This document shows, one piece after another, positions 1-64,000 of a stretch of 64,000 nt of DNA (positions within the stretch are counted from its first letter, which is position 1; the number at the start of each line of letters is the position of its first letter). The stretch spans positions 16,688,820 through 16,752,819 of the forward strand of contig NC_057746.1 of assembly GCF_004010195.1 (NCBI RefSeq), written 5' to 3'. The notes beneath the pieces are model-generated. The model worked only from the letters and a program-made list of their open reading frames with translations. It ran no database searches and was not told the DNA's origin. Both the position numbers and the translations under genes were made by a program. The stretch comes from Chiloscyllium plagiosum (taxonomy: Eukaryota).

Positions 1-890
1 ACCTTCACGTCTCATCTTGGGATAGGCCGCCCTCTTCCATTTAACAAGGGATTCCAATTCCTTATTAAACCACGGCTCCCTCGCACGACCCTTTCCTCCC
101 TGCCTGACAGGTACATAGTTATCAAGGACACTCAATAGTTGCTCCTTGAACAAGCTCCACATATCATTTACACTCTTGCCTTGGAGTCTACTTTTCCAAG
201 CCACACATCCTAAGTCATGCCTCACCGCATCATAATTTCCCTGACCCCAGCTATAACTCTTGCCCTGTCGTCCTCACTTATCCCTCTCCATCACGAGTGT
301 AAAAATCACCGAATTATGGTCACTATCCCCAAAGTGCTCACCTACCTTTAATTCTAACACCTGGCCTGGTTCGTTACCCAGAACCAAATCCAGTATGGCC
401 TCACCTCTTGTTGGCCTGTCTACATATTGTGTCAGGAAACTCTCCTGCACACATTGAACAAACACTGACCCATCTAACGAACTTGAGCTATAGCTTTCCC
501 AATCAATATCAGGAAAGTTAAAGTCCCCCATAACAACCACCCTATTACTGTCACTCATCTCCTGAATCACCTTCCCTATCCTTTCTTCAATGATTCTAGG
601 ACTATTAGGAGGCCTGTAAAAGACTCCTAACAGGGTGACCTCACCTTTCCTATTCCTAACCTCAGCCCAAACTACCTCAGATGGCAAGTCCTCATCCATC
701 GTCCTTTCCACCACTGTAATACTATCTTTGACAAGCAATGCCACACCTCCCCCTCTTTTACCCCCACCTCTGACCCTACTAAAACATTTAAATCCTGGAA
801 CCTGCAACAGCCAATCCTGTCCCTGTTCTAGCCATGTCTCCGTAATAGCCACAACATCGAAGTCCCAGGTACCAACCCACGCTGCAAGTT
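1..890 (-). mobile_element. CR1-type LINE fragment (ORF2 apurinic endonuclease region)
   Basis: ORF 274-852(-) has APE motifs AITETW, GGGVALLV, GVFYRPPN, VVMGDFNFPDIDW, LDLVL and SDHN typical of CR1 ORF2. Confidence 0.93.
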
Positions 891-1150
891 CATACCAAGA
901 TTTTTAGAAGCCTGTCATTCAAACCAGATTTCCATCAATGGATAGAGAGATTTAGATCCCATTTATCAAGTTCTCAGAAACATAACTGGAAATGATATCA
1001 CCGACCACAACATCCCAAGACACATAAATAGCAACCGGGAAAGAACACAAAAGCTTCAGTGGAGAACCATCGATGATGTTACCTAACATGGTGACGAAAC
1101 CTCTGAGAGAAAACTCACCAGCTGAACATGCAAACCCAAAACCGACATTT
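891..1150 (+). mobile_element. Penelope-like element 3' end, degenerate
   Basis: GIY-YIG C-terminal-like remnant followed by a decayed hammerhead-like motif (GATGATGTTACC...GGTGACGAAAC, ~1072-1100). Confidence 0.55.
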
Positions 1151-3329
1151 AACATATACATCGAGGAATGAAGTGGTTTCAGAAGGTGGCAATGAGTGAT
1201 AGAATGAAGGTGGTCATGGATGCACAGAGATAGGGCAGTGAATATAATTGAAGGATATCACAAAAATATGGAGTCTTGTAAAGCTGAAGTATTGCACCAA
1301 CTACCAAACGTTACAAGGATGGGCACAGACAAAAAGTTGTGGGCGTTGTCAGAAGTAGCGTTTGGGATAAATGGGGATGAGAAACCTTATCAGCCATGAT
1401 TGAATGGCGGAGCAGACGCGATACGCTAAATGGCCTTACGTGGGAAGGCATTGGAGGGAACTACAGAGGAAAGGACACATATTACATTACAGCAATACAG
1501 AATGTTGTCAGAAACGGAAGCCTTTTCAGGAATTGGAATGTGTGCCAAGGCTGAATACATGTACAGTATTAAAGAGGTGGCCAACGTTACATAAACAGGA
1601 CGGAGTTTAGAGGCTGCAGCGTGTTGCAGACAGAGAAATGATTTTCAAGCTTGTTGCATGTTATAGAGAAAAGATGGATTGCAGAAACTTAAGCAAGTTT
1701 CAGAGATAGAATGGTAAGTAGATTTTTTTTAAAAAAATAAGTTTATACAGGACGGGATGTTTTATTTTTTCTTGACTGAAGATGATACGAGATAAGAAGG
1801 GGTAAAATGGAATGGACATGAAGAGGATGGTTCCCACGTACATTTTTTTCTTCTTTTCTACCCTGTGCTTTGTCAACCTTTCGGACCTATTAACTAACAG
1901 TATAACTTATAAAATCTGCACAGCCTATATGTCCTGCGAATGACTTGCTCTACTCTATGCTCTCAGTTTAGTTTAAATCCACCCCAAATATTTAGCAAAC
2001 AACACCATGACGTGCTACCTTTATTCAGATGTATGCCCTCTGATTTCTGGTGTCACTTCCCCAGCAGCGATATGAATACCTCTGAAATCTAAAAACCTCC
2101 TCCCCAGATATACATCAAATGAGAGAATATGAATCCACTCTTTTATTACATCCTACTTAGTTATACACTTGGTAAAGTCTTAATCTTTTGTATGTCAGAC
2201 AAATAATAAGAACTAAGCAACAACATGAACAAAAATAATTGTTAAGTTTTTTTAAGCTTTACTTAAGGCCTTAACTTACATCAATATCCAGTCTCAGGAG
2301 AAAGGGGAGAAATTATCTCTAATTAAAATCATGTTTCTCAGTAAGCTCACATTTTGACTGATGTGAAAAATGATGGGCTATGTTCCATCTTCTGGGACAT
2401 CATCACTTTTGATATTTCTCTTAACCTTGCTGCCACAACTCAAAGGTCACCTCTCGCTTCTTTTGGGTTCTTCCACGCTCATTGATTATTTTAACTTCGT
2501 CATTCGTCTTCCAGGTCCAGCACATGACTGCCGCTGTTTTATCTGTTTCTGGGACTTCTCGACCCGCACTGCTCTTTTTTTTTTGAAATTTTCTTTCCAT
2601 CCTCGGAATTCAAGGCAAGTTTTCCAATCTTCCTCTCTACAATAGGGGTGTCTTCTCTGTGGCTACATCATTTAAAATCTTTGTTTTGGCTCCCGATTCT
2701 CAAACCTTTCCTAAAGTGGCCTACTCCACTTCTTTAGTCAGATCCACAGCTTGACTCCCCAGGAATACTGACTGACTGTCATGGAGTCCTTACCTAGCCC
2801 TCTGCTCTGAATTCAGGAAGACGTTCGTCCTTGCTTCCCTGAGTCCCAAACTCAAGCTGCATCAATTCCTCGTTTCAATGAAGCCAAACTAACATTCCAT
2901 GTCAAAAAAACACCTCGTGGTACAATCATGTAGAATAATCAGGACTGTAACGATTCTGACTATCAACATCAGAGATGCTGTTGTCATGATTGTTGACATT
3001 GCCATGCTGCTATTCATCCATAGAAAGAGAATGATTCAAGGCGTTGTCATTAACATGAGCTATTTAGGCCTTAGAAACTTTCTTTTTTTTTGGGAGGGGG
3101 GGGGTGTGTGTGGGGGGGAATGCTGAAATTATAATGTACATTGCAAGACCAAAACTGTTAAATGCAAGCTGAGTCACAAAGTGTGCACGAACAATAAATT
3201 GACTTGAGAATCTCAACTCTTAACAGCCAGAATCCTTAGTGTCCTCCTTTGCAGTGGTGACACAAGGACAACATACAGTGAGAGGAAAAGCTACTGAACA
3301 ATTGTCACATTTGATGTTTCAGTCAAATC

Positions 3330-3560
3330 CTTGAGTACTCATGACAGAAAAACATTGCCGACTCATAAGCTCACGTCAAAAAACGACAGTTGCTAAGTCA
3401 AAGATGTCTGTACAACATCAATGACATTTACAGGATAGATGATGGCTGCACACATGAAGACCTCTGGACAGTGAACTGACACTAATTGTTACTTCAGCTA
3501 AAAATGCATAGCCTCAGTACCAGGAAACCTAGGAAAGGAGTGTGAATAATATAGCATTGA
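3330..3560 (+). mobile_element. Possible ancient RTE-type LINE relic
   Basis: Frame-broken LLSQRCL...RIDDGCTHEDL resembles the RTE ORF C-terminal motif LRWLGHVxRMxDxRIPKxLL. Confidence 0.35.
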
Positions 3561-4008
3561 TCAAGATGAATAGGTTGAACTCACAGAATCATAAATTCTG
3601 AATGCTGTATATTTGGAGAGATATTTGAGTACATGAGCAGAAATAGAAAGATGGCTCATAAGAAGCATCTATGAAAATAAACGTGGGTGATTCGTTCACT
3701 TCCACAAGATCCTCTGTTCTTCTAAAACAATGAAAATAGTGAAAACAATTGGATGTCTGACCCACATCAGGTGATCTTCAACACAACGTCAAGCACTAAA
3801 GTTGTGAGATAAAGAAAATGAGTGAGACATTACGAAACAGATTGTGTTTAAACCGATAAGATAACTGAAGGTCACGGTTGTGAATTCCACACATTTCAAA
3901 CATAATCAATATAAATGCTGTGCTACAGGATGCATTGTGGTACAGTGTTAAGGTTCTGCCAACTGACCAAGGAACCCACGTTCAAATCTAAACTGTTCGA
4001 GAGATTAT

Positions 4009-4655
4009 CGTCATAGAGTCATAGATGTATTGCATGGAAACAGCCCCTTCAGTCCAACTCGTCCATGCTGACCAGATATAGCAACGTAATCTCGTCCCAT
4101 TTCCCAGTACTCGGCCATTATCCCTATAAATCCTTCCTATTCATACACACATCCAGATGTCATTTAGCTGTTGCAATTGTACTTGCCTCCACCACTTCAT
4201 CTAGCAGTTTATTACAGACACGCACCACACTCAGTGTGAAAAAAGTTGCCTCTCAGGTCTTTTATATATTTTCCTCCTCTCACCCTAAAAATATGGCCAC
4301 TAGTTATGGACTCCCCTACTGGGAAAAAGACTTTCTCTATTTTTCCTATCCATTCCCCTCATTACTTTATAAATCTCAATGTGGTAACCCTCCAGCCTTC
4401 GATGCTCTAGGCAAAACAGCCCCAGTCTATTCAGCCTTTCTATAGCTCAAATCCTCTAACACTGGCAACATCCTTGGAGATCTTTTCTGAACCCTTTCAA
4501 CTTTCATAACATCCTTCCAATAGGAAGGAGACCATAATTGCAGGCAATATTCCAAACGTTGTCTAACCAACATCCTGTGCAGCCACAACATACACTTCAA
4601 ATCCTTTCCTCAATTGGCTGACCAATAAAAGAAAGCACACCAAATGCCTTCTTCA
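4009..4655 (-). mobile_element. CR1 LINE 3' end
   Basis: TCATAGAGTCATAGA tail repeat and 3'UTR closely similar to the + strand copy at 44860-45335. Confidence 0.85.
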
Positions 4656-4659
4656 CTAT

Positions 4660-7600
4660 CGTATAGAACATACAACACAAAACAATACAGTGCAGAACAG
4701 GCCCTTCAGCCCTCGATATTGCGCTGACCTGTGAACTATTGTCAGCTCATCCCCCAACACTATCCCATCATCATCCGTGTGCTTATCTAAGTTTTGTATA
4801 AATCTCCCTAATGTGGCTGAGTTAACTACATTAGCAGGCAGGGCATTCCACACCCTTTCCACTCTCTATGTAAAGAACCTGCCTCTGACACCTGCCTTAA
4901 ATCTATCACCCCTCAATTTGTAGTTATGCCTCCTCGTACAAGCTGGCGTCATCATCATGGGAAGAAGACTTTCACTGTCCATCCTGTCTAATCCTCTCAT
5001 ACTCTTGTATGTCTCTATCAAATCCCCTCTTAGCCTTCTTCTTCCCAATGAGAACAGAACCAAGTCTCTCAGCCTTTCCCCATAAGACTTTCCCTCCAGA
5101 CCGGGGAACATCTTGGTAAATCTCCTCTGCACCTTTTCCAGTTCTTCCACCTACTTCCCGAAATATGGTGAGCAGAAGTCTACATAATATTCCAAGTGTG
5201 GCCGCATTACCTGTTTGTGCAGTTACGGCATGATATTGCAACTCCGGAACTCAATCCCTCTCTGAATGAAACCTAAAACACCGTATGCCTTCTTAACAGC
5301 ACTATCAACCTGGGTGGCAACTTTCAGAGATTTATGGTCATGGGCTGCAAGATCCGTCTGTACATCCACACTACCAAGAATCTTTCCATTGACCTACTAC
5401 TCTGCCTTTCTCTTATTGTTCGCAAAGCGTGTCACCTCACATTTAGCTGCATTTGCCACCTCTCAGCTCAATTTTGCAATTTATCCAAGTCCCCCTGCAA
5501 ACTGTAACATCCTTCCAAACTCTCCACTACTCCACTGACTTTAGTGTCACCTGCAAATTTACTAATCCACCGACCGATGTCTGCATCTAAGTCATTTATA
5601 AAAATGACAAACAGCAGTGGTCCCAAAACAGATTCTTGTGGCACACCACTAGTAATCTGAGTCCAGGCTGAATATTTTCCATCAGCCACCACTCGCTGCC
5701 TTCTTTCAGAAAGCCAGTTTCTAATCCAAACTGCTAAATCACCCCCAATTCCATGCTGTGCATTTACTCCAACAGCATACCATGTGGAACCTTATCAAAG
5801 GCTTTACTGAAGTCCATATATACCACGTCAACTGCCCTACCTCATCTACATGCTTGGATACCTTCTCAAAAAACTCAATGAAGTTTGTGAGATCCCACCT
5901 GCCCTTGACAAATCATGTTGACTGTCTGAAATCAAATTGTTGCTTGCTAGATGTTTATAAATCTTATCTCTTATAATCATTTCCAAAACCTTTCTTACAA
6001 CAAAAGTAAGGCTCACTGGTTTATACTTACCTGGGTCATCTTTATTGCCCTTCTAGAACAAGGGCACAACAGTTGGAATCCTCAAGTCCTCTGGTACTAA
6101 ACCTATAGACAATGACGCCTCAAATATCAAAGTTAACGGCTCTGCTATCTCCTCCATAGCTTCCCAGAGAATCATGGGATAAATCCAACCAGTGCAGGGG
6201 ACTTGTCTACTTTCACTCCTTCAGAATTAGTAACACCTGCTCGTAACTAACCTCGATCCTTTATAATCTAATATCTCGTAGCTCATTCTTCTCCTGTACA
6301 ATATTCTCCTTTTCCTGAGTGAAAACCGATGAGAAATGTTCGTTTAGCACCTCTCCGATGTCTACAGGGTCCACACTCAACTTCCCACTTCTGTCTTTGA
6401 CTGGCCCATTCCTACCCTAGTCATTCTTTTATTCCTCACATACCTATAAAAAGCTTTAGGGTTCTCCTTTATTTTATTTGCTAAAGACTGCTCGTGTCCT
6501 CTCTTTGCTCTTCGTTACTCTCTCCTTAAATCCTTCCTAGCTGATTTGTAATTCTCCATCACCTCATCTGAACCATCTTGCTTCATCAACGCATAAGCAT
6601 CCTTATTCTGCTTAACAAGAGATGCAATTTCTGTAGTAAACCACGGTTCCCTTACCTTATTACTTCCTCCCTGCCTGATAGGGACATATATATCACGGAT
6701 ATGCAATATTTGTTCGTTAAACCAGCTCCACATTTCCATTTTCTGCATCCCCTGTATTTTGCTACCCCATTCTATGCATTCTAATTCATGCCTATACGCA
6801 TTATAATTGCCCTTGTCCATCGATAACTGTTGACATGTGGCATGTACCTATCCCTTTCAATCACTAAACTAAACGTAGCTGAATTATGGTCACTCTCTCC
6901 AAAGTGCTCATCTACAACTAAATGAATCACCTGGCCTGGTACATTACCAAGCACCAGATCCAGTGTGGCCTTCCCTCTTGTCGGCTCTTCGACCTACTGT
7001 GTCAGGAAACCCTCCTGTGCACATCGGACAAAAACTGATCCATCTGACGTACTAGAATTATAGCATTTCCAGTCAATGTTGGAGAGGTTAAAGTCCCCCA
7101 TAATGTCCACCGTGTTCCTTTCGCTCCTACCCAGGTAAATTTTGCCAATCCTCTCTTTCATCTCCCTGGATCTCTGCGGAGACTTATGAAAAATTCAAGC
7201 AATGTAACCTCTCTGCTCCTGTATTTAAATTCAGACCACACTATCTCAGTAGACGAATCCTCATCAAAAGTTCTTTGAGCCACCATTTTTTTTAGATTAG
7301 ATTAGATTACTTACAGTGTGGAAACAGGCCCTTCGGCCCAACAAGCCCACACCGCCTCGCCGAAGCGCAACCCACCCATACCCCTACATTTTACCCCTTA
7401 CCTAACACTACGGGCAATTTAGCATAGCCAATTCACCTGACCTGCACATCTTTGGACTGTGGGAGGAAGCCGGAGCACGCGGAGGAAACCCACACAGACA
7501 CGGGGAGAACGTGCAAACTCCACACAGTCAGTTGCCTGAGGCGGGAATTGAACCCGGGTCTCTGGGGCTGTGAGGCAGCAGTGCTAATCACTGTGCCACC

Positions 7601-8450
7601 GTGCCGCCCACTGTCACCTTGACTAACAAGGTCCCACCTCCCCCTCTTTTAGCGACTTGCCTGTTCTAAATGAAAGATCTGAACCCTGGAACCTGCAACA
7701 TCCATTCCTCACCCTGCTCTATCCATGTTCTGAAATGATCACAATATCAAAGTTCCAGGTATCTGTCCCCATGCTGCAAGCTCACCTACCTTAATTCGAA
7801 TACGTCTGGCGTTGAAGTGGGCACATTTCAAACCAGTTTGCTGACTGCCAGCACATTCCTGTGACCCTGAAATACTGTCCCTGTCCTCATTACTCTCATT
7901 CTCCTATGAACCGCAACTAAACCTCAGGTTCCCAAATCCCTACTGAGCTACTTTATACCCACCAGACTAGCACCAGCAAATTTACCTCCCAGGATATTAG
8001 TACCCCATCTGGTTCAACTGAAGACCGCCCTGTTTGTACAGGTCCCACCTTCCCCAGAATGAGCCTCAATTATTCACGTACTTGAAACCGTCCTTCCTGC
8101 ACCATACTCGCAGGCACGTGTTTAGTTGATATCTCTCCCTCTTCCTTACCTCGCTATCATATGGAATGGGTAACAAAGCAGAGATAACAACTCTGTTTGT
8201 TCTAGCTCCCTGAAATCCTGCCTTACATCCCATCCCTACTTCTACCTATGTCGTTAGTAATGACATGGACCACGACTTCAAGAGGCTGGTCACCCTCATT
8301 TCAGGACCTCAAAGATACGATCTGAGACATCACGAACCCTGGCAACACAACAAGCGTGAGTCTCGTTCGTTGCCAATAAACCTTCTATTTGAGCCTCTAA
8401 CTATTGAGTCCCCAATGACGAACACAATGACTATCTGCCCGTGACTCTGC
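4660..8450 (-). mobile_element. Long degenerate CR1 LINE (RT, endonuclease and upstream part), interrupted by a SINE
   Basis: Minus-strand ORF pieces [40 protein letters not shown]; (ATAGAAC)-like tail at 4663; endonuclease region 6800-7800 similar to 274-852. Confidence 0.92.
7292..7609 (-). mobile_element. Full-length tRNA-derived HE1/V-SINE
   Basis: Minus strand starts GGGCGGCACGGTGGCACAGTG (A box), has GGGTTCAATTCC (B box), the V-domain GGAGTTTGCACGTTCTCCCCGTGTCTG, a CR1-like 3' end and a (TCTAA)n tail. Confidence 0.92.
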
Positions 8451-8519
8451 TTTCAATCTCTCGTATGAACTTGCACTCCAAAGTCTCTTTGCTCAGCAAC
8501 GCCCCCTAGGAACTTGCCA

Positions 8520-9930
8520 CGTCCTGCTAAGATTTGCTTTCCCAAACTGCAGCACATCACAGTTATCTAAACTAAACTCCATCTGCCACTCCTCAGCCAT
8601 TGGTCGATCTGATCAAGACCCCGTTGTAACCTGAGGTAAACTGCTTCACTGTCCATACACTTCCAGTTTCAGTGTCATCTGCAAATTTACTAACTATACC
8701 TCCTATGTTCATATTCAAACCATTGATATAAAATTACGAAAAGTAGTGGACCCAGCACCATCCACTCATGGCACTCCATCAGTGCCACTCCATTGATCAC
8801 AGGCCTCCAGTTTGAAAAACAACCGTCCACCACCACCCACTGTCGTCTACCTTCGAGCCAGTTTTATATCCAAATATCTCGTTCTTCTTTTATTCCACGA
8901 GATCCAACTTTGCTAATCAGTCTGCCATGGGACCCTTGTCAAACGTCTACCACTCTGCCCTCATCAATCCTCTTAGTTACTTCTACAAAAACTCAATCAG
9001 GTTTGTGAGACATGGTTTCATACGCACAAAGCCATATTTCCAAATACGTGCAAATTCTGTTCCTCAGGATTTTTTCCATCAACTTGACCATCACCGACAG
9101 CAGGCTTACCAGTCTACACTTCCCCAGCTTGTCCTTACTACCTTTCTTAAATAATGGTACCACATTAGCCAACCTCCAGTCTTCTGGCATCTCACTTGTG
9201 ACTATCGATGATACAAATATCTCAGCAAGGGGCAAAGCAATCACTTTGCTAGCTTCCCATAGAGTTCTAAGGTACACCTGATCAGTTCCTGGGAATTTAT
9301 CCACCTTTATGCGTTTCACGACATCCAGCACGTCCTCTTCTGAAGTATGGACATTTTTCAAGATGTCACCTTTTATCTCCCCACATTCTATACCTTCCAT
9401 GTTCTTTTCCACAGTAAACAATAATGCAACATACTCGTTTAGTATCTCCCCCATCTCGTGCAGCTCCACACAAAGGTTACCTTGCTATTGGTATTCACTC
9501 CAAGTTAACATTTTGTCCTTAATGTAATTGTGAGAATCCTTTGGGTTCACCTCAACATTATTTGCCAAAGCTATCTCATGACTTCTTTTTAGCCCTCCCG
9601 ATTTCCCTCTTACGCCTGCTGCTTTTATAGTGTTCTTGGGATTCACTCAATCTCTCCTCTCTGTACCTGACATAAGCTTCCTTGTTTTCTTAACCAAAGG
9701 GAATATACTGTCTCTGGATTCTCATTATCTCATTTCTGAAGGCTTCCCATTTTCCAAATAACCCTTTACCTGTGAACATTTTCCCCCAATCAACTTTTGA
9801 AGTTTCTTGCCTAATACCGTCAAAATTAGCCTTCCTCCAATTTAGAATTTCAACTGTTCGATCTGGTCTATCTTTTCCATCACTGGTCAGTCACCTGCCC
9901 TCCATTGTTTCCCAAGAGTAGGTGCATCCA
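8520..9930 (-). mobile_element. CR1 LINE fragment (tether/RT N-terminal region)
   Basis: ORF 8993-9469(-): EILNEY, KFPGTD, PEDWRLANVVPLFKKG. Confidence 0.88.
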
Positions 9931-12900
9931 CAGCTAGATTTAGTAAATGCTATGAAAATCAAATGTTGATTTGGCCATGGTTCACTACACCTGTTATTTT
10001 GTTCCCCAGTGACTACAACACCAGTCTGTATAGAATTAAACTGTGCCACGAGAGGTTTTCCTCTTTTATTAATAAGAGGCCGATTTCAGTGCGCTTTAAG
10101 TCTTACTGAAAGAGGGCGAAACAGTTCCAATACGAAAATAGGAATGAACAACTGGAAGACAAGTTGCATCGTCGTTCATGTGGAAAGTCTTCACTGTATA
10201 TTCGTTGCAGTTATTGGTGTTGTTGGTGAGTCTGCACATCCACATACTTTGTGTATACTGTATTACTTATTGCACAATTGTAATTCAGCAAATGCAGATA
10301 TTGTGATCTTCACACCGGCTTAATTCCTTCTGTGAATGATAATGTTTAAATTCACTTGACTTAATTTTCACTCAGCAGTTCGTTCCTTCTGAATCCAATT
10401 AATAGCATTTGCCCCTAGCCGCCATATATTTTGATGGGTCCTTGTCAAGATGAAAAATAAAGTTTCTGAATCTCCAACGCAAATAAAAATCCGAAGTTAT
10501 ATTGTAGCCGATACACGGAGTACTTGCAGCATTAGATACCCAGTAGGACACGTAAATCAAGGATAAATATTGAAATCGTTTTAGAAACGAGTTTCAGTCC
10601 TGCAGCTCACTACCTTCCATTTCGATTTCACACCAATGTGTCACCTTACACATGGTGTGATGTTAGAAAAAGTATGAATTGCCTTTCATAAATCAGGTGA
10701 TATGTTCCATTCATTTTCAATTGTGCCGTTTCCAATCATTACTTCAATATCGTTAAATATTATGTTTTTGCTTACCTATGAGTGACTCTGTCAGTCAGCC
10801 CCACAAATAATATTCCATCAGGTCACTCTTACCTTGACTGAGAATGTTTCCTTGTCCAATGTAATATTTTGTCCAACATTCAGATCTTCTTCCGAGAACA
10901 TGGAATAAACTGAATTACTGCAATCAATCATAATCTCATCATTTACACACTGCTGACGTGCTTGCGCGACTTCTTCCTAAATATTAATTATTTTCCTTTT
11001 TTCATTTGAGAGATAGATGCTCTCTCCAACAGAATAACGCAGCTAAAAGTAGAATAATATTTATTACAGGTTGGTCGTGTCTTCTGAGAGACAGTACGAA
11101 AATAGGCTCAGGATTTAGCGAGGTCTGATGATGTCAACCGATGTATGATTTTCGACCGCTGAATAAATCAGTTACAGGAATACAATGCGTAGAACAACTG
11201 TGACTTTTAATCCTGACCATTAAAATAGTTTGCTGTCCTAATTTTAGGTCTGAGATCTGCTTTGCAGGGTCTGAAATCGCATTTAAAGGAAGGAAAGGCA
11301 TTAATGATCACCCACGTGAGGAATTTTTCTCCTTTTCACAACTTCTTAATGCAAATTCCATCAGAGCACAAGTCAGCCTTCCAGATATCTCATCGTAGCA
11401 GAACGGACGAATGTCAGATCCCGGCAAGAGACGAATTTCCAGCTGCTTGCCGATCACTGCCCTAAAAGCAATGGACGGATATTGTCCCAATGGGTAAAAA
11501 CGAGCGCTGAAAGAGTAATGCAAGACATAATTTGTTTTTAAAAAATGAAGACACAGGCCACTATGATTATGAGAAGGAAGAAGCACTTTACATTATGAAG
11601 GTAAAATTGATTTCAACAAGGAACATGCTCAACAGTTCCTCTATTAACGTCATTCATTAACCCTTAGTGCTCAGTTTTACTACGGAGTATTTGTTCTATT
11701 AGACGTCCTTAAATATGTTAAAACGTGACATTATTTTGATTAAGTACACCATGATCGACTAGTTAGCAACATTAATCAGGAGCCTGTATGATTAACAAAG
11801 CCCAGTTACAAATTTCATGTGAGATATGAAGCAGAATTCAGTGGTGAATTGGGTTATATGCAATTTAGAAGGAACGTCTATAATTATGACGACAAGAATT
11901 ATTAATTTAGAAACTACTCTTTCTGGATGTTATACTGACCTGCGGTTTTCTCAACAAGGAACATTCGATGCTAATGGAGATGCAGTAGTCAATCTTAATA
12001 AAAATAAGCTTTTAGCATAGGTATTGGCATGTAAATTGTGCAACAACTTTGTTGATTAAACTTAATAGACATGAATATAAAAACAATGAACCCTTTTTGG
12101 AAAAATGAGTGAAATCAAAATAAACTAAGTGAAATAGTCAGACTTTAACAAAAGACTAACTTAAACTCATGGATGTCAGCAACAGACACCCATGATTGGA
12201 TGCTGAGCAACAACAGCCCTCCAGCTCCTTGGCAATTGTAACCGAAAGTGGTGTGTGACATAGGGAGGGCGGAGAATGTAGACATAAAAGGTAAAAAGGT
12301 AAAGCAGACGTTTAAGACAATCAGAGAAAATTCACAGCAATTTGACATCCATGCTTATTATGCAGGGCACATTTGATAAAAGTGATAAATTCACGTTCTC
12401 AGTTCCCTTTCCAATAATGTCTATGTATACTCTATTCAGTCTTTAAGCAATTGTTTCAAATCTTGATGTTGCTTAATGAATAAATGGTGTAGATTAGCAA
12501 ACCACAATGCAACATAGTCTAATAGATGTTTCCACAACTCATGAAGAATTGAGCGTGTGTTGTATTGTCGGAGGAAAAAAGCAGTAAAAAGAGAACTGTA
12601 AAGTTGATGGGGCAGTATGACAAAATAATGTAACTTGGGGAATCAGTGCTGGGGAAAAAAGTTTTGCAATGTCAGAGGGTCAATGCTTAAAGGTGATGCA
12701 TTACTATTGGGAAGAAGCATTGAAGTGTTGGATGGAAGCAGTGAAAGAAGGTATTGCACTGAAGCAAGAGGAATGCAGGAGAATTGCTGCACTGAGATGC
12801 CAAAATGATATCCTTGTCGATCTCCCTCCATGGGGCAAAATTTTCCACGCCACTCTTTTGCTGTACACCTGGCTTATGTTCTATTGTGGAATGATTAATT

Positions 12901-15852
12901 TTACAAAAAAAAGATAATCTTGCCATTGATACAGAATTTCGTTTGGACATTTGCTGTGTGAAAATTAGCCGTTTTACTTCTTTTTTCAACATTGCCATTG
13001 AAAACGTAGTTAATTCACTTTGGTGCACTTTTGAATATCCTATAGCCCATGGTGAATGCTCTAATTATCGATTTTTCATGGCATGTGGAAAGGTAATAAT
13101 TTGGTACCCGACTGTAAATATTATTGAATGAAGGCATTCATAATGAAATGTCTGAAATGTCGACTGTCCTGCTTCTTGGATGTGATCTGACTTGCTGTGC
13201 TTTTCCAGCGCCGCAATGTTTGGACTCAAATTCTCCAGAATATGCAGACCTCGCTTTCTCCTTTTCCTCACATGTGCCGAACTTCCTTATTTATAATTGT
13301 TTTTACAACTTCATCTTGCTGCATTTTTTGTTTGAAACATTTCATAAATGGCAGATTAAAAGTTAGATTGCAGAGACTTGATATTTGTTTTTCATCAGAA
13401 CCTTGAATACACATAAAGTGAGGCATTAAAAATACAGCAAAAACATATTTAGCATAATTTTAAAAGCAGAAGCTTCAGCTAAAATTTCTATTATTGTAAA
13501 ACTTGCATTACTTTTTTAGCTTTGAGAAGAAATAGCAACAGAAATCTTATCCTTGTATGGCATATCCTCTTTCATAAAATGTTTATAACTATAACAATCG
13601 AAAAAATATACTTTGTTAAAGTTTCATTAATATGCCACTGCCAGAAATTTGAATTTCGTAACATCAAATTCGAATACTCTTCCTTTGAGAGTTGTCTCTC
13701 TCCCACACGTTTTACTTTGGCTTCACAATTTTATCAGAACGAGAAGTTATCAATTATTGTGTCTGTGAGCTGATCTTAATACAATGCATATGTTCTTCTT
13801 TCTCAACTAACTGAAATAACTGCCTTTCCCAGTCCTCTGCTTCAGCTCATAGATCTGATGCACAAAGTTAAGGGAATCAAACAAATGTTTGAAAATATTC
13901 TACCATTACCAGCTAAATTTTCGCTGAGTATAAAGTTATTTTAACACGAATTCTTCAACTAACGGACTTAAAATCTTTTGAGACAACTTTTCAACGTCAC
14001 TCAACAACTCTTCATTCATTTCAACACCAGACATTGACGATGAATTATATTTTTTGATAGTACTGAATTCAAATACTGCTAGAGAAATGAAGATTGCATC
14101 GAAGCTCTTTTTTTTAAGTTCACTCACCAGGATATATCGCACCAACAATAATTTCAGGTGAACTATCACTCTCACTGAATAAAAAGTGTGATGTTTCGCG
14201 ACAAAGGAACAAGGGTTAGCAGGGGATGTGCCATAAAGTATATATCAGTTATAGATGATTGACACCTAACTGGCAGAACATTTTATAAAATTCAAGCTGA
14301 CATGTTTTTTTTTGTTTGGGAAAAAAAGAAAATGGCCATTTTCTATGCAAAAATAATAAAAAGGACGAATATTATCTCCATGGGGAGAATTTGAAGCAGA
14401 CTTCTGATGTGCCATAGGTTCTGGGTGTCTCATGCTTGAATCGCCAATGTCAGTCAGGAGTTACAAGAAGCAATTTGGGAAGGTATTGCAAATTTATACT
14501 TGCTGCCGAAGCGAGTGGCACACGAAATTGAAAGATTAAGCTTCGTTCTGCAAGGCATTGGTGTAACTGTATCTACTGTGCTGTGCATAGCATTGCTCGC
14601 CTGCTAAAGAATGATACAAATGTGTTAGAGACAGTTCTGAGAAGGGTCACTAGATCAATAGCTGAAATGAAGGAGAGAATAATGAGGTTGGTTTTCTAAG
14701 AAGGAAAAATTGGACAGAGTAGAACTATCTACTGAATTGTAGAGTCTACGATTTGGACATTTAAAATGCAATCCCCATTCTGTACTTCCCCATAGACACA
14801 CACACATACATATACTCACTCACACACGTGAGAAACTCACATCCTGATGAGCTGGGGAAGAGAGAATCTGAATACTTCTAATGTGAAAGCACCGACATTC
14901 TTGTGAAGCAAAGACGGAAAATTACATCAATAGTAGGCAGGCGTGCACAAAGGATCAGCCATGCTATTATTGAATGGCAGAACAGGCTAGGTAGTCTGAA
15001 CGCCCTCCGCCTGTGGCTAATTCATATTTTCACATCTGTCTGTGCCTTAAGAAATGCACCAAAGAATCCCCGTCAGCCATTGTAATAACTGGAATGCTCA
15101 CTTTTTTAATGCCCTCTGGTAATGCGCTATTCTACAAAGAAATTCTGCCTTTATATATCCTCTGCATTGTCATCAATGCAATGACATTGTTTCTGTAATG
15201 TATAGAAATGAAAATATTCCGCAAACTGTGGCAGAACTAATGAGTCATATAGTTCCAGTTTAACATTCCTGCTCTTGCAGTTTACACCACAGATTATGAA
15301 TATAATGAGCAAATATGCATGATTCAATTACCTTTTAATTTTCATTGCCACAGTCAGGTATGAGGAGTACCGAGTGATGTGAACAAATCAGTTCATCTAA
15401 TCGAAGGCATAGGTCAAATTCCGTCGGGTAGGTATTTGAATCTACAAAAGGAAAATGCAAAAAATAACTTCTTAAATATCGACTATAATGTTATTCTCTA
15501 AATGGTGATCACGAAGTTGTCATCATTTGTTTTAAAATGCCAGTTTTCCAATATCTGCCAACATATTGAAAATCTGTCATATGTCCAACTCAAATGACAT
15601 GCAACTGAAAGTGAGTTTCAAATATTGAACGATGTGGAAACGTCCATTTAAAATAACACTATAAGAACACAAAATCTGTAAAGCTTATGAGAGCACATTT
15701 TAAAAGATCTTCCTGATTGAATTTTAAACCGAAAAGATGTTGTTTCTTTTTTAAATGCACAATATTTATTTTCTTTTTCCTAATCCTTTGCTTTTCTCAT
15801 ATGCTTTATCATTTATGCCTTATTAGTGCTAAGTATAGATCAGAGGAGACTT

Positions 15853-17268
15853 ATGGCAAATGGAACAGAAGCAACTCAATCTCTCAGCAACTTAACGGAC
15901 TTGTCTGCACCTGCAGGATGGTGCGCTTACAAAACGGTCGAAGTGGTCTGCATTGTGATTGCTACAGGAGCATTAAGTTTGGTGACTATCATTGGAAACA
16001 TTCTGGTCATTGTTTCTATCAAAATAAACAGACAATTACAAACTACTAACAACTACTTTATTTTCAGCTTAGCCTGTGCTGATTTGATCATTGGGGCATT
16101 CTCTATGAATCTTTACACTATTTATACTGTAAATGGATACTGGCCTCTGGGTCCAGTGGTATGTGATTTATGGCTTACTGTAGACTATGTTGTCAGTAAC
16201 GCCTCTGTTATGAACCTCCTTATCATAAGCTTTGACCGCTACTTCTGTGTGACAAAACCCCTTATCTACCCAGTGAAACGAACAACGAAGATGGCAGGGA
16301 TGATGGTTGCGGCTGCATGGGTGTTGTCTTTTTTCCTGTGGGCTCCTGCCATTCTCTTATGGCAGTTCATTGTAGGTGAGCGGGTTGTCGAAGAGGGCGA
16401 GTGTTACGTACAGTTCTTCTCAAATCCACCTGTCACTTTTGGCACTGCTATAATTGCCTTTTATATCCCAGTTACCATAATGGCGATTTTGTATGTGTAC
16501 ATATCTCGTGCCAGCAAGAGTCGAATGAAGGATGATAGAAATCATTCTGAATTATGTAAGGCAACTGTTACTCCAAGTGTAGTGAATAGCAAATTAATGA
16601 AACCAAACCGCACCAAAACAACAAATACTCTTGATGATTTGTTGGAGGTCAACATGAAACCTGACACAATAAGTAATGGAACATCAGGTGCCAGTTGGGT
16701 TCAAAGAAAAGCGGAGGCACTTTCCAGAGAATCTGACTTACTCAACCTGGCGTCATCAAATGCGAACAAGGAAAACGCTACACAAACGGGCACCAATTGC
16801 TTTACTGTATTTCACAATTTCAGGTCAGGCAACTTGACATGCTCTTCAATTTGCAGCAAATTTCAAAAGAATGATGTCTGTGGCATCAAGAAGCGAACAG
16901 TATCAGGGTTAAACATCAGGAATAGGAATGACAGAGAGATAAGAACAACAAATAACATTGTTAATGTGACCAGAACACATGTTAAGAGGGCAAAGGGTGC
17001 TGTATTACGAGAAAAGAAGGTAACTAGGACCATTCTGGCTATTCTCCTGGCCTTTATAATTACATGGACTCCGTACAATGTCATGGTTCTCATGGATACC
17101 TTCTGCTTAATCTGTGTCCCCAGCATAGTTTGGAACATCGGATACTGGCTCTGTTATATCAATAGTACACTAAATCCTGCCTGCTATGCATTGTGCAATA
17201 TGACCTTCAAGAAAACGTTCAAACATCTTCTCCTGTGTCAGTGCAAGAATATAAGTGCAACAAAATAA
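15853..17268 (+). CDS. CHRM2: Muscarinic acetylcholine receptor M2-like, 471 aa, single coding exon
   Basis: 7TM class A GPCR: [12 protein letters not shown]3.32 in [34 protein letters not shown] (M2 EDGE-like), [20 protein letters not shown] (Gi-type VTIL), [30 protein letters not shown] at 15853 follows a polypyrimidine tract and AG acceptor (~15826), as expected for CHRM genes with upstream non-coding exons. Symbol means M2-like; strict orthology is not established. Confidence 0.95.
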
Positions 17269-19329
17269 GACGTCAATAATAATCACAATATAGCAAACAC
17301 TTCTTTAAGTTACATCCAACCATAATAGGAAACTTCAAGCTCATTTGGAAAGATTATGAGTCAAGTTAATATGCTTATATGCCATAATGTCAGCATAGTT
17401 GAATTATATCAATCGAAATGGTAACGTGTCTTCTGAAAAAAAAGTCTGTATTGAATATCGAACATATGTATGAGTACACTGAAATGCCTTTGCCCAATGT
17501 TGTGAGCATCAATTCATGTAGTGTCTGATTTTTATGTTGAAGAGCGTTTACTTTTCAAATGAAGTCATTATAAATACTTGCAACTGACCCTCCAGTGATT
17601 GTATAATGGCGAGTTATTGCTGTTTATCTCCATTCACTTTGATGTCTTTCTTGTGGATTGGTATGACGTTAACATTGCAGAGTTCGATCTCCCTTTTGTC
17701 TGGTACACTGGCGAAAGTCATGAACCTTCCTTTAATTCCGTCAAATCAGGAAAAACACATCCTGATGTAAACGAGAGCATTTCTAACAAGTCGATTTGAG
17801 CTGCTGAGGTTGCAAATAATGCATTGTTTTGAAAAAAAGAAGGAAAATAATTATTTATATTCTAAACATCACTCTGTCCTCCTGACTTTCTCAGAATTTG
17901 TATTCAAATCCCTGCTGATGACAATGTTGCAAGAGTTACCTCTAATGATTTTTTTATGTGCATCTGCTTTAAACACTCTCTCCAAACTATTTAGATTGTA
18001 GCAATTCTGAGTTCAATTCTCACTTATCACGATGCAATTATAAAAAAATGAGCTTGATTTGAATGGATAAGAATGCAGCCATGTATCTATTTGTGGTCCA
18101 AAGCCTCGTGTGTAAAACATAAAGTAAAATAATGCCACTACATATTGTTTTAGATTTTTTTTTTCTGATAATGTCTGCTCGGTGACTGAATATGTTCGAC
18201 TGCATAAGTCAGCTGAGGGTAAAAACACTTTCATTCTGTTTCTAGGATTAGCTCCTGATCATTACACACGAGGTCTATTTTTCTTATGTTTTCCAACTGC
18301 AAAACACAATTATCGAGCACCTGCAATGTAGGTATGAACACTTCACAGCTCAATAAGCAGACCCCAATATAAGCAGAATCTGATTCTAATCACGCTACAA
18401 TCAAAAATGCGCTTACTTAAACTAGAATTCACATTGCATGTACTTAACAGTTGGATGCATGCTGGCGTTCGTTTTTCAATTTCTGCCATGACCCATGGTA
18501 TTTCCTTTGGCATGTAGTATGTCCAATTGAGGCTGAATTAAACTAATTGCCAGAGACTCTCCAAACAAATGATTATGAATTCACACATTTACAAATAGGG
18601 CCAAAATATTGTCATGAAGCGCTTTCCAAGCATATGTTGACCTCATTTTCAAATTCTAAATCTCATGAGAAATCAGAACAAAAACAAAACGGTGCAGATG
18701 CTGGAAAAGTGAGATACAACGCGAGGAAAATGCTCCAAAGTTGCGACACAGTACGTGAAGAGACAATCATAGTTATTTGTGCTAATAATCCCATTCTGTT
18801 CGAGGCAAAATTAGTGTAATAGAATTTCTCAGGAAAATTTGTTTCTCGATGGTCCATTTCTTAATTTAATGATTACACTTTTCATGACACAAACCTGCCT
18901 TTCACAGTTCGCTGTTTCCTTAGCTGTGCACACTCAAAAGTGCCACTAAGACGAGTGACTTTCAATTTAATTGATGATGAGCAACAGTTTTGGTATGTCA
19001 CAGTACATAGCTCCAGTCATATACATTCAGAGAAAACTATTCAGGAAGTGTCTGTCACCAGAGAGTACGTGTGCTGTTTGAGAGGGATTGGAAACTTGAT
19101 GGAATGCATTTCATTATTCGGAATGTCACTTCTTTTCAGCCACATACTCCTATTTCCAATTTTTAGAATTCTATTTCGGCATCAGAGGCAGGTGATATTC
19201 TACTTCTGCTCAGGATCACAAAACCAATCCGTACTACCAATCACAATTTCGTGAGTACCTGCAGTGACATTGTGAGCCACTTAAGTTTCTTTCTCATCAT
19301 CTGCATATCTAACCACAGCTGCAGATATA

Positions 19330-19750
19330 AGAGCATGAAAACTTGTCGTACGAATAGGCATTTCAGCTCCTCGAGTCTGTTCTACCATTTGATACAATCA
19401 TAGATTATCTCATTTTGACCTCAACTCCACTTTCCTGCACGCTCTCCTTTACTTTTTAAACCATTACTAATTGAAATCTATCAGTTCCTTTAATCTACAG
19501 CGTCCCAGCAACCACGGCACTCTCAGGGTGTTGACGTCCAGAGATCCATGCTCCTTTGAGAAAAATAACTTCGGTTCATCTCTGTTTGAAATCTGCCACA
19601 CTCTATCTAATTCTACATTGCTCCACAAGGGCAATCATTCATCTAATTTGTCAATCTCATTTACCATCCAGTATACGTAAGTTAGATCACCGCTCATTTT
19701 TCTAAACTCCAGAGATATTTGGTCAAAACTGTTTAATATTTATTCAAAAG
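19330..19750 (-). mobile_element. Old CR1 LINE 3' end
   Basis: Decayed CR1 3'UTR and ORF2 C-terminal pattern on the minus strand. Confidence 0.6.
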
Positions 19751-20179
19751 ATAACGTTTGGCACTGAGATCCAATTGAAGCTATTGAGATTCCCAACACA
19801 GAGTCTGTAAGCAAAGAACAAAATGTGTACAATTTGGTGTCTTTATCCGTGTGGAATTTTGTTCAGCATCCTGAATCACGGATGGCCTCCCAGTTTATCA
19901 AGTGAGCACACACTGCCACTGAGCAAAACATTATTCGGCAGAGGAGTGACAAACTTCTTGGAGTGTGTACACACCTCACTGAGCCATGTTGTGACTTCAG
20001 CCAGAAGTGGTGAAAAGAGAAGGTTGGGAGTGTTAGAAATGATTTGTGCAGAAGGTGGAATTTCGCCGATTTGGAAGAAACTGTGTGACATATTTCCTGG
20101 AGGAAAATAGGTGGAGTTTGCTTGTGTATTTTTGCAATTGTTATGTTTTAATGCGAAAGGAGAAAATTGTTTTAGCTGA

Positions 20180-20299
20180 AGGCATTTCAGCTCCTCGAGT
20201 CTGTTCTACCATTTGTTACAATCATAGATTATCTCATTTTGACCTCAACTCCACTTTCCTGCACGCTCTCCTTTACTTTTTAAACCATTACTAATTGAA
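20180..20299 (+). repeat. 120-bp direct duplicate of 19356-19475
   Basis: 119/120 identical by direct comparison. Confidence 0.95.
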
Positions 20300-23200
20300 G
20301 GCAATTACTGTGCAGAATGGTGGGTATGTTTTCATTTCCTCAACTTCTTTTTTCTCCTTTTTTTAATTTTGCATTATCCCACAGATGGAACAAAAACTAC
20401 ATTTACCAACTTAATTCATATCTGCCTGTTTATAATAGTTTCTTGTTTCATTTGTCCAGAGAATCTTTTCTTTGTAAACTTCGTCTTACTACAGACTGTC
20501 AGATACTGCAGAAGAACTTTTGTGATGGATGGAGGATTGCAATATTTACTGAAGAATGTAGATGGTGGAGTGGACCAGACACGTGAGCCACAAATGGAGA
20601 TAGGCAACATTCCACCCGTTACCTCGTGGGACCAGTGATACACCTGATGTGGAACTCATATGAAATTTAACCCTCTTTAGTTATGCAGATGGTCTTTTTT
20701 ACAAAACCAATCGGATTCAATTTGGAACAACCATTTGCCCAAAGATTTGATCTCTTCTGCACATCAGTTGTAGATCCTTTGACCAGAGTACAATCATGGA
20801 TTCCTTCATTGGTTTGAGGGGTGTCAAGGGTTTCATATTGACCAATCAATAAGTTTGTGTAGATTGTTTCTGTGAGAATTAGGATGAAAAAGCAAGTGAG
20901 AAAAATACGTGTGCTTCATATAGGAGTGGAGTGAACTTAAATTATAGCTTCAGCAAGGGATGTTGGAGAAGAAATTGAGCCATGACTGTATCTTTTTATG
21001 GCATTACTTAAGCAGCTGGTGATACCGAAAATTACATGAATGACCTTTGAATGGCCCTGAGTTCTACCTCTGAACTCCAATGCTTGGGTTCAAGTTGCAC
21101 TTGTTCCAGATATGACATCTCTGCCCAGATTGATTTCAAACACACTGTATTTAAATATCGTAATAATATTATCTCTCTGCGGGGTTTCTTATACCAAATG
21201 AAAATACAAACTTCTTGACTGATGATGCGTTCAGAGGTGATTCAATCCATCATTAATCTATTCCCCTAGCAAAACCAAAGGTGGGCCACTGTCGAGAATT
21301 TTCGTTACACATAGCAGTGCTGCAATTCCAGTGATTTCCAAATTGTAGAAATCTGTCATTTAGTAATAAGATAAAGTAAAGACATTGTAGACGTTGTCGT
21401 TGACTTGGAAAAAAAGTCTGTTCACTGCAATTTTGGAAAATTACAAAAGCAGCCACAGCAGGACAGAAGAATTTGCATGCCAAATAATTATTACATTCAC
21501 AATCAGGAGGTGATTTTAACAAAGTTAATTCTCTACATATGTTGTGAAGAATAATTGTTGATCTTTGAATGTGAATCCGGGATATGCTCAAGTTAAGCAT
21601 CCCACTCAAATTTTAATGTAGTTGCACGTAGGTGCACCTGTTATAGCAAGGGTGTATGATTGTACCACAAAGAATTAGCCAACGCAGATAATGGACTTCA
21701 AAAGCAATACAGTTTGACATGCAGAACTTGATGTGCCAATTGACTAACGCTGCAGATCCTGTAAATTGCACTCACACTGTTTTTTTGTGAACATTATGAT
21801 GGGCACTTAAGGATATTTGTGCAAAATGACAGTATATTGTGGTGAGGTTCAAACAAGGAGTTAGAGACTGTATTTGTCAGCATAGAGGGTGTGCCGCAGT
21901 AGAATAGAAGCCATCATCTGTGCATGCTACAGATATATTTATCAGAATACGATGGACAATTTTATAATAACAAGTCATTCTAATATATTTTCAGGGTTTG
22001 AAAAGGAAAAAGTATCATGCTAATAATATTTAACTGTTTGTCAGGTTTCACAGGAAATTGAGTCTGACCACGGATCTTCTTACTTTCCTCCCCCAAAATG
22101 TATTGGGATCAATGCTGTAAAATTCACCAGGTTTTCGTTGTACCTTTCAGTGGACCAGCAAAAGACATAAATTTTGTTTCAAGCTTGTTGAAAAATGTTA
22201 ACTATTGCTAGAGATGTGCAGAAAATAAAACAGTTTTGAATGGATCATCGGCAGCACACTTCCGTATCCATCTTGAATCACCTCATATTCTGGCAGAAAA
22301 ATATAGGCTCAAAGGATGCTTAGAATGCAGCCATACTAAGGCTTCTTTGCTAGGGACAAGATAGGCAAAGCGGGTATACAAGACTTAAGCAATACAGAAA
22401 GGGAAGTCATGATAATCATTTTGGGAGAGAGGGACGACTGAAGGTTTGAGTGAAGAATCATCACTGGCCCTACTGTCAAGAGAAATGAAAATATGTCGCC
22501 CCTTCATCATTTTGTTAATTAATTTGGTCACAGAAACGGTAAGTTTTCTAACACCTTTCCGCATATTTGATCAATCACCGCAGCAGTGAAAACTAGGTTG
22601 TCATCTATATATAATGTTGTTACTTCAGAAGAAAGGAAATTGCGAAATAAAGACAAACAAACTGAAATACATACTGACTAGTTTTAAACAGGTCAATAGA
22701 AATTCCAAAACAAGACAAGTTAGATCTAGTTCGAGTTGTAAGTCAGAGTTCAGCTCCAAGTTATCGTGAAATAAATATGTCTGATGAGGTGACAGTTTCA
22801 AATCTTGGTCAACATTAGTATCATTCCTTGTTCAAGAAATCGCTGTTCAGACTCAAGCCTAATCACGACCAGACATTCGAAATGTTCTTGTCTATGAAAT
22901 ATGAAGCCAATAGTCCCTTTTAATTTGTGAATCAATTAAAATAAATCAAGGACTTGTTTCACGTTTGTGTTGGAAATAAACTTTATTTTTATTCTGCGAA
23001 GGAAAAAGAGAGCTTCATGTGAGAAATATTTTCAAAACGCATTGAAATCATACAGGGAAAGTGAAATGTTAGATACTCCATATAAAAGCAACGGAGAGGT
23101 CTTTGGTGTGCAAAGATCGAAGAGTAACTTCAGTTGACGGGCAGATACGTAGTTAAATATCAAACAGAAAATCATCTAGATCCACTTGTATTCCTCTGAT

Positions 23201-24389
23201 GCCAGTTGGGCGGACGCTGAAGTTTGCTGTCTTCCTAATTATTGAATTTATTGAAGAGTATGATATTATCATATTTGCAGCACAGATAGGAAACACATCC
23301 CATTATCATGAGATGCCATCTATTCTATTCTAATTACGCTATTAAACACATGGAAATTAATCATTTTTGGTACTGAAAATGGGCATCCAAAAGTGTGATA
23401 TCACATTGCTTCACTTCTATTTGGAGCTTCTGAAAATCTCGCATCTTTCTATGTAGTATTCTGTCGTGTGCATTTCACATAAGTATCATTTCCCTTTCTT
23501 TTAATTTTCTGTACTTGATATCGTGTTCAATTTACTTTACTCCCTTCTCTAATTTGCATTTATAACCTCCAAATCCTTTGGTCGATGTGCATTCGCTTTC
23601 ATTGTTCATTCAAGTCCTGGATTTCTCATCAGGATGAGCAGCTGAGGACGCACCAATGTGAATGCTTAAAATAGCTCTCCGAAACCTGAATGGAACAATG
23701 TTTTATTACACTGGAAGAAAGGGAAAATGAATATTTTATGAAAATTGCACTGAGTTGGAAATTTTGCAGGCGTGTGAATACTGCAGTAGGAAATAAGTAA
23801 TGCCTGGTATTAGTTGAGGCACGAATGTGTAAAAGGTAGGGGTAATTTAACGCTGAAGAATAATGGAAAATGGTGAGTTGGTGAAAGGAGAAGGGAGAAG
23901 GTATTGGGGAAATGGTAAAGTAGAAATGAAAATTGGAAAGTTACAGAGATGCTTAGACTTTTAAAAAATAGATTGGTGGCTTAGCGTGGGGAATGTGGAA
24001 GGAGTGAGTTAGTGAGAAGGGAATGGGGTCGAGGATGAAAGATAGAGTGAATATATTGGAGTAAAGGGGGATGTGGACGGTTTAGCCTAGTATGTAATGT
24101 ATTGTGTGTAATGGAAAGGGATTAGTGGAGAAGGGTGATGGCAATACAGTGTCTCAGTGCCGATGCTATAGGAAATTGTTTTGAATCAGACTGCATAGTG
24201 GACACATACTGGGGAAACTGACAGGTACAGTATTTTTTACACATGTTTTGCAAATGCAAATCTCATCAAACCAGGGGGTCATTCAAAATAGAAAGACAAC
24301 TCTTCGGTACAACGAGTCCACAACCTGTTATAAACTTAAACTGAAATAGTCTCACCGAACTGTGCATGGTCCATATCCTTCCAAACATT

Positions 24390-26115
24390 TCGTATTCATC
24401 AGGTTCGACGTTTGCTTGCTGAGGTGGTAGATTTATTCTTAGACGTTTTGCCACCATATTAGGTAACATAATCACTAAGCCTCTGATGAAGCGCTGGTAT
24501 TTTGTCCTGCTTGCTATTTGTGTGTCTTGGTCTGTTGTGGTAAGTGATATCACTTCTGTTTCTGAGAGTCTGGTAAATGGGGTCCAAATCTATATGTTTG
24601 TTAATGGAGTTCCAGTTTGAATGTCAGGCCTCCAAGAATTCCAGTACGTGTATTTGTTTAGCCTAGTTCAGGACGGATGTGTTTTCCCAATCGTATCTGC
24701 CCCTCTTCATCTGTATGTATGGATATGAGGGATAGATGATCATGACTTTTGGTGGCTAGTTGGGGCTCATGTATCCTGGTATCTAGTTTACTGCCTGTCA
24801 GTCCATGTAATGTCTGTTGCAGTCCTTGTAGAATAGTTTGCACATGATGTTATTTCTGCGGCTGTTGGTGTCAGGTTCTTTAAATTTATCAATAAGTGTT
24901 TCAGCGTGGTGGTAGGTTTTGGGGTTACAAGGGGCTGATGTCGTCTGATCGTCATCGGACGAGATATCATTTTTGTATGACAGGAGGGCTAGAATCTCTG
25001 GGTGTGTTGTATTTTGTCGTTTAGTCTGTACTGAGTTAATTGGTGGATTGTGTTCATCAGGGACCCGTTGTTCATGAATACATAGTATTGTTGTTTTTCC
25101 TCAGTGTCTCGTAGTTCCTGGGAGCTGATGTGTGTCATGACTCATTTAAATAATGTCTTCAGGCAGCCCCGTTTGTGGGTGTTGGGATAGTAGATTTTGT
25201 AGTTGAGATTCTGGTCAGTATGTGTGGCTTTCCTGTCGACGTAGGTCTGCAGCTCTCCACTGGCTTTATATTCTACTGTAGTGCCCAGGAAGTGGAGATG
25301 GTTGTTGTTCTCTTCCTCTTTGGTGACCTTTATACCGGTAAGGATGTGGGTTTCTTCTAATTTCTTGCGTTTCGTGATGACAAAGGTGTCACACATACAA
25401 CAGACCCATCGCTTGGGCTGGATCATTGAAAGAGCTGCGCATTCTAATCTCTGCATTACTGCAGAGAGGGCAGTGGAGGTCCACTCTCTAGATTCTTTTA
25501 AGAAGGAGTTGGATAGAGCTCTCAAAGATAGTGGAATCAAGGGTTATGGAGATAAGGCAGGAAAGGATACTGATTAGAAATGATCAGCCATGATTATATT
25601 GAATGGCGGTGCAGGCTCGAAGGGCTGAATGGCCTACTCCTGCACTATTGTCTATTGTCTATTATCTATTGCTTCTGCTAATAGTCCTAATATTGGTGAT
25701 CCCATAGACGTCCATTGATTTGCTTGTAGATCCTGTTGCTGAAGGCAGAGTGTGTTGTGAGGTACAGGTATCGTAGTTTCAGGATGATGTCCTCGCTGAT
25801 GGAGCTGTTGTTGTCAGGAGTTTCTGTCGTTGGTTCGTCTAACAGTGAAGTTAGTGTTTCTTCGGCTAGGGTGATGTTTCTTGATGTGAATAGGGCCTCA
25901 CTTCGAAGGAAACCATGACCTCGTCATCCTCTACCTTGGTATCTTTGGGGACGTTAAGGAATTCCTGGGTGCAGTGGATGGAATGACTTGAGTCTTCTAC
26001 GAGGTGTTTTCGTTTGTGTTGCAGATCCTCTGCTAGTCTGTATGTCGTTGAACCAGGAAGTAAGACTATGGGTCTGAGGGAGGCGCCTTGTTTACAAACC
26101 ATTGGTAATTCATAG
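24390..26115 (-). mobile_element. Penelope-like retroelement (RT plus GIY-YIG endonuclease), degenerate
   Basis: Minus-strand pieces LRPIV..PGSTTYRLA, DEVMVSFEV, KEEENNNHLHFLG, RKATHTDQNLNY, GSKLDTRIHE. Confidence 0.88.
25460..25670 (+). mobile_element. Short CR1 3' end inserted in the Penelope element
   Basis: AVEVHSLDSFKKELDRAL C-terminus, GAATGGCGGTGCAGGCTCGAAGGGCTGAATGGCCTACTCCTGC 3'UTR, (CTATTGT)n tail. Confidence 0.85.
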
Positions 26116-27559
26116 AATTCTTATTCAAGTGGTATCCAAAAGTCTCTTGAACGTTGTAAATTTACCGACATCGGGTAAGTCTTCTGGAAATTGATTCCAC
26201 ATGTGAACCACTCTGCGCAAAAAAAAATGTTTTCTCTCTTGTCTCTTTTATAAAAATCTTTCTTTTCTCACCTTAAGGGTATGCCTCCAGTCTAGAAATA
26301 TCTCAACGAAGTGAAAAGGCAACCCACATTCATTTTATCCAAAACTCCTCATAATTTTGTGCATTTTTATAAGGTTACCCTCAACATCCTATGCTCAAGT
26401 AAAGAAAAACATTCTACCTATCCACCCTTTCCTTATAACTCAAACCAACCTCACCCACTTCACTCCCAACAAAATTCTTTTGACAGATAACGAATGACTA
26501 TGGATAGTCAGAATGTTTTCATATTCCAATGTATTTGGAATATATTCCAATTCCAAGATATTGCAGTGTTTTTCAATTTCCACTGCTGTCAAAGGTTTGC
26601 TGTGGTTGTACAAAAGTATCTGTATTGTCCACACACGTGTCTCAAAATGTCAGATTTTCTTTTCCGGTGATGGTTATGACTTAAACGTTAGCCTCACGAC
26701 AGCCAGGACATTCACAGTTCTCTTCTTCGAAATTGTCCTTGTGGTCCCTGCCATATCTTTCAATGCCAGAGTAGGCCTCCACTTTTACATCTTATCCAAA
26801 AGAGGACACAGCCGGGCGAATGGTTTTCCTCATAATGTTTCAGAAAACATCAGATGAGAGCTTTTAATCACATCGTTGCATGGGACGTATTCAGAGGCAG
26901 AAGTATAAACATGACATAAAACTGACCCCCAGATGAAGCCATTCTGTCTGGTAAACTGTATTTAAACTACACTAAAAGAAGTCATAGCTGAGATAATGAA
27001 TGAGGAGAGCATTGGTACTAAAGGCATACAGGAAACATGAGCTCTGCGTACGTTTAGTGATGTAACAGAATCGAAAGTACCCAAATTGGGAACCAAAGAT
27101 TTAAAATGTGCTTGTAGAATTTCTCAAGCTAATGGCAAAGTGCTAAAGATCATGATATTTGAAAATTTTAGAGCATTGTCCAGAGAATGAGCAAGGATAT
27201 ACCCAACAATGACGATCATTCAATTTAATGTGACTGGTGAGCAAGCAGAAAGTAGCAAGAATGAGTAATAGAATAGTTAAGAAGACAAACGAGACATTTA
27301 TCTTTACAAGTCATAGCAGAAAGTTATAATGTGGCGTTGCAATTGTTGGACAGGGGTGGACAAATTCAGAAGTCATAGGACACATGATCAGAGTCTAACA
27401 GGTTTATTTGAAACCACAAGCTTTTGGGGCACTGCTTCTTCGTCTAGTGGAACAAACAGCAGCAATCTGGAAGCTTATAGATTTATAAGTGTAGGGAACT
27501 TAAACTTGTTCAGAACTGTGGTTCGGTGACAGTTGAAGTTCTTTATGCATTTCTGCTCA

Positions 27560-28030
27560 CTACACACTTGATAAGGTTTGATTACACTGGAGGCCTGCAG
27601 AGAAGCTTAACGATGATGTTGCCAGAGATGGAGCAATTTAGCTATGAATTGGGTCTGGATGTGTTCAGGCATTTTTCTTTTGAGCAACAGAAGGTGCGGG
27701 AGGACCAGTTTGATACGTTCATCACGACAAGATGCATTCACAAGAGTTGCAGATTTTCTCACTTGTTAAAGAGTGGATAGCGAGACAGCATAGATTTAAG
27801 ATAAAGTGCAGGAAGTGTGGATGGGACTTGATGAAAGAAAATTCATTGTGATGTTGATGGAGGTCGGTAATACACTGCCTGAGAGTATACTTGAGGTGAG
27901 AAAACTTTAAAGTTAGTGCATTTGGATGAGCAGTTGAATATAACAATCGTATGATTTTTTTTTGTGCTGCAGACTCACGTTGAGCCAAAGAGACATTTTA
28001 TGAGCTGTATGAATCTATGAATCTCTGATA
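27560..28030 (+). mobile_element. Old CR1 LINE 3' end
   Basis: LQRSLTMMLPEMEQFSYE-type ORF2 C-terminal remnant and CTATGA-like tail. Confidence 0.65.
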
Positions 28031-29984
28031 TCACACAAGAACGTTATATATGCTTGACAGCAGTTTTGCGACATCGTTGATTAAATTGGGGAAAAAAGGC
28101 ATGATTTCATTTGGAACAAAGTCATTTTAATTGTTTTGATTCAATTGATTTATCGATAAACACAGGAGATCTTTCAAGGATAATTCAGTTGTTCTTGTGC
28201 CCATGCTCTTTAGAAAAGCAACAGAAAATATCACGTGAAAATGTTGGCAAGTGAGATGACGAAATCCATAACATGAAAGGTGGGCAAGCCAAGTTTTCTG
28301 ATGATATGAAATGATATCTTAGGCAGCACTGATTAAAGTTTAACATTTGAAAAGAGGCATTGATATATTTGTTGAATTTTGGCAAATTAAATTAAAGCAT
28401 GGCAAACATAAAAACATTCACTGCGAATTGAAAACAGACAAAACAGAATATTTCGTTAATAGAGAAAGCTTCAAATAGTTGCAGTTCCAAGGAATCATTG
28501 TCAACATGGGTTTCTTGAAGGAAAACCATGCTTATCAAACTTCTTAGAACTTTTGGGGATGTAACTGCTAGAGTGTAGCAGTGATGGTGGTTTAGAGGGT
28601 AATGTCACGTCATGACTGGAAATATACATTCTCAATTTGCTACTTTTTCTGGCACACTGATGCAGGTGGAAAAACAGAATTTTGCTTCTTTATCATGCAC
28701 ATTACAGAGTGGGATCCTTCAAGCACTGGTATCTACAAATAGGCAAGTGACCAGATCCAGAATGTCCATGTATGAAATCAGGAACAAGCATGCATATGTG
28801 TCCTGTATGGTTTCAGTTGTGGAAGAAGAAAGGTAAAAATGTGGGCGAGTATATTAAGATATTGGAAAAGTGTCAACTCATTAAAATAAAATACTAAATG
28901 AATGAGAATGTTATGGGACATATATTAGCAGGTGCAGTGAAACTGGAATGGAATATCAGAAGGATAGATACTGAGTCACAGTCGTTTAGGATCAGCTATC
29001 CTGCGTTTAAAGATACTAGTTTCCCAAATTCTCCGAACCTGCAAAGCTCCGTTACAATGGCATGTGGGGACAGATAGAGCCTCAAGGAGGTGTGAAAAGT
29101 ACAAATGACAGTTCCACAAGTTAATAGATAATGCATAATGCCTAAAGTGTCAAATTGATCACTTCTACAGGATGACGGGAAAAATAAAATATTCACTAAA
29201 TGTTTTGTTGAGAAAACAGAGAACATACATCTTCCTATTTTAATAAGAATGTCCTTGTCTTGGAAGTGAAACAAAATAATTCCTTATTTTTCATGCCCTC
29301 CTCAATATTTCATATATTTTCTCTTTTTGCCGTTCAAGGGAAAGACGTACAGATGGATAGTGTAAAAGGAATTTGGAAGGAGAGATGTTGAAACTTCAGA
29401 AAAAATGAAGGAGAGTTTATTCAGAATTAACATGCATGAACGTGAAAGAGTTGTAGGTGAGGTCCTTACAAACTATTTCTATTCCTATTTAGACTGAATG
29501 ATCTCTTTTCGATCTGGAATTGTAAAAGATAGTTGGCAGATGTTCAATGAAGTGAAGGAGTGGCTTAGAATTAAAATGAAAATTGCTCATTGATTATCTA
29601 CGTTCAGATAATGTCTGTTCATTTTGAAGTAAACTTTTTTGACAAGATTGCATGTTTTTCTTACAAAATTGTTCCTACTTCTCCCAAAGGTACAGATGAT
29701 ACTTTTTCTTTGCCTAATGACTTAATCACTGAAAGTACAGATGCTGTAAGGACCATCTGTGTTCAAAGTTTAGTAACAAACAACCTTAGGCATTGAAAAT
29801 AAGTACATCAGTGCACCATAAATCCGCCTCTAATTTCTCCCTTTAAAAACAAAATTTCAGCATTTTAGATGGATCATTCGCCTCAATATCTGAGAACAAG
29901 TTTAAAATGCTTTGGACACCAACAGCTCGGCTTGTGTCAATACACCAACCTCTCTTAGCAGTAGCCAGAGTGCCTAGTGAGTTA

Positions 29985-30066
29985 TTAGATTAGATTACTT
30001 ACAGTGTGGAAACAGGCCCTTTGGCCTAACAAGTCCACACCTATCCACTGAAGCGCAACCCACCCA
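29985..30066 (-). mobile_element. HE1/V-SINE 3' end truncated by assembly gap
   Basis: Nearly identical to the tail of the SINE at 7292-7380. Confidence 0.85.
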
Positions 30067-30566
30067 NNNNNNNNNNNNNNNNNNNNNNNNNNNNNNNNNN
30101 NNNNNNNNNNNNNNNNNNNNNNNNNNNNNNNNNNNNNNNNNNNNNNNNNNNNNNNNNNNNNNNNNNNNNNNNNNNNNNNNNNNNNNNNNNNNNNNNNNNN
30201 NNNNNNNNNNNNNNNNNNNNNNNNNNNNNNNNNNNNNNNNNNNNNNNNNNNNNNNNNNNNNNNNNNNNNNNNNNNNNNNNNNNNNNNNNNNNNNNNNNNN
30301 NNNNNNNNNNNNNNNNNNNNNNNNNNNNNNNNNNNNNNNNNNNNNNNNNNNNNNNNNNNNNNNNNNNNNNNNNNNNNNNNNNNNNNNNNNNNNNNNNNNN
30401 NNNNNNNNNNNNNNNNNNNNNNNNNNNNNNNNNNNNNNNNNNNNNNNNNNNNNNNNNNNNNNNNNNNNNNNNNNNNNNNNNNNNNNNNNNNNNNNNNNNN
30501 NNNNNNNNNNNNNNNNNNNNNNNNNNNNNNNNNNNNNNNNNNNNNNNNNNNNNNNNNNNNNNNNNN
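30067..30566. other. Assembly gap (exactly 500 N)
   Basis: Run of N. Confidence 1.
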
Positions 30567-31390
30567 TGGATGAAGACATTTCTCCTCAACTCAGTCCAAA
30601 ATGGCTTCCTGCACATCCTTAGACTGTGATCCATGGGCTGGACTCCTAGGTCATTGGGATATACCCTGCATTTACCCTATCCTGTCCTAGGTTTCTATGA
30701 GATCTCACTCCTCATTCTTCTAACCCCTACTGCATAGTGTCCTAACCCATCCAGTCTCTCTCATATGTCAGTCCTGATATCCCTGGAATTGATCTGGTAA
30801 ATGTTTGTTGCTCTCCCTCCATCAGCAGAATATCCTTCCTCTGATAACGTGACCAAAACTGGATACAATATTCGCCGTGTGGTATCACCAAATGTCTGTA
30901 CAATTGCAGCAAGACATCCTTGCTCCTGCACTCAAACATTCTCACTATGAAGCTCAACACAACATTTGTGTTCTTTATCGCCTGCCTCATCTGCATGTTT
31001 ACCTTCAGTGACTGCTGTACAGCGTTTGTTGCACCTTCCTTTTTCCCAATTTATTGACATTCAAATAAGAATCTGCCTTCCTGTTTTCACTGTTAAAATA
31101 CATAAGCTGAATTTTAACCACATTATCTTGCAGCTGCCATGCATGTGCCCACTCATTCAACTTGTCCAAAATACACTGATACATCTCTGCATCCTGCACA
31201 CAGTTCACCCTCCCTCCCAGCTTTGTGTCATCTGCAAATTTGGAGGTATTACATGAAGTTTGTTCATCTAAATCATTAATGTAGTGAATCGCTGGGCTCC
31301 AAGCACTGATCACTGTGAAACCCCACACATCATTGACTGCCACAAGGAAAATGAACATATATTCTTGCTTTCCAACTACCAATGGGTTCT
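30567..31390 (-). mobile_element. CR1 LINE RT/3' fragment
   Basis: YINDLDE, SKFADDTKLGG, LQLYRHLVIPHGEYCIQFWS. Confidence 0.88.
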
Positions 31391-32199
31391 TGAAACAAAC
31401 CCGCATCAAGACACACAGAACTTATTTAAAAATAAGTTTATAGCACTGACAATTTTACACTGTCAGAAGTAAGCCAGAGGGAAACACCAATAATCATTGG
31501 AAATGAGAATATAGTTCTTCATAAAGGTTTATGTTAAAGTATACGGGTCAGACCAATTAGCATCATTCACAACTTTTCCTCATTCTTCATTCTTGAAAAG
31601 TGACAAAGGACAATTTAGGAACCCAGGAACTTAGTTAGACATTGCTGTACAGTATGTGCTGCAGTGAAATATGTGAAACCACAGTAAAGGTGGACAAACT
31701 TATTCAAGCTGGAAGTTCACTCAGTGAAGCCAATTAAAGAGAATAGGAGTCTTTATTAAAATCAGCATGAATTATTCAGAATGCCATGAATAGTGTGAAT
31801 AATCTTTGAAAAACTATGAAGAGGACAGGATTAGTTTTAAAACCACAGACAGCTGGTTCCATTCAGTAGAGTCAGTCGAGAGGAAACAAATTGTTTATTA
31901 GGCCACACTCAGCCAGATTCCTCCATTTCTAACTACAAAGTTGGGAATGCTCCATTTTGGCTGCAAAAGCCCAGAAAAATCCTTCAATAACCAATACAGA
32001 AGACACATTGCTGGATTGTAATACACTCCTGACTTCCGCGGGAAATAGTTTGCTCTTAAAGTTTTCATTTGGGGTAATGGATTATGCTTCACCCAATCCG
32101 ATGATGTAATGAGATCTTAGTTGAGATGATCTTGTAGTCAGCACACTCGACAAAGTCGAGTAAAACACAACTGAAATGGAGAAATGAGGCAGTAAACCC

Positions 32200-32760
32200 A
32201 GATTCTGGTGACCAAGAGTTCACCAACCTCTCCAAACACTGTCAGCAGCAACAAGGTTCCATCATACAACACTTTGTTGATGGTGAACAGGCCTTGGGGA
32301 ACCAGGAGGTGAACTACTTACTGCAGAATCCCCACTCTCTCACCAACTGTTAAAACCACAGTGTTAATACTGCTGATCGCATTCAGGTTCTGGTCAGTGG
32401 AATACAACTTAATATTGATGGTGGGAGATTCAGTGATGGTAAAACCTTTGAACGTCAAAGTGGTGAGGTGAATGAAAGATGTTAAGATTCGGTCTTGTTG
32501 AAGATGGTCATTGCCTGGTACTTGTTTGGCATGAATGTGATTTCCCACTTGCTAGCCCAATTTTGTATCATGTGTCTTGCTATGTAAATACATGGACTGA
32601 TTCAGTGTCTGAGGTCTCACACTGAAAAATATCCAACCATCAGTGAACATCTTGACTTCTGACCTAAGGATGTAGTGAAGGTTATTGATGAAGGAGTTGA
32701 AAATCTTTGGACCTAACACCGTTTCGTGAGGAACACCTGCAGTGCTGTCCTGTGGCTGAG
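32200..32760 (-). mobile_element. Degenerate L2/CR1-group LINE RT fragment
   Basis: TAGVPHETVLGPKIFNSFINNL..IRSEV.MFTD = decayed [14 protein letters not shown] motifs. Confidence 0.7.
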
Positions 32761-32909
32761 ATTGCTGCACCTGAACAGTTTCACTGGGGGCACATAATGC
32801 CAAGGAATTTGTTAGGGCCCACAGTCTTTGCTATACCCCTAGGCTTTAACTGTACACCAGGTCTGGCAGGATTTGGAGGCAGTCTCAGGATGCCCATTTC
32901 CACACGGAA

Positions 32910-33250
32910 TACTTTATTCATCGAATGTGGACATCATTGACTCGGCAGCAATTTATTGTCCAGCCCCATTTCTCCAGAGGATAATTATTGTGGGTCTGAA
33001 GTCACTTTGTAGGCCCAGACCAAATAAAGACAGGATACTTCCTTGCACAAAAGGACATGAATGAACTCGATGGTTTTACAGCTATACTCATTGGGTACAT
33101 GTCCATCATGAGACTTGCTTTCAGTTCCAGGTTGTTTTTTATTTGAATTCAAACCTCACTGTCTGCCATGAGGGGATGTGAACCCATGTCCCCAGATCAT
33201 TAGCTGAGGGGATTCCCAGCCCAGTGACATCACCGCAATCACATCATCTT
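32910..33250 (-). mobile_element. Deu-domain (SacSINE-like) SINE, duplicated at ~34570-34895; related copies ~39790-40110(-) and ~51250-51500(+)
   Basis: tRNA-like head on the minus strand (GGGTTCACATCCC), GAATTCAAA, CCTTTTGTGCAAGGAAG and GGTCTGGGCCTACA core segments. Confidence 0.6.
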
Positions 33251-33489
33251 CCCACACACCAAGGATCCATTTAAACATATCTCCTCTAAAGGTCTGTGAA
33301 TGTTGGGATAATTCAAAAGGAGCTCCATATCAGAGATGATTGCATTTTTGGAGACTGAGGTTTGTCTGATATTTTGGTGATTGAAGGAGATGAAACTGAA
33401 GTTAAAAATCAGCAATGATCTCATTGGGTGGTGTAGCAGCATGAGGAGCTGAATGGTCTCTGTCCCAAAAATGAATTGCAGCTCAGCTC

Positions 33490-33660
33490 ATTCTCCCAGC
33501 AACTAGAGATGAAAGTGGAAGTGTTTAGGTAATTGGAAATTCCCAATCGTGGGCGGAGTTATGGAACCTGGTTGTTGTCTATTCTGCGGAGTCTGCTGAC
33601 TCACTGAGTCTTTTTATTGTGATTGTATCGATAATAGTTTGGGACCAATCAGTGTGAAGG
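33490..33660 (+). promoter_or_regulatory. MHC class I promoter, copy A
   Basis: GAAAGTGGAAGT IRF/ETS-like (33511-33522), GGAAATTCCC NF-kB (33535-33544), GC box (33551), S-box-like GGAACCT (33563-33569), X2/AP-1 TGACTCA (33597-33603), mutated Y box ATTGT (33622-33626), CCAAT (33645-33649). Confidence 0.75.
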
Positions 33661-33837
33661 TGTCTCGGTGAAGAGGAACGGTAACAAGAACTAAAACAAA
33701 GTGCTGAAAAATCTGTCGGGAGAGATATTGAAGATCCTTCTTCAGAACAGTTTAATATCACTCTCGATTACAGCTCACAGACTGAGACAGTCCGGTGGAA
33801 AATAATCTCTCCTCCCAGACTGTCGACTGAAGTCACG

Positions 33838-34306
33838 ATGATTGGACTGATAGTGCTGGGACTTCTGTGGGGAGAGCTCTCTGCAGGTGAGGAATGGGAG
33901 GTGAGAGAGAGGCAGAGCCAGGCTGGGAACTGGGGCTTTAACCTTTGATCATGTTACCATCAGAATGGTTTATGGGGTAATATTTATCTGTTTCTTGTTT
34001 AAACGTCAGTGAATCCACTGTTTTAAATGGATTAAGTTCGTACGAGACTTAACCATAAGGCTAGAACAAAAGATCTGTAATTGCGAAATTCAAAAGATGT
34101 ATTGAACTATACAGGGTGAAATGTAAAATTGGCAGACGTTTTTTTTAAGTAAAAGGAAAAGAGAAAAAAGTTAACAATATCACGTGATGAAGCTGAAGTG
34201 AATTGTGAAATTCTCTCCAGTGCTGGAGAAAAGGTGAACAAAATGATTCATGATTCAGGAATTCATGCTCAGATTTTTCTGTGTTTCAGAAACTCACTCT
34301 CTCTGA
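33838..34306 (+). pseudogene. Truncated MHC class I copy: leader exon 33838-33886 and alpha1 stub 34290-34306 (MIGLIVLGLLWGELSA-ETHSL*)
   Basis: Leader exon with GT donor at 33887; acceptor TGTGTTTCAG at 34289 matches the true alpha1 acceptor at 41728; stop created at the duplication junction. Confidence 0.85.
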
Positions 34307-36302
34307 CCTAAGGATGTAGTGAAGATTATTGACAAATGATTTGAAAATCTTTGGAGCAAACATTGTTTCGTGAGGAACTCCTGCAGTGCTGTCCTGTGTC
34401 TGAGATTGCTGTACCTGAACAGGTTCACTGAGGGCACATAACGCCAAGGGATTTGTTAGGGCCCACAGTCTTTGCTGTATACCCCTAAACTTTAACTGTA
34501 CACCAGGTCTGGCAGGATTTGGATGCAGTCTCAGGAAGCCCATTTCCACACGGAATACTTTAATTTAATCATCGAATGCAGACATCATTGACTAGGCAGC
34601 ATTTATTGTCCAGCCCTATTTGTCCTGAGGATAATTGCTGTGGGCCTGGAGTCACATGTAGGCCCAGACCAGATAAAGACAGGAGATTTCCTTGCACAAA
34701 AGGACATGAATGAACTCGATGGTTTTACAGCTATCACCGTTGGGTACATGTCCATCACAAGACTAGCTTTCAGTTCCAGATTGGTTTGTTTATTGACCTC
34801 ACTGTCTGCCATGAGGGGATGTGCACCCATGTCCCTAGATCATTAGCTGTGGGGATTCTCAGCCCAGTGACATGACCACTATCTCACCATCTTCCCTCAC
34901 ACGAAGGATCCATCTAAACATATCTCCTCTAAAGGTCTGTGAATGTTGGGATAATTGCAAAAACACCTCCATAATCAGGGATAATTACAGACTAAGGTTT
35001 GACTCATATTTTGGCGATTGAAGGAGATGAAACATAGAACAATACAGTGCAGAACAGGCCCTTCGGTCCTTGATGCTGAGCCGACCTGTGACCTATTCTC
35101 AGCTCGTCCCCCTACACTATCCCATCATCATCCATGTGCTTATCTAATGCTTATTTAAATCTCCCTCATGTGGCTGAGTTAACTATGTTGGCAGGTAGGG
35201 CATTCCACACCCTTACCACTCTCTGCGTAAAGAACCTGTCTCTGATATCTGTCTTAAATCTATCACCCCTCAATTTGTAGTTATACCCCCTCATACAAGC
35301 TGACATCATCATCCTAGGAAAAGGACTTTCACTGTCTACCTTATATAATCCTCTGATAATCTTGTATGTCTCAATCAAATCCCCTTTTAGCCTTCTTCTT
35401 TCCAATGAGAACAGACCCAAGTCTCTCAGCCTTTCCCCATAAGACCTTCCCTCCAGACCAGGCAACATCCTGGTAAATCTCCTCTGCACTTTTTCCAATG
35501 CTTCCAAATCCTTCCCAAAATATGGCAACCAGAACTGTACACAATATTCCAAGGTGTGACTGCACTAGTGTTTTGTATAGTTGCAGCATGATATTGCGGT
35601 TCTGGAACTCAATCCCTCTGCCAATGAAACCTAACACACCGTATGCCTTCTTAACAGCACTATCAACCTAGGTGGCAACTTTCAGGGATCTATGTACATG
35701 GACTCCAAGATCCCTAGGGCACATCCACACTACTGTGAGAAACGAAGCTCACTCACATCAATAATTTCAATCCGAGACAAAATCTGAAGCAGTAGTATCG
35801 TTTATTTTGCTCTTGCAAGAGGGATGTGGTGTCAACTATTTGTAAGATAGTCACACACACACCCAGTTTAATGGGTACACAACATTTTAAACAATCCCTT
35901 CTCAGTTTCCTCCTCCCCCACTCATCTCATTGGCGTGTCCATATGTCCAATCCGCATTCTTCTTTCTCCTTCTCCCATTGCTCCTCCCCTGTTTACATCT
36001 CCCACTACTCACACTCCTGGCACCCCTTACCCTTGTTTACTTCTTACCCTATTTGGTCTTAGGTGCAGGTATCTGCTTGGCTGTTTTTACCACATAACTT
36101 AACTGTCTTACCACAACCCTCTAGTTTATAGTTAGCGTATATCCTCTCCTATTGCTAGATGTGTATGTGTTTTGCTAAAGTGACACTCTTCCCCCTTTCT
36201 AACCCACATCGAGCCTTATGGCCCGATTGTGGTTTTTTCTGCAGATGCACAAAAAATACTGCTCATAGCTTGCTTGTGTAAACTTATCTCAATCTACATC
36301 CC

Positions 36303-36639
36303 GGATGAACTCGGATTTCACCAGTTTCCTCATTTCCCCTCCCCCCAGCCTGTCTCAGTCAAATCCATCAAATTCAGCACCGCCTTCCTAACCTGCAATC
36401 TTCTTCCCGACCTCTCCGCCCCCACCCCAGTCTGACCTATCACCCTCACCTTGACCTCTTTCCACCTATCACATTTCCGACACCCCTCCCCCAAGTCCCT
36501 CCTCCCTATCTTTTATCTTAGCCTGCTGGACCAACTTTCCTCATTCCTGAAGAAGGGCTAATGCCCGAAACGTCGATTCTCCTGTTCCCTAGATGCTGCC
36601 TGACCTGCTGCGCTTTTCCAGCAACACATTTCCATCCTT
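36303..36639 (+). mobile_element. Penelope-like element 3' terminal fragment nested in the LTR
   Basis: 12-bp TSD AATCTACATCCC (36291-36302, 36640-36651); C-rich tract; terminal repeat shared with the hairpin elements. Confidence 0.85.
36541..36580 (+). ncRNA. Candidate minimal type I hammerhead ribozyme
   Basis: CTGAAGA (36547-53), A, stem II GGGC-TAAT-GCCC, GAAA, palindromic ACGT mini stem III, GTC cleavage triplet (C36574). Confidence 0.65.
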
Positions 36640-36929
36640 AATCTACATCCCCCCTCCTATCCAGCCCTACAACCCTTGCAGACAACAACCTCCATAATCT
36701 TTTCCTTACACTACCAAGAATCTTTCCACTGACCCAATATTCTGCCTTCCTGTTATTCTTCCCAAAGTGCATCACCTCACATTTAGCTGCATTGAACTCC
36801 ATTTGCCATTTTTCAGCCCAACTCTGCAGTTTATCCAAGTCCCCCTGCAACCTGTAACATTCTTCCAAGCTGACCACTATTCCATCGACTTTAGTGTCAT
36901 CTGCAAATTTATTAATCCATCCACCTATA

Positions 36930-37402
36930 GAACATAGAACATAGAACAATACAGCACAGAACAGGCCCTTCGGCCCACGATGTTGTGCCGAACATTTGTC
37001 CTAGCTTAAGCACCCATCCATGTACCTATCCAATAGCCACTTAAAAGGGCACCAATGATTCTGACTCTGCCACTCCCACAGGCAGCGCATTCCATGCCCC
37101 CACCACTCTCGGGTAAAGAACCTACCCCTGACATCCCCCCTATACCTTCCACCCTTCACCTTAAATTTGTGTCCCCTTGTAACACTGTTGTACCCGGGGA
37201 AAAAGTCTCTGACTGTCTACTCTATTCCTCTGATCATCTTATAAACCTCTATCAAGTCACACCTCATCCTTCACCGTTCCAATGAGAAAAGGCCTAGCAC
37301 TCTCAACCTATCCTCGTACGACCTATTCTCCATTCCAGGCAACATCCTGGTAAATCTTCTCTGCACCCTCTCCAAAGCTTCCACATCTTTCCTAAAGTGA
37401 GG
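36930..37402 (-). mobile_element. Second CR1 3' end nested in the first
   Basis: (GAACATA)n tail; CTATA duplicated at 36925-36929 and 37403-37407. Confidence 0.85.
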
Positions 37403-37709
37403 CTATATCTGCATCTAAGTAATTTATAAAAATGACAAACAGTAGTGGTCCCAAAACAGATCCTTGTGGCACACCACTAGTAACCAGACTCCAGGCTGAA
37501 TATTTTCCATCAACCACTACCCGCTGCCTTCTTTCAGAGAGCCACTTTCAAATCCAAACTGTTAAATCACCCTCAATTCCATGCCTCTGCATTTTCTCCA
37601 ACAGCCTACCATGTTACCTACTGGAGTGAAGATCAGCAATCAACTCTTTGGGTGGTGTGGCAGCATCGAGGGGCTGAATGGTCTCTGTCCCGAGAATAAA
37701 TTGCAGCTC

Positions 37710-37875
37710 AGCTATTCTCGCAGCAACTGGAGATGAGAGTAGAAGTGTTTCCGTGATTGAGAAGTCCCAATCCTGGGCGGAGTTATGCAACCGGTTCTTC
37801 CGGAGCCTGATGACTCACTGACTCTTTTTATTGTGATTGGACCGGTGATATTTTGGGACCAATCAGCGTGAAGGT
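37710..37875 (+). promoter_or_regulatory. MHC class I promoter, copy B (proximal to the intact gene)
   Basis: GC box (37775), X1/X2-like CCGGAGCCTGATGACTCA (TGACTCA 37811-37817), Y box ATTGG 18 nt downstream (37836-37840), CCAATCAGCGT (37859); kB and IRF sites degenerate. Confidence 0.75.
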
Positions 37876-38060
37876 GTCTCGGTGAACAGGAACAGGAACT
37901 AAAACCGAAATTGCTAAAAATCTGTAAAGATATTGGAGTTAACGTTTTAGGTCCAGTGACCCTTCTTCAGAACAGTTTAATGCCACTTGGGTACAGCTCA
38001 CAGATTGAGACAGTCCGCTGGAAAGTAATCTTTCCTTCCAGACTGTCAACTGAAGTCACG

Positions 38061-38109
38061 ATGATTGGACTGATAGTGCTGGGACTTTTGTGGGGAAAGC
38101 TTTCTGCAG
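38061..38109 (+). CDS. MHC class I exon 1 (signal peptide MIGLIVLGLLWGKLSA)
   Basis: Hydrophobic leader, ACGATG start context, CAG|GTGAGG phase-1 donor. Confidence 0.88.
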
Positions 38110-41100
38110 GTGAGGAATGGGGGTGTGACAGAGGGGTAGAGCCAAACTGGGAACTGGCCCATTAACCTTTGATCATGTTACCATCAGAATGGTTTATGGG
38201 GTACTTTTTTTCTGATTTCATGTCTAAACGTCAGTGAATCCACAGTTTAAATTATTTAGGTTAGTACGAGACTTAACCATAAGGCGAGAACAAAAAATCT
38301 TCATTTGCAAGATTTATTGAATTTCCAAAGGGAGAAAAGTAAAAATGTAGAATTGATAGTTTTTTCATGTGAAAGAAAGAAAAAATTGCGTTGAGAGTAA
38401 AACGTTAACGACGTCACATGATGAAGTGAATTGTGAAATTTCCTCCGTTCCCCAGCGCTGGGTAACAGATGGACAAAAGGCCTTCTTGAAAACTTCACCT
38501 TATATGATTAACTCTAGTTCATCATCTCAAATCAACCTAACTGTGGTCCACACATTGACTAACTTCTCTGTTTAATTATGATTGGTTACTGACACAGGAA
38601 ACTTTCCCAGGTTTGGGAACATTGTTTCCCATTCTAAAAGATGAAAGACTTCATCTAAACTTGTTTAAGAACTATAACCTGGTGTTCTGTGACTTTTAGC
38701 TAAAGTTGTTTAATATATCATTGCAACTCCATGACACTGTAACTCTTCTGCTAAAAATTCTGTGTCATATGGTCATGTTCCACAACCACCTTTCAACACT
38801 CCTCCAAGGACATGCAGGTCCTAGGCCACCTCCAACGACAAACCCTTACCACCCAACACCTGGAGGAAGAACACCACATTTTCTGCCTTGGGACCCTCGA
38901 ACCACACGGGATCAATGTGGATTTCACCAGTTTCCTCACTTTCTCTTCCACCCCACCCCCCCCACTCCCAGTCCCAAGCCTCCAACTGGGCACCACCCTC
39001 TTGACCAGTTAATCTTCCTTTCCACTATCTGCTCGACCCTACTCCCCGACCGGTCACCTTTACTCCCACCTTCATCTACCTACCACAGTTCCAGCTACTG
39101 TCCCACCAGGCTCACCCCTCTCCAATTTATTTCTCAGCCCCCCCCCCCCCCCCTCCCTCGGCCATTATCTTAATTCCTGATGAAGAGCTTGTGTGCAAAA
39201 CATTAATTCTCCTGTTTCTCAAATGCTTCCAGACCTACTGTGCTTTTCCAGCACCATGCTCTCGATTACTATGCTTGTGTCAGAAGGCTGTTTGTAATAA
39301 GTTACCAGTGTGAGAAATTGAGAGCCACTGATGAAACATGACATCTCTGACAAGGCATGGATGGCGCTGGGAGTTGACCTCATCTCTCTCACTCTGTCTC
39401 TCTGGAACTGAACATTTTCATCACTGTAGATGAACTAATCTTCTGTCTATAAGGTGGTGGACCATCTGACTGACTGCTCAGATTGTAGAATGTCTGTTTT
39501 TTTTTATGTAAGCAGTGTATCCATTACTACATTTTCAACATTTTGATGAACAAAATGGCAGAGTGAGGTGGTGAGTGAGATATCCAAGCTGCTTCAGAGA
39601 GGATTGTGAAATTGAACACCACACCAGAGTTCATCAAAATGAAAAGCTGAGCTGGAAATCAAAATTGCTAAAGGAATGAGAGACAAACTGAGCAAATCCA
39701 GTGGAGAAACAGATCCACTGAAGGCATGGTGAGTCATGCTCTTTCCAAACTGCTCTTCCACTGGCAAACCCAATCAAAGTGTTTTTAACTTCATTCATGG
39801 AAAAGTGGGAGTCACTGGCTGGGCCAGAATTTATTACCAATCCCTAATTTTTAAGAGACAGCCCCATTGCTGTGTGTCTACACTCACGTCCAAGCCAGGC
39901 CATGTAGGGATGGCAGTTTCATTTAGGAAAAGGACTCTAATGAATCAGATGCCCTTTTCCAGGGAATTGACATGATTTCATGTTTCAGACTCCTAATTCC
40001 AGAAAACTATTGAATTCAGATTCCATCAACTGCCTTTGCAAGATTTGAACCAAGGTCCCTGGAACCTTACCTGATTATTACTCCAGTGATGATACCACTC
40101 GGTCATCCCCTCCCTGTGAACACAGATACACCATTGCCAATCACAGTGCATACACACACACTGGAGTAACTGTTCTTTCACAGCAGCTGGCTGTGAAAGA
40201 TGGGAACAGAACCTGCACAGGCCACAAATCAACCATCAGATCCCAAGGTCCACCAAACCCTAGCATTGGAAATGGAACATAAGTGAAACCAGAAGTGACA
40301 TTGGAACAACTCTCCCAGGAGAAACAGCATAATCCAGAACAGCCAACAATGAAGAACGGCACAATTTAAGACTGTAAACTATTCATGTGCAGGGACTGAC
40401 ATGAATCTTGAACTGCTGTTGTATGAAGTCATGTGTCCATTATGGTTAATCTGGATAACTCGCAATGTGAGCAATAATCTAGGCAATTCCTTTATCTGCT
40501 GCCCTTGTCCTTCTGGATTGACATGATCATAGATTTGGAAGGTGCTGTTTTCAGGAGCACATTCCAAAACCTGCCTGAAAGTTTGAGTCTCAACCCCTGC
40601 TTTGGACGGATCTGGAATTCACTTGGAAAGCAAACAGTTCCTCTGTCTTCAAACATGGTGTGAAGCTGCCATCATAGCTTGCTGCTGTGGGGCAATTTAA
40701 GGCAGAAGCTGCAATAAAATGATTGACTTATAGAATACAGCAACAACATGGCTGAAGGAAGAATTCAGCTAAAGAAGCAGGGTTACTATAGGACATCCTT
40801 GCAGTAATTAGTTGTCTCAGCAGAAGCAGGATAACACACAACTGATCATGTCAAAAGCTTTCTCTCCACTTATGCTGCCAGACCTACTGAGTTTCTCTAG
40901 CTGTTTCTGTTTTCATTTCAGATAGAGCCTATGATATCTGGTAGACCATGAACAGCTACAGTGGTTATATAACAAAGCAGATAAGGTAAGGCCTTGATGA
41001 CTGCTGAAATGAAACATTTTGCTGGAAAGCAGGCCTCCGGTCCCATATCTGAAACTTGGTCACTTCTGTTTATTAGCAAGAAGTCTTTCCAAGCAGAGCA

Positions 41101-42882
41101 TGTGACTATGGCCCTGATCACCTGGTCACGTGATGTGGGGCCCCTTAACTGATTGGATAATAGCTTTTGAAATGTATTAAATAACTATTTAATCTGTAAG
41201 ATTTCCTTTGTTCAGTGGACAAGTATCAGAACTGTCCCAGAGACTTGCTCCCTGCTGATGAAATAATAAACTCTGATAACTGAAGCAGACCTTGGGTATC
41301 ATGTGATCCTCATAGTCATTCTGTCCCTTCACTGCCATCTCCCAACTTGGAAAGAACTCTTCAAATCCGTGGCTCTAGCCCCTTGGTCGCTGACCTTCAG
41401 GTAACCTGAGGAGAGCACACACAAATGTTGGTGGAAAGGGTCAACAAGTGGCTGATGAGATTTAACGTGAACAATGCAGAGATATACATTTTGGAAGGAA
41501 AAACCTGGAAAGACAAAATAAAGAGTGAAGCTCTAAATCAGGAATAAGGGACAGAGAGTCCAGCAGTTATAAAAGTAAAAATCATAGAATGTGGATGGGC
41601 AGGTTCAGACGATGGGATCCTGGGCTTTATAAATACAGGTATAGTGTGTGAAGAGAGCTCTCTCTCAGCGTTCAGTTAGAGTGATGGGTGTTTAGGGATT
41701 CATGTACTGATTTCTTTTTGTGTTTCAGACACTCACTCTCTCCGGTATTTTGTCACTGGTATGACTCCGATTCCTGGTTTCCCAGAGTTTGTGATTGTTG
41801 GTTATGTGGATGGGGTCCAGTTTGTTATGTACAACAGCAATTGGAAGGGGTTGATTGCCCGGAAGCAGTGGATGGTGGATAGTGAAGGACCAAAGGCCTG
41901 GAACCGGAAACTATTGCTTGCTCAGGAGCAAGAAGACATTGTCAGACGCAATATTCCAAGATTTATGACACGGACCAACCAGACAGGAGGTGAGTGCTCA
42001 CCGTCCCACAGCATGACATCTTTCTGTGCGTTTGGGGAGTATGGGTGGGAATGGGAGAAATTAGGAGTGAATCTGAGTTCCAGAGACTGACTGGCTGTGG
42101 GAATGGTTGGAGGGGACACCAACTGTCTCTGTCTCTGATCAGCAACTTGTGTTTCTGATTGACAGGGATCCACATTTACCAGATGATGACTGGCTGTGAC
42201 CTGAGGGATAATGGGACTGTAAGTGGGTTCACTCTCAGAGGATGGGATGGACAAGATTTGATCAGCTTCGATAAGGATCACATGGTGTGGGTGACCCCAG
42301 TCCACTGGGCGGAAAGCATCAAAAACAGGAAGGACCAGGATGTGGTGTCTAACCATCTATGGAAGCATTTTCTGGAGGTGGAGTGCATTGAATGGCTGAG
42401 GAAATGCCTGGAGTACGGACAGAGGGAACTGAGAGTCGGTGAGGGAGTGAGAGTTGTTGTGGTGAATGATGTCTGGGCTTTTCTCTCTCTGCGTTCCTGA
42501 ACTGATTCTTCTTCCTCTTCCCCTCTCCCTCAGTTGCCCCGATCGTGTCCGTTACCCGTCTGGGTGATTTTAACTGGCTGGTCTGTCTTGTCACTGGGTT
42601 TTACCGACAAGCCATCGAGGTGACTCTATGGAGGGATGGAGTGTTGATCGATGAGCCCCTGTCCACCGGGATCTTGCCCAATCACGACAGGACCTATCAG
42701 ATCCGGAAATGGATAGAGTTTGATCCAGAGGACCAGGCCGAGTATTCCTGTCAGGTGGAGCACAGCGGATTGGAGGAGAAGCTGGTGGTGATTTATGGTA
42801 AGACTCATTCTCACTGTTAGAGAGGAACCAGGATCACAAGAGAGAGAGGACCAGCTGAGCTGCTTCAGCAGGACGCTCCAGG

Positions 42883-42918
<36 letters not shown>

Positions 42919-45900
42919 AAGTTGATACGAACTGTCAGTGTATCATAGTGCTCACATCAATTGTACAGGACAGTAATCAAGGCAGTGAATCAGGGAAACT
43001 ACAGTAGGGTGTCACCCAGTGTATCCTGGTGTGTAACACTACCCCAGCATCTTAATGTCCAGGAACATTCAGGATTAAAGAATACTACCAGCTCCTGCAA
43101 GTTCCCCTCCAAGCTACTCGCCATCCTGACTTGGAAAAACATTGTGGGGCCATCTACAGCACATGAGCTGTATTGGTTCAAGAAGGCAGCTCACCACCAC
43201 CTTCTGTAGAGCAACTACTAGGGAATGACTGTAAATACTGGCCCAACTAGTCACAACCATATCCCTATGATTAAAAATGAAAAACAGATCCAGAGTTATT
43301 TTGCTTTGAGACAGTTCAGTGAATTCAGGGATAGTAATGTCCGACAGTACCCATATATTCTGAGACTATTGCAGCAACCAGTGTATCCTCGAATTATAGC
43401 CCAGTGTATTTAACATTTGTTTCTCAATGATCTTTTTTATCTAACTCAATGTAACGATGAATAGTCAGCATGAATTTTGAGGGAGAATATTGTGTTTGAC
43501 CAACTCCATTGAATATTTTTGAAGAGACAGTATATTCCTGTTAGGCTGGTAGGTGTAGGGAATGCTGGATGACTGGAGAAATTGAGGTTTAGGTTAAGAA
43601 AAAGAAGGAAGCATATGTCCAGTATGAACAGGAGAGATCGTGTGAATCCTTACACGAGAGGCTGTAGGAGTCATCTGGATTAAAGTGGTGCTGGAAAAGC
43701 ACAGCAGGTCAGGCAGCATCTGAGGAGCAGGAAAATTGACATATTGGGCAAAAGCACTTCAGGGCTTTGCTTTTACCCGAAACGTTGATTTTCCTGCTCC
43801 TCAGATGCTTACTGACCTGCTGTGCTTTTCCAGCACCACTCTAATCTAGACTCTGATTTCCAGCATCCGCAGTCCTCACTTTTGCCTATAAAGGCTGTAG
43901 GAGTATACTTAAGAGGGAAATCAAGAGGGCAAAAAGAGGACATGAGATAGCTTTGGCAAATAGGGTTAAGGAGAATCCAAAGGGTTTTTATAAATACATT
44001 AAGCATAAAAGGGTAACTTGAGAGGGAATAGGGCTCCTCAAAGATCAGCAAGGGAGCCTTTGTGTGGAGCCGCAGGAGATGGGGGAGATATTAAATGCGT
44101 CAGTGTTTACTATGTGGAAGATATAGAATGTGGGGAAATAGATGGTGACATTTTGAAAAATGTCTATGTTACAGAGGAGGTGGTGCTGGATGTCTTGAAA
44201 TGAATAATAGGTGGATAAATTCCCAGGACCTGATCAGGTGTACCCTAGAACTCTGTGAGAAGTTAGGGAAGTGATCATTGGACCCCTTGCTGAGATATTT
44301 GTATCATCAATAGTCACGGGGAGGTGCTGGAAGACTGAAGGCTGGCTAACATGGTGCCACTATTTAAGAAATGTGGTAAGGAAATGCCAGGGAACTATAG
44401 ACCAGTTAATCTGACATTAGTGGTGGGTAAGTTGTTGGAGGGAATCCTGATGGACAGGACTTACTTGTATTTGGAAAGGCAAGGACCGATTAGGGATAGT
44501 CAGCATGGCTTTGTGTGTAGGAACACATATCTCACAAACTTGATAGTTTTTTTGAAGAAGTAACACAGAGGATTAGGGCTGTTATACATTTAATGGTAAG
44601 TCTCTGGGGAATGTTGCTGAACAAAGAGACCTTGGAAAGGAAGTTTATGACCTTGATAGGAGAGTCACAGGTAGATAGGATAGTGAAGAAGGCATTTGGT
44701 TTGCTTTCCTTTATTGGTCAGAGCATTGAGTACAGGAGTTGGGAGGTCATGTTGTGACCATACAGGACATTGGCTAGGCCACTTTTGGAATATTGTAGGC
44801 AATTCTGGTCTCCTCATATAGGAAGGATGTTGTTGCGAAACTTTGTAGGGTTCAGAAAAGATTAACAAGGACATTGCCATGGTTGAAGGATTTGAGCTGT
44901 AGGGAGAGGCTGAATAGGCTTGGGCTGTTTTCCCCAGAGCTTCAGAGGCGGAGGGGTGACCTTATAGAGGTTTATAAGATCATAAGTGGCATGGATAGGA
45001 TAAGTAGACAAGATTTGTACTTGGGTGTGGTTGAGTCCAGAAGTAGAGGGCATAGGTTTATGGTAATAGGGGAAAGATATAAAAAGGACCTAAAGGGCAA
45101 CTTTTTTTCACACAGGGTGGTGCATGTATGGAATGAGCTGCCAGAGGAAGTGATGAAGGCTGTTACAATTGCAGCATTTAAAAGGCATCTTGATGGATAT
45201 TTGAATCGGAAGGGTCTAGAGGGATATGGGCCAAGTGCTGGCAAATGAGGCTGGATTATGTTGCGATATCTGGTCAGCACGGACGAGTTGGACTGAAGGG
45301 TCTCTTTCCATGCTGTACATCTCTATGACTGTAGGTAACAGGGTTCACAGTGGTAATGTTGTAGATGTACTCTTGAAGGCTTTAAAAGGCCTTTGATCAG
45401 GTACCCCCATAATAAAAACATTTAGAGAATGTGGAGTCAGCTAAAATGGATTGTTAACTAGTTTGCAGACAGGAAAGAGATTGGGAATAAGGTTTATTTA
45501 GTCAGTGTCAGAATGATGGAAGTGATGTTCTGCAAGGAAACATTGCCATTCACAGTTTACAATATTGATTTGGACTTTGAAATTATGGAATCACATGGAA
45601 GTCTCTTTAGCCCATCATGCCCTGACTGTCTCTCTGAGCATTACCACTCAGTGCTATTCTCCTGCCTTCTCCCCATCACCCTGAATATGGTTTTATTTAA
45701 ATGGAATTTTAGAATTTAAATTATTATATACCCCGGCACCAAGCAGTCCAGAGAACAAGACAGGAATCCCAGGTAGTCCCAAGGGGGAGAGAGATATTTC
45801 GAGATATTCTAACAAAGAGCAGAGATGAGCTTTAGACAATCCTGTGTGATAGGAGGCAGGAGATCCAAAATCCCAACATGAGGAGCCTGATGCACGAGAC

Positions 45901-48900
45901 AGCCAGGTTGAGTCTACTACATCTCATCAGGCAGTGATTCTGGTGATCAAAAACAGTTATTTCCAAATTGGGGGTAGTCTGTATTCAGGAAGACAGCAGC
46001 AAGTTACAGAAAGGCATTAACAAACCTTCAAACTGAACAAATGATTGGTAAGTGAAGTAGAGGAACAAAACAATCTCAGAGAAAAAACACCCAATTACTG
46101 AATGTTGTGCACAGATTAGAGTCCTACAGCACGGACACAGGCCCTTTGGCTGAAACTGGTCCGTGCCAATCAAAATATTCATCACCACTACCCCCATTTC
46201 CCTTCACTTGACCCATATCCTTCTAAGTTGAAACTTTATTGCTGGAACAGCACAGCAGGTCAGGCAGCATCCAGGGAACAGGAGATTCGACGTTTCGGGC
46301 ACAGGCCCTTCTTCAGGAGGGCCTGTGCCCGAAACGTCGAATCTCCTGTACCCTGGATGCTGCCTAACCTGCTGTGCTGTTCCAGCAATAAAGTTTCAAC
46401 TTTGATCTCCAGCATCTGCAGACCTCACTTTCTCCCCATATCCTTCTAAACCTTTCCCTGTCCATGTATTTGTCCAAATGCCTTTTACACGGTGGTAATG
46501 TACCACCCTCTGCGAAAACATTGTCCCTCAGCTTCCCTTTTATTCTTTCCCCTGCAACCTTAAACTGATGCCCTGTAGCCTTTGATTCCCCAACCCTATT
46601 AAAGCGACTGAGTGCATTCACCTTATCCATGCCTCTAGTGATCTTATACGTTTCTGTAAGATCCTCCCCCACCTTCATTTCCTACACTCTAAAGAAAAAA
46701 GTCCTAGTTTGCCCAACTTCTCCTTCTAACTTAGTCCCTTGTGTCTTGGCAACTGCCTTGTAAATTTCTTCTGCACGCTTTCCAGTTTAATAACATCCTT
46801 CCTATTAGCAAAGTGACCAAAACCACAATACTGCAAGTGCAGCCTCACCAATGTTCTGTACCACTGCAATATAACTTCCCAACTTCTATACTCAATGCCC
46901 TGACTGATGAAGGCTGATGTGCCAAAAGCTGCCTTCAATGTCCTGTCTACTTGTGACTCTACTTTCAGAGAACCATGCAACTGAACTCCAAGGTCCCTCT
47001 GTTCCACTACATTCCTTAATGCACTACCATTCACCATGAAACTCGTGCTTTGATTTGAGTTTCCAAAATGAAGACCTCGCATGTATCTGCATTAAACTCC
47101 ATTTGCCATTTCTCTGCTCATTTCCCCAGCTGATCAAGGACCTGCTGCAATTTCTGATCACCTTCCTCGCTGTATTTGATACTGCCTATTTCAGTATCAT
47201 CTGCAAACTTACTAACCATGCCTTGTACATTCTCATCCAAATCGTTGATATAGATAACAAACAGCAATGGGCCCAGCACCAATCCACTGATTCTTGTGGC
47301 ACTCCAATGGTCACAGGCCTCCAGTCTGACAAGCATCCTTCCGTTATTACCTGCTACTTTCTAACAAATGTGTATTCAATTTGCCAGCTCCCCCTGGATT
47401 CCATTCAATCTAACCTTCAGAGCAGCCTACCATGAGGAATCTTAGCAAAGGCCTTACTGAAATCCATATACTGCCCTGCCCTCATCAACCTTCCCGGTCA
47501 CTTTATCAAAGAACTATAACAAATTTGTGAGGCATGATCTCCCATTCACACAGTCATGCTGAGTATTCCTAATCAAACTGTCTTTCCAAATGCATATAAT
47601 ATCTTATCTCAGAATCTTCTCAAGTAACTTACCTACCACAGATGTTCGGCTGACTGGTCTATCGTTCCCAGGATTTTCTTTGCAGCCCGCATAACCTTCA
47701 CTACTGTCCATAACTTCCATGACCTCACCCCGTGGATAACAATTAGAAAGGGCATTTTTTTATGAACAACCTGAGGATAGGCTTTAATTTTTAGAGGAGA
47801 TTTAGCATATGCCACCTCACCTTCAATTCTACCTTGAAGTTTGGTTAGACCACATATTGAGAACTGCAGACAGTTCCGGTCACCATGTGATATAAAGGAT
47901 ATTGAGGCACTGGAGAGAGTGCTGAGAAGATTTACAATGTCAATATCAGAAACGTGTGAGTGTATGTATCAGGAAAGGATTGAGAGGCTTGATGTCTTCT
48001 CTCTTGAATGATGGAGCCTGAATAGAGATCTTTAAAATGATGAATCATTTTGAAAGAGTGGGTGCAGAGAGAATGTTTGTGGAAGGGCACAACTAGGGAC
48101 TATCAACACAAGGCAGTCACCAAATATTCCGCATGGGATTGCAGAGAAGCTTTGACAGTCGGACCATGAGGAGAATGTGAATCTTGCTGCTGAAGGGAGT
48201 GAGATTGTCAAGATATATTTAGAGGGAAATTAGAAAGGAATCAGGAGTGATGGTGATAGATATAAATGAGAAAGGAATGTGGAGCTTCAAGAGACTAAAT
48301 ACAGGTGTATGTTGATTGGACCAAATGGGTTCAGTGTGTGCCTTTTATTTTCTTCTTTCTCTCTCTTCATGCCTCACTCGGCTCTCTGTCTCTCTGTGAC
48401 AGACCCAAAGTCTCATGCCCAGGTTCCTGTTCCTATTGGGATTGTATTCGGAGTCCTCTGGATCATCTCTCTCTCTGTTGTGGCTGTCACCATTTACAAG
48501 AAGAAAGGTTGGAGGTTTTGAGAAAATGGCAGCTCCTCACGGTTGGGGGTTTCAGGGAATTGGAAATGATCCCAGCGATGAAGAGCTTGTTATATGATGA
48601 GCTGTTGAGGACTCTGCGTGCGTACTGGATGGAGTTGAAAATGTTGAGAGCAAATCTCATGAAAAGTATACATTACTGAGAGGAGTGGATGTGGAGAAGA
48701 TGTAGGAGACACGAGGACCCAAGGGAACAGCCTCCGTGTGACGGGATGACCTTTTAGAACTGAGGAGGAATTTCCTCAGTGGTGACTCTGTGGAACCCAT
48801 TGCTGCAGAAGGTTGTGGAGGCCAAGACATTGAGTGTCTTTAAGACAGAGATAGGTTCTTGATTGGTAAACGGCTCAAGGTTACAGTGAGAAGGCAGGAG

Positions 48901-50019
48901 AATGAGGTTGAGAAATATATCAACCACAGTGGGCTGAATGGCCTAATTCTGCTCTATATCTTATAGTCTCCAGTTGATAGTTTTGGTTCAGAGGTGGGCA
49001 AGGAACGTCTGTGTTTGGGTGTCAGTCTCAGGGTTAGTGATAGCTCAGGCAGTGGGGAGAGGGCATTAGTTTGTGAAGGAGGGTCTAAGCGTCCCTTCGT
49101 ATGGAGATTGTTCCCTTGGATCCTACTCTAACTTGTTCCTCAGGTTAGGCTGGAGTGTCTCAGGGGTTGGAGTCTCACGTTGTGAGTGTGAGGTCAGACA
49201 GTTCAGATTGGGGCTGGGTCTCAGTTCACTGTTGGGCATAAACAGCTCAGGGCAATGTGGGTAGGAGAGGCTGAGTCTGGATGGGAGTGAGGGTCTTCAG
49301 CATTTCCTCTGACGTTCTGACACTGACTGAACATTCCTTGTTTTACAGGGGGAATGAAAAATGACTACAATCCAACAAACAGTAAGCTGATAATTCAGAC
49401 ATCTCAGCGTCTGTGTTAGTGTATGACAAGCTGTTCTTTCTGTTTCACACAAAGAACCACAAACGCAGAGATCTGAAACAGAAAAAAGCAGAAATTGCTG
49501 GAGAAACTCAGTAGGTTTGGCAGCAGCTGTGGAGAGAAAAACACAGTTAACATTGAGTCCAGTGACTTTTTGTTCTGGGAGTTCTGTTGTGTGAGTGTGT
49601 GGCAGTGGAGTGGGTGGGGGTCGGGGTCACTGGATCTAAAGCATTACTTCTGCTTCCTCTCTCTCCACAGATGCAGGCAGACATGCTGAGATTCTCCAGC
49701 AATTTTTTTGTTCTGTCTGGTCTAGACTGGTCTATCTGTCTTTCGTTCTCCTGTTGGTCTCATGTGCTCTCTCTCTCTCTCATACACTCTTTCTTTCTTT
49801 TACATCTGTGGGTCATTTTTGCTCTCACTCCTGTTCCGCTCTCTCTCATTTCTTTTGCTTACGCTTCCTCTCTTGCATTTTTCTCTATAACGCCCTTTCT
49901 CTCACACTCATGTTTCTCACTCTCTCTTTCGCTCTGATAATGAGCAGTTTCTAATGCCTCTCTTTCCGTTAACAGCTTCTGATAAAAGGACATCCTCAGA
50001 CAGTTCTGTCATTTCCTGA
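38061..50019 (+). CDS. Non-classical MHC class I heavy chain, join(38061-38109,41729-41989,42166-42438,42534-42797,48403-48507,49349-49381,49976-50019), 342 aa
   Basis: All six introns GT-AG and phase 1; spliced length 1029 nt, open to TGA at 50017-50019; leader, alpha1, alpha2, alpha3, TM and two cytoplasmic exons. Tentatively resembles the elasmobranch UBA lineage from memory (MTPIPG, GWDG, WVTPV), not verified. Confidence 0.93.
38740..39270 (+). mobile_element. Penelope-like 3' fragment in MHC intron 1
   Basis: LEEEHHIFCLGTLEPHGINVDF GIY-YIG C-terminus, C-rich tract, decayed CTGATGAAG...AAAC motif. Confidence 0.8.
40960..41331 (+). mobile_element. Possible solo LTR in MHC intron 1
   Basis: Ordered CTGATTGG, TATTTAA, AATAAA and a CA end, but no clear TSD. 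Confidence 0.35.
41729..41989 (+). CDS. MHC class I exon 2 (alpha1)
   Basis: DTHSLRYF..PEFVIVGYVDG..W..EGP..W..NQT glycosylation site; TTTCAG acceptor, G|GTGAGT donor. Confidence 0.96.
42166..42438 (+). CDS. MHC class I exon 3 (alpha2)
   Basis: GIHIYQMMTGC..WDGQD..W..ECIEWL, C101/C164 pair; GACAG acceptor, G|GTGAGG donor. Confidence 0.96.
42534..42797 (+). CDS. MHC class I exon 4 (alpha3, Ig C1 domain)
   Basis: LVCLVTGFY..W.RDG..LPNHD.TYQ..YSCQVEHSGL; CCTCAG acceptor, G|GTAAGA donor. Confidence 0.96.
42885..42914 (+). repeat. (AG)n microsatellite
   Basis: About 15 uninterrupted AG units. Confidence 0.95.
43530..45335 (+). mobile_element. CR1 LINE, internally deleted, in MHC intron 4
   Basis: VPLFKK..PGNYRPVNLT..SQHGF, RRRGDLIEVYKI, RVVHVWNELP, CTATGACT tail. 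Confidence 0.9.
43672..43891 (+). mobile_element. Penelope-derived hairpin mini-element
   Basis: Inverted arms plus constant tail; 13-bp TSD AGGCTGTAGGAGT (43659-43671, 43892-43904). Confidence 0.85.
46115..47690 (-). mobile_element. CR1 LINE RT/3' part in MHC intron 4
   Basis: [37 protein letters not shown]. Confidence 0.9.
46227..46434 (+). mobile_element. Penelope-derived hairpin mini-element
   Basis: Near-perfect ~175-nt palindrome (46226-46401) plus tail; 15-bp TSD CCCATATCCTTCTAA (46212-46226, 46435-46449); intact hammerhead core on the minus strand (46316 to 46289). Confidence 0.9.
48403..48507 (+). CDS. MHC class I exon 5 (connecting peptide and transmembrane)
   Basis: DPKSHAQVPVPIGIVFGVLWIISLSVVAVTIYKKK; long pyrimidine tract and GACAG acceptor; phase 1/1. 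Confidence 0.9.
48560..48970 (+). mobile_element. Old CR1 3' end in MHC intron 5 (similar relics at ~47800-48340 and ~50560-51040)
   Basis: Decayed ORF2 C-terminus and GGGCTGAATGGCCTAATTCTGCTC 3'UTR. Confidence 0.7.
49349..49381 (+). CDS. MHC class I exon 6 (cytoplasmic, GGMKNDYNPTN)
   Basis: 33-nt phase 1/1 exon, TTACAG acceptor, A|GTAAGC donor, conserved class I cytoplasmic Tyr. Confidence 0.85.
49976..50019 (+). CDS. MHC class I exon 7 (cytoplasmic, TSDKRTSSDSSVIS*)
   Basis: AACAG acceptor; SD..SDSS like the class I SDxS motif; TGA followed after 1 nt by a G|GTATGA donor, so a further 3'UTR exon is likely. Confidence 0.82.
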
Positions 50020-52014
50020 GGTATGAGTATTGTTGGTCAATGTTGTGAGAAGATCATTCTAATTGGGATACAGAAAAACCTCGATTATGTGAATGACATG
50101 GGCGGGGAGTATGTAGTTTGGATAACTGATTGTTTTTGATCATATCAGTTATCCGAACAAAGCAAGCATTGACAGGACTTAGATCTTATTCAAATAATCT
50201 GAAATTCAGATAATTGATGTTTGAATAACCGAGGGTAATCTGTATTGGGGCTGGTTTTCACTGTACGATCTGCAGGGTGGACTCTGAGCTCAGTTCTCTC
50301 TACTTGTGTGATCACTAAAGACCAGCTCATGCAGTTTCACACTGAGCTTTCAGACTGTCCTTCTGTAGATGGCTGTCCTTATACTGTTCTCAGCCTCAAG
50401 ATATTGTCAACAGGAGGGATTTGGGCTACAGAAACATCTGGAAACTTTTCATCCTGGATGGGGCTCCTGTCTCACTTAGTTTGTTTCTGGAGTTGAGCTC
50501 TGCGCTCCCGGGATTCTGAATTACTGAAATGTGGCCAGTGGGGTCTAGATCTGATGGAGACCTCCGAACAGGTCAGGAGACCAAACCGTGAGGAGATTTG
50601 TGATCCTGGAGGGAGTGCAGTATAGATGGGCCAGAATGAAATGTGGACTTCGAGGTTTAAATTACACAGACATTAAACAAACAAACTAGGGTCGTGTTTC
50701 AGGAAATGAAGGTTAAGGGCTGATTTTAATGGAGGTTTTCAATGTATTTAGTGAAGTGGATATGGTAGATAGAGGAGAACTGTTCTGACTGGCTGGGGTG
50801 TCAGTATAGTTCGAGTCAGACCTATTGAGAGTGAAACTAGGTAACACTTCCACAATAACTCACCCTTTCTCAAAAGGCAATTGATGCAAAATGAACTTGA
50901 GTGAATTTAAAATCTAGAAAACTCAGAATTAAGAGACAAATGGAAGCTACATAAATGGATTGAGGCAACACACCAGCAAAGATCTGATTGAATGGTGGAA
51001 CGGCATTGAGGGGTTAAATGGCCTCCTCATCTTCCTATGTCCCTGTGGGTTTTGCTGGTCTTTAGGGAGTGGGTCTGAGGGGTTTTACTGATGTTTGGGC
51101 AATGGGGCTTTTGTGTTTCACTGCTGGTCTTTATGGGAGATGCTACAGGGTCTGCTGGGTTTTCTGTGCTCTGTAACAGAGTTTTTTTTCTCTTCCCCAG
51201 GGGCCTCTGATGTCCTTGCTGGAAACCAGGTTTCCATTGCTGCGATTGACCTTCTAATTTCTTCCACCTGAATTTCAGAAGCAATTTGAATTGCCGATCC
51301 GGAATAGTGAAGAGCCAGCCTAATGGTGACCATGTAACCATTACGGTTTGTTGTTAAAAGTCATCTGGTGCACTAATGTCCTTCCACGATAGAAATCCTG
51401 ACCTGGTCTGGTCTACATGGCATGACAGAGCTAGTTAACGCTTAACTGCCCTCTGGACAGCAAATGCTGGCATTGCCGGTGATGGCCACATCTCAGGAAA
51501 CAGCTTTTAATGTGGACAGTGTGATTATGTTTCCTGAGCAGAAACTTCATCTCCACAGGACAGCACTCAGTTTTCATGCCCCATGCACTATACCTCAGTC
51601 AATTCAGCACATACACATGATCTTCTTCAGCCATTCGTCAGTGGGATTATCCCAGACCTCAGTTTGAATTTTCCTGCATCTTAAATACTGAGTGAAGCCT
51701 TTTCTACAAACTTGTTACACAGCAATATCTCTGGAGCCTGATGGAAGTCAACATTACATTACGATGGTACATACTGTCTCATGGCAATAGATGTCATGAC
51801 TCCACCTCCTGCCCAGAGCATGCTGCACCCTCACACTTTCTGACTTGAACTGTTTCCATGTTCCCACTCCTATCAATTTATACCCTTCCTCGTGCAAATT
51901 CTCAATAGAGCTGCGTACTCATGGTCTGCATTCCAGCCTCCTGTCTTGGGATCAAGGCTGCACTATTTCCTGTCCCACTCTCTCCAACTCGGATTGTGCT
52001 GAGGTGTTTATTGA

Positions 52015-52310
52015 GTCATCGAGTCATTACAGAACAGAAACAGACCCTTCAACCCAAACAATCCATGCCATCTATGTCCCCAAACTAAACTAGTCCCACT
52101 TGGCTGCGCCTGGTCCATGTTACGAAAAACATTTATTATTTGTGTACTCATCCAAATATAAATGGTGTATCTGTACCATGTCCACCACTTCCTCTAGAAA
52201 TTCATTCCAAACACAAACCATTCTCAGTTAAAAATGTTGGCTCTCATGTCGTTTTAAACGTTTTCTCCTCTCACCTTAAAAAATAGTACCTGGTCTTGAA
52301 ATTCACCCCC
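52015..52310 (-). mobile_element. CR1 3' end
   Basis: GAGTCATCGAGTCAT tail and 3'UTR similar to 4010-4300. Confidence 0.7.
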
Positions 52311-52945
52311 ACTCCACACACACACACACACACCCCTCTTACATACTCTCACACTCACGCAGGCCCTCTCTCATACACACATAACTCCCCCCATATTCAC
52401 ATCCACACATTTGCCCTCTCACAGGTTTATACTCTGTCACAATCACGCACACACTGCCAAGCACATGCACATGATTGAATGGCGGAGTGGACTCGATAGA
52501 CCGAATGTCCTTACGTCTGCTCCTATGTCTTATGGTCTTATGTAAATACAAACTCACGGGCACTCTCTCTCACACATGCACACACACAAGGCTATCAGGT
52601 GAATTTGCATTTGCAGAATTGTTTTTGCAGATACGTTGTGTACTTTTGGAGCAAAATATAATCTGCAGGCAGTCAATCCATATCACCTTAAGTTATCTCG
52701 AGAATGTGACTTAAAAGAAGTTCTGATATTTACATATTGATGAACCAAAACCTACAATATATTGTTTCATTTGTATGATGTTGTGATCTTTTGCTATAAA
52801 TTCTGTGTCTTGTCCCACAGCTACCTGACGAAGGAGCAGCGCTCCAAAAGGTAGTGCTTCCAAATAAATGTGCAGGTCTATAACCTGGTGTTGTGTGATT
52901 TTTAACTTTGTCCACCCCAGTCCAATGCCAGCACCTCCACATCAT
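52310..52945 (+). mobile_element. Penelope-like 3' end with (CA)-rich tract
   Basis: Reverse-complement similar to 54510-55540; CTGACGAAGGAGCAGCGCTCCAAAAG decayed hammerhead at ~52825-52850. Confidence 0.75.
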
Positions 52946-53237
52946 CTGCAATAGGAAAGAGTCTAACCATCAGCCTTTGACCATCAATAGTTTTACCATC
53001 ACTAAATCCCACACCATCAACCTCTGAGGGATTACCATTAACCTGAACCTGAACTGGACTGAACATAGAAATACAATGGCTACAAGAGCAAGTTAATGGC
53101 AAAGAATACTGCAACATGCAACTCACCTCTGACTCACCAAAGCCTGTTCACCATCAAGAATGCTCAATTCAGGAGTGTGATGCAATACTCCCGACTTACC
53201 TATATGAGTACAATTCCAGCAACACTGATCAAGTTTG

Positions 53238-53737
53238 NNNNNNNNNNNNNNNNNNNNNNNNNNNNNNNNNNNNNNNNNNNNNNNNNNNNNNNNNNNNNNN
53301 NNNNNNNNNNNNNNNNNNNNNNNNNNNNNNNNNNNNNNNNNNNNNNNNNNNNNNNNNNNNNNNNNNNNNNNNNNNNNNNNNNNNNNNNNNNNNNNNNNNN
53401 NNNNNNNNNNNNNNNNNNNNNNNNNNNNNNNNNNNNNNNNNNNNNNNNNNNNNNNNNNNNNNNNNNNNNNNNNNNNNNNNNNNNNNNNNNNNNNNNNNNN
53501 NNNNNNNNNNNNNNNNNNNNNNNNNNNNNNNNNNNNNNNNNNNNNNNNNNNNNNNNNNNNNNNNNNNNNNNNNNNNNNNNNNNNNNNNNNNNNNNNNNNN
53601 NNNNNNNNNNNNNNNNNNNNNNNNNNNNNNNNNNNNNNNNNNNNNNNNNNNNNNNNNNNNNNNNNNNNNNNNNNNNNNNNNNNNNNNNNNNNNNNNNNNN
53701 NNNNNNNNNNNNNNNNNNNNNNNNNNNNNNNNNNNNN
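53238..53737. other. Assembly gap (exactly 500 N)
   Basis: Run of N. Confidence 1.
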
Positions 53738-54509
53738 CTCTCTCTCATGAGGAGCAGCCCTTATGGTCTGATAAGACTGTGGCGCCACAACACAAGTGAA
53801 TCCATCAAGACAAGAACAAGGTGTGAATTCGTTTCGTCACTTCAATAGCAGGAAAAGTAAAACTGTGTTCCACTTATTCACCAAAGTCGTCTTGCCCAGA
53901 CTTAAAAATCATTCTCCCTCAGCCCGTCAATATTAATATGACGTACTTCTCTGAAAGTGTTCCTGTATCTCTTTATTTCCCTGATTCTCACTTCTCTCGT
54001 TTCATTCTGTAACTGTTAGTTCCCTCTGGAAATCAAATTTTCTTTGATAATTTCTATAGCCACCCACAAAGGCATCAGAAAAGATTTTGCACAGACAACC
54101 CTGTAGCCACTGGTGCATGTGTAACCTTTGGACACAAGCGTCTCCATGGCTGACATCAAATCATTGCCCAATCTGGACAGCGAATTCATGGTTCTCTGTA
54201 CCACAACCTCGTTATTTCGACCTGCACATTTTTCGGAGAATATTTCGATCCCTTTTAAAGTATATTCAGAAGGTTGAAAAAATGTGTTAAATTGGGGCCC
54301 TTGCTTGTCAGTGCAATGAAAATTTGGGGGTAAAAATCGTCTTTGGGAAACCTTATTATCCAAGAATGCATTTATATTTTGAACATAGTAATTATGTACA
54401 AGTATCTAAGATAAAGTAAGCAAACTGATTTTCAATTTTCACAAATTCTTTTTGAGGCATCTACAAGTGCCCACTAAAAATGCATTATTGCTGAATCTTT
54501 TTTTACTGA

Positions 54510-55297
54510 GTTAAAAATCACACAACACCATATTATAGTCCAACAGGTTTATTTGGAAGTACTAGCTTTCACTACGCAGCTTTTTCGTCAGATGGCTGGT
54601 AGGGCAGGGTTACAAGACATAGAATTTATAGTTGCAAATGTGTGGCTGGAAAAGCACAGCAGGTCAGGCAGCATCCAAGGAACAGGAGAATCGACGTTTC
54701 GGGCATGAGTCCTTCTTCAGGAATCTTCATTGATTCCTGAAGAAGGGTTCATGCACGAAACGTCGATTCTCCTGTTCCTTGGATGCTGCCTGACCTGCTG
54801 TGCTTTTCCAGCAATACATTTTCAGCTCTGATCTCCAGCATCTGCAGTCCTCACTTTGTCCTCATAGAATTTATAGTGTAAGGCCATAGCATCATATACC
54901 TGATATGATATATTGAACAATTTGCTGTTAAATCTTTCATCTTTTAGGATGGGTTGCAAGTTTCAATTCATTAATACACAAATCCCAGAACTTCTTACAA
55001 CTCACATTCCATAGATAACTTAAGATTTTGTAAAGAGAGGTGACATTTCAGTTCAGACAATGCACTAAAGGCGTGAGGTTAGAATCTGTCTGTATTCCAA
55101 TCTTGAGTCAGACAGGTTCTATTTCCAAAGTAGGTATTCAGAAAATATCACATGGATTGACTACCTGCATTGACTGACTGCATATTAAGTGTTTTTTAAC
55201 AAAATAAAATACATCTGCAAATAGAATTCTGCAAATGAAAATTCACCCCATAGACTTTCATGTGTGTGTGTGTGTGTGCACGTCAGGGAGAAAGAGA

Positions 55298-55333
<36 letters not shown>

Positions 55334-57360
55334 AGTAGATTTTGTGCATGAGTGAGTTGGAGTATAAGCCTGTGAGAGGGTATGGTCATGGAAGAGAGTG
55401 TGGTGGATGTATGTTTGTGTGTCTGAGAGAGAGCATGTGTATGAGAGAGGATCTTTGAGAGTATGTGAGTGTGTAAGTGTGTGTGTGTGTATTATGCTTG
55501 CATGGCAGTGTTTGTGTGCGTGAGAGTGTATAGTGTAGTGAAGTTACTTGTCATATGACATGAACTTTAAGTCATGGTTGAGGCCTCTTGGGTATCAAAG
55601 TTGGCTATCAGCCTCTGCTCGGCCATTCTGCATTGCTATGTATCCTGAAGTCCGCCTTGCAGAACAAGCACCCAAATTTCTGAGGCCGAATGTCCCTGAC
55701 TGCTGAAGTGTTCCCCGACTGGGAAGAAGCATCCCTCGTTGACAATTGTTGTGCGATGTCAATTCATCCATTGTCAAAGAATTTGCTTGTCCCGTCAATG
55801 TACTGTTTCTCGAGTCACCCTTGCCTGCAACACATGAGATAGACAACGTTAGACGATTCACATGAGTACCTGTCGTGTATATGGTGAGTGGGCTCCTCAC
55901 GTGTATTGGTGGTATCTATGGCGACATTCTAATTGCCATGACAGAGTTGTATAGTGTTGTGGTCAATGTTGTCCTGAAGGCTGGGCAGTTTGCTGCGAAC
56001 AATGTTCTGTTTAAGGTCTGGTTGTTGTTTACAGGTGAGAAGTGGAGGGGTAGGCAAGGTCTTGCCGAAGTGTGCATACTCATCGAGAATGTGTTGCATC
56101 CTGCAAAGAATGTGGCATAGTTTCTCTGCATCCGGGAAATATGGACAATGAATGATATCCTGTGTCTGTCACCTGAGGAGATCATTACGGCTTCTTGCTG
56201 TGACACGTCGGAACTGGCGATTGATGAGCTGAGCATCGTATCCGTTTGTTATGTGGGCGTCCTTCAGCACCTATAGGTATCCGTCACATTCCTCTTCATC
56301 TGAACAGATTTTGTGTATGCATAGGGCTTGCCTATAGGGGATGGCTATTTTAATATTTCCAGGAGAAGCTAAAGAAATGCAGCATTGTGAGGTTATCCGT
56401 GAGTTTGTGGTAGAGTGAAGTGTCCATCATTGATGGAGGAGCATATGTCCAAAAATGAGACAGATACTAAAGAGTAGTCCATGGTAAGTCTGATGGTGGG
56501 ATGAAACTTGTTGATATCACTTTGTAGTCGTTTCCGTGACTCCTCGCCAGAGGAAACAAAATGTCATCAATGTATCCCGTGTATAATTCTGGACAAAGGC
56601 CCTGTGCAACAAAAGAAGTTTATTCAAACTTGTGCATGAAAGTTTGGTCCCCATGGCTACTCCGTGTGTATGAATGAAGAACTAGTGGCCAAAGGTGACA
56701 ACGTTGCTGTCGAGGATAAGGCGGATGAGTTGTAGGATGGTGCTCTGAGATTGAAGTTTAAGGTATTAGGTACTGAGGCTGTTGCCGAGATGTTGTCATC
56801 ATGACGGATGCTGGTGTACAGTGCCAAACCGTCCATTTTGATGAAGAATGTTCCCAATTCGACTAGTCAATGGGTGCTGTGTTTCTTGAAGAAATCTGTA
56901 ATGTCATGACAGAGCCTGGGGGTCCCCTGTACAATGGGTTTCAAGGTGCCCTCGACATAGCCAGAGAGATTCTCAAACAAGAATATGTTGCCTGAAAGGA
57001 TAGGATGTCCAGGTGTGTTGGCTTTGTGTATCTTCGGAAGACAATAGCAGTCCCCTATGCGAGAAGTGGGATGAGAGTGTGCACTGAACTCTAAGGGATT
57101 GGATCAAAAGTCTTGATCAGTCTGTTTGGTTCATAAGTGTGTTCTTTGGTCGGATCGATGGGTAGTTACCTGTAGTGCTCCTGGTTGTTCAGCTCATGGT
57201 TCACTTCCTTGCAGTAGTGATTTTTTAACTGACTGACGGTGGCTCCTCCTTTATCTGCTGGTTTCATGACACTGTTGCGTTTGGTTTTGAGAGCATAGAT
57301 GGTATTGCATTCAGATCATGTGCTGCTTTGCATTACCTGTGGGTACGGCTGATGAATCTT
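54510..57360 (-). mobile_element. Penelope-like retroelement (RT plus GIY-YIG, GT-microsatellite 3' region), degenerate
   Basis: Minus-strand remnants PKIHKANTPGHPI, ENLSGYVEGTLKP, MDGLALYTSIRHDD, PTIRLTMDYS; (GT)n 55261-55540; terminal repeat shared with 52800-52945. Confidence 0.85.
54633..54862 (+). mobile_element. Penelope-derived hairpin mini-element
   Basis: ~185-nt palindrome with hammerhead-like cores on both strands; 15-bp TSD CATAGAATTTATAGT (54618-54632, 54863-54877). Confidence 0.9.
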
Positions 57361-57800
57361 CCACTTACACATTTCGTGAAGTTTTAAGCATATTGCGAAT
57401 GAACGGCAAATAAATCTACCACTGCATAGAATGAGAAAAATTCCTTTCAATTTCTAACCTTACACCAAGTTACAGTTTGCATTTCAAAGTTCAATTCACG
57501 TTTCTTTTCCTGTATACTTACAAATGATAGAATGAGTATTCACACATTAGCAAGATTCAAAACATCTATGCATTCTGCTTAAAACTCCATGCACTTACAA
57601 AACGTGGTGCCTGTAATATCGGAGTCCAAAATAAATACAATATACCCGTTTCCCATTTACAGGTCATGTACAAGTCATGGAGATTGTGCGCTGTAAACTG
57701 GAGCACCAAAAGATCCCTTCCCATCATGACTACAACAGACAGTAACCATGACCGTACACCATGCTGTAAAGATTGTAATTTATATCTCCCACCGGCAGAT

Positions 57801-57980
57801 CAGCAGGTCAGGCAGCATCCAAGGAACAAGAGAATCAACGTTTCGGGCATAAACCCTTCTTCAGGCTTATGCCCAAAACGTCGATTCTCCTGTTCCTTGG
57901 ATGCTGCCTGACCTGCTGCGCTTTTCCAGCAACACATTTTCAGCTCTGATCTCCAGCATCTGCAGCCCTCACTTTCTCCT
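57801..57980 (+). mobile_element. Penelope-derived hairpin mini-element
   Basis: Inverted arms plus the same tail; 12-bp TSD CCAC(C/A)GGCAGAT (57789-57800, 57981-57992). Confidence 0.85.
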
Positions 57981-58199
57981 CCACAGGCAGATTAGCAAGC
58001 TTGGCATCTGACTTTGTGGTAAAGCACGGTGATGCAGAATTTATGATAACTCCTTTCCAGCTTCTGTCTGTGTGCATTTATACAGTGGAAAACGAATATT
58101 GTTTGGGGTGTAAGTACAAAATCGATGTAATAGGTAAATAACTCAGAAATACACTTATTTGTTAGTGATAAATTATCATTTTTTATGAACTTTACTTTG

Positions 58200-58296
58200 A
58201 CCGGAAGTGTTAACTACTTTTCGCTTTCTACATAAGTGACCTGACCTGAAAACAATAGAGTTGCAAAATGGTGAAAGGACAGCATTGCAGGTAGGT
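58200..58296 (+). promoter_or_regulatory. Candidate promoter and first exon of an unidentified transcript
   Basis: CCGGAAGTG (ETS), TTTCGCTTTC (ISRE core), CAAAATGG Kozak-like ATG, CAG|GTAGG donor. Confidence 0.4.
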
Positions 58297-60004
58297 TTTG
58301 GGAGATAAGAGTACACCCATCATTAATTATCATTAAACAACATTGGGTGTTAGGCATAACTGAGAGACAGTATACAACTAAAAAAGAGAGGGTTGCGTAT
58401 GTAAGTGGAGAAGATTACAGATTCTTGAGACTGGGGTTGATATATAGAGCAACATGGTAAAATGGAGGACAAATAACTTAGAAATAAGAGAAACGACTGC
58501 CGTACAATAAGTCTACATAATGGAGATCAGGAACCATCTCCTTCACCAATATCGTAAACCAGGAAATGCCTGAAGTGTAATGTGTTTTTGTTTCACTCAT
58601 TTGAGTTTTTCACTCGGTAACACAGATGCTCGGTGATCGCAATGCAGCGCACTTCAACAAAAAATCATTTGAGATGAGAAGGCAGGAGAGGAGGCAAAAT
58701 GGGTACTGGAGTTGTATTGCTTCGATTGGGAAAGGTTCAGACTCGGGATCCGCTGCTGGTATTTGCTGCTCCAGTAAAACTCAAACTAGAAAAAGATAAA
58801 TCCAAGCAATGAAGTATCGGGAAAGTCATGATATCATTGGTCGAGGAATGGTAGAGGATGCAGAATAATCTCATGTTTGAATAGAAAATAAAAAGGTTTA
58901 ATTAATTAGGATTGGCCAAGAGATGGCAGCAAAGGTTCGTGATTCAATTGTTTATTTCATATTTAAGTGTTAAGTGTTTTTGCATGAATCCAGACTAAGT
59001 GAGTACAGTTAGCATTATAAGTAGTCATTTATTTAATGAAATAAATAAATATGAACACAATATCGTCATTAAGACAAATCAAAATGGTATGTCTGATCAT
59101 GTTTTGCCATTCCTGAAATGTACACTATCAAGGCAAATACATTTGATGTAAATGTGTGATTGAAACTTAGTTCTGTGCTGGACACAAAGCATTAGAGTAG
59201 TTAAGTCATCTTACTGTTGTGCAGAAAGTTTGGTTACAACCATTAGGACAAGACCCATCCTTTTGGCAGGATTTGGAGTTCACAATAGCAGTAAGGCAAT
59301 TCCAAGTGAGCACCCAAAATAAGAGTGCAGGATCCCCAACTTTTGTTATTGCCCAAAAGATTTGTGTTTCTTGCAGCTCCAATTTACGAGAATTGGGTTT
59401 GTATAATCCACGAGCTAAATCATCACACAATGATATTAGAAGTCATTCCAAACTGGTAAAAGAGAAGCAATGTAATGTTTGTAGGGTACAATAATGTGAA
59501 GAAGGTTGAAGCATAGAATTAGAGTAGTGTTATTTTTTAGAAAGTGGCTATTCACCTATTGTATCTCTATCGACATACAATGTATTTCAGCTTATTGCCT
59601 CAACCTGCTTAACTTGTATCACTGCTTATGGATAACATTTAAACAATCATCCAATGCCCTCTTGAGTAGTTCAACTGGAGAAACCTTCACTATTAGTATG
59701 TGCATTTCAAGCCGTAACAACTTGCAGTGCGATATATTTTTAAAATTTTTCATCCCAGATTTGAATCTTTTGCAAAACAATTTCAAGCTGTGCCCTCTGT
59801 TTCTTGATCATCTAAGGGGTGGGGACACTTTCTCCTAATCCATTCTGTTTAGTGCCCTCGTGATTTTTGAAAAGTCCAACCACATCTTTTCTTAGACTTT
59901 TGCTTTCCAATGAAAACAGTCTCAATATTTGCTCAAAGTCTGTAGTTATTTGCTCAATATTTGCTCATCTTTGCTCAAAACAGAAGTGCCACATCCCTGG
60001 AACT

Positions 60005-60800
60005 ATGATGCATTTTGGAAGATCCAATTGGAGAGCGAACTATTCAGTAAATGGAAAAGTCCTATGGGTAATTGGCATACAGAGATATCTGGGTGTTCAG
60101 GTCCATTGTTCCCTGAAGGTGGCAAAGCATGTCAGTAAAGTGGGCAAGAAGGCATGCAGCATGCTTTCCTACATTGGACAGGGTATTGAGTACAAGAGTT
60201 GGCAGGCCATTTTACACATGTATAGGACTTTGGTTGAGACGCATTTGGAATACTGCGGACATTTCTCTTCGTCACATTACCAAAAGGATGTGGATGCCTT
60301 GGAAAGGGTGCAGAGGAGGTTTATCAGGATGTTGCCTGGTTTGGTGGGCACTAGCTATGAAGAGAGGTTGAAAAGATTAGGTTTATTTTCATTATAAAGA
60401 TGGAGGTTGAGAGGGGACCTGATTGAGGTCTGCAAAATCATAAGAGGTATAGACCAGTTGGATAGTAAGAAGCTTTTTTTCCCCCCAGATTGCAGAACTC
60501 AATTACTAGCGGTCACGAGTCCAAAGTGAGAGGGGAAAGGTTGAGGAGAAATATACATGGAAAATTCTTTACGCGGAGGGTGGTGGGGTCCTGGAATGCA
60601 TTGCCAGGGGAGATGGTAGAGGTAGGAACAATAGCGCCATTTAAGATGTATCTACACAGATACAAGAATGGACAGGGATCAAAGGGATACAGATCTTTAG
60701 AAAATAGGTAGCACGTTTAGATAGAGGATCCGGATCAGCTCAAGCTAGGAGGGCCAAAGGGCCTGTTCCTGCGCTGTAATTTTCTTTGTCCTTTGTTCTT
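60005..60800 (+). mobile_element. CR1 LINE 3' part
   Basis: MHFGRSN, YRTLVETHLEYC, LERVQRRFIRMLPGL, WNALP, (TTTGTTC)-like tail. Confidence 0.9.
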
Positions 60801-61049
60801 TTTTCATAGTTACAACACGGAGACAGACAACGTAACGAAATCAGTCTTTCTACCTCTGCATTCCCAACGAATTTAAAATCAAAACTGGCAACTCAGTTTT
60901 CTACTTTCTAAGCTTCCAAAAACTGATGTGGGAGATTAGACAGACAGATATCGCATCTTCATGCTGTCTCACAAGCAGCTAAACGCACCTCCCAGAAAAC
61001 GCAGTTCACATTTTGATCTGATTTGAATAGATTGATTATCGTTCACAGA

Positions 61050-61775
61050 GACAAAACCTGCCTACACACCTCCGCCCTCACCTCTATTCAAGCCTCGAAA
61101 AAATCATTCCTCGTCTGTCAGCCATTCATGTGCATTTCCTCTAAACTGATTTATTGCAATCATTACTCTCCATGTGATCTCCTCTACATCGCAGAGACTG
61201 AATGCAAACTCGGGAACCAGTTCAGGGAACATTTATAATTTGTACGCTCTAATCAACCCCACCTTCCAATTGCCATCCATTTTAACTCGCACTCCCATTC
61301 CCGAACGACATGTCCATCCAGGGCTTCTTCCGCCATCATCACGCAAACTGGAAGAAGAACATCTCATCTTCCACCTTGGGAGCTTGAAATCATATGGCCT
61401 TAACATACAATTCACCAGCTTCCAAATATCCTGCCCTATCCCACCTACCCATCCCAGCACCCCGACATCATCCTAGACTAGGCCTTGCTTTTGCACCCCG
61501 TCCCCTACTTGCCCACCTATCTGTTTCACCCTACCCACTGACCAATTAATGCCACCTCCTCCCCGCATCTAACTGTCACCATCCCACCCACCTTTCCCCA
61601 GCCCCAACTACCTTGTTTATTTCGCAGTTCAGTTACCTTCTCCCAGTTCTGTAAGTTTCTGACCTGAAACTTCGATGGGCCTTCTCCTCTCATGCTGCTT
61701 TACCTGATGTGCTTTTCCAGTTCCACTCTTTATCCACTCTGACTGTCAAGCGTCTGTAGTTATCACTATCTCTGA
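61050..61775 (+). mobile_element. Penelope-like GIY-YIG and 3' end, degenerate
   Basis: LLYIAETECKLGNQFREHL (YIGET motif), RKLEEEHLIFHLGSL..GLNIQF, C-rich tract. Confidence 0.85.
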
Positions 61776-64000
61776 GGCGTCAGTTACCAATTAGCATCTG
61801 ACACCTGCTTGAACATAGCCTGTCTTCCAGACTTGCTGGAACCATTTCCCAGGTACTAAGCTCATGAACAGACAATTTCTGACATCTGCTGAACGACAAT
61901 ACTCCTCGTTGTATCTTGGGAACCCTTTGAATCAAAATGCTGTCTGAAACTAACCTCCAAACGTGGCCGCAAAATCAAACAAAAGCTTTTTTGACCTATT
62001 CTCTTCCGTTTACCACAAGCCGTTTCAGAAAACCTACTGTCATCCTCAGCTCACAATTCACAACACCAAAACTGATGTACTGATGTAGGAATAAAATGAA
62101 AAGAATGAAAAATCAGCGAGGATTTTAGCACTATTCTCTTCTGAACTCTCGCAAATGCAGGCTCATTCTTCGATAGTGTGCACTTAAAAATCTACACACT
62201 ACCCAAGCTAAGGATCAAGCGGTACCTTGCATAAATCGATCGCATGTTCCGTCCTTTGCACAATGCGCCTGTATCTTTGAAGCCTATAATCCAGTTAGTG
62301 GCATTAACATTTGTGCCTGTACAAATAACTTGAATGCATGTGCACATCAATACCCAAGAGTCTCTGTTCCTTCACAACTCTTACACAGTACCGTTCATCT
62401 TATGATGTCACAAGAAGGCTATAACTGCTGTACCTATCTTTCTAAACTCTTTTGTACAAAATATGTACATTGCAATTTTGCAATCTCTGACAGGGCACCT
62501 GTTTCAGGAGAAGTTCAAAGTACTTAATTGCCAATGTCTCTGCAAAATTCACTCTCAGTTCCTTCAATATTCTTGAATGCATTTCATCTGGTCCCACTGC
62601 CTTATCGATTCAAAATACAGGCACCATATCTAAAACATCCGCCTTATCAATTTTACACTTTTCTCACATCCAAGATTCCTCCTTCAGCATTATGGCTAAG
62701 AAGATATTCTCTGTGCTAATCTGGAAATTTATTGGATTCATAAGGGAAATCATAGACAATCCCTGACAGGAAATGGAAAAGGTTTCAAAACTGAGGGTAA
62801 GTTAGAGACAAGGATATAACTTGCAAAGATTTAAAAAAAGAGAGAACCAAGAAAAAACAAATAAAGGCTCTGCATAACATTCTGATAACATTTAAAACAA
62901 AACAAGTGAACTGAAATGAATGCTACAATATGATAGCCATTGTAGAATCATGATTCGATGACAACATAGCCTGGGACCTGAATATCCAGTGCTGTAGGTT
63001 AATAAGTTGGAGAAAGCAGCTAGGAAAAAAAGTACTGACAATGCAATGAACTAGCATTTTAGCACAAGCGATTACCGAGTTCAAAAAATCTGGATGTGGA
63101 AGCAATCTGGACAGAGAAATAATAAATGCCAGAAGTCCAATCTGGAAGTCGTGCACAGGTAGTGCAGAAGTATAAATGCAGGAGAAACATCTAAACTGGA
63201 AGATTGAACTGGAGACTGTCAGAAAATGCATGGCTATGAACATGTGGGATTTTAAATTTCACGCAGACTAGGAAAACATCATATTGTCAAAGTTTGTGAA
63301 GGAAATGAGTCTTCAAAATGTTTTCAGGAAATGTTTTCTTTCGACCAATACATTCTGAAGCCAACGAGGTGGAATTTTTGAAGTTAACTGACTTTTTTTT
63401 CATACTCACTAATACTCTACCGTGGTTGATTCACTTTACAATCTTATTCAAAGTGAATGGATGTTTTTCTTAGCTGCTTCAACTGGGGTGGTCTTGAGAA
63501 CTTTGAAATGCACTGCCTTACTGAGAGGCTGCTACTCACCCACAGTTGCACTGTCCCCATTCTACACATTTCTGAAAGAAAGTGATAGATGCACAGGCAT
63601 ATTATTGGCAATGGATGGCAATTCCCAATGCACAGCATGTTTGTCACTGCGAATCACAGCAGCCCATTTTATCTTCATTTTCGACAAAACAAGTGTTAGA
63701 AGTCTTAGTTATGTTGTGCCCAGATGGGTACATTCTGACTGAAAGGACATTTCTGTATTTATAGGATAAGATAGTATTACTTAACAGCATGGTGGCGAGT
63801 CATTATTTCTGGATTCATTACACCTGTGAAACAGTTGATGGAGAAATGAGTTTCTTTGTAGTTGTTATCACTGTTTAGTTCTTAGAATTTGGATGTGAAG
63901 GGTTGCTGATATAGTTCCAAATGCAGATCGTGAATGGCTTGAAAGGGAACTTTCAGCTGATTGCCCTACTGGGTATTTGCTGTTCTTGTCCTTCTGGGTG

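Follow-up and report, generated by a model that had tools for sequence, protein, structure and literature searches.

Two probable alternative first exons in a nonclassical MHC class I gene of the shark Chiloscyllium plagiosum, the upstream one probably left by a deleted tandem paralog

Upstream of an intact MHC class I gene of the shark Chiloscyllium plagiosum lies a second promoter-like region followed by a second leader exon and the first few codons of alpha1, and this arrangement raises the question of whether the truncated unit still serves the gene and where it came from. Within the window (the whole 64-kb stretch of DNA that was analysed), the intact gene corresponds to "class I histocompatibility antigen, F10 alpha chain-like" (RefSeq XP_043533915-24), and its designation as MHC class I, first made from the sequence alone, agrees with matches to Pfam, to a solved structure and to RefSeq proteins. 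The alpha1 and alpha2 exons match MHC_I (PF00129; E 2.4e-16 and 6.3e-18) and the alpha3 exon matches C1-set (PF07654; E 6.3e-15); the best solved-structure match of the exon products is shark 6lup (E 3.5e-26), and alpha1 plus alpha2 are 100% identical to C. plagiosum RefSeq proteins, which were reached by a HMMER search and by homologue searches from database proteins. The class I layout continues with exons for alpha3, the transmembrane part and the cytoplasmic tail, each exon encoding a single domain in phase 1, with boundaries set against the RefSeq proteins. In a tree of 33 rows, the gene belongs to a 19-row clade (100/99) that includes O19479 and O19480, founding nonclassical shark sequences from a 1997 paper, while a separate clade holds the classical rows (Triakis, 6LUP and class IA). 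This grouping places the gene in the nonclassical clade that a review calls shark UBA. The reviews PMC12562908 and PMC10751288 describe the shark UBA lineage as multicopy and derived from UAA, a history with which gene gain and loss would fit. Neither c4 nor rxrb, the flanks of the multicopy UBA cluster, lies within the 64-kb window; a muscarinic M2-like receptor gene was the sole neighbour identified there, and a synteny search through it yielded no gene order. The presence of another class I gene in the window was considered and rejected: tblastn with three exon products and with an upstream paralog from C. punctatum (see below) returned a single set of class I exons across the 64 kb and the two leaders only. 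Rfam gave 0 matches at the gathering threshold over 32000-42000.

The truncated unit (copy A, 32658-34303) is a diverged copy of the promoter region, the 5′UTR, the leader, both ends of intron 1 and the first 14 nt of alpha1 of the unit that adjoins the intact gene (copy B), as an earlier note had proposed; its account of the leader exon, the 403-nt intron, the acceptor and the ETHSL remnant likewise holds by sequence and alignment (Table 1). In copy A the leader ORF is undamaged, as are the donor and the acceptor; the donors of the two leaders score equal, and the leader ATGs (33838 and 38061) are 4223 nt apart. The alpha1 acceptor of copy A (tttcag/AA at 34290) is followed by E-T-H-S-L and then TGA at 34304-34306. 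This stop is created, as the note had stated, at a TC microhomology: TC at 34302-34303 equals TC at 32658-32659, so that 2 nt fit both sides of a junction that is otherwise non-homologous, alpha1 codon 5 abutting DNA that lies 1.2 kb (insertion excluded) upstream of the other ATG. With a stop after five codons, the truncated acceptor is, judged from its reading frame, a dead end. No donor-like site occurs for ~890 nt past 34303, the best downstream one being at 35194.

Table 1. Features of the two 5′ copies and of the intact class I gene in the window
Feature	Position	Strand	Evidence
Copy A upstream/promoter-like region and 5′UTR	32658..33837	+	homology to copy B, motif scan, contigs of runs X9/X15
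Leader exon A, 49 nt, phase 1, MIGLIVLGLLWGELSA, donor CAG/GTGAGG	33838..33886	+	sequence; RefSeq X3; X9 contig end
Copy A intron remnant, 403 nt	33887..34289	+	5′ part ~ 38110-38478 (85%), last ~45 nt ~ 41682-41728 (83%)
Alpha1 remnant (14 nt, ETHSL) and junction-made TGA	34290..34306	+	sequence, blastn, alignment
Copy B distal upstream region	34304..35033	+	homologous to 32660-33396; 87.9% blastn; 654/721 aligned bases, 90.7%
Nested high-copy repeat insertion, 2.6 kb, splitting the copy B upstream region	35034..37619	.	A/B alignment gap, contig depth
Copy B proximal promoter-like region and 5′UTR	37620..38060	+	alignment, motif scan, RefSeq isoforms
Leader exon B, 49 nt, phase 1, MIGLIVLGLLWGKLSA, donor as in A	38061..38109	+	alignment; RefSeq mapping
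Copy B intron 1, 3619 nt	38110..41728	+	alignment
Alpha1 exon (DTHSLRYFVTG...), acceptor common to both leaders	41729..41989	+	Pfam MHC_I E 2.4e-16; RefSeq 100%
Alpha2 exon	42166..42438	+	Pfam, 6lup, RefSeq mapping
Alpha3 (C1-set) exon	42534..42797	+	Pfam, RefSeq mapping
Connecting peptide/transmembrane exon	48403..48507	+	RefSeq; absent from isoforms X4-X6
Cytoplasmic exon	49349..49381	+	RefSeq; then alternative last coding exons starting 49976 and 51201

The two copies align by blastn in three blocks, 32658-33396 with 34302-35033 (87.9% over 749 columns, E 0.0), 33395-34076 with 37620-38300 (83.1% over 703 columns, E 1e-173) and 34254-34303 with 41691-41742 (82.7% over 52 columns, E 6e-7). 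A global alignment gives 742 identical bases in 861 aligned columns (86%), with intron homology extending to ~34244 in copy A and ~38478 in copy B; copy A lacks any equivalent of ~3.2 kb of the copy B intron 1 (38480-41690). The insertion at 35034-37619 is also absent from copy A, and its summed contig depth in sequencing run X13 reaches 1.5 million, compared with ~5-10 over single-copy parts; contigs of this run extend 8 nt into the insertion and cover 35745-36021. The 5′ region of copy B additionally contains an inserted repeat fragment of ~20 nt and an in-frame upstream ATG at 37980. The A/B distance is 0.10-0.20 (Jukes-Cantor), several-fold larger than the 3-6% between the window and contigs of a second organism (organism B), and the split between the copies appears old relative to the species divergence.

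The suggestion that leader A may act as an alternative first exon is supported by the annotated isoforms. RefSeq isoform X3 (P0267, XP_043533917.1) starts MIGLIVLGLLWGELSA-DTHSL, i.e., leader A (..GELSA) followed by the alpha1 domain of the intact gene. Residues 1-16 of this isoform match 33838-33885 at 100%, those that follow match alpha1 at 41729, and the two first exons agree in length, phase and donor. Leader B (..GKLSA) is used by isoforms X1, X2, X4, X5 and X6, five of the six that bear a leader. Isoforms X1-X3 were mapped to the window and X4-X6 were compared by protein N-terminus; X1 and X2 start at the ATG at 37980, and the N-terminus of X4-X6 is identical. Because X3 carries leader A joined to alpha1, the predicted two-leader splicing is already modelled in public annotation. 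No paper describing the structure or its origin was found, and the main-text sections of PMC10751288, PMC12562908 and PMC7677710 that were consulted make no mention of a shark class I gene whose leader or promoter is duplicated. Either first exon could join the acceptor at 41729. Exon A would supply a plain 16-residue signal peptide, from which exon B would differ by E13K, and the upstream in-frame ATG of the latter would add 27 residues. Since the mature protein is identical with either leader, any effect would lie in regulation.

Four sequencing runs were compared with the locus, all as assembled contigs, which indicate presence rather than expression level; run X9 is labelled "DNA?" and also covers non-exonic parts. 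The 5′UTR and exon of leader A are covered by contigs in both organism-A runs compared. A 415-nt contig of run X9 (record 26) matches 33554-33886 with 3 differences and ends exactly at the leader-A donor, its remaining 82 letters matching nothing within 32600-38599, and record 9 of run X15 matches 33629-33867 with the same 3 differences from the window. For leader B, depth in X9 is 0 over 38000-38199 and X15 contributes one contig at 94% identity. Transcription of copy A is supported by these contigs, one of which has a splice-like end that does not lead to 34290; a start site near 33700, as earlier expected, is not, since the contig with the splice-like end extends back to 33554. The 82-letter tail may stem from another haplotype, and an intact upstream paralog in some individuals could give such a contig; the X3 junction itself could be mimicked by reads from a paralog because the first 11 residues of alpha1 are nearly identical. 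In the organism-B run X13, contigs lie on the A-like part (33151-33463, 94%) and on B-like parts. Run X16 shares a species label with X13, yet it agrees with the window where X13 differs and was therefore not counted as a second species.

The earlier note had left open whether copy A arose by partial duplication or by deletion of a paralog, and the evidence leans toward deletion without settling the matter. In C. punctatum, the 839-residue protein XP_072406583.1 is a read-through model in which a complete class I protein (MIGLIVLGLLWGELSA-ETHSL...) is joined to the ortholog of the present gene with its B-type 5′UTR. Since a complete paralog (GELSA-ETHSL...) thus lies directly upstream of the ortholog, copy A is most likely the 5′ end of that gene. 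Copy A reads E (GAA), as do the upstream paralog and, of five Hemiscyllium proteins (P0275 and P0276 among them), the three compared at this residue (P0166, P0168 and P0194), whereas both Chiloscyllium orthologs read D at this position; the putative orthology of copy A to the upstream paralog is based on this one diagnostic residue and on gene order in C. punctatum, the relatives being compared as proteins. In the tree, the upstream paralog groups with the Hemiscyllium genes (97/94) as sister to the present gene and its ortholog (100/100), and C. plagiosum is represented by the present gene alone among the 41 listed proteins closest to P0168 of Hemiscyllium. Taken together, these observations make it on balance probable that the locus is one nonclassical gene of the UBA clade with two alternative first exons, each with its own promoter-like region, and that copy A is the 5′ end of a deleted tandem paralog. 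The upstream gene, formerly complete and persisting in C. punctatum, would have been removed from alpha1 codon 6 to the region upstream of the next gene by a non-homologous deletion at a 2-nt microhomology, and the surviving gene would consequently carry the promoter and leader of its neighbour in front of its own.

An old partial tandem duplication would instead have copied in place a segment of the ancestral gene that began ~1.2 kb before the ATG and ended at alpha1 codon 5. In that case the age of the junction would equal that of the A/B divergence, and the complete gene found upstream in C. punctatum would be unrelated to the question. The layout is exactly the X..Y/X..Y with 2 nt of microhomology that such an event would leave, but the deletion predicts an identical structure. 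The A/B divergence of several times that between species and the presence of X13 contigs on both A-like and B-like parts speak for such a duplication; on the other hand, an idle remnant is unlikely to retain its ORF and splice sites at such divergence. Moreover, at the diagnostic residue copy A agrees with the upstream paralog (E) and differs from the B lineage (D), and in C. punctatum the place of copy A is taken by a full gene, with no intact C. plagiosum counterpart among the listed proteins. The duplication would be favoured if C. punctatum or Hemiscyllium also had a truncated copy A between the two genes, as they may; as matters stand, we consider that origin possible but rather unlikely.

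It is less likely still that copy A is a dead pseudogene fragment, with transcripts that are noise or are degraded after the stop, with X3 as a pipeline artefact and with only promoter B serving the gene. The predominance of leader B among the RefSeq isoforms, the contig tail without a match in 32600-38599 and the nearby acceptor at 34290 that runs into a stop are what such a fragment would show, but they have to be set against the intact ORF of leader A and its donor equal to that of B, the leader-A contigs in both organism-A runs with a splice-like end away from 34290, the lack of leader B in X9 and its match of only 94% in X15, and a copy B promoter that appears more decayed than that of copy A. 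The slightest weight is given to an assembly artefact, i.e., a false join or a collapsed haplotype at 34303 in a genome whose upstream gene is in fact whole. Assembly of MHC regions is difficult, gene content may vary to judge from the C. punctatum annotations, and no contig of the four runs is shown bridging 34303. However, the two sides of the junction share just 2 nt, so there is no repeat to drive a collapse; the copies differ by 12-17%, which does not resemble a duplicate made by assembly; the nearest N runs (30067-30566 and 53238-53737) are not near the junction; and no orphan C. plagiosum protein of the upstream-paralog type is present among those listed.

A canonical class I promoter comprises a kappaB enhancer, an ISRE and an S-X-Y module, with the kappaB and ISRE elements upstream of the X/Y and CCAAT boxes. 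A motif scan found kappaB-like sites in copy A at 33208-33217 (GGGGATTCCC) and 33535-33544 (GGGAATTTCC) and none in copy B, although the 4 kappaB-like matches in the window are not above chance (5.55 expected in shuffles). Copy A further contains GAAACTGAAG at 33392, a GC box at 33551, TGACTCA at 33597 and CCAAT at 33645. A candidate regulatory difference is that copy A would have kept two kappaB-like sites and an IRF-like site that copy B lost, and that the 2.6-kb repeat insertion would cut the copy B promoter off from its upstream region. A decidedly tentative extension is a promoter swap, in which the deleted body of the upstream paralog left an intact kappaB/IRF-bearing promoter and a clean signal-peptide exon before a downstream gene whose own promoter has an in-frame upstream ATG and is cut off by the insertion. 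Under this reading the captured promoter would be the main, inducible one, and the arrangement may vary between Chiloscyllium species or haplotypes. Such variation, if real, would amount to a natural experiment on how class I genes are regulated in the oldest jawed vertebrates.

In UGT1A and the clustered protocadherins, alternative units of promoter plus first exon are spliced to common exons. The shark gene resembles them in having tandem copies of promoter and first exon with their own donors and one shared acceptor, so that promoter choice would set the first exon. It differs in having two units only, in a first exon that encodes a signal peptide and leaves the mature protein unchanged, and in an upstream unit that bears a stub of exon 2, probably from a deleted whole gene. 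According to PMC2187929, the mouse H-2 dm1 D/L hybrid arose when two tandem class I paralogs were fused by loss of the intervening DNA, with a junction at homologous places inside exon 3 and a chimeric protein as the product. In the shark, too, the upstream gene would have supplied the 5′ part and the downstream gene the 3′ part, but here the downstream gene is whole with its own promoter and the two parts would be joined by splicing; the homologous-position junction expected of unequal crossing-over (dm1/Lepore type) is not found. Neither alternative first exons nor hybrid class I genes are new, the mature protein stays the same and the isoform is already annotated, and the surprise is accordingly modest. 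Nevertheless, if the deletion account holds, gene loss in a birth-and-death family would have rewired a neighbour, the promoter and leader of a dead gene remaining in use through splicing, and counts of shark class I genes and "pseudogene" fragments can conceal functional first exons. The two-leader structure would also account for the unusual RefSeq isoforms of this gene and for the read-through model of 839 residues in C. punctatum.

The 5′ end of the class I gene is present twice, as a diverged upstream duplicate (copy A, 32658-34303) and as the gene's own 5′ end (copy B). The earlier description of a duplicated promoter and leader with a cut-off alpha1 is confirmed, with correct coordinates, by blastn, global alignment and reading of the sequence. 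Three collinear blastn matches were obtained: 32658-33396 with 34302-35033 (87.9% over 749 columns), 33395-34076 with 37620-38300 (83.1% over 703 columns), and 34254-34303 with 41691-41742 (82.7% over 52 columns). In the global alignment, 742 of the 861 aligned columns are identical, and homology in the intron extends to approximately 34244 in copy A and 38478 in copy B. Identity is 90.7% in the distal upstream segment, 87.7% in the promoter and 5′-UTR, 46/49 in the leader, 85.0% in the 5′ part of the intron, and 82.8% in the intron 3′ end with the alpha1 start, corresponding to Jukes-Cantor distances of 0.06-0.20. At the junction where copy A ends (34303), the TC at 34302-34303 can be assigned to the alpha1 side or, equally, to the first two bases of the repeated unit (32658-32659). 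No other class I exons were found in the 64-kb window by tblastn with three exon products as queries.

Features of the duplicated 5′ end of the class I gene
Feature	Position	Sequence or description
Copy A candidate kappaB-like site	33208	GGGGATTCCC
Copy A candidate IRF-like site	33392	GAAACTGAAG
Copy A candidate kappaB-like site	33535	GGGAATTTCC
Copy A further motifs		GC box, TGACTCA, CCAAT
Leader exon A	33838-33886	MIGLIVLGLLWGELSA, phase 1, donor CAG/GTGAGG
Copy A intron	acceptor at 34290	403 nt
Copy A alpha1 stub	TGA at 34304-34306	E-T-H-S-L, then TGA
Insertion in copy B	35034-37619	high-copy repeat, nested, 2.6 kb
Leader exon B	38061-38109	MIGLIVLGLLWGKLSA
Extra intron of copy B	38480-41690	repeat-rich, ~3.2 kb

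The insertion in copy B, mainly at 36200-37600, consists of very high-copy repeats, with a summed contig depth of approximately 1.5 million in the DNA run X13 and 211,000 in run X9; no Rfam family reached the gathering threshold in 32000-42000, 36541-36580 included. Within intron 1, 39 bases are identical between the copies (33941-33979 and 38165-38203), with shorter identical blocks close by and surroundings of ~85% identity. This block may be a conserved element or may be due to chance (rough estimate ~0.1).

The proposal that leader A serves as an alternative first exon is supported by public annotation. The 90% cluster of XP_043533916.1 comprises seven different isoform sequences of C. plagiosum (X1-X7), of which X1, X2, X4, X5, and X6 begin with MPLGYSS...TMIGLIVLGLLWGKLSA-DTHSL, X3 (XP_043533917.1) begins with MIGLIVLGLLWGELSA-DTHSL, and X7 begins within alpha1, at an internal Met. 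Residues 1-16 of isoform X3 map to 33838-33885 at 100% and the following residues map on alpha1; thus, this annotation model already contains a splice from leader A to alpha1 at 41729, spanning 7.8 kb. By a rough score table, the donors of leaders A and B score equally, and the best donor-like site after the acceptor at 34290 lies at 35194, 890 nt away. Exon definition of the alpha1 stub would therefore be difficult, an argument for use of the far acceptor by leader A. In copy B, residues 1-43 of isoforms X1 and X2 map to 37980-38108, and the 5′-UTR contains an in-frame ATG at 37980 (37980-38060), from which five RefSeq isoforms start and which, if used, would place 27 residues ahead of the signal peptide; C. 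punctatum retains this reading (LMPLGYSS...). Isoforms X4, X5, and X6 are without the transmembrane exon 48403-48507 (..VVIYGGMKND.. or ..VVIYGASD..) and would represent class I chains lacking a membrane anchor.

Contigs of four sequencing runs were placed on 32600-38599, where they show presence, neither level nor absence. Record 26 of run X9 from organism A (415 nt) matches 33554-33886 with 3 differences, and the match ends precisely on the final base of leader A; its 82 further letters match nothing in 32600-38599, and hence do not match at the near acceptor 34290 either. These letters may derive from alpha1 of copy B, or from that of an upstream paralog left intact on another haplotype. 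The label of run X9 is “DNA?”, and its contigs lie on non-exonic parts as well. In run X15, from another study of organism A, record 9 matches 33629-33867 with the same 3 differences. At the leader B region (38000-38199), the depth of run X9 is 0, and run X15 provides one contig on 37964-38087 (94% identity) with 38005 T>C and 38038 C>T, letters common to organism-B DNA and the C. punctatum protein. This contig could reflect a strongly divergent allele, an ancient shared polymorphism, or an additional paralog. At 34732-34979, run X16 carries the window letters at four sites (34739, 34758, 34858, and 34931) where run X13, of the same organism label, differs, and the two may not be one taxon.

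The start site near 33700 proposed in the earlier note is unsupported, and, judging from the X9 contig, some transcripts at least begin at 33554 or further upstream. Copy B retains the GC box, TGACTCA, and CCAAT of copy A and has an ATTGG missing from copy A; a motif scan found no kappaB-like site in copy B, and the place of the IRF-like site is split there by the repeat insertion. Across the window, 4 matches to the kappaB pattern were counted where 5.55 would be expected, and because this count is not above expectation, the promoter motifs are suggestive only.

The exon products match Pfam MHC_I and C1-set, with shark 6lup as the best solved structure. The proteins of the gene were reached by HMMER with the alpha1 exon, which gave shark proteins, and then by a search with one of these and blastp of single exon products; the alpha1 and alpha2 products are 100% identical to XP_043533916.1. 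In a tree of 33 proteins, the gene pairs with its ortholog from C. punctatum (100/100), and the pair is nested in a clade of 19 rows (100/99) that also holds O19479 and O19480, which we take to be the 1997 shark sequences. The classical Triakis, 6LUP, and class IA sequences lie outside this clade. A review gives the name UBA to the expanded shark family stemming from the 1997 sequences (PMC12562908), and a genomic study describes UBA as a multicopy cluster (PMC10751288).

The earlier note left open whether copy A arose by partial tandem duplication or by deletion. The observed structure is as expected from a partial tandem duplication, and equally from a deletion inside a tandem pair; nevertheless, five points from sequence comparison, at the protein level for C. 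punctatum and Hemiscyllium, favour the deletion. The C. punctatum protein XP_072406583.1 (839 residues) is a read-through model in which a complete class I gene (leader GELSA, alpha1 ETHSLRYFVTGL...) is fused to the ortholog of the window gene, whose half carries a B-type 5′-UTR, implying a full paralog directly upstream of the ortholog. The first alpha1 codon is E in copy A, in this upstream paralog, and in the three Hemiscyllium proteins inspected, and D in both Chiloscyllium orthologs. The upstream paralog clusters with Hemiscyllium genes (97/94) as sister to the window gene, pointing to an old split, which fits an A/B distance several times the 3-6% difference between organism-B contigs and the window. 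Among the 41 closest relatives of the Hemiscyllium protein P0168, C. plagiosum is represented by the window gene only. The intact leader ORF and splice sites of copy A were also counted for deletion.

Against a firm verdict on origin stands the fact that no contig of the four runs on 32600-38599 was shown to bridge 34303. An assembly error there is unlikely, since only 2 nt are common to both sides of the junction, the copies differ by 12-17%, and there are no N runs nearby. In run X13 (organism-B DNA), contigs cover A-like sequence lacking the insertion (33151-33463) as well as B-like parts, and one contig extends 8 nt into the insertion; thus, both copies and the insertion seem to be older than the split between the window and organism B. 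An older C. punctatum annotation (chiPu_0016016; proteins P0019 and P0018) pairs a third alpha1 type with the same alpha3 and transmembrane part, a hint of additional paralogs or of gene content that differs between haplotypes.

The two-leader class I gene would work on a principle like that of alternative promoter-plus-first-exon genes. Our literature search, with supplements and some lineage papers outside its scope, found no published description of the two-leader structure. If the deletion reading holds, the origin would be like that of the mouse dm1 D/L hybrid class I gene (PMC2187929); in contrast to that gene, the junction of copy A is non-homologous and the parts would be joined through splicing.

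On the same strand, 16.6 kb upstream of leader A, lies an intact intron-less GPCR gene (15853-17268, +; 471 residues; Pfam 7tm_1, E 3.8e-60). Its ORF (15853-17265) exactly matches a protein of the same contig, and the related proteins of C. punctatum and Hemiscyllium, the latter with two copies, bear the name muscarinic acetylcholine receptor M2-like.

Follow-up and report, generated by a model that had tools for sequence, protein, structure and literature searches.

Copy A, in the 64,000-nucleotide stretch of Chiloscyllium plagiosum DNA analysed here (the window), comprises a promoter, a leader exon, a 403-nt intron and 14 nt of exon 2 that end at a junction. It sits 4.2 kb 5' of an intact nonclassical MHC class I gene (gene B). 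How did such a fragment arise, and does its promoter serve gene B? We put at roughly 65% the probability that copy A is a stump, left when a later deletion, probably polymorphic, took away the rest of a formerly complete tandem paralog.

Anatomy of copy A and gene B

The anatomy, as observed directly, is as follows.

32658..33396, forward strand: far 5' flank of copy A (U1), 87% like 34302-35033 (blastn), with 9.3% substitutions
33511..33520, forward strand: GAAAGTGGAA of copy A, which we take to be an IRF/ETS-like site, one letter off the published ISRE consensus
33535..33544, forward strand: GGAAATTCCC, kB-type site of copy A, the sole exact copy within the window
33550..33649, forward strand: copy A block with GC box, S-like box (33563-33569), X1-like region, X2 (TGACTCA, 33597-33603), altered Y (ATTGT, 33622-33626) and CCAAT (33645-33649)
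33838..33886, forward strand: copy A leader exon, frame open, GT donor intact, present in RefSeq isoform X3
33887..34289, forward strand: copy A intron 1, 403 nt, pyrimidine tract and AG intact
34290..34303, forward strand: copy A exon 2 stub, reading E-T-H-S-L with the leader; a stop follows immediately past the junction
34302..35033, forward strand: far 5' flank of gene B (U1'), homologous to 32658-33396
35031..37620, no strand: 2.6-kb block of high-copy repeat fragments, presumably LINE/SINE-like, in the flank of gene B and not in that of copy A; contig depth very high
37735..37863, forward strand: copy B promoter with altered IRF (GAGAGTAGAA, 37735-37744) and kB (GAGAAGTCCC, 37759-37768) positions, GC box, S-like box (37787-37793), an S-X2 gap 10 nt shorter, X2 (TGACTCA, 37811-37817), Y (ATTGG, 37836-37840) and CCAAT (37859-37863)
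38061..38109, forward strand: gene B leader exon
41729..42797, forward strand: gene B exons 2-4 (alpha1 41729-41989, alpha2 42166-42438, alpha3 42534-42797), frames open
48403..51268, forward strand: gene B transmembrane, cytoplasmic and last exons, inner boundaries approximate

Gene B is an MHC class I heavy-chain gene in which the leader, alpha1, alpha2, alpha3, transmembrane and cytoplasmic exons all have open frames (E=2e-84 against 6LUP_A). Classical MHC-Ia molecules are marked by eight conserved peptide-anchor residues, whose set and numbering we assume here; in the 6LUP alignment gene B keeps two of the eight (Y7 and R84) and has A at 59, I at 143, R at 146, K at 147, F at 159 and C at 171. 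Gene B is thus a nonclassical class I gene. The nearest matches outside the hemiscylliids include nurse shark O19479 (68% in alpha1), presumably a UBA sequence; a literature search for O19479 returned no paper naming the accession. Several paralogs of the gene B family occur per species, on one chromosome-size contig, and the UBA label is tied to none of these sequences. The available parts of two papers on the shark UBA family (PMC10751288, PMC12562908) describe multicopy, UAA-like, clustered class Ib genes, as here, and contain neither promoter data nor C. plagiosum coordinates. The UBA cluster is flanked by c4 and rxrb in the available text of PMC10751288, the supplement of which has no C. 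plagiosum rows.

Origin of copy A

The stub begins with an E codon, as does the complete upstream gene of C. punctatum (the first half of the fused model P0025) and as do 5/5 H. ocellatum models of this group among those listed; gene B begins with D. The second half of P0025 is the gene B ortholog and its 5' region is B-type (92% over 75 translated codons versus 56% for A), so the A/B split predates that between C. plagiosum and C. punctatum. Because P0025 is an automatic fused gene model, the adjacency of the two genes in C. punctatum is deduced from the model and not from DNA. In the tree, gene B sits on a long stem (0.14, support 100/100) within a 98/95 clade that holds the E-type genes.

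Reads and contigs were compared for four of the 24 runs listed. A distinct exon 2, recognized by five letters at 41761-41777, occurs at a depth of 2.7 in DNA run X1, at a depth of 41.8 in run X14 (guessed to be RNA) and in 1/3 raw RNA reads of X21; it matches the C. punctatum upstream gene at 19/20 residues. No protein with this A-type exon 2 was found among the C. plagiosum protein models. The complete A-type gene before the B ortholog in C. punctatum and the A-type exon 2 in these runs indicate that the two promoters likely diverged at the head of two complete genes. A contig of run X1 (depth 9.5) stops exactly at 34303, as would be expected where the sequence forks into truncated and intact forms. 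None of the contigs listed spans the junction or runs from the A intron into an intact exon 2, in a listing that covers 24 of 5943 loose ends; the fork is read from this one contig end and from the depths. In contigs of organism B, the A promoter bins have depths of 47-68 and the B exon-1/intron bins 2.6-12.8.

The history that we propose, whose timing, polarity and polymorphism we infer, would begin with a whole-gene tandem duplication before the C. plagiosum/C. punctatum split. Two complete genes would then have diverged by ∼ 12%, in a manner resembling the enhancer A and ISRE differences among HLA class I loci. B would probably be the derived copy: its kB and IRF sites are altered, its S-X gap is shorter and it has lost three further peptide anchors. 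At the promoter this polarity is indirect, since the rows listed (40 of 725 letter differences, 12 of 43 indels) include no outgroup letters for the kB, IRF, Y or indel positions. A deletion from codon 6 of A exon 2 into the far upstream flank of B would have followed, leaving the A promoter in place. The ATTGT of copy A could postdate this truncation. A partial tandem duplication would yield the same layout within the window.

Transcripts from the copy A promoter

RefSeq isoform X3 (XP_043533917.1, P0019), as annotated, joins the A leader to exon 2 of gene B. On the deletion haplotype, a transcript from the A promoter might splice to the stub and meet an immediate stop, or it might skip the stub (which has no good donor within 600 nt) and reach B exon 2, in which case the mature B protein would be unchanged.

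It is quite possible, with the odds somewhat against it, that RNA from the stump is spliced into the stub and broken down, isoform X3 being an annotation artefact of reads from intact A placed on an assembly that has no A exon 2. The stub acceptor is intact and just 403 nt away, with a stop after the junction, and in X14 the intact A-type exon 2 is deeper than that of B (41.8 versus 23.5) and is placed on B exon 2 at 88% likeness. However, the proteins encoded by the two exon-2 types show only 72% likeness, a level at which annotation pipelines would often turn a match down, and exon definition would be expected to favour skipping of a stub that has no donor.

More doubtful is promoter capture, in which A would provide gene B, on the deletion haplotype, with a second start that is functional and cytokine-inducible. 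This would render a weakly inducible nonclassical gene inducible and is compatible with the origin of the stump by deletion. Besides isoform X3, it is favoured by an A donor that scores the same as the B donor (8/9), by the distance of the nearest 7/9 donors past the stub, which would make exons of 645 or 905 nt, and by RNA coverage of the A-type 5' UTR and exon 1: an X14 contig covers 33629-33867 at a depth of 17, and X21 RNA covers 33594-33887 on a single strand at a depth of 1.04, with 0 in the two adjoining bins. Yet the same RNA samples contain intact A-type exon 2, so that these reads may stem from intact alleles. The joint of exon 1A to exon 2 is absent among the 15 of 1260 joints listed, in which repeats dominate, and the 7.8 kb to be crossed contains five AATAAA/ATTAAA hexamers as well as B's own promoter. 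The proposal of the preliminary description that the truncated copy may act as a promoter for the intact gene has some support from the annotated isoform and is unconfirmed in reads; a reading of A as a mere enhancer fragment we reject, since A retains an open leader exon and its donor.

The full scenario, which we consider unlikely, would be a segregating deletion that removes one MHC-Ib gene and leaves an NF-kB/IRF promoter and leader to splice 7.8 kb onto a specialised, anchor-poor neighbour that would have lost such sites from its own promoter. Should the joining of the A leader to B exon 2 hold on deletion haplotypes, promoter capture would have created an expression polymorphism. Animals with the deletion would give up one class Ib molecule and in return express another in a cytokine-inducible manner, so that MHC regulation itself would be polymorphic, in the most ancient lineage with an MHC. 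CYP11B1/CYP11B2 and Hb Lepore are deletion hybrids between tandem paralogs, in-frame fusions made by unequal crossover, and as proposed for A and B they set the promoter of one paralog before the coding exons of the other. The shark case differs in that the junction is of the non-homologous type, gene B has not lost its own promoter and any hybrid transcript would have to be spliced across 7.8 kb. A literature search turned up no class I precedent for a leader exon stranded in this way, only unrelated papers. Ordinary birth-and-death turnover in a class Ib cluster, together with locus-specific promoter divergence as in HLA and salmon, is the most likely description of the locus.

Promoter motifs and the test of complementary decay

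All motifs named in the preliminary description are found where it placed them; as kB, IRF, X2, Y and CCAAT sites they are predictions from the letters. The GC box (33550/37774), X2 and the CCAAT box (33645/37859) are unchanged in both copies, and a second CCAAT beside the kB position is common to both (33543/37767). The X2-Y and Y-CCAAT gaps are 18 nt in each copy. The pattern X2-18-ATTG-19-CCAATCAG occurs twice versus 0/100 shuffles, a figure to be read with the pattern's derivation from these two non-independent copies. A scan of metagenomes for the 20-nt promoter motif gave five loci, none of which matches the window outside the motif, and we take these as chance. With respect to the SXY module, copy B has X2 and, 18 nt on, ATTGG; copy A has ATTGT at equal spacing, so the X2-Y pair is complete in B only. 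With respect to enhancer A and the ISRE, copy A has one kB match (the window holds six kB-consensus sites) and an IRF site one letter off the consensus, and copy B matches neither. S and X2, where S is our own assignment and presumed for both copies, are 27 nt apart in copy A versus 17 nt in copy B. The ISRE consensus is given as GAAA-N1-2-GAAA in the available text of PMC6797598, and S-box spacing is critical in mouse (PMC4374748).

The preliminary description went on to propose regulatory subfunctionalisation by complementary decay, a model in which partial duplication was followed by complementary losses so that B needs both copies. We consider this very improbable. The pattern is present as described and isoform X3 ties A to B, but there is neither an excess nor a deficit of changes in the motifs. 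By direct count, A and B differ in 7/53 motif columns (13.2%), or in 7/38 (18.4%) if only the five motifs first named are taken, compared with 14/103 non-motif promoter columns (13.6%; Fisher p=1.0 and p=0.59, respectively); the background is 52/426 in the near flanks and 67/721 in the far flank. Motif substitutions thus match flanking divergence, the first of the outcomes that the preliminary description had named as counting against it, and the concentration of changes at regulatory sites that duplication-degeneration-complementation (DDC) predicts is not seen (7/53 versus 14/103, p=1.0). Neutral simulations give a complementary pattern of some kind in 65-73% of cases. The exact one, in which a copy with altered kB and IRF faces a copy with altered Y, comes up in 2-3%, which lends the model some support, although this pattern was chosen post hoc. 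The complementarity of the motif changes is not beyond chance. The losses are also lopsided, with three altered features in B versus one base in A, which retains two CCAAT sites. Moreover, copy A seems once to have headed a complete gene of its own, and the C. punctatum B ortholog appears to follow a complete gene rather than a stump. DDC needs both copies to be fixed, and the intact A-type exon 2 in X1, X14 and X21 suggests that the stump is not. Nor is the description of the shorter spacer as one helical turn upheld: the helical periodicity that has been published concerns the X-Y spacing, and an altered W(S)-X distance lowers reporter expression (PMC4381081), so we also reject the idea that one turn keeps S-X function.

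Least probable of all is that the junction is an assembly error and A is complete in every animal: the locus does lie on a 22.7-kb contig between two 500-N gaps, intact A-type exon 2 is present in other runs and none of the contigs listed bridges the junction, but the ∼ 2 nt of microhomology at ∼ 34303/34304 is too little for the usual mis-join, and the X1 depth of 2.7 for intact exon 2 against 9.5 for the contig ending at the junction would accommodate a truncated branch as well.

The promoter of copy A would differ from that of its neighbour in the way known for other class I paralogs. In the available text of PMC3987962, HLA class I promoters (HLA-G, HLA-E), like the shark pair, share enhancer A/ISRE and SXY and differ at single sites, and the nonclassical loci have the most divergent kB and ISRE. 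HLA-G has no working X2 and Y (PMC3987962, same text), whereas shark B, known from its sequence, retains both and differs at kB, IRF and S spacing. Salmon L-lineage class Ib paralogs differ in ISRE content and interferon response, a likeness to the shark copies at the level of sequence; these genes have no SXY module in the available text (PMC6797598), whereas X2 and CCAAT are retained in each of the shark copies, with a constant distance between them. No description of the shark kB/IRF/X2/Y/CCAAT layout with fixed spacing was found among the papers listed in searches of open-licence literature, and a shark class Ib promoter of this kind is of some value in itself. Copies A and B also form a natural reporter pair with which to examine the use of these sites by NF-kB, IRF and NLRC5 of sharks. 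The shark IRF-like site lies upstream of the kB site, opposite to the mammalian order of kB and ISRE.

Structure of copy A and the class I locus

Upstream of the intact class I gene (gene B) lies a second promoter region, copy A, which breaks off shortly after the start of exon 2. We interpret copy A as the stump of a deleted paralog and the promoter differences as ordinary divergence between paralogs (probability roughly 0.65).

32658-34303, copy A, whole: far flank, promoter, leader exon, intron and 14 nt of exon 2
33838-33886, copy A leader exon: 49 nt, donor intact
copy A intron 1: 403 nt, acceptor intact
34302-35033, gene B upstream region, homolog of the copy A far flank: 87% alike
35031-37620, repeat block in the gene B flank: 2.6 kb

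The exon-2 stub is joined to the gene B upstream region with ∼ 2 nt of microhomology at the junction. A distance of 4223 nt separates the copy A ATG from that of gene B, and intron 1 of gene B measures 3619 nt. The 22.7-kb contig carrying the locus is flanked by two 500-N gaps (30067-30566, 53238-53737); tblastn found no further class I exons in the window.

Rearranged tandem paralogs with swapped promoters are known in other systems. Locus-specific kB and ISRE differences are established among HLA class I paralogs and salmon L genes, according to PMC3987962 and PMC6797598 respectively. The literature searched contained no description of shark class I promoter elements, and the accessible portions of PMC6523485 and PMC1351924 contain nothing on shark promoters; earlier shark class I papers outside that literature may cover these genes or stumps.

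Reads and transcripts of copy A

The read comparison covered four of the 24 listed runs. In X1 (DNA) a contig spans 33300-33855 with four differences (depth 9.55), therefore promoter A is present in another animal. A second X1 contig (depth 9.52) terminates exactly at 34303. An alternative exon 2 with five different letters at 41761-41777 has depth 2.7 in X1 and 41.8 in X14 (guessed to be RNA), where the gene B exon-2 contig has 23.5, and occurs in one of three raw RNA reads of X21; if all five letters are assigned to a single contig, 19 of 20 residues agree with the C. punctatum upstream gene. The simplest reading, from one contig end and the depths, is that truncated and intact alleles diverge from a fork at the junction; no piece among the contigs listed bridges the junction. 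Contig depth for organism B of the read comparison is 67.7 and 46.5 in the promoter A bins versus 12.8 and 2.56 in the gene B exon-1 and intron bins, which suggests that the A-type is the commoner one. At 33633 the window reads A, a private variant or reference error; copy B and all X1, X14 and X18 contigs covering the position have G.

The preliminary description suggested that promoter A might serve gene B. Such a capture is possible but unlikely in our view. The cluster contains seven isoform sequences from C. plagiosum, and one of them, RefSeq isoform X3 (P0019, XP_043533917.1), joins the copy A leader to gene B exon 2. Skipping of the stub is plausible, because the copy A donor equals that of gene B in quality and the nearest 7/9 donor to the stub is at least 645 nt away. 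However, splicing to the stub, whose acceptor is intact, would meet a stop at once, five polyadenylation hexamers lie within the 7842 nt that a splice to gene B would have to span, and the joint is absent from the 15 listed of 1260 joints. RNA does cover the copy A 5' UTR and leader, as an X14 contig (33629-33867, depth 17) and in X21 at depth 1.04 (one strand, few reads; both adjoining bins 0, gene B exon-1 bin 0.27). Since the same samples contain intact A-type exon 2, however, both the leader reads and isoform X3 may derive from intact alleles.

Promoter motifs and their divergence

The promoter layout is real: the sequences at the kB, IRF, S, X2 and Y positions and the spacings earlier given for each copy are all present, and that observation is confirmed. 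Both promoters share a GC box, X2, a CCAAT box and a second CCAAT adjoining the kB position, with X2-Y and Y-CCAAT gaps of 18 nt. Between the copies, the promoter shows 13.6% substitutions, the sequence immediately 5' of it 12.0%, the 5' UTR region 11.8%, intron 1 12.6-15.6% and the far flank 9.3%. Motif columns do not differ significantly more often than other promoter columns (7/53 versus 14/103, P = 1.0; 7/38 for the five originally named motifs, P = 0.59), and the smallest P against any flank is 0.085. In 65-73% of neutral simulations (200,000 per rate) each copy loses a motif retained in the other; the exact observed pattern, picked post hoc, arises in 2-3%. Complementary motif loss is thus not shown to exceed drift, and the proposed complementary subfunctionalisation of the two promoters is unsupported and very improbable.

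The S-X2 gap, 10 nt shorter in gene B, had been read as one helical turn. PMC4381081, however, ties helical periodicity to X-Y spacing and reports lower expression when the W(S)-X distance is altered; PMC4374748 describes the S box and spacing as critical for NLRC5. If anything, the shortening would be a third change against gene B rather than a neutral turn.

The window contains six kB-consensus sites. One, at 33208-33217, lies 630 nt 5' of the copy A ATG and is probably repeat-derived; its gene B flank counterpart (34851-34860), beyond the repeat block, differs by one base. The N-terminal extension (residues 1-17) of the low-quality whale shark model P0008 resembles gene B translated through its X2 and CCAAT-box frames, over 3 and 6 residues (frames compared, 33645-33662 and 37810-37818). 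Its X2-to-CCAAT gap is shorter, leaving no space for a Y box at 18 nt, a weak hint that these promoters vary at Y.

Identity and history of gene B

Exon 2 (41731-41988) is 100% identical to P0002, a RefSeq class I protein of C. plagiosum, and the exons further downstream agree with that gene as well. Among solved structures the best relative is 6LUP_A (E = 2e-84). Gene B is nonclassical, since on the 6LUP alignment it retains two of the eight classical peptide anchors. Anchors 147, 159 and 171 are gone, whereas the upstream C. punctatum gene retains all three; their loss (42166-42438) is common to gene B and its C. punctatum ortholog, and sister paralogs keep them. In a tree of 21 alpha1-alpha3 rows from 37 stored proteins, gene B and its orthologs sit on a 0.14 stem (100/100) inside a 98/95 clade with E-type genes. 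The common losses and the long stem with short tips suggest a specialised, conserved class Ib molecule. Relatives are multicopy in Hemiscyllium, Stegostoma, Rhincodon, Mustelus and nurse shark, which is consistent with the shark UBA family as described in PMC10751288 and PMC12562908.

The first codon of the copy A stub is E, as in the complete gene that makes up the first half of the fused C. punctatum model P0025 and in all five H. ocellatum models of the group among those listed; gene B and its ortholog start with D. The second half of P0025 is the gene B ortholog, and the linker matches the translated 5' region of gene B at 92% over 75 codons versus 56% for copy A. Because this ortholog carries a gene B-type 5' region, the A/B split is placed by these models before that of C. 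plagiosum and C. punctatum. Judging from the automatic fused model rather than DNA, the ortholog in C. punctatum appears to be preceded by a complete E-type gene.

RefSeq isoforms X1, X2 and X4-X6 carry a 27-residue extension from an in-frame upstream ATG at 37980, which the C. punctatum model shares and copy A lacks. The transmembrane exon is spliced out, within the interval 42797-49381, in isoforms X4, X5 and X6, which are therefore predicted to be soluble forms of gene B. Isoform X7 (three accessions) begins at an internal Met, hinting at more first exons.

Two further kinds of repeat occur in the window; the inverted pairs have arms of 83-96 nt, 88-96% complementary and 2-11 nt apart.

46222-46405, 54630-54827 and 43674-43850, near-perfect inverted pairs of one short dispersed repeat family
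19339-19475 and 20163-20299, direct repeat of 137 nt, 93% alike, 824 nt apart

Follow-up and report, generated by a model that had tools for sequence, protein, structure and literature searches.

A hammerhead motif in the terminal repeats of a young Penelope-like element of the shark Chiloscyllium plagiosum: carrier element and putative transcript start

A short sequence at 36547–36574 of the window analyzed here (64,000 nucleotides of the Chiloscyllium plagiosum genome; NCBI RefSeq assembly GCF_004010195.1, contig NC_057746.1, positions 16,688,820 to 16,752,819, forward strand) is an intact core of a minimal type I hammerhead ribozyme. The locus raises the questions of which element carries this motif, where copies of that element begin, and whether the ribozyme cuts. 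In our best explanation, the motif is the terminal-repeat hammerhead of a recently amplified Penelope-like element (PLE), likely situated at the start of a capped RNA, and the copy at 36547 is itself likely an inert passenger.

The hammerhead core and its carrier element

The core consists of CTGAAGA (36547–36553), an unpaired A (A36554), a stem II of GGGC (36555–36558) and GCCC (36563–36566) around a TAAT loop, GAAA (36567–36570), and finally C, G, T and C (36571–36574). These are exactly the letters claimed in the first-pass annotation, which had read an intact core with a predicted cut after C36574. The motif has the features of the minimal hammerheads of PLEs: the CUGANGA, GAAA and UH elements with helix II; an extra base between positions 9 and 10.1 (A36554) together with G10.1–C11.1, a pair that is G-C in 237 of 281 copies and G-U in 28; a palindrome at 15.1–16.1 (ACGU here, AGCU in a second family) that would permit helix III in a dimer; and a location in a pseudo-LTR. 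Stem I, formed by AUUC (36543–36546) and GAUU (36575–36578), has three pairs and one U·U.

A loose core pattern occurs 16 times in the 64-kb window against a shuffle mean of 8.74; 16 or more were found in 3 of 100 shuffles, a modest enrichment. The exact core pattern has 118,554 matches in the 3.56-Gb genome (59,329 + 59,225), compared with 32 (12 + 20) for a reversed control pattern. The full descriptor gave 231 matches in 1.82 Mb of loci, which were partly selected for the motif, versus 3 in one shuffle.

An Rfam scan of the window returned 10 matches at E≤10, none of them at the hammerhead sites. A canonical type I hammerhead, with a 6-bp helix I, a loop-loop contact and an Rfam match, was considered and rejected, stem I being at most 4 bp. 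The monomer of the 36547 copy does not fold into the hammerhead (z = +0.68), its predicted dimer minimum is other than the double hammerhead, and the copy is solo, without a tandem partner. Elsewhere in the window, at 51566–51662 on the minus strand, a weak Hammerhead_3 match (21.7 bits, E 5.3, cut-off 48.5) is probably due to chance.

The proposal that the motif is a Penelope-like terminal-repeat hammerhead holds: it lies in the pseudo-LTR of an EN+ PLE (Table 1). The limits of this insertion follow copies that are 99–100% identical over query positions 4–337, and its 3′ end is common to tail-less copies. The family is young, with all 40 scored matches (of 1,749 candidates) 99–100% identical. 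Longer copies reach into the GIY-YIG domain; no copy was found whose pseudo-LTR continues into the RT ORF. One copy, L046, contains in order an inverted repeat, a repeat with the core, an N-filled interior, the endonuclease and a second repeat, with its cores 3,044 bp apart. It displays the direct pseudo-LTRs and inverted 5′ repeat of EN+ PLEs, the full ORF being unseen there as the interior reads N, and its 5′ repeat carries 142 nt upstream of the putative transcript start (+1).

RT and, at the C terminus, a GIY-YIG domain are found in one ORF in P0001, an open frame of 649 aa from a related subfamily that is without its N terminus. It scores 35.3 bits for RVT_1 (cut-off 29.6) and 21.5 for GIY-YIG (cut-off 22.6); other copies score 31.9 and 22.8. 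The linker between RT and endonuclease in P0001 is C-x4-C-x2-C, which conforms to CX2-5CxxC. Such a linker defines the Neptune clade, and Nematis elements have the same one (PMC8557442). Judged by its sequence, the carrier is an EN+ PLE whose linker is of the Neptune type, which makes it a candidate member of that clade. A shark origin of the element is supported, because the best named relatives of P0001 are from Chiloscyllium and Rhincodon.

Positions in the element are denoted q, the window position minus 36534, where q9 is A36543, q13 is C3 and q41 is the first base past the cut. The 3′ ends of copies form two groups about 35–40 nt apart, 119 of 243 at q101–109 and 100 at q138–150, positions that best-of-many extension inflates by a few bases. 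The optional tail of 30–40 bp seen in EN+ PLEs is present, and suggests two internal priming sites, as in the anole element, where priming is internal and both strands are extended (PMC11167929). In-frame tandem repeats of 64–74 bp in the endonuclease region of L046 and another copy, L050, suggest repeated template jumps during reverse transcription.

Table 1. Features of the window related to the hammerhead motif and its carriers.
Feature	Position	Strand	Remarks
Minimal type I hammerhead core	36547..36574	+	4-bp stem II; palindromic ACGU replacing helix III
5′-truncated Penelope-like (Neptune-type) insertion, 334 bp	36303..36636	+	GIY-YIG ORF end, 3′ UTR and pseudo-LTR, without the optional tail
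Target-site duplication, left copy, 15 bp (1 mismatch)	36288..36302	+	sequence
Target-site duplication, right copy	36637..36651	+	sequence
Endonuclease ORF, C-terminal residues	36305..36358	+	78% identical to P0001 622–639
T-rich TATA-like box	36511..36516	+	−32 to −27; 72–95% conserved per column in 39 long copies; putative promoter element
Initiator-like TCA(+1)TTCC	36541..36547	+	putative start at A36543; also the 5′ strand of stem I
Likely first ORF codons (MLPDLLRFSSNTF)	36593..36636	+	open through the tail in tailed copies; putative start
Decayed older-subfamily pseudo-LTR end, 36547 family	39168..39256	+	sequence
Decayed head-to-head palindromic insertion, 36547 family	43674..43850	.	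in MHC α3-TM intron
Head-to-head palindromic insertion	46222..46437	.	minus-strand intact core 46316–46289; tail on plus arm; in MHC α3-TM intron
Head-to-head palindromic insertion	54630..54863	.	near-intact cores on both strands; within 3′ UTR of another PLE
Head-to-head palindromic insertion	57801..57981	.	minus-strand core 57864–57837
Decayed divergent PLE	54564..57270	−	22–43% identity to P0001; ends in second-family hammerhead 54591 (GGAGC stem, AGCU)
Decayed second-family hammerhead	52825..52852	+	upstream matches 3′ UTR of the 57.3–54.6 kb element
Decayed third-family hammerhead end (GUUACC stem)	989..1135	+	inverted homology to end of decayed PLE at 24.4–25.5 kb

Other copies in the window, their families and a neighboring immune gene

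Several further cores had been listed in the first-pass annotation. The minus-strand core at 46316–46289 is intact as described, with a CTGT loop, and the near-intact cores on both strands lie at 54720–54693 (minus) and 54737–54764 (plus), each with one stem II mismatch. A core is also present at 57864–57837 (minus), with one G·U in stem II and a GUU triplet. The copies near 1072, 39177 and 52825 are decayed, as stated; that at 39177, however, had been assigned to a different family and instead belongs to an older subfamily of the 36547 family. Cores that had been overlooked include a second-family core at 54591 (minus), the decayed palindrome at 43674–43850, and further decayed copies near 13150, 37970 and 61662.

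Remnants of other PLEs are also present. The decayed minus-strand element at 54564–57270 has a CA-rich 3′ UTR, and a young palindromic stub of another PLE family is inserted just before its hammerhead. A second decayed PLE (24266–25543, minus) ends in a hammerhead of the GUUACC-stem family, and the C terminus of its RT is presumably Poseidon-type. Decayed endonuclease fragments at 61056–61449 and 38797–38937 (both plus strand, 52–60% identity to P0001) each lie upstream of a decayed core (61662 and 39177, respectively). A direct duplication, with a spacing of about 1.64 kb and 90–92% identity, occupies 32658–34961.

Four stem types were distinguished: GGGC/GCCC with ACGU, GGAGC/GCUCC with AGCU, GUUACC/GGUGAC, and GGGUC/GACCC. 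The second (GGAGC/GCUCC) has 23,796 exact matches in the genome, with none for the control. The third adjoins PLE ORF remnants in one copy (L055) and at 24.4–25.5 kb, while a PLE ORF was found beside the fourth, GGGUC/GACCC, in none of six cases. At least three families with different stems, each seen beside a PLE ORF remnant, bear out the claim that several shark families carry the motif.

Covariation had been proposed as a check on the structure. It is found between families, as two-sided changes, but not within the main family, where the GGGC/GCCC stem is invariant. The observation that loops vary while the stem is kept is correct, but it does not amount to covariation, since the stem is identical. 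In 11 copies representing the four stem types, 7 of 10 pairs are changed on both sides, and the covariation score was reached in none of 500 shuffles; this score is inflated by kinship, 2 of the 11 rows are out of register by one column, and the structure was read from the same sequences. Changes within the main family are mostly CpG-type decay, and within-family covariation was rejected, with A-U at the second pair of stem II in only 2 of 281 copies.

The description of copies inside and upstream of an immune gene is accurate. The gene (41730–48505, plus) encodes an MHC class I heavy chain, with exons α1–α3 at 41.7–42.8 kb and 6lup_A (E 5e-25) as its best solved-structure match. Copies at 43.7 and 46.3 kb lie in the α3-TM intron, and those at 36.5 and 39.2 kb lie upstream of α1. 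RNA contigs show the α1-α2, α2-α3 and α3-TM splices, with α3 joined to an exon at 48402–48505. Regulation of the gene by these copies, through pre-mRNA cutting or promoter supply, is highly improbable. The α3-TM intron does hold two insertions, but the intact core among them is antisense, in a fold-back that would pair the core away, and spliced α3-TM RNA exists. The copy at 36.5 kb lies on the strand of the gene, about 5 kb before the α1 exon, and keeps its putative promoter; however, no joint between a repeat and an MHC exon is found among the 15 of 34 joints shown. The density of copies near the gene matches that in random regions (101 motif matches per 537 kb, about one per 5 kb), so the MHC-proximal copies need no explanation. 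An effect of the copies on the MHC gene is not supported. The window also holds an intronless ORF of 494 aa for a rhodopsin-family receptor (15784–17268, plus; 7tm_1, E 4e-60), which resembles a muscarinic acetylcholine receptor.

Where copies begin and whether the ribozyme cuts

An unbiased sample of 55 random regions (537 kb) yielded 41 copies with >78% identity, 39 of them scorable. Ten of the 39 are long, ten have their 5′ ends at q8–13, ten at q14–36, and two at q40–42. In a larger set of 174 junctions, which is enriched for intact cores, 55 ends fall at q7–12, 15 at q39–45 (three of these at q41) and 7 at q−20 to q4. The 5′ ends thus cluster 4 nt upstream of the core, at the initiator-like A36543. 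Across the genome, 37,787 intact cores mismatch the element at three fixed upstream positions, a set of mostly short stubs with a few indel or other-subfamily copies, and 3,841 copies selected by a different filter are broken within q37–49. TCATTCC is called initiator-like for its resemblance to the initiator consensus, and the second family has its putative +1 A 32 nt after TATAAA. Raw RNA reads diverge just before q9 at many loci (88 loose ends). Originating from many genomic copies and from either strand, these reads carried neither a start nor a cut signal; in the one run with coverage no pile-up of molecule starts or ends was seen, and 93% of the reads entered unrelated flanks. A-to-G differences in the reads were set aside as indistinguishable from subfamily differences.

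The base before q9 shows an excess of G. Among the 100 matches listed for starts after a foreign A or C (of 2,532; counted by eye and including a few duplicated loci), G stands there 63 times, A 19 times and T 18 times, and a machine count on 30 loci gave G 20, A 7 and T 3; the background frequency of G is 0.199. As a control, the position one base further in has G in 10 of 100, or in 10 of 51 once palindrome joints are removed. For solo copies that have a duplication, the G is present in 5 of 8 cases at the start versus 2 of 21 elsewhere, a few of these 29 duplications being internal repeats rather than target duplications. Among 100 listed second-family copies, 39 keep the +1 octamer, which is preceded by C in 19, G in 18, A in one and T in one (by eye); G accounts for 18 of the 20 non-C bases, six of these 18 being palindrome centers where the base is ambiguous. 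Reverse transcriptases copy an RNA cap as a C. We read the excess G as a cap copied into a terminal C. The G is seldom provably untemplated, because it lies inside the duplicated target in three of five solo cases and outside in two. A search for literature on a cap or untemplated G with Penelope or LINE-1 found nothing relevant.

The pile-up and the G might instead reflect target choice (an endonuclease preference for G-AT(T), with ATT microhomology) or a terminal transferase that adds a non-templated C, in place of a capped end. The position of the G within the duplication in those three solo cases, where the target usually continues to match the element start, is compatible with this account, as is the preference of the anole PLE for ATT targets, which matches the +1 ATT of the element (PMC11167929). 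In vitro, the R2 RT also places non-templated G and T at its 5′ junctions, with no cap invoked (PMC13000458). We nevertheless consider it unlikely. The ends drop sharply upstream of q7 (the 7 of 174 over 25 positions, against 35 in q13–22), a cliff that calls for a template end there; in the second family this G precedes ACAA, a sequence that lacks ATT; and the start sites of both families lie about 31 nt past a TATA-like box. It is also unlikely that the motif persists for promoter function or protein binding and no longer cleaves, its resemblance to a hammerhead being vestigial. The motif does span +1 to +36 of the putative transcript, a zone of downstream promoter elements; in D. virilis the promoter lies internally and has no TATA box (PMC2377424), catalytic mutants leave insertion in vitro unimpaired (PMC11167929), and Naiad PLEs thrive without the motif (PMC8557442). 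However, the catalytic nucleotides are fixed, two-sided changes occur in stems I and II from one family to another, and the palindrome of helix III shifts from ACGU to AGCU, a pattern that argues for selection on RNA structure. The anole motif, moreover, cleaves, with C3/G8 rescue (PMC11167929).

Frequent cutting in vivo would leave a visible share of copies as cDNAs of the 3′ product starting at G36575. Starts at the cut position do exceed those of its neighbors (472 at q41 versus 115 at q40 and 237 at q42), and the TCAGGA|TT joint is common, which would also be expected from a cut template annealing through stem I homology. Yet among 30 q41 loci, 20 are palindrome joints with GA microhomology, five are small indels and five have foreign flanks. 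Counted by eye, foreign-flank joints number about 100–135 at the cut (q41), 100–115 at q42 and, lowered by CpG decay, about 50 at q40; the class at the cut is no larger than that at q42. After correction for the pattern filter, about 1,400 starts fall at the cut position, compared with >118,000 cores. Frequent cutting therefore seems improbable. Any cleavage signal would be weak, in at most about 1% of copies, although cut templates would yield the same palindrome joints through stem I homology. Activity of the minimal hammerheads in vitro is low and dimer-only (PMC4209133), and in the anole element cleavage is protein-assisted and uncut RNA is the main substrate (PMC11167929). By analogy, the low share of cut-position starts agrees with both.

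The preferred reading, a terminal-repeat hammerhead near the start of a capped RNA, suggests the following course. Pol II would start at A36543, and stem I would be limited to at most four pairs because transcription starts there. RT would prime internally at the tail, either 94 or about 130 nt past the start. If it primes on the 5′ repeat copy, synthesis would run off the capped end and leave a stub that often bears a cap-derived G; when both nicked strands are extended, head-to-head palindromes would arise, and priming on the 3′ repeat would give longer copies such as 36303–36636. Cutting by the ribozyme would be rare, occurring in a dimer paired through ACGU or assisted by the element protein, and the cut would release a capped leader of 32 nt. 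A double cut in a tandem transcript would yield unit-length RNA that could, speculatively, circularize and so recover the stretch before +1. Such a circle would account for the 142 nt that precede +1 in L046, as would template switching or insertion beside an existing repeat.

More tentatively, the stubs may be regarded as a fossil 5′ RACE experiment, in which tens of thousands of copies from two unrelated families record a capped start 4–8 nt before the hammerhead, the hammerhead being a 5′-terminal switch and not a flank trimmer. If this is true, uncut RNA would be capped and translated and would yield abortive stubs, whereas a rare, protein-assisted double cut would decap and circularize the unit, the sole route by which a full-length copy regains the sequence before +1. 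Such a switch would explain why stem I is short and why PLEs have a partial-tandem structure.

Relation to known elements and biological meaning

Minimal hammerheads have been described in the pseudo-LTRs of metazoan PLEs, including fish Xena, Poseidon and Neptune elements (Cervera and De la Pena 2014, PMC4209133). The shark motif is a further case of this class and is ordinary for Penelope-like elements. It has in common with that set a type I core, the extra base 9/10.1, G10.1–C11.1, a palindrome at 15.2–16.2 and a short helix I, as well as the occurrence of several families per genome, mostly solo copies and some opposite-strand pairs. The shark counts (118,554 + 23,796) are higher than the roughly 4,000 in coelacanth and 9,000 in Xenopus reported there, although the descriptors differ. 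Stem II is 4–6 bp in the shark copies, unlike that set, and the available text of the 2014 report names no cartilaginous fish and gives the motif no position with respect to the transcription start.

The Poseidon element PAc of Anolis (Frangieh et al. 2024, PMC11167929) likewise has two internal priming sites that define a tail, extension of both strands, a hammerhead beside the ORF start, and uncut RNA as the main template. The shark family differs in its Neptune-type linker and in its likely ATG, 19 nt past the cut, which in PAc lies at stem II; the available text maps no transcription start for PAc. Neptune-clade EN+ PLEs (Craig et al. 2021, PMC8557442; Arkhipova et al. 2013, PMC3846280) share with the shark element the C-terminal GIY-YIG domain, the CX2-5CxxC linker, partial tandems, an inverted 5′ repeat, a tail of 30–40 bp and target duplications, and TATA and Inr-like sequences were noted in a rotifer pLTR. 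Unlike those elements, most shark insertions are ORF-less stubs of 94–130 bp, and about 40% of copies (16 of 41 in the random regions) are in head-to-head pairs.

Type I hammerheads from PLE pseudo-LTRs also occur in non-LTR retrozymes, which were present in one sampled chondrichthyan genome (bioRxiv 10.64898/2026.07.22.740005, as far as available). Retrozymes are tandem arrays of hammerhead-bearing units, whereas the 36547 copy stands alone as a truncated PLE end flanked by a duplication of its own. The nearest relative on the same strand lies 2.6 kb away and is decayed, and a retrozyme was rejected for this copy. No published shark example was found in a search of mostly open-access papers.

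What is added here is a cluster of copy starts lying 4 nt ahead of the core, with G in excess just before them, a pattern that fits run-off copies of a capped, uncut RNA. The head-to-head copies are fold-backs of 70–130 bp; if transcribed, they would place dsRNA in host introns, a possible source of editing or small RNAs. The >140,000 intact cores provide testable coordinates: a start at A36543, a cut after C36574, and priming at about +94 and +130. The role of the hammerhead within PLEs is a question that these coordinates sharpen into defined experiments.

Follow-up and report, generated by a model that had tools for sequence, protein, structure and literature searches.

The UBA genes of sharks form a multicopy class Ib lineage of MHC class I that derives from classical UAA, and their function is described as unknown (PMC12562908, PMC10751288), as are the functions of shark class Ib lineages generally (PMC10751288). 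In classical class I molecules the anchors Y7, Y59, R84, T143, K146, W147, Y159 and Y171 are conserved (PMC4364491); Y7, Y59 and Y171 bind the free amino terminus of the peptide (PMC2193201), and Y159 is conserved along with them (PMC4364491). Mouse H2-M3 binds N-formyl peptides after A-pocket changes that include Tyr171Phe (PMC2193201), and chicken BF2*0401 holds acidic peptides by way of Arg9, Arg80 and Arg111 (PMC8926493).

The locus analysed here, within a 64,000-nucleotide stretch of the Chiloscyllium plagiosum genome (the window), is a transcribed UBA-lineage non-classical MHC class I heavy-chain gene (Table 1). It is already annotated in RefSeq: its exons match XP_043533915-924, with 100% identity to XP_043533916 over alpha1, and seven RefSeq isoform sequences could be placed on the window, accounting for two leader exons, alpha1 to alpha3, transmembrane and cytoplasmic exons and two alternative last exons. 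All exons of a class I gene, from leader through the C1-set alpha3 domain to the cytoplasmic tail, are in frame, and exons 2, 3 and 4 are open, bounded by AG and GT and in phase 1. The sequence has the two conserved disulfides, the N86 sequon and the beta2-microglobulin (beta2m)-contact residues, and Pfam recognises MHC_I and C1-set domains. An AlphaFold model, which was guided by a class I alignment and is not an experimental structure, has a class I fold with block pLDDT values of 80-98 over alpha1-alpha2. The best solved match to both sequence (52% identity) and model is the shark classical structure 6LUP, followed in the fold search by MR1 and chicken BF2 at 34-38% identity, matches that mirror the common fold and say nothing about the ligand. 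Homodimer prediction for residues 17-282 gave 0.26 and 0.23 against a mark of 0.32, in a run without folded controls.

Table 1. Features of the UBA-lineage class I gene in the window (positions are those of the whole stretch).
Feature	Position	Strand	Remarks
Leader (signal peptide) exon, upstream copy	33838..33886	+	ATG start, GT donor, phase 1
Leader exon, second copy	38061..38109	+	RefSeq isoforms X1, X2, X4-X6
Cryptic exon in intron 1	40922..40985	+	donor side in run X6 contig, acceptor inferred
Exon 2, alpha1 domain	41729..41989	+	Y7, A59, K63, L64-L66, P79, R80, R84, N86 sequon
Exon 3, alpha2 domain	42166..42438	+	C101, R116, L123, I143, R146, K147, F159, C164, W167, C171
K147 codon AAG	42330..42332	+
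C171 codon TGC, fifth ectodomain cysteine	42405..42407	+
Exon 4, alpha3 Ig C1-set domain	42534..42797	+
R210 codon in GFYP motif	42605..42607	+
Transmembrane exon	48403..48507	+
First cytoplasmic exon	49349..49381	+	spliced straight onto alpha3 in a run X6 contig
Last coding exon, family type, with stop	49976..50019	+
Alternative last coding exon	51201..51271	+	RefSeq isoforms X1, X3, X4, X6, X7

Both leader copies are in frame on splicing and each is used by some RefSeq isoforms, the upstream one, whose 16 residues are identical in the C. punctatum orthologue, by isoform X3 (P0022) with an in-frame splice to alpha1. The second copy sits in a local duplication of about 900 bp in which promoter and leader are repeated (33395-34243 and 37620-38478, 78% identical), and this block may be all that is left of a second UBA gene, stripped of its other exons. 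No second set of class I exons 2-4 was found in the 64-kb window, where the only gene nearby is a single-exon 7TM receptor gene (Pfam 7tm_1, about 470 residues, 15853-17265, + strand) 16 kb upstream of the first leader. From its motifs we take this gene to resemble a muscarinic acetylcholine receptor; it is not among the UBA flanking genes named in the relevant parts of PMC10751288. The window also has two assembly gaps of 500 bases each (30067-30566 and 53238-53737), and much of its remainder consists of LINE-like fragments and short interspersed repeats.

That the gene belongs to the shark UBA lineage is virtually certain. In an alignment of 107 units (102 distinct) the closest named protein is nurse shark AAC60347 (P0012), labelled Gcirratum_UBA in the PMC10751288 supplement, with identities of 67, 71 and 83% over alpha1, alpha2 and alpha3; the corresponding values are 48, 55 and 52% for Gici-UAA and 34, 35 and 43% for Gici-UDA. 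From the 100 rows in which alpha1-alpha2 is sufficiently complete, a quick tree recovered a 59-row clade that includes the UBA reference (SH-aLRT 98). The phylogeny called for in the preliminary description was run with UAA, UBA and UDA references and without those for UCA, UEA, UFA and UGA, as a careful tree of 38 hand-picked rows, and it put the gene and AAC60347 together in a 29-row UBA clade (support 100/100), within a Hemiscylliidae expansion (100/99) and sister to two C. punctatum models (100/100). Its alpha1-alpha2 region thus groups with AAC60347 to the exclusion of UAA and UDA, Gici-UDA standing on a separate branch (P0130 was equated by eye with Gici_UDA of the PMC10751288 supplement). 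The gene also fits the multicopy pattern of UBA, two further C. plagiosum UBA units being present in P0029, and carries the lineage-typical K63, I143, P79 and A/S/F59. Given this strong placement, membership of UCA, UFA, UGA or UEA appears unlikely from the sequence, and UCA, UFA and UGA look distant by eye in the alignment of the PMC10751288 supplement. The searched parts of that supplement held no bamboo-shark locus table. A UBA molecule with both K147 and C171 is undescribed in the literature searched, though the original UBA paper and the UDA and UEA papers may discuss these residues or list the gene.

HLA-A2 numbering was given to the groove residues by eye, following the alignment published with PMC10751288 as a supplement. 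The nine peptide-terminus anchors, which are the eight classical ones and position 123 (F or Y in the classical set), read Y7/A59/R84/L123/I143/R146/K147/F159/C171, exactly as the preliminary description had them, and with only Y7 and R84 kept (2/9) the molecule lacks the classical class Ia set. The alignment likewise bears out K63, L64-L66, P79 and R116 as well as the structural and beta2m-contact residues (H3, D29, W60, N86, Q96, C101, D119, G120, D122 and C164), and the K147 codon is indeed two changes from TGG. A one-step arginine intermediate between W147 and K147 is possible, R147 being seen in one other UBA row. The ectodomain has five cysteines (precursor residues 114, 177, 184, 212 and 267), so one is unpaired, as had been claimed. 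The proposed interruption of the alpha1 helix by P79 was not borne out: in the AlphaFold model the helix is predicted to be continuous over precursor residues 71-98, through P79 (residue 93), with a block pLDDT of 96. P79 was also set aside as a special feature, since it occurs in 38/56 other UBA rows. An MR1-type Schiff-base lysine was ruled out as well, as the positions here that we take to match MR1 K43 (mapped to position 45), R9 and R94 are L45, V9 and M97.

The view of this groove as highly atypical holds against classical molecules and not within UBA, where most of the odd residues are ordinary. The anchors of AAC60347 read Y/F/R/L/I/R/W/F/Y, so that five of the seven lost in the bamboo-shark gene (59, 123, 143, 146 and 159) are lost there too, and AAC60347 already carries K63, L64, P79, L123, I143, R146 and F159. 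Among the other UBA rows, A59 is found in 34/56, K63 in 52/55, L66 in 47/55, R116 in 18/56, L123 in 13/56, I143 in 48/56, R146 in 22/56 and F159 in 8/55; W147 is replaced in 19/55 (by cysteine in 8/55), and two or fewer anchors are kept in five of the 48 that have all nine positions. What is rare is K147 (1/55), C171 (1/56, and also present in two unrelated Heterodontus rows), R80 (2/56) and L155 (1/55). Of 20 changes private to the copy seven fall at groove positions, an enrichment that was not significant (p 0.13) and was dropped, and the 37-49 loop has a cluster of five, among them P47A at a site that is proline in 52/56 rows.

Other molecules in the alignment have unusual grooves of their own. 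Most members of a Mustelus asterias UBA subgroup (P0048-P0049, P0015, P0045-P0047 and P0054) combine C147 with C95, a pair close to the F pocket that might be joined in an additional disulfide. Four UBA rows (P0004b, P0067, P0081 and P0077) keep between none and two of the nine anchors and have A halves more hydrophobic than that of the bamboo-shark gene, which on sequence would make them better candidates for lipid binding. A further class I group (P0090, P0097, P0102, P0106, P0107 and P0110), which resembles 'UAA-2' of the PMC10751288 supplement, has a groove nearly invariant across horn shark, catsharks and carpet sharks, which suggests one fixed peptide ligand.

The F half of the bamboo-shark groove carries a net charge of +5 over 16 positions, where no value exceeds +4 among 55 other UBA rows or +3 among 41 non-UBA rows, and its F end is the most basic of all rows compared, to which the rare K147 and R80 contribute. 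The hydropathy of the A half, 1.09, is higher than in any of 38 non-UBA rows (maximum 0.94) but equalled or surpassed in 7/48 UBA rows; over both halves the hydrophobic count is 19/33, equal to that of classical Gici-UAA. Five duplicate UBA rows and P0103 were removed from the non-UBA set for these ranks, which are descriptive because the A/F split was drawn after the sequence was seen and the pocket positions are those that we take to follow HLA-A2 definitions. The basic groove of the preliminary description therefore stands as the most basic F end among the rows compared, whereas a non-peptide ligand does not follow from positive charge in a groove, since chicken BF2*0401 takes acidic peptides through groove arginines.

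At the level of the genus the alpha1-alpha2 groove is probably under selection. The C. punctatum orthologue, separated by a split dated to about 20.9 Ma (PMC7677710), differs at 0/87 positions in alpha1, 3/90 in alpha2 and 8-9/88 in alpha3. The alpha2 differences (I94M, R104K and N106D against P0026) all fall outside the groove list, and both K147 and C171 are kept. Conservation of alpha1-alpha2 (3/177) exceeds that of alpha3 (Fisher p 0.003-0.007) and that of the same domains in two paralogous orthologue pairs (21/354; p 0.027), and the UBA paralogues mostly vary freely at groove positions. Position 106 forms an additional N-glycosylation sequon in alpha2 of C. plagiosum (N106-G-T, window 42213 region; base 42210), which is absent from C. 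punctatum with D106.

Two other organisms provided a nucleotide-level view. Run X14 (organism B), which is DNA-like, gave an intron-1 contig with 23 differences in 578 bases, a pair of intron-2 contigs with 5 and 0 differences per 115 bases and an exon-2 contig with 1/218. This intron divergence of 2.8-4.0% leads to an expectation of 12-17 replacements in alpha1-alpha2, and three or fewer then have a Poisson probability of 0.002 to 0.00005, in a test that sets C. punctatum protein against an organism B intron baseline whose intron-1 contig may be a close paralogue. An exon-3 contig of run X18 (organism C) shows five differences, four of them silent and none at K147 or C171, so that C171 is retained in C. 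plagiosum, C. punctatum and organism C. Over organism C exons 2-3, four of nine displayed changes are replacements (ratio near 0.2, p 0.02), one counted change coming from a 40-base contig that is possibly a paralogue; in the worst case the figures are 6/11, 0.31 and p 0.056. The stem branch of the gene measures 0.17 substitutions per site and the tips about 0.01, a long stem with short tips that points to fast change followed by stasis. Retention of K147 and C171, together with the conservation of alpha1-alpha2 relative to alpha3, makes the groove look selected. In alpha3, 8-9 differences are seen where 7-8 would be expected at the neutral rate, and turnover is as high in a paralogous pair (10/88). 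Ahead of the first cysteine of alpha3 (window 42566-42590) both Chiloscyllium proteins have an unusual F-N-W-L-V stretch, and organism C has family-type residues there. On sequence, alpha3 looks like a patchwork produced by gene conversion among paralogues.

Four of 24 listed runs were aligned (X6, X14, X18 and X22); the run search turned up no carrier of the sequence registered as RNA. Runs X6 (organism A) and X18 give exon-only coverage with spliced alpha1-alpha2 and alpha2-alpha3 joints, from which we conclude that the gene is transcribed; in run X6 the joints are GT..AG and the main contigs match with 0 differences. Run X18 adds the leader-to-alpha1 and alpha3-to-transmembrane joins, the latter as a consensus of two contigs, and run X22 (raw single-cell RNA) gave 0 aligned reads from about 6% of the run. 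Run X6 is the one organism A run informative on allelic polymorphism, and its main contigs have 0 differences. Its matching contigs rule out assembly error behind K147, C171 or R210; for K147 and C171 the two C. punctatum models, which have both residues, do so too. At the upstream end displayed for run X6 stands the cryptic exon, which ends at 40985 and, taken as a 64-nt exon, would introduce a stop at codon 24 after either leader; RefSeq isoform X7 is likewise leaderless. At the downstream end a matching contig skips the transmembrane exon, as RefSeq isoforms X4 and X5 do. These extensions are the only perfectly matching ones among those displayed, a further 32 pieces and 38 differences lying outside the display. 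The arginine at position 210 of the alpha3 GFYP motif is unique (1/105 rows, proline in the other 104/105); it is confirmed by a run X6 contig with 0 differences, and runs X14 and X18 and C. punctatum have proline. Judged from sequence, the gene looks functional at the level of the genus; given P210R, the frameshifting cryptic exon and the skipping of the transmembrane exon, its copy in C. plagiosum may have been weakened or may be secreted in part. Of the folded non-classical class I molecule put forward in the preliminary description, non-classical is upheld and the fold stands as a prediction. Neutral pseudogene decay of alpha1-alpha2 is at odds with transcription and with replacement in these domains below the neutral expectation; a decaying pseudogene was one of the outcomes that the same description had named as overturning it.

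We propose, tentatively and with confidence a little below even, that the groove takes ligands of a narrow, peptide-like kind, with an acidic end and no ordinary free N-terminus. If the molecule is functional at all, an acidic-ended ligand class with a blocked or overhanging N-terminus becomes slightly favoured. The gene would have arisen by duplication within Hemiscylliidae, with quick change of the copy and then purifying selection. At the F end, R80, R84, R116, R146 and K147 would grip a carboxylate-rich terminus, as the precedent of Arg80 and Arg111 in BF2*0401 suggests for five basic residues so placed, with K147 perhaps standing in for the hydrogen-bond donor W147. The A end has lost three tyrosine hydroxyls (Y59, Y159 and Y171), and K63 stands where an acidic or amide residue is usual. 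Such changes, for which H2-M3 is the precedent, would tell against a free alpha-amino group and give the advantage to ligands whose N-terminus is blocked or overhanging. C171 may most simply be a small residue in place of a tyrosine no longer needed. Paired with beta2-microglobulin, the molecule would serve in restricted, innate-like display. Throughout, the ligand is something that we infer.

The apolar A half and the charge of the F half would also suit an anionic amphipathic lipid or lipopeptide, its tail in the A half and its head group on the F-end arginines and lysine. Chicken YF1*7.1 offers the model, with a hydrophobic A pocket and with Arg82 and Arg142 binding acetate and proposed to hold an anionic head group (PMC2998441), and small residues at 9, 59, 67, 99, 114 and 171 would enlarge the bamboo-shark cavity. 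We nevertheless regard this as unlikely: an A half of this hydropathy is normal for UBA, the hydrophobic count over both halves is no different from that of Gici-UAA, and sharks already own CD1-like lipid binders in UFA and UGA (PMC12562908, as a personal communication there). We would give a similarly low probability to a broader proposal, in which a young duplicate from the classical-derived UBA lineage has kept a two-faced groove for ~21 million years, with a free cysteine in its apolar A half and five positive charges at its F end, and presents anionic lipids, lipopeptides or phosphorylated metabolites, possibly covalently and independently of CD1, MR1 and shark UFA/UGA. A more reactive role for C171 or K147, as a covalent ligand trap or through disulfide dimers that serve as receptor ligands and are possibly cargo-free, is in our view improbable. 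The odd cysteine has been kept in all three organisms, A59 beside it would leave the A pocket more open than usual, and dimers formed through the free cysteine of HLA-B27 are seen by receptors that differ from those of the monomer (PMC4364491). Against this, position 171 points into the A pocket of classical structures (PMC2193201), so that C171 would be partly buried. A change from Y to C takes a single base, C171 is also found in the Heterodontus rows, C147 is no rarity among UBA rows, and what we take to be the MR1 Schiff-base position is L45.

The odd residues might instead be damage under relaxed selection in a birth-and-death duplicate whose C. plagiosum copy is decaying or makes mostly secreted or truncated products. 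The long stem includes changes at conserved structural sites (D37N, P47A, W147K and Y171C), and the unique P210R, the cryptic exon with its early stop, the skipped transmembrane exon, the near-neutral rate of alpha3 and the absence of an orthologue among the Hemiscyllium ocellatum proteins returned all fit such a history. It seems a doubtful account all the same, for every frame and splice site is intact, alpha1 is identical at 87/87 positions after about 21 Ma (date from PMC7677710), run X18 joins leader to alpha1 and alpha3 to the transmembrane exon, and the equally high alpha3 turnover of the paralogous pair fits gene conversion. We attach hardly any weight to the idea that the molecule goes on presenting ordinary free-terminus peptides with reduced affinity, as happens in class I molecules with single anchor changes. 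Y7, R84, W167 and the beta2m-contact residues remain, Y171F lowers peptide binding without abolishing it (PMC4364491) and UBA itself descends from classical UAA (PMC12562908), yet seven of nine anchors differ at once, only one of the four N-terminal tyrosines is left and K63 puts a positive charge at the site of the amino group.

A groove that changed fast and was then frozen while alpha3 kept changing is a good fixed-ligand candidate, and this makes the protein a sensible first UBA molecule for refolding and elution. It could also test whether peptide-derived class I scaffolds have repeatedly switched ligand class. The value of the finding is modest, as the first UBA sequences already revealed the lineage and the anchors that it lacks, RefSeq annotates the gene and the variant was seen in one genus only. 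It is a genus-level UBA variant whose F end is conserved and unusually basic and which has one unpaired cysteine.

Elasmobranch UBA (nurse shark AAC60347/O19479; horn shark O19480) is the same clade and multicopy, and the bamboo-shark gene has in common with it K63, L64, P79, L123, I143, R146, F159, W156 and E163. It departs from the other UBA rows in its F-end charge and in K147, C171, R80, W42, A47 and L155, which are rare or absent elsewhere, and R210 is confined to C. plagiosum. Shark classical UAA (Gici-UAA, PDB 6LUP) has the same exon plan and beta2m-contact residues; it falls in a separate clade and retains all nine anchors where the bamboo-shark gene has two. The likeness to chicken BF2*0401 (PDB 4E0R) lies in a strongly positive groove with arginines near the F pocket for an acidic C-terminal anchor, and is one of analogy without orthology: BF2*0401 is a classical allele, whereas in the bamboo-shark molecule the F end carries the charge and valine occupies position 9. 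Chicken YF1*7.1 is likewise built on a classical scaffold, with an A pocket that is apolar and basic residues placed over the F pocket, but its non-peptide ligands have been demonstrated, whereas the bamboo-shark molecule, known by sequence only, has a groove no more hydrophobic than that of Gici-UAA. In mouse H2-M3, A-pocket changes that include the loss of Y171 accompany a blocked peptide N-terminus; its L167, F171 and H9 differ from W167, C171 and V9 here, so formyl specificity is not implied. The teleost Z lineage also has alpha1-alpha2 better conserved than alpha3, which has been read as a sign of a fixed ligand (PMC4364491). In contrast to the bamboo-shark gene, it keeps most anchors and is conserved across ray-finned fish, whereas the K147/C171 variant was seen only in close relatives of one genus.
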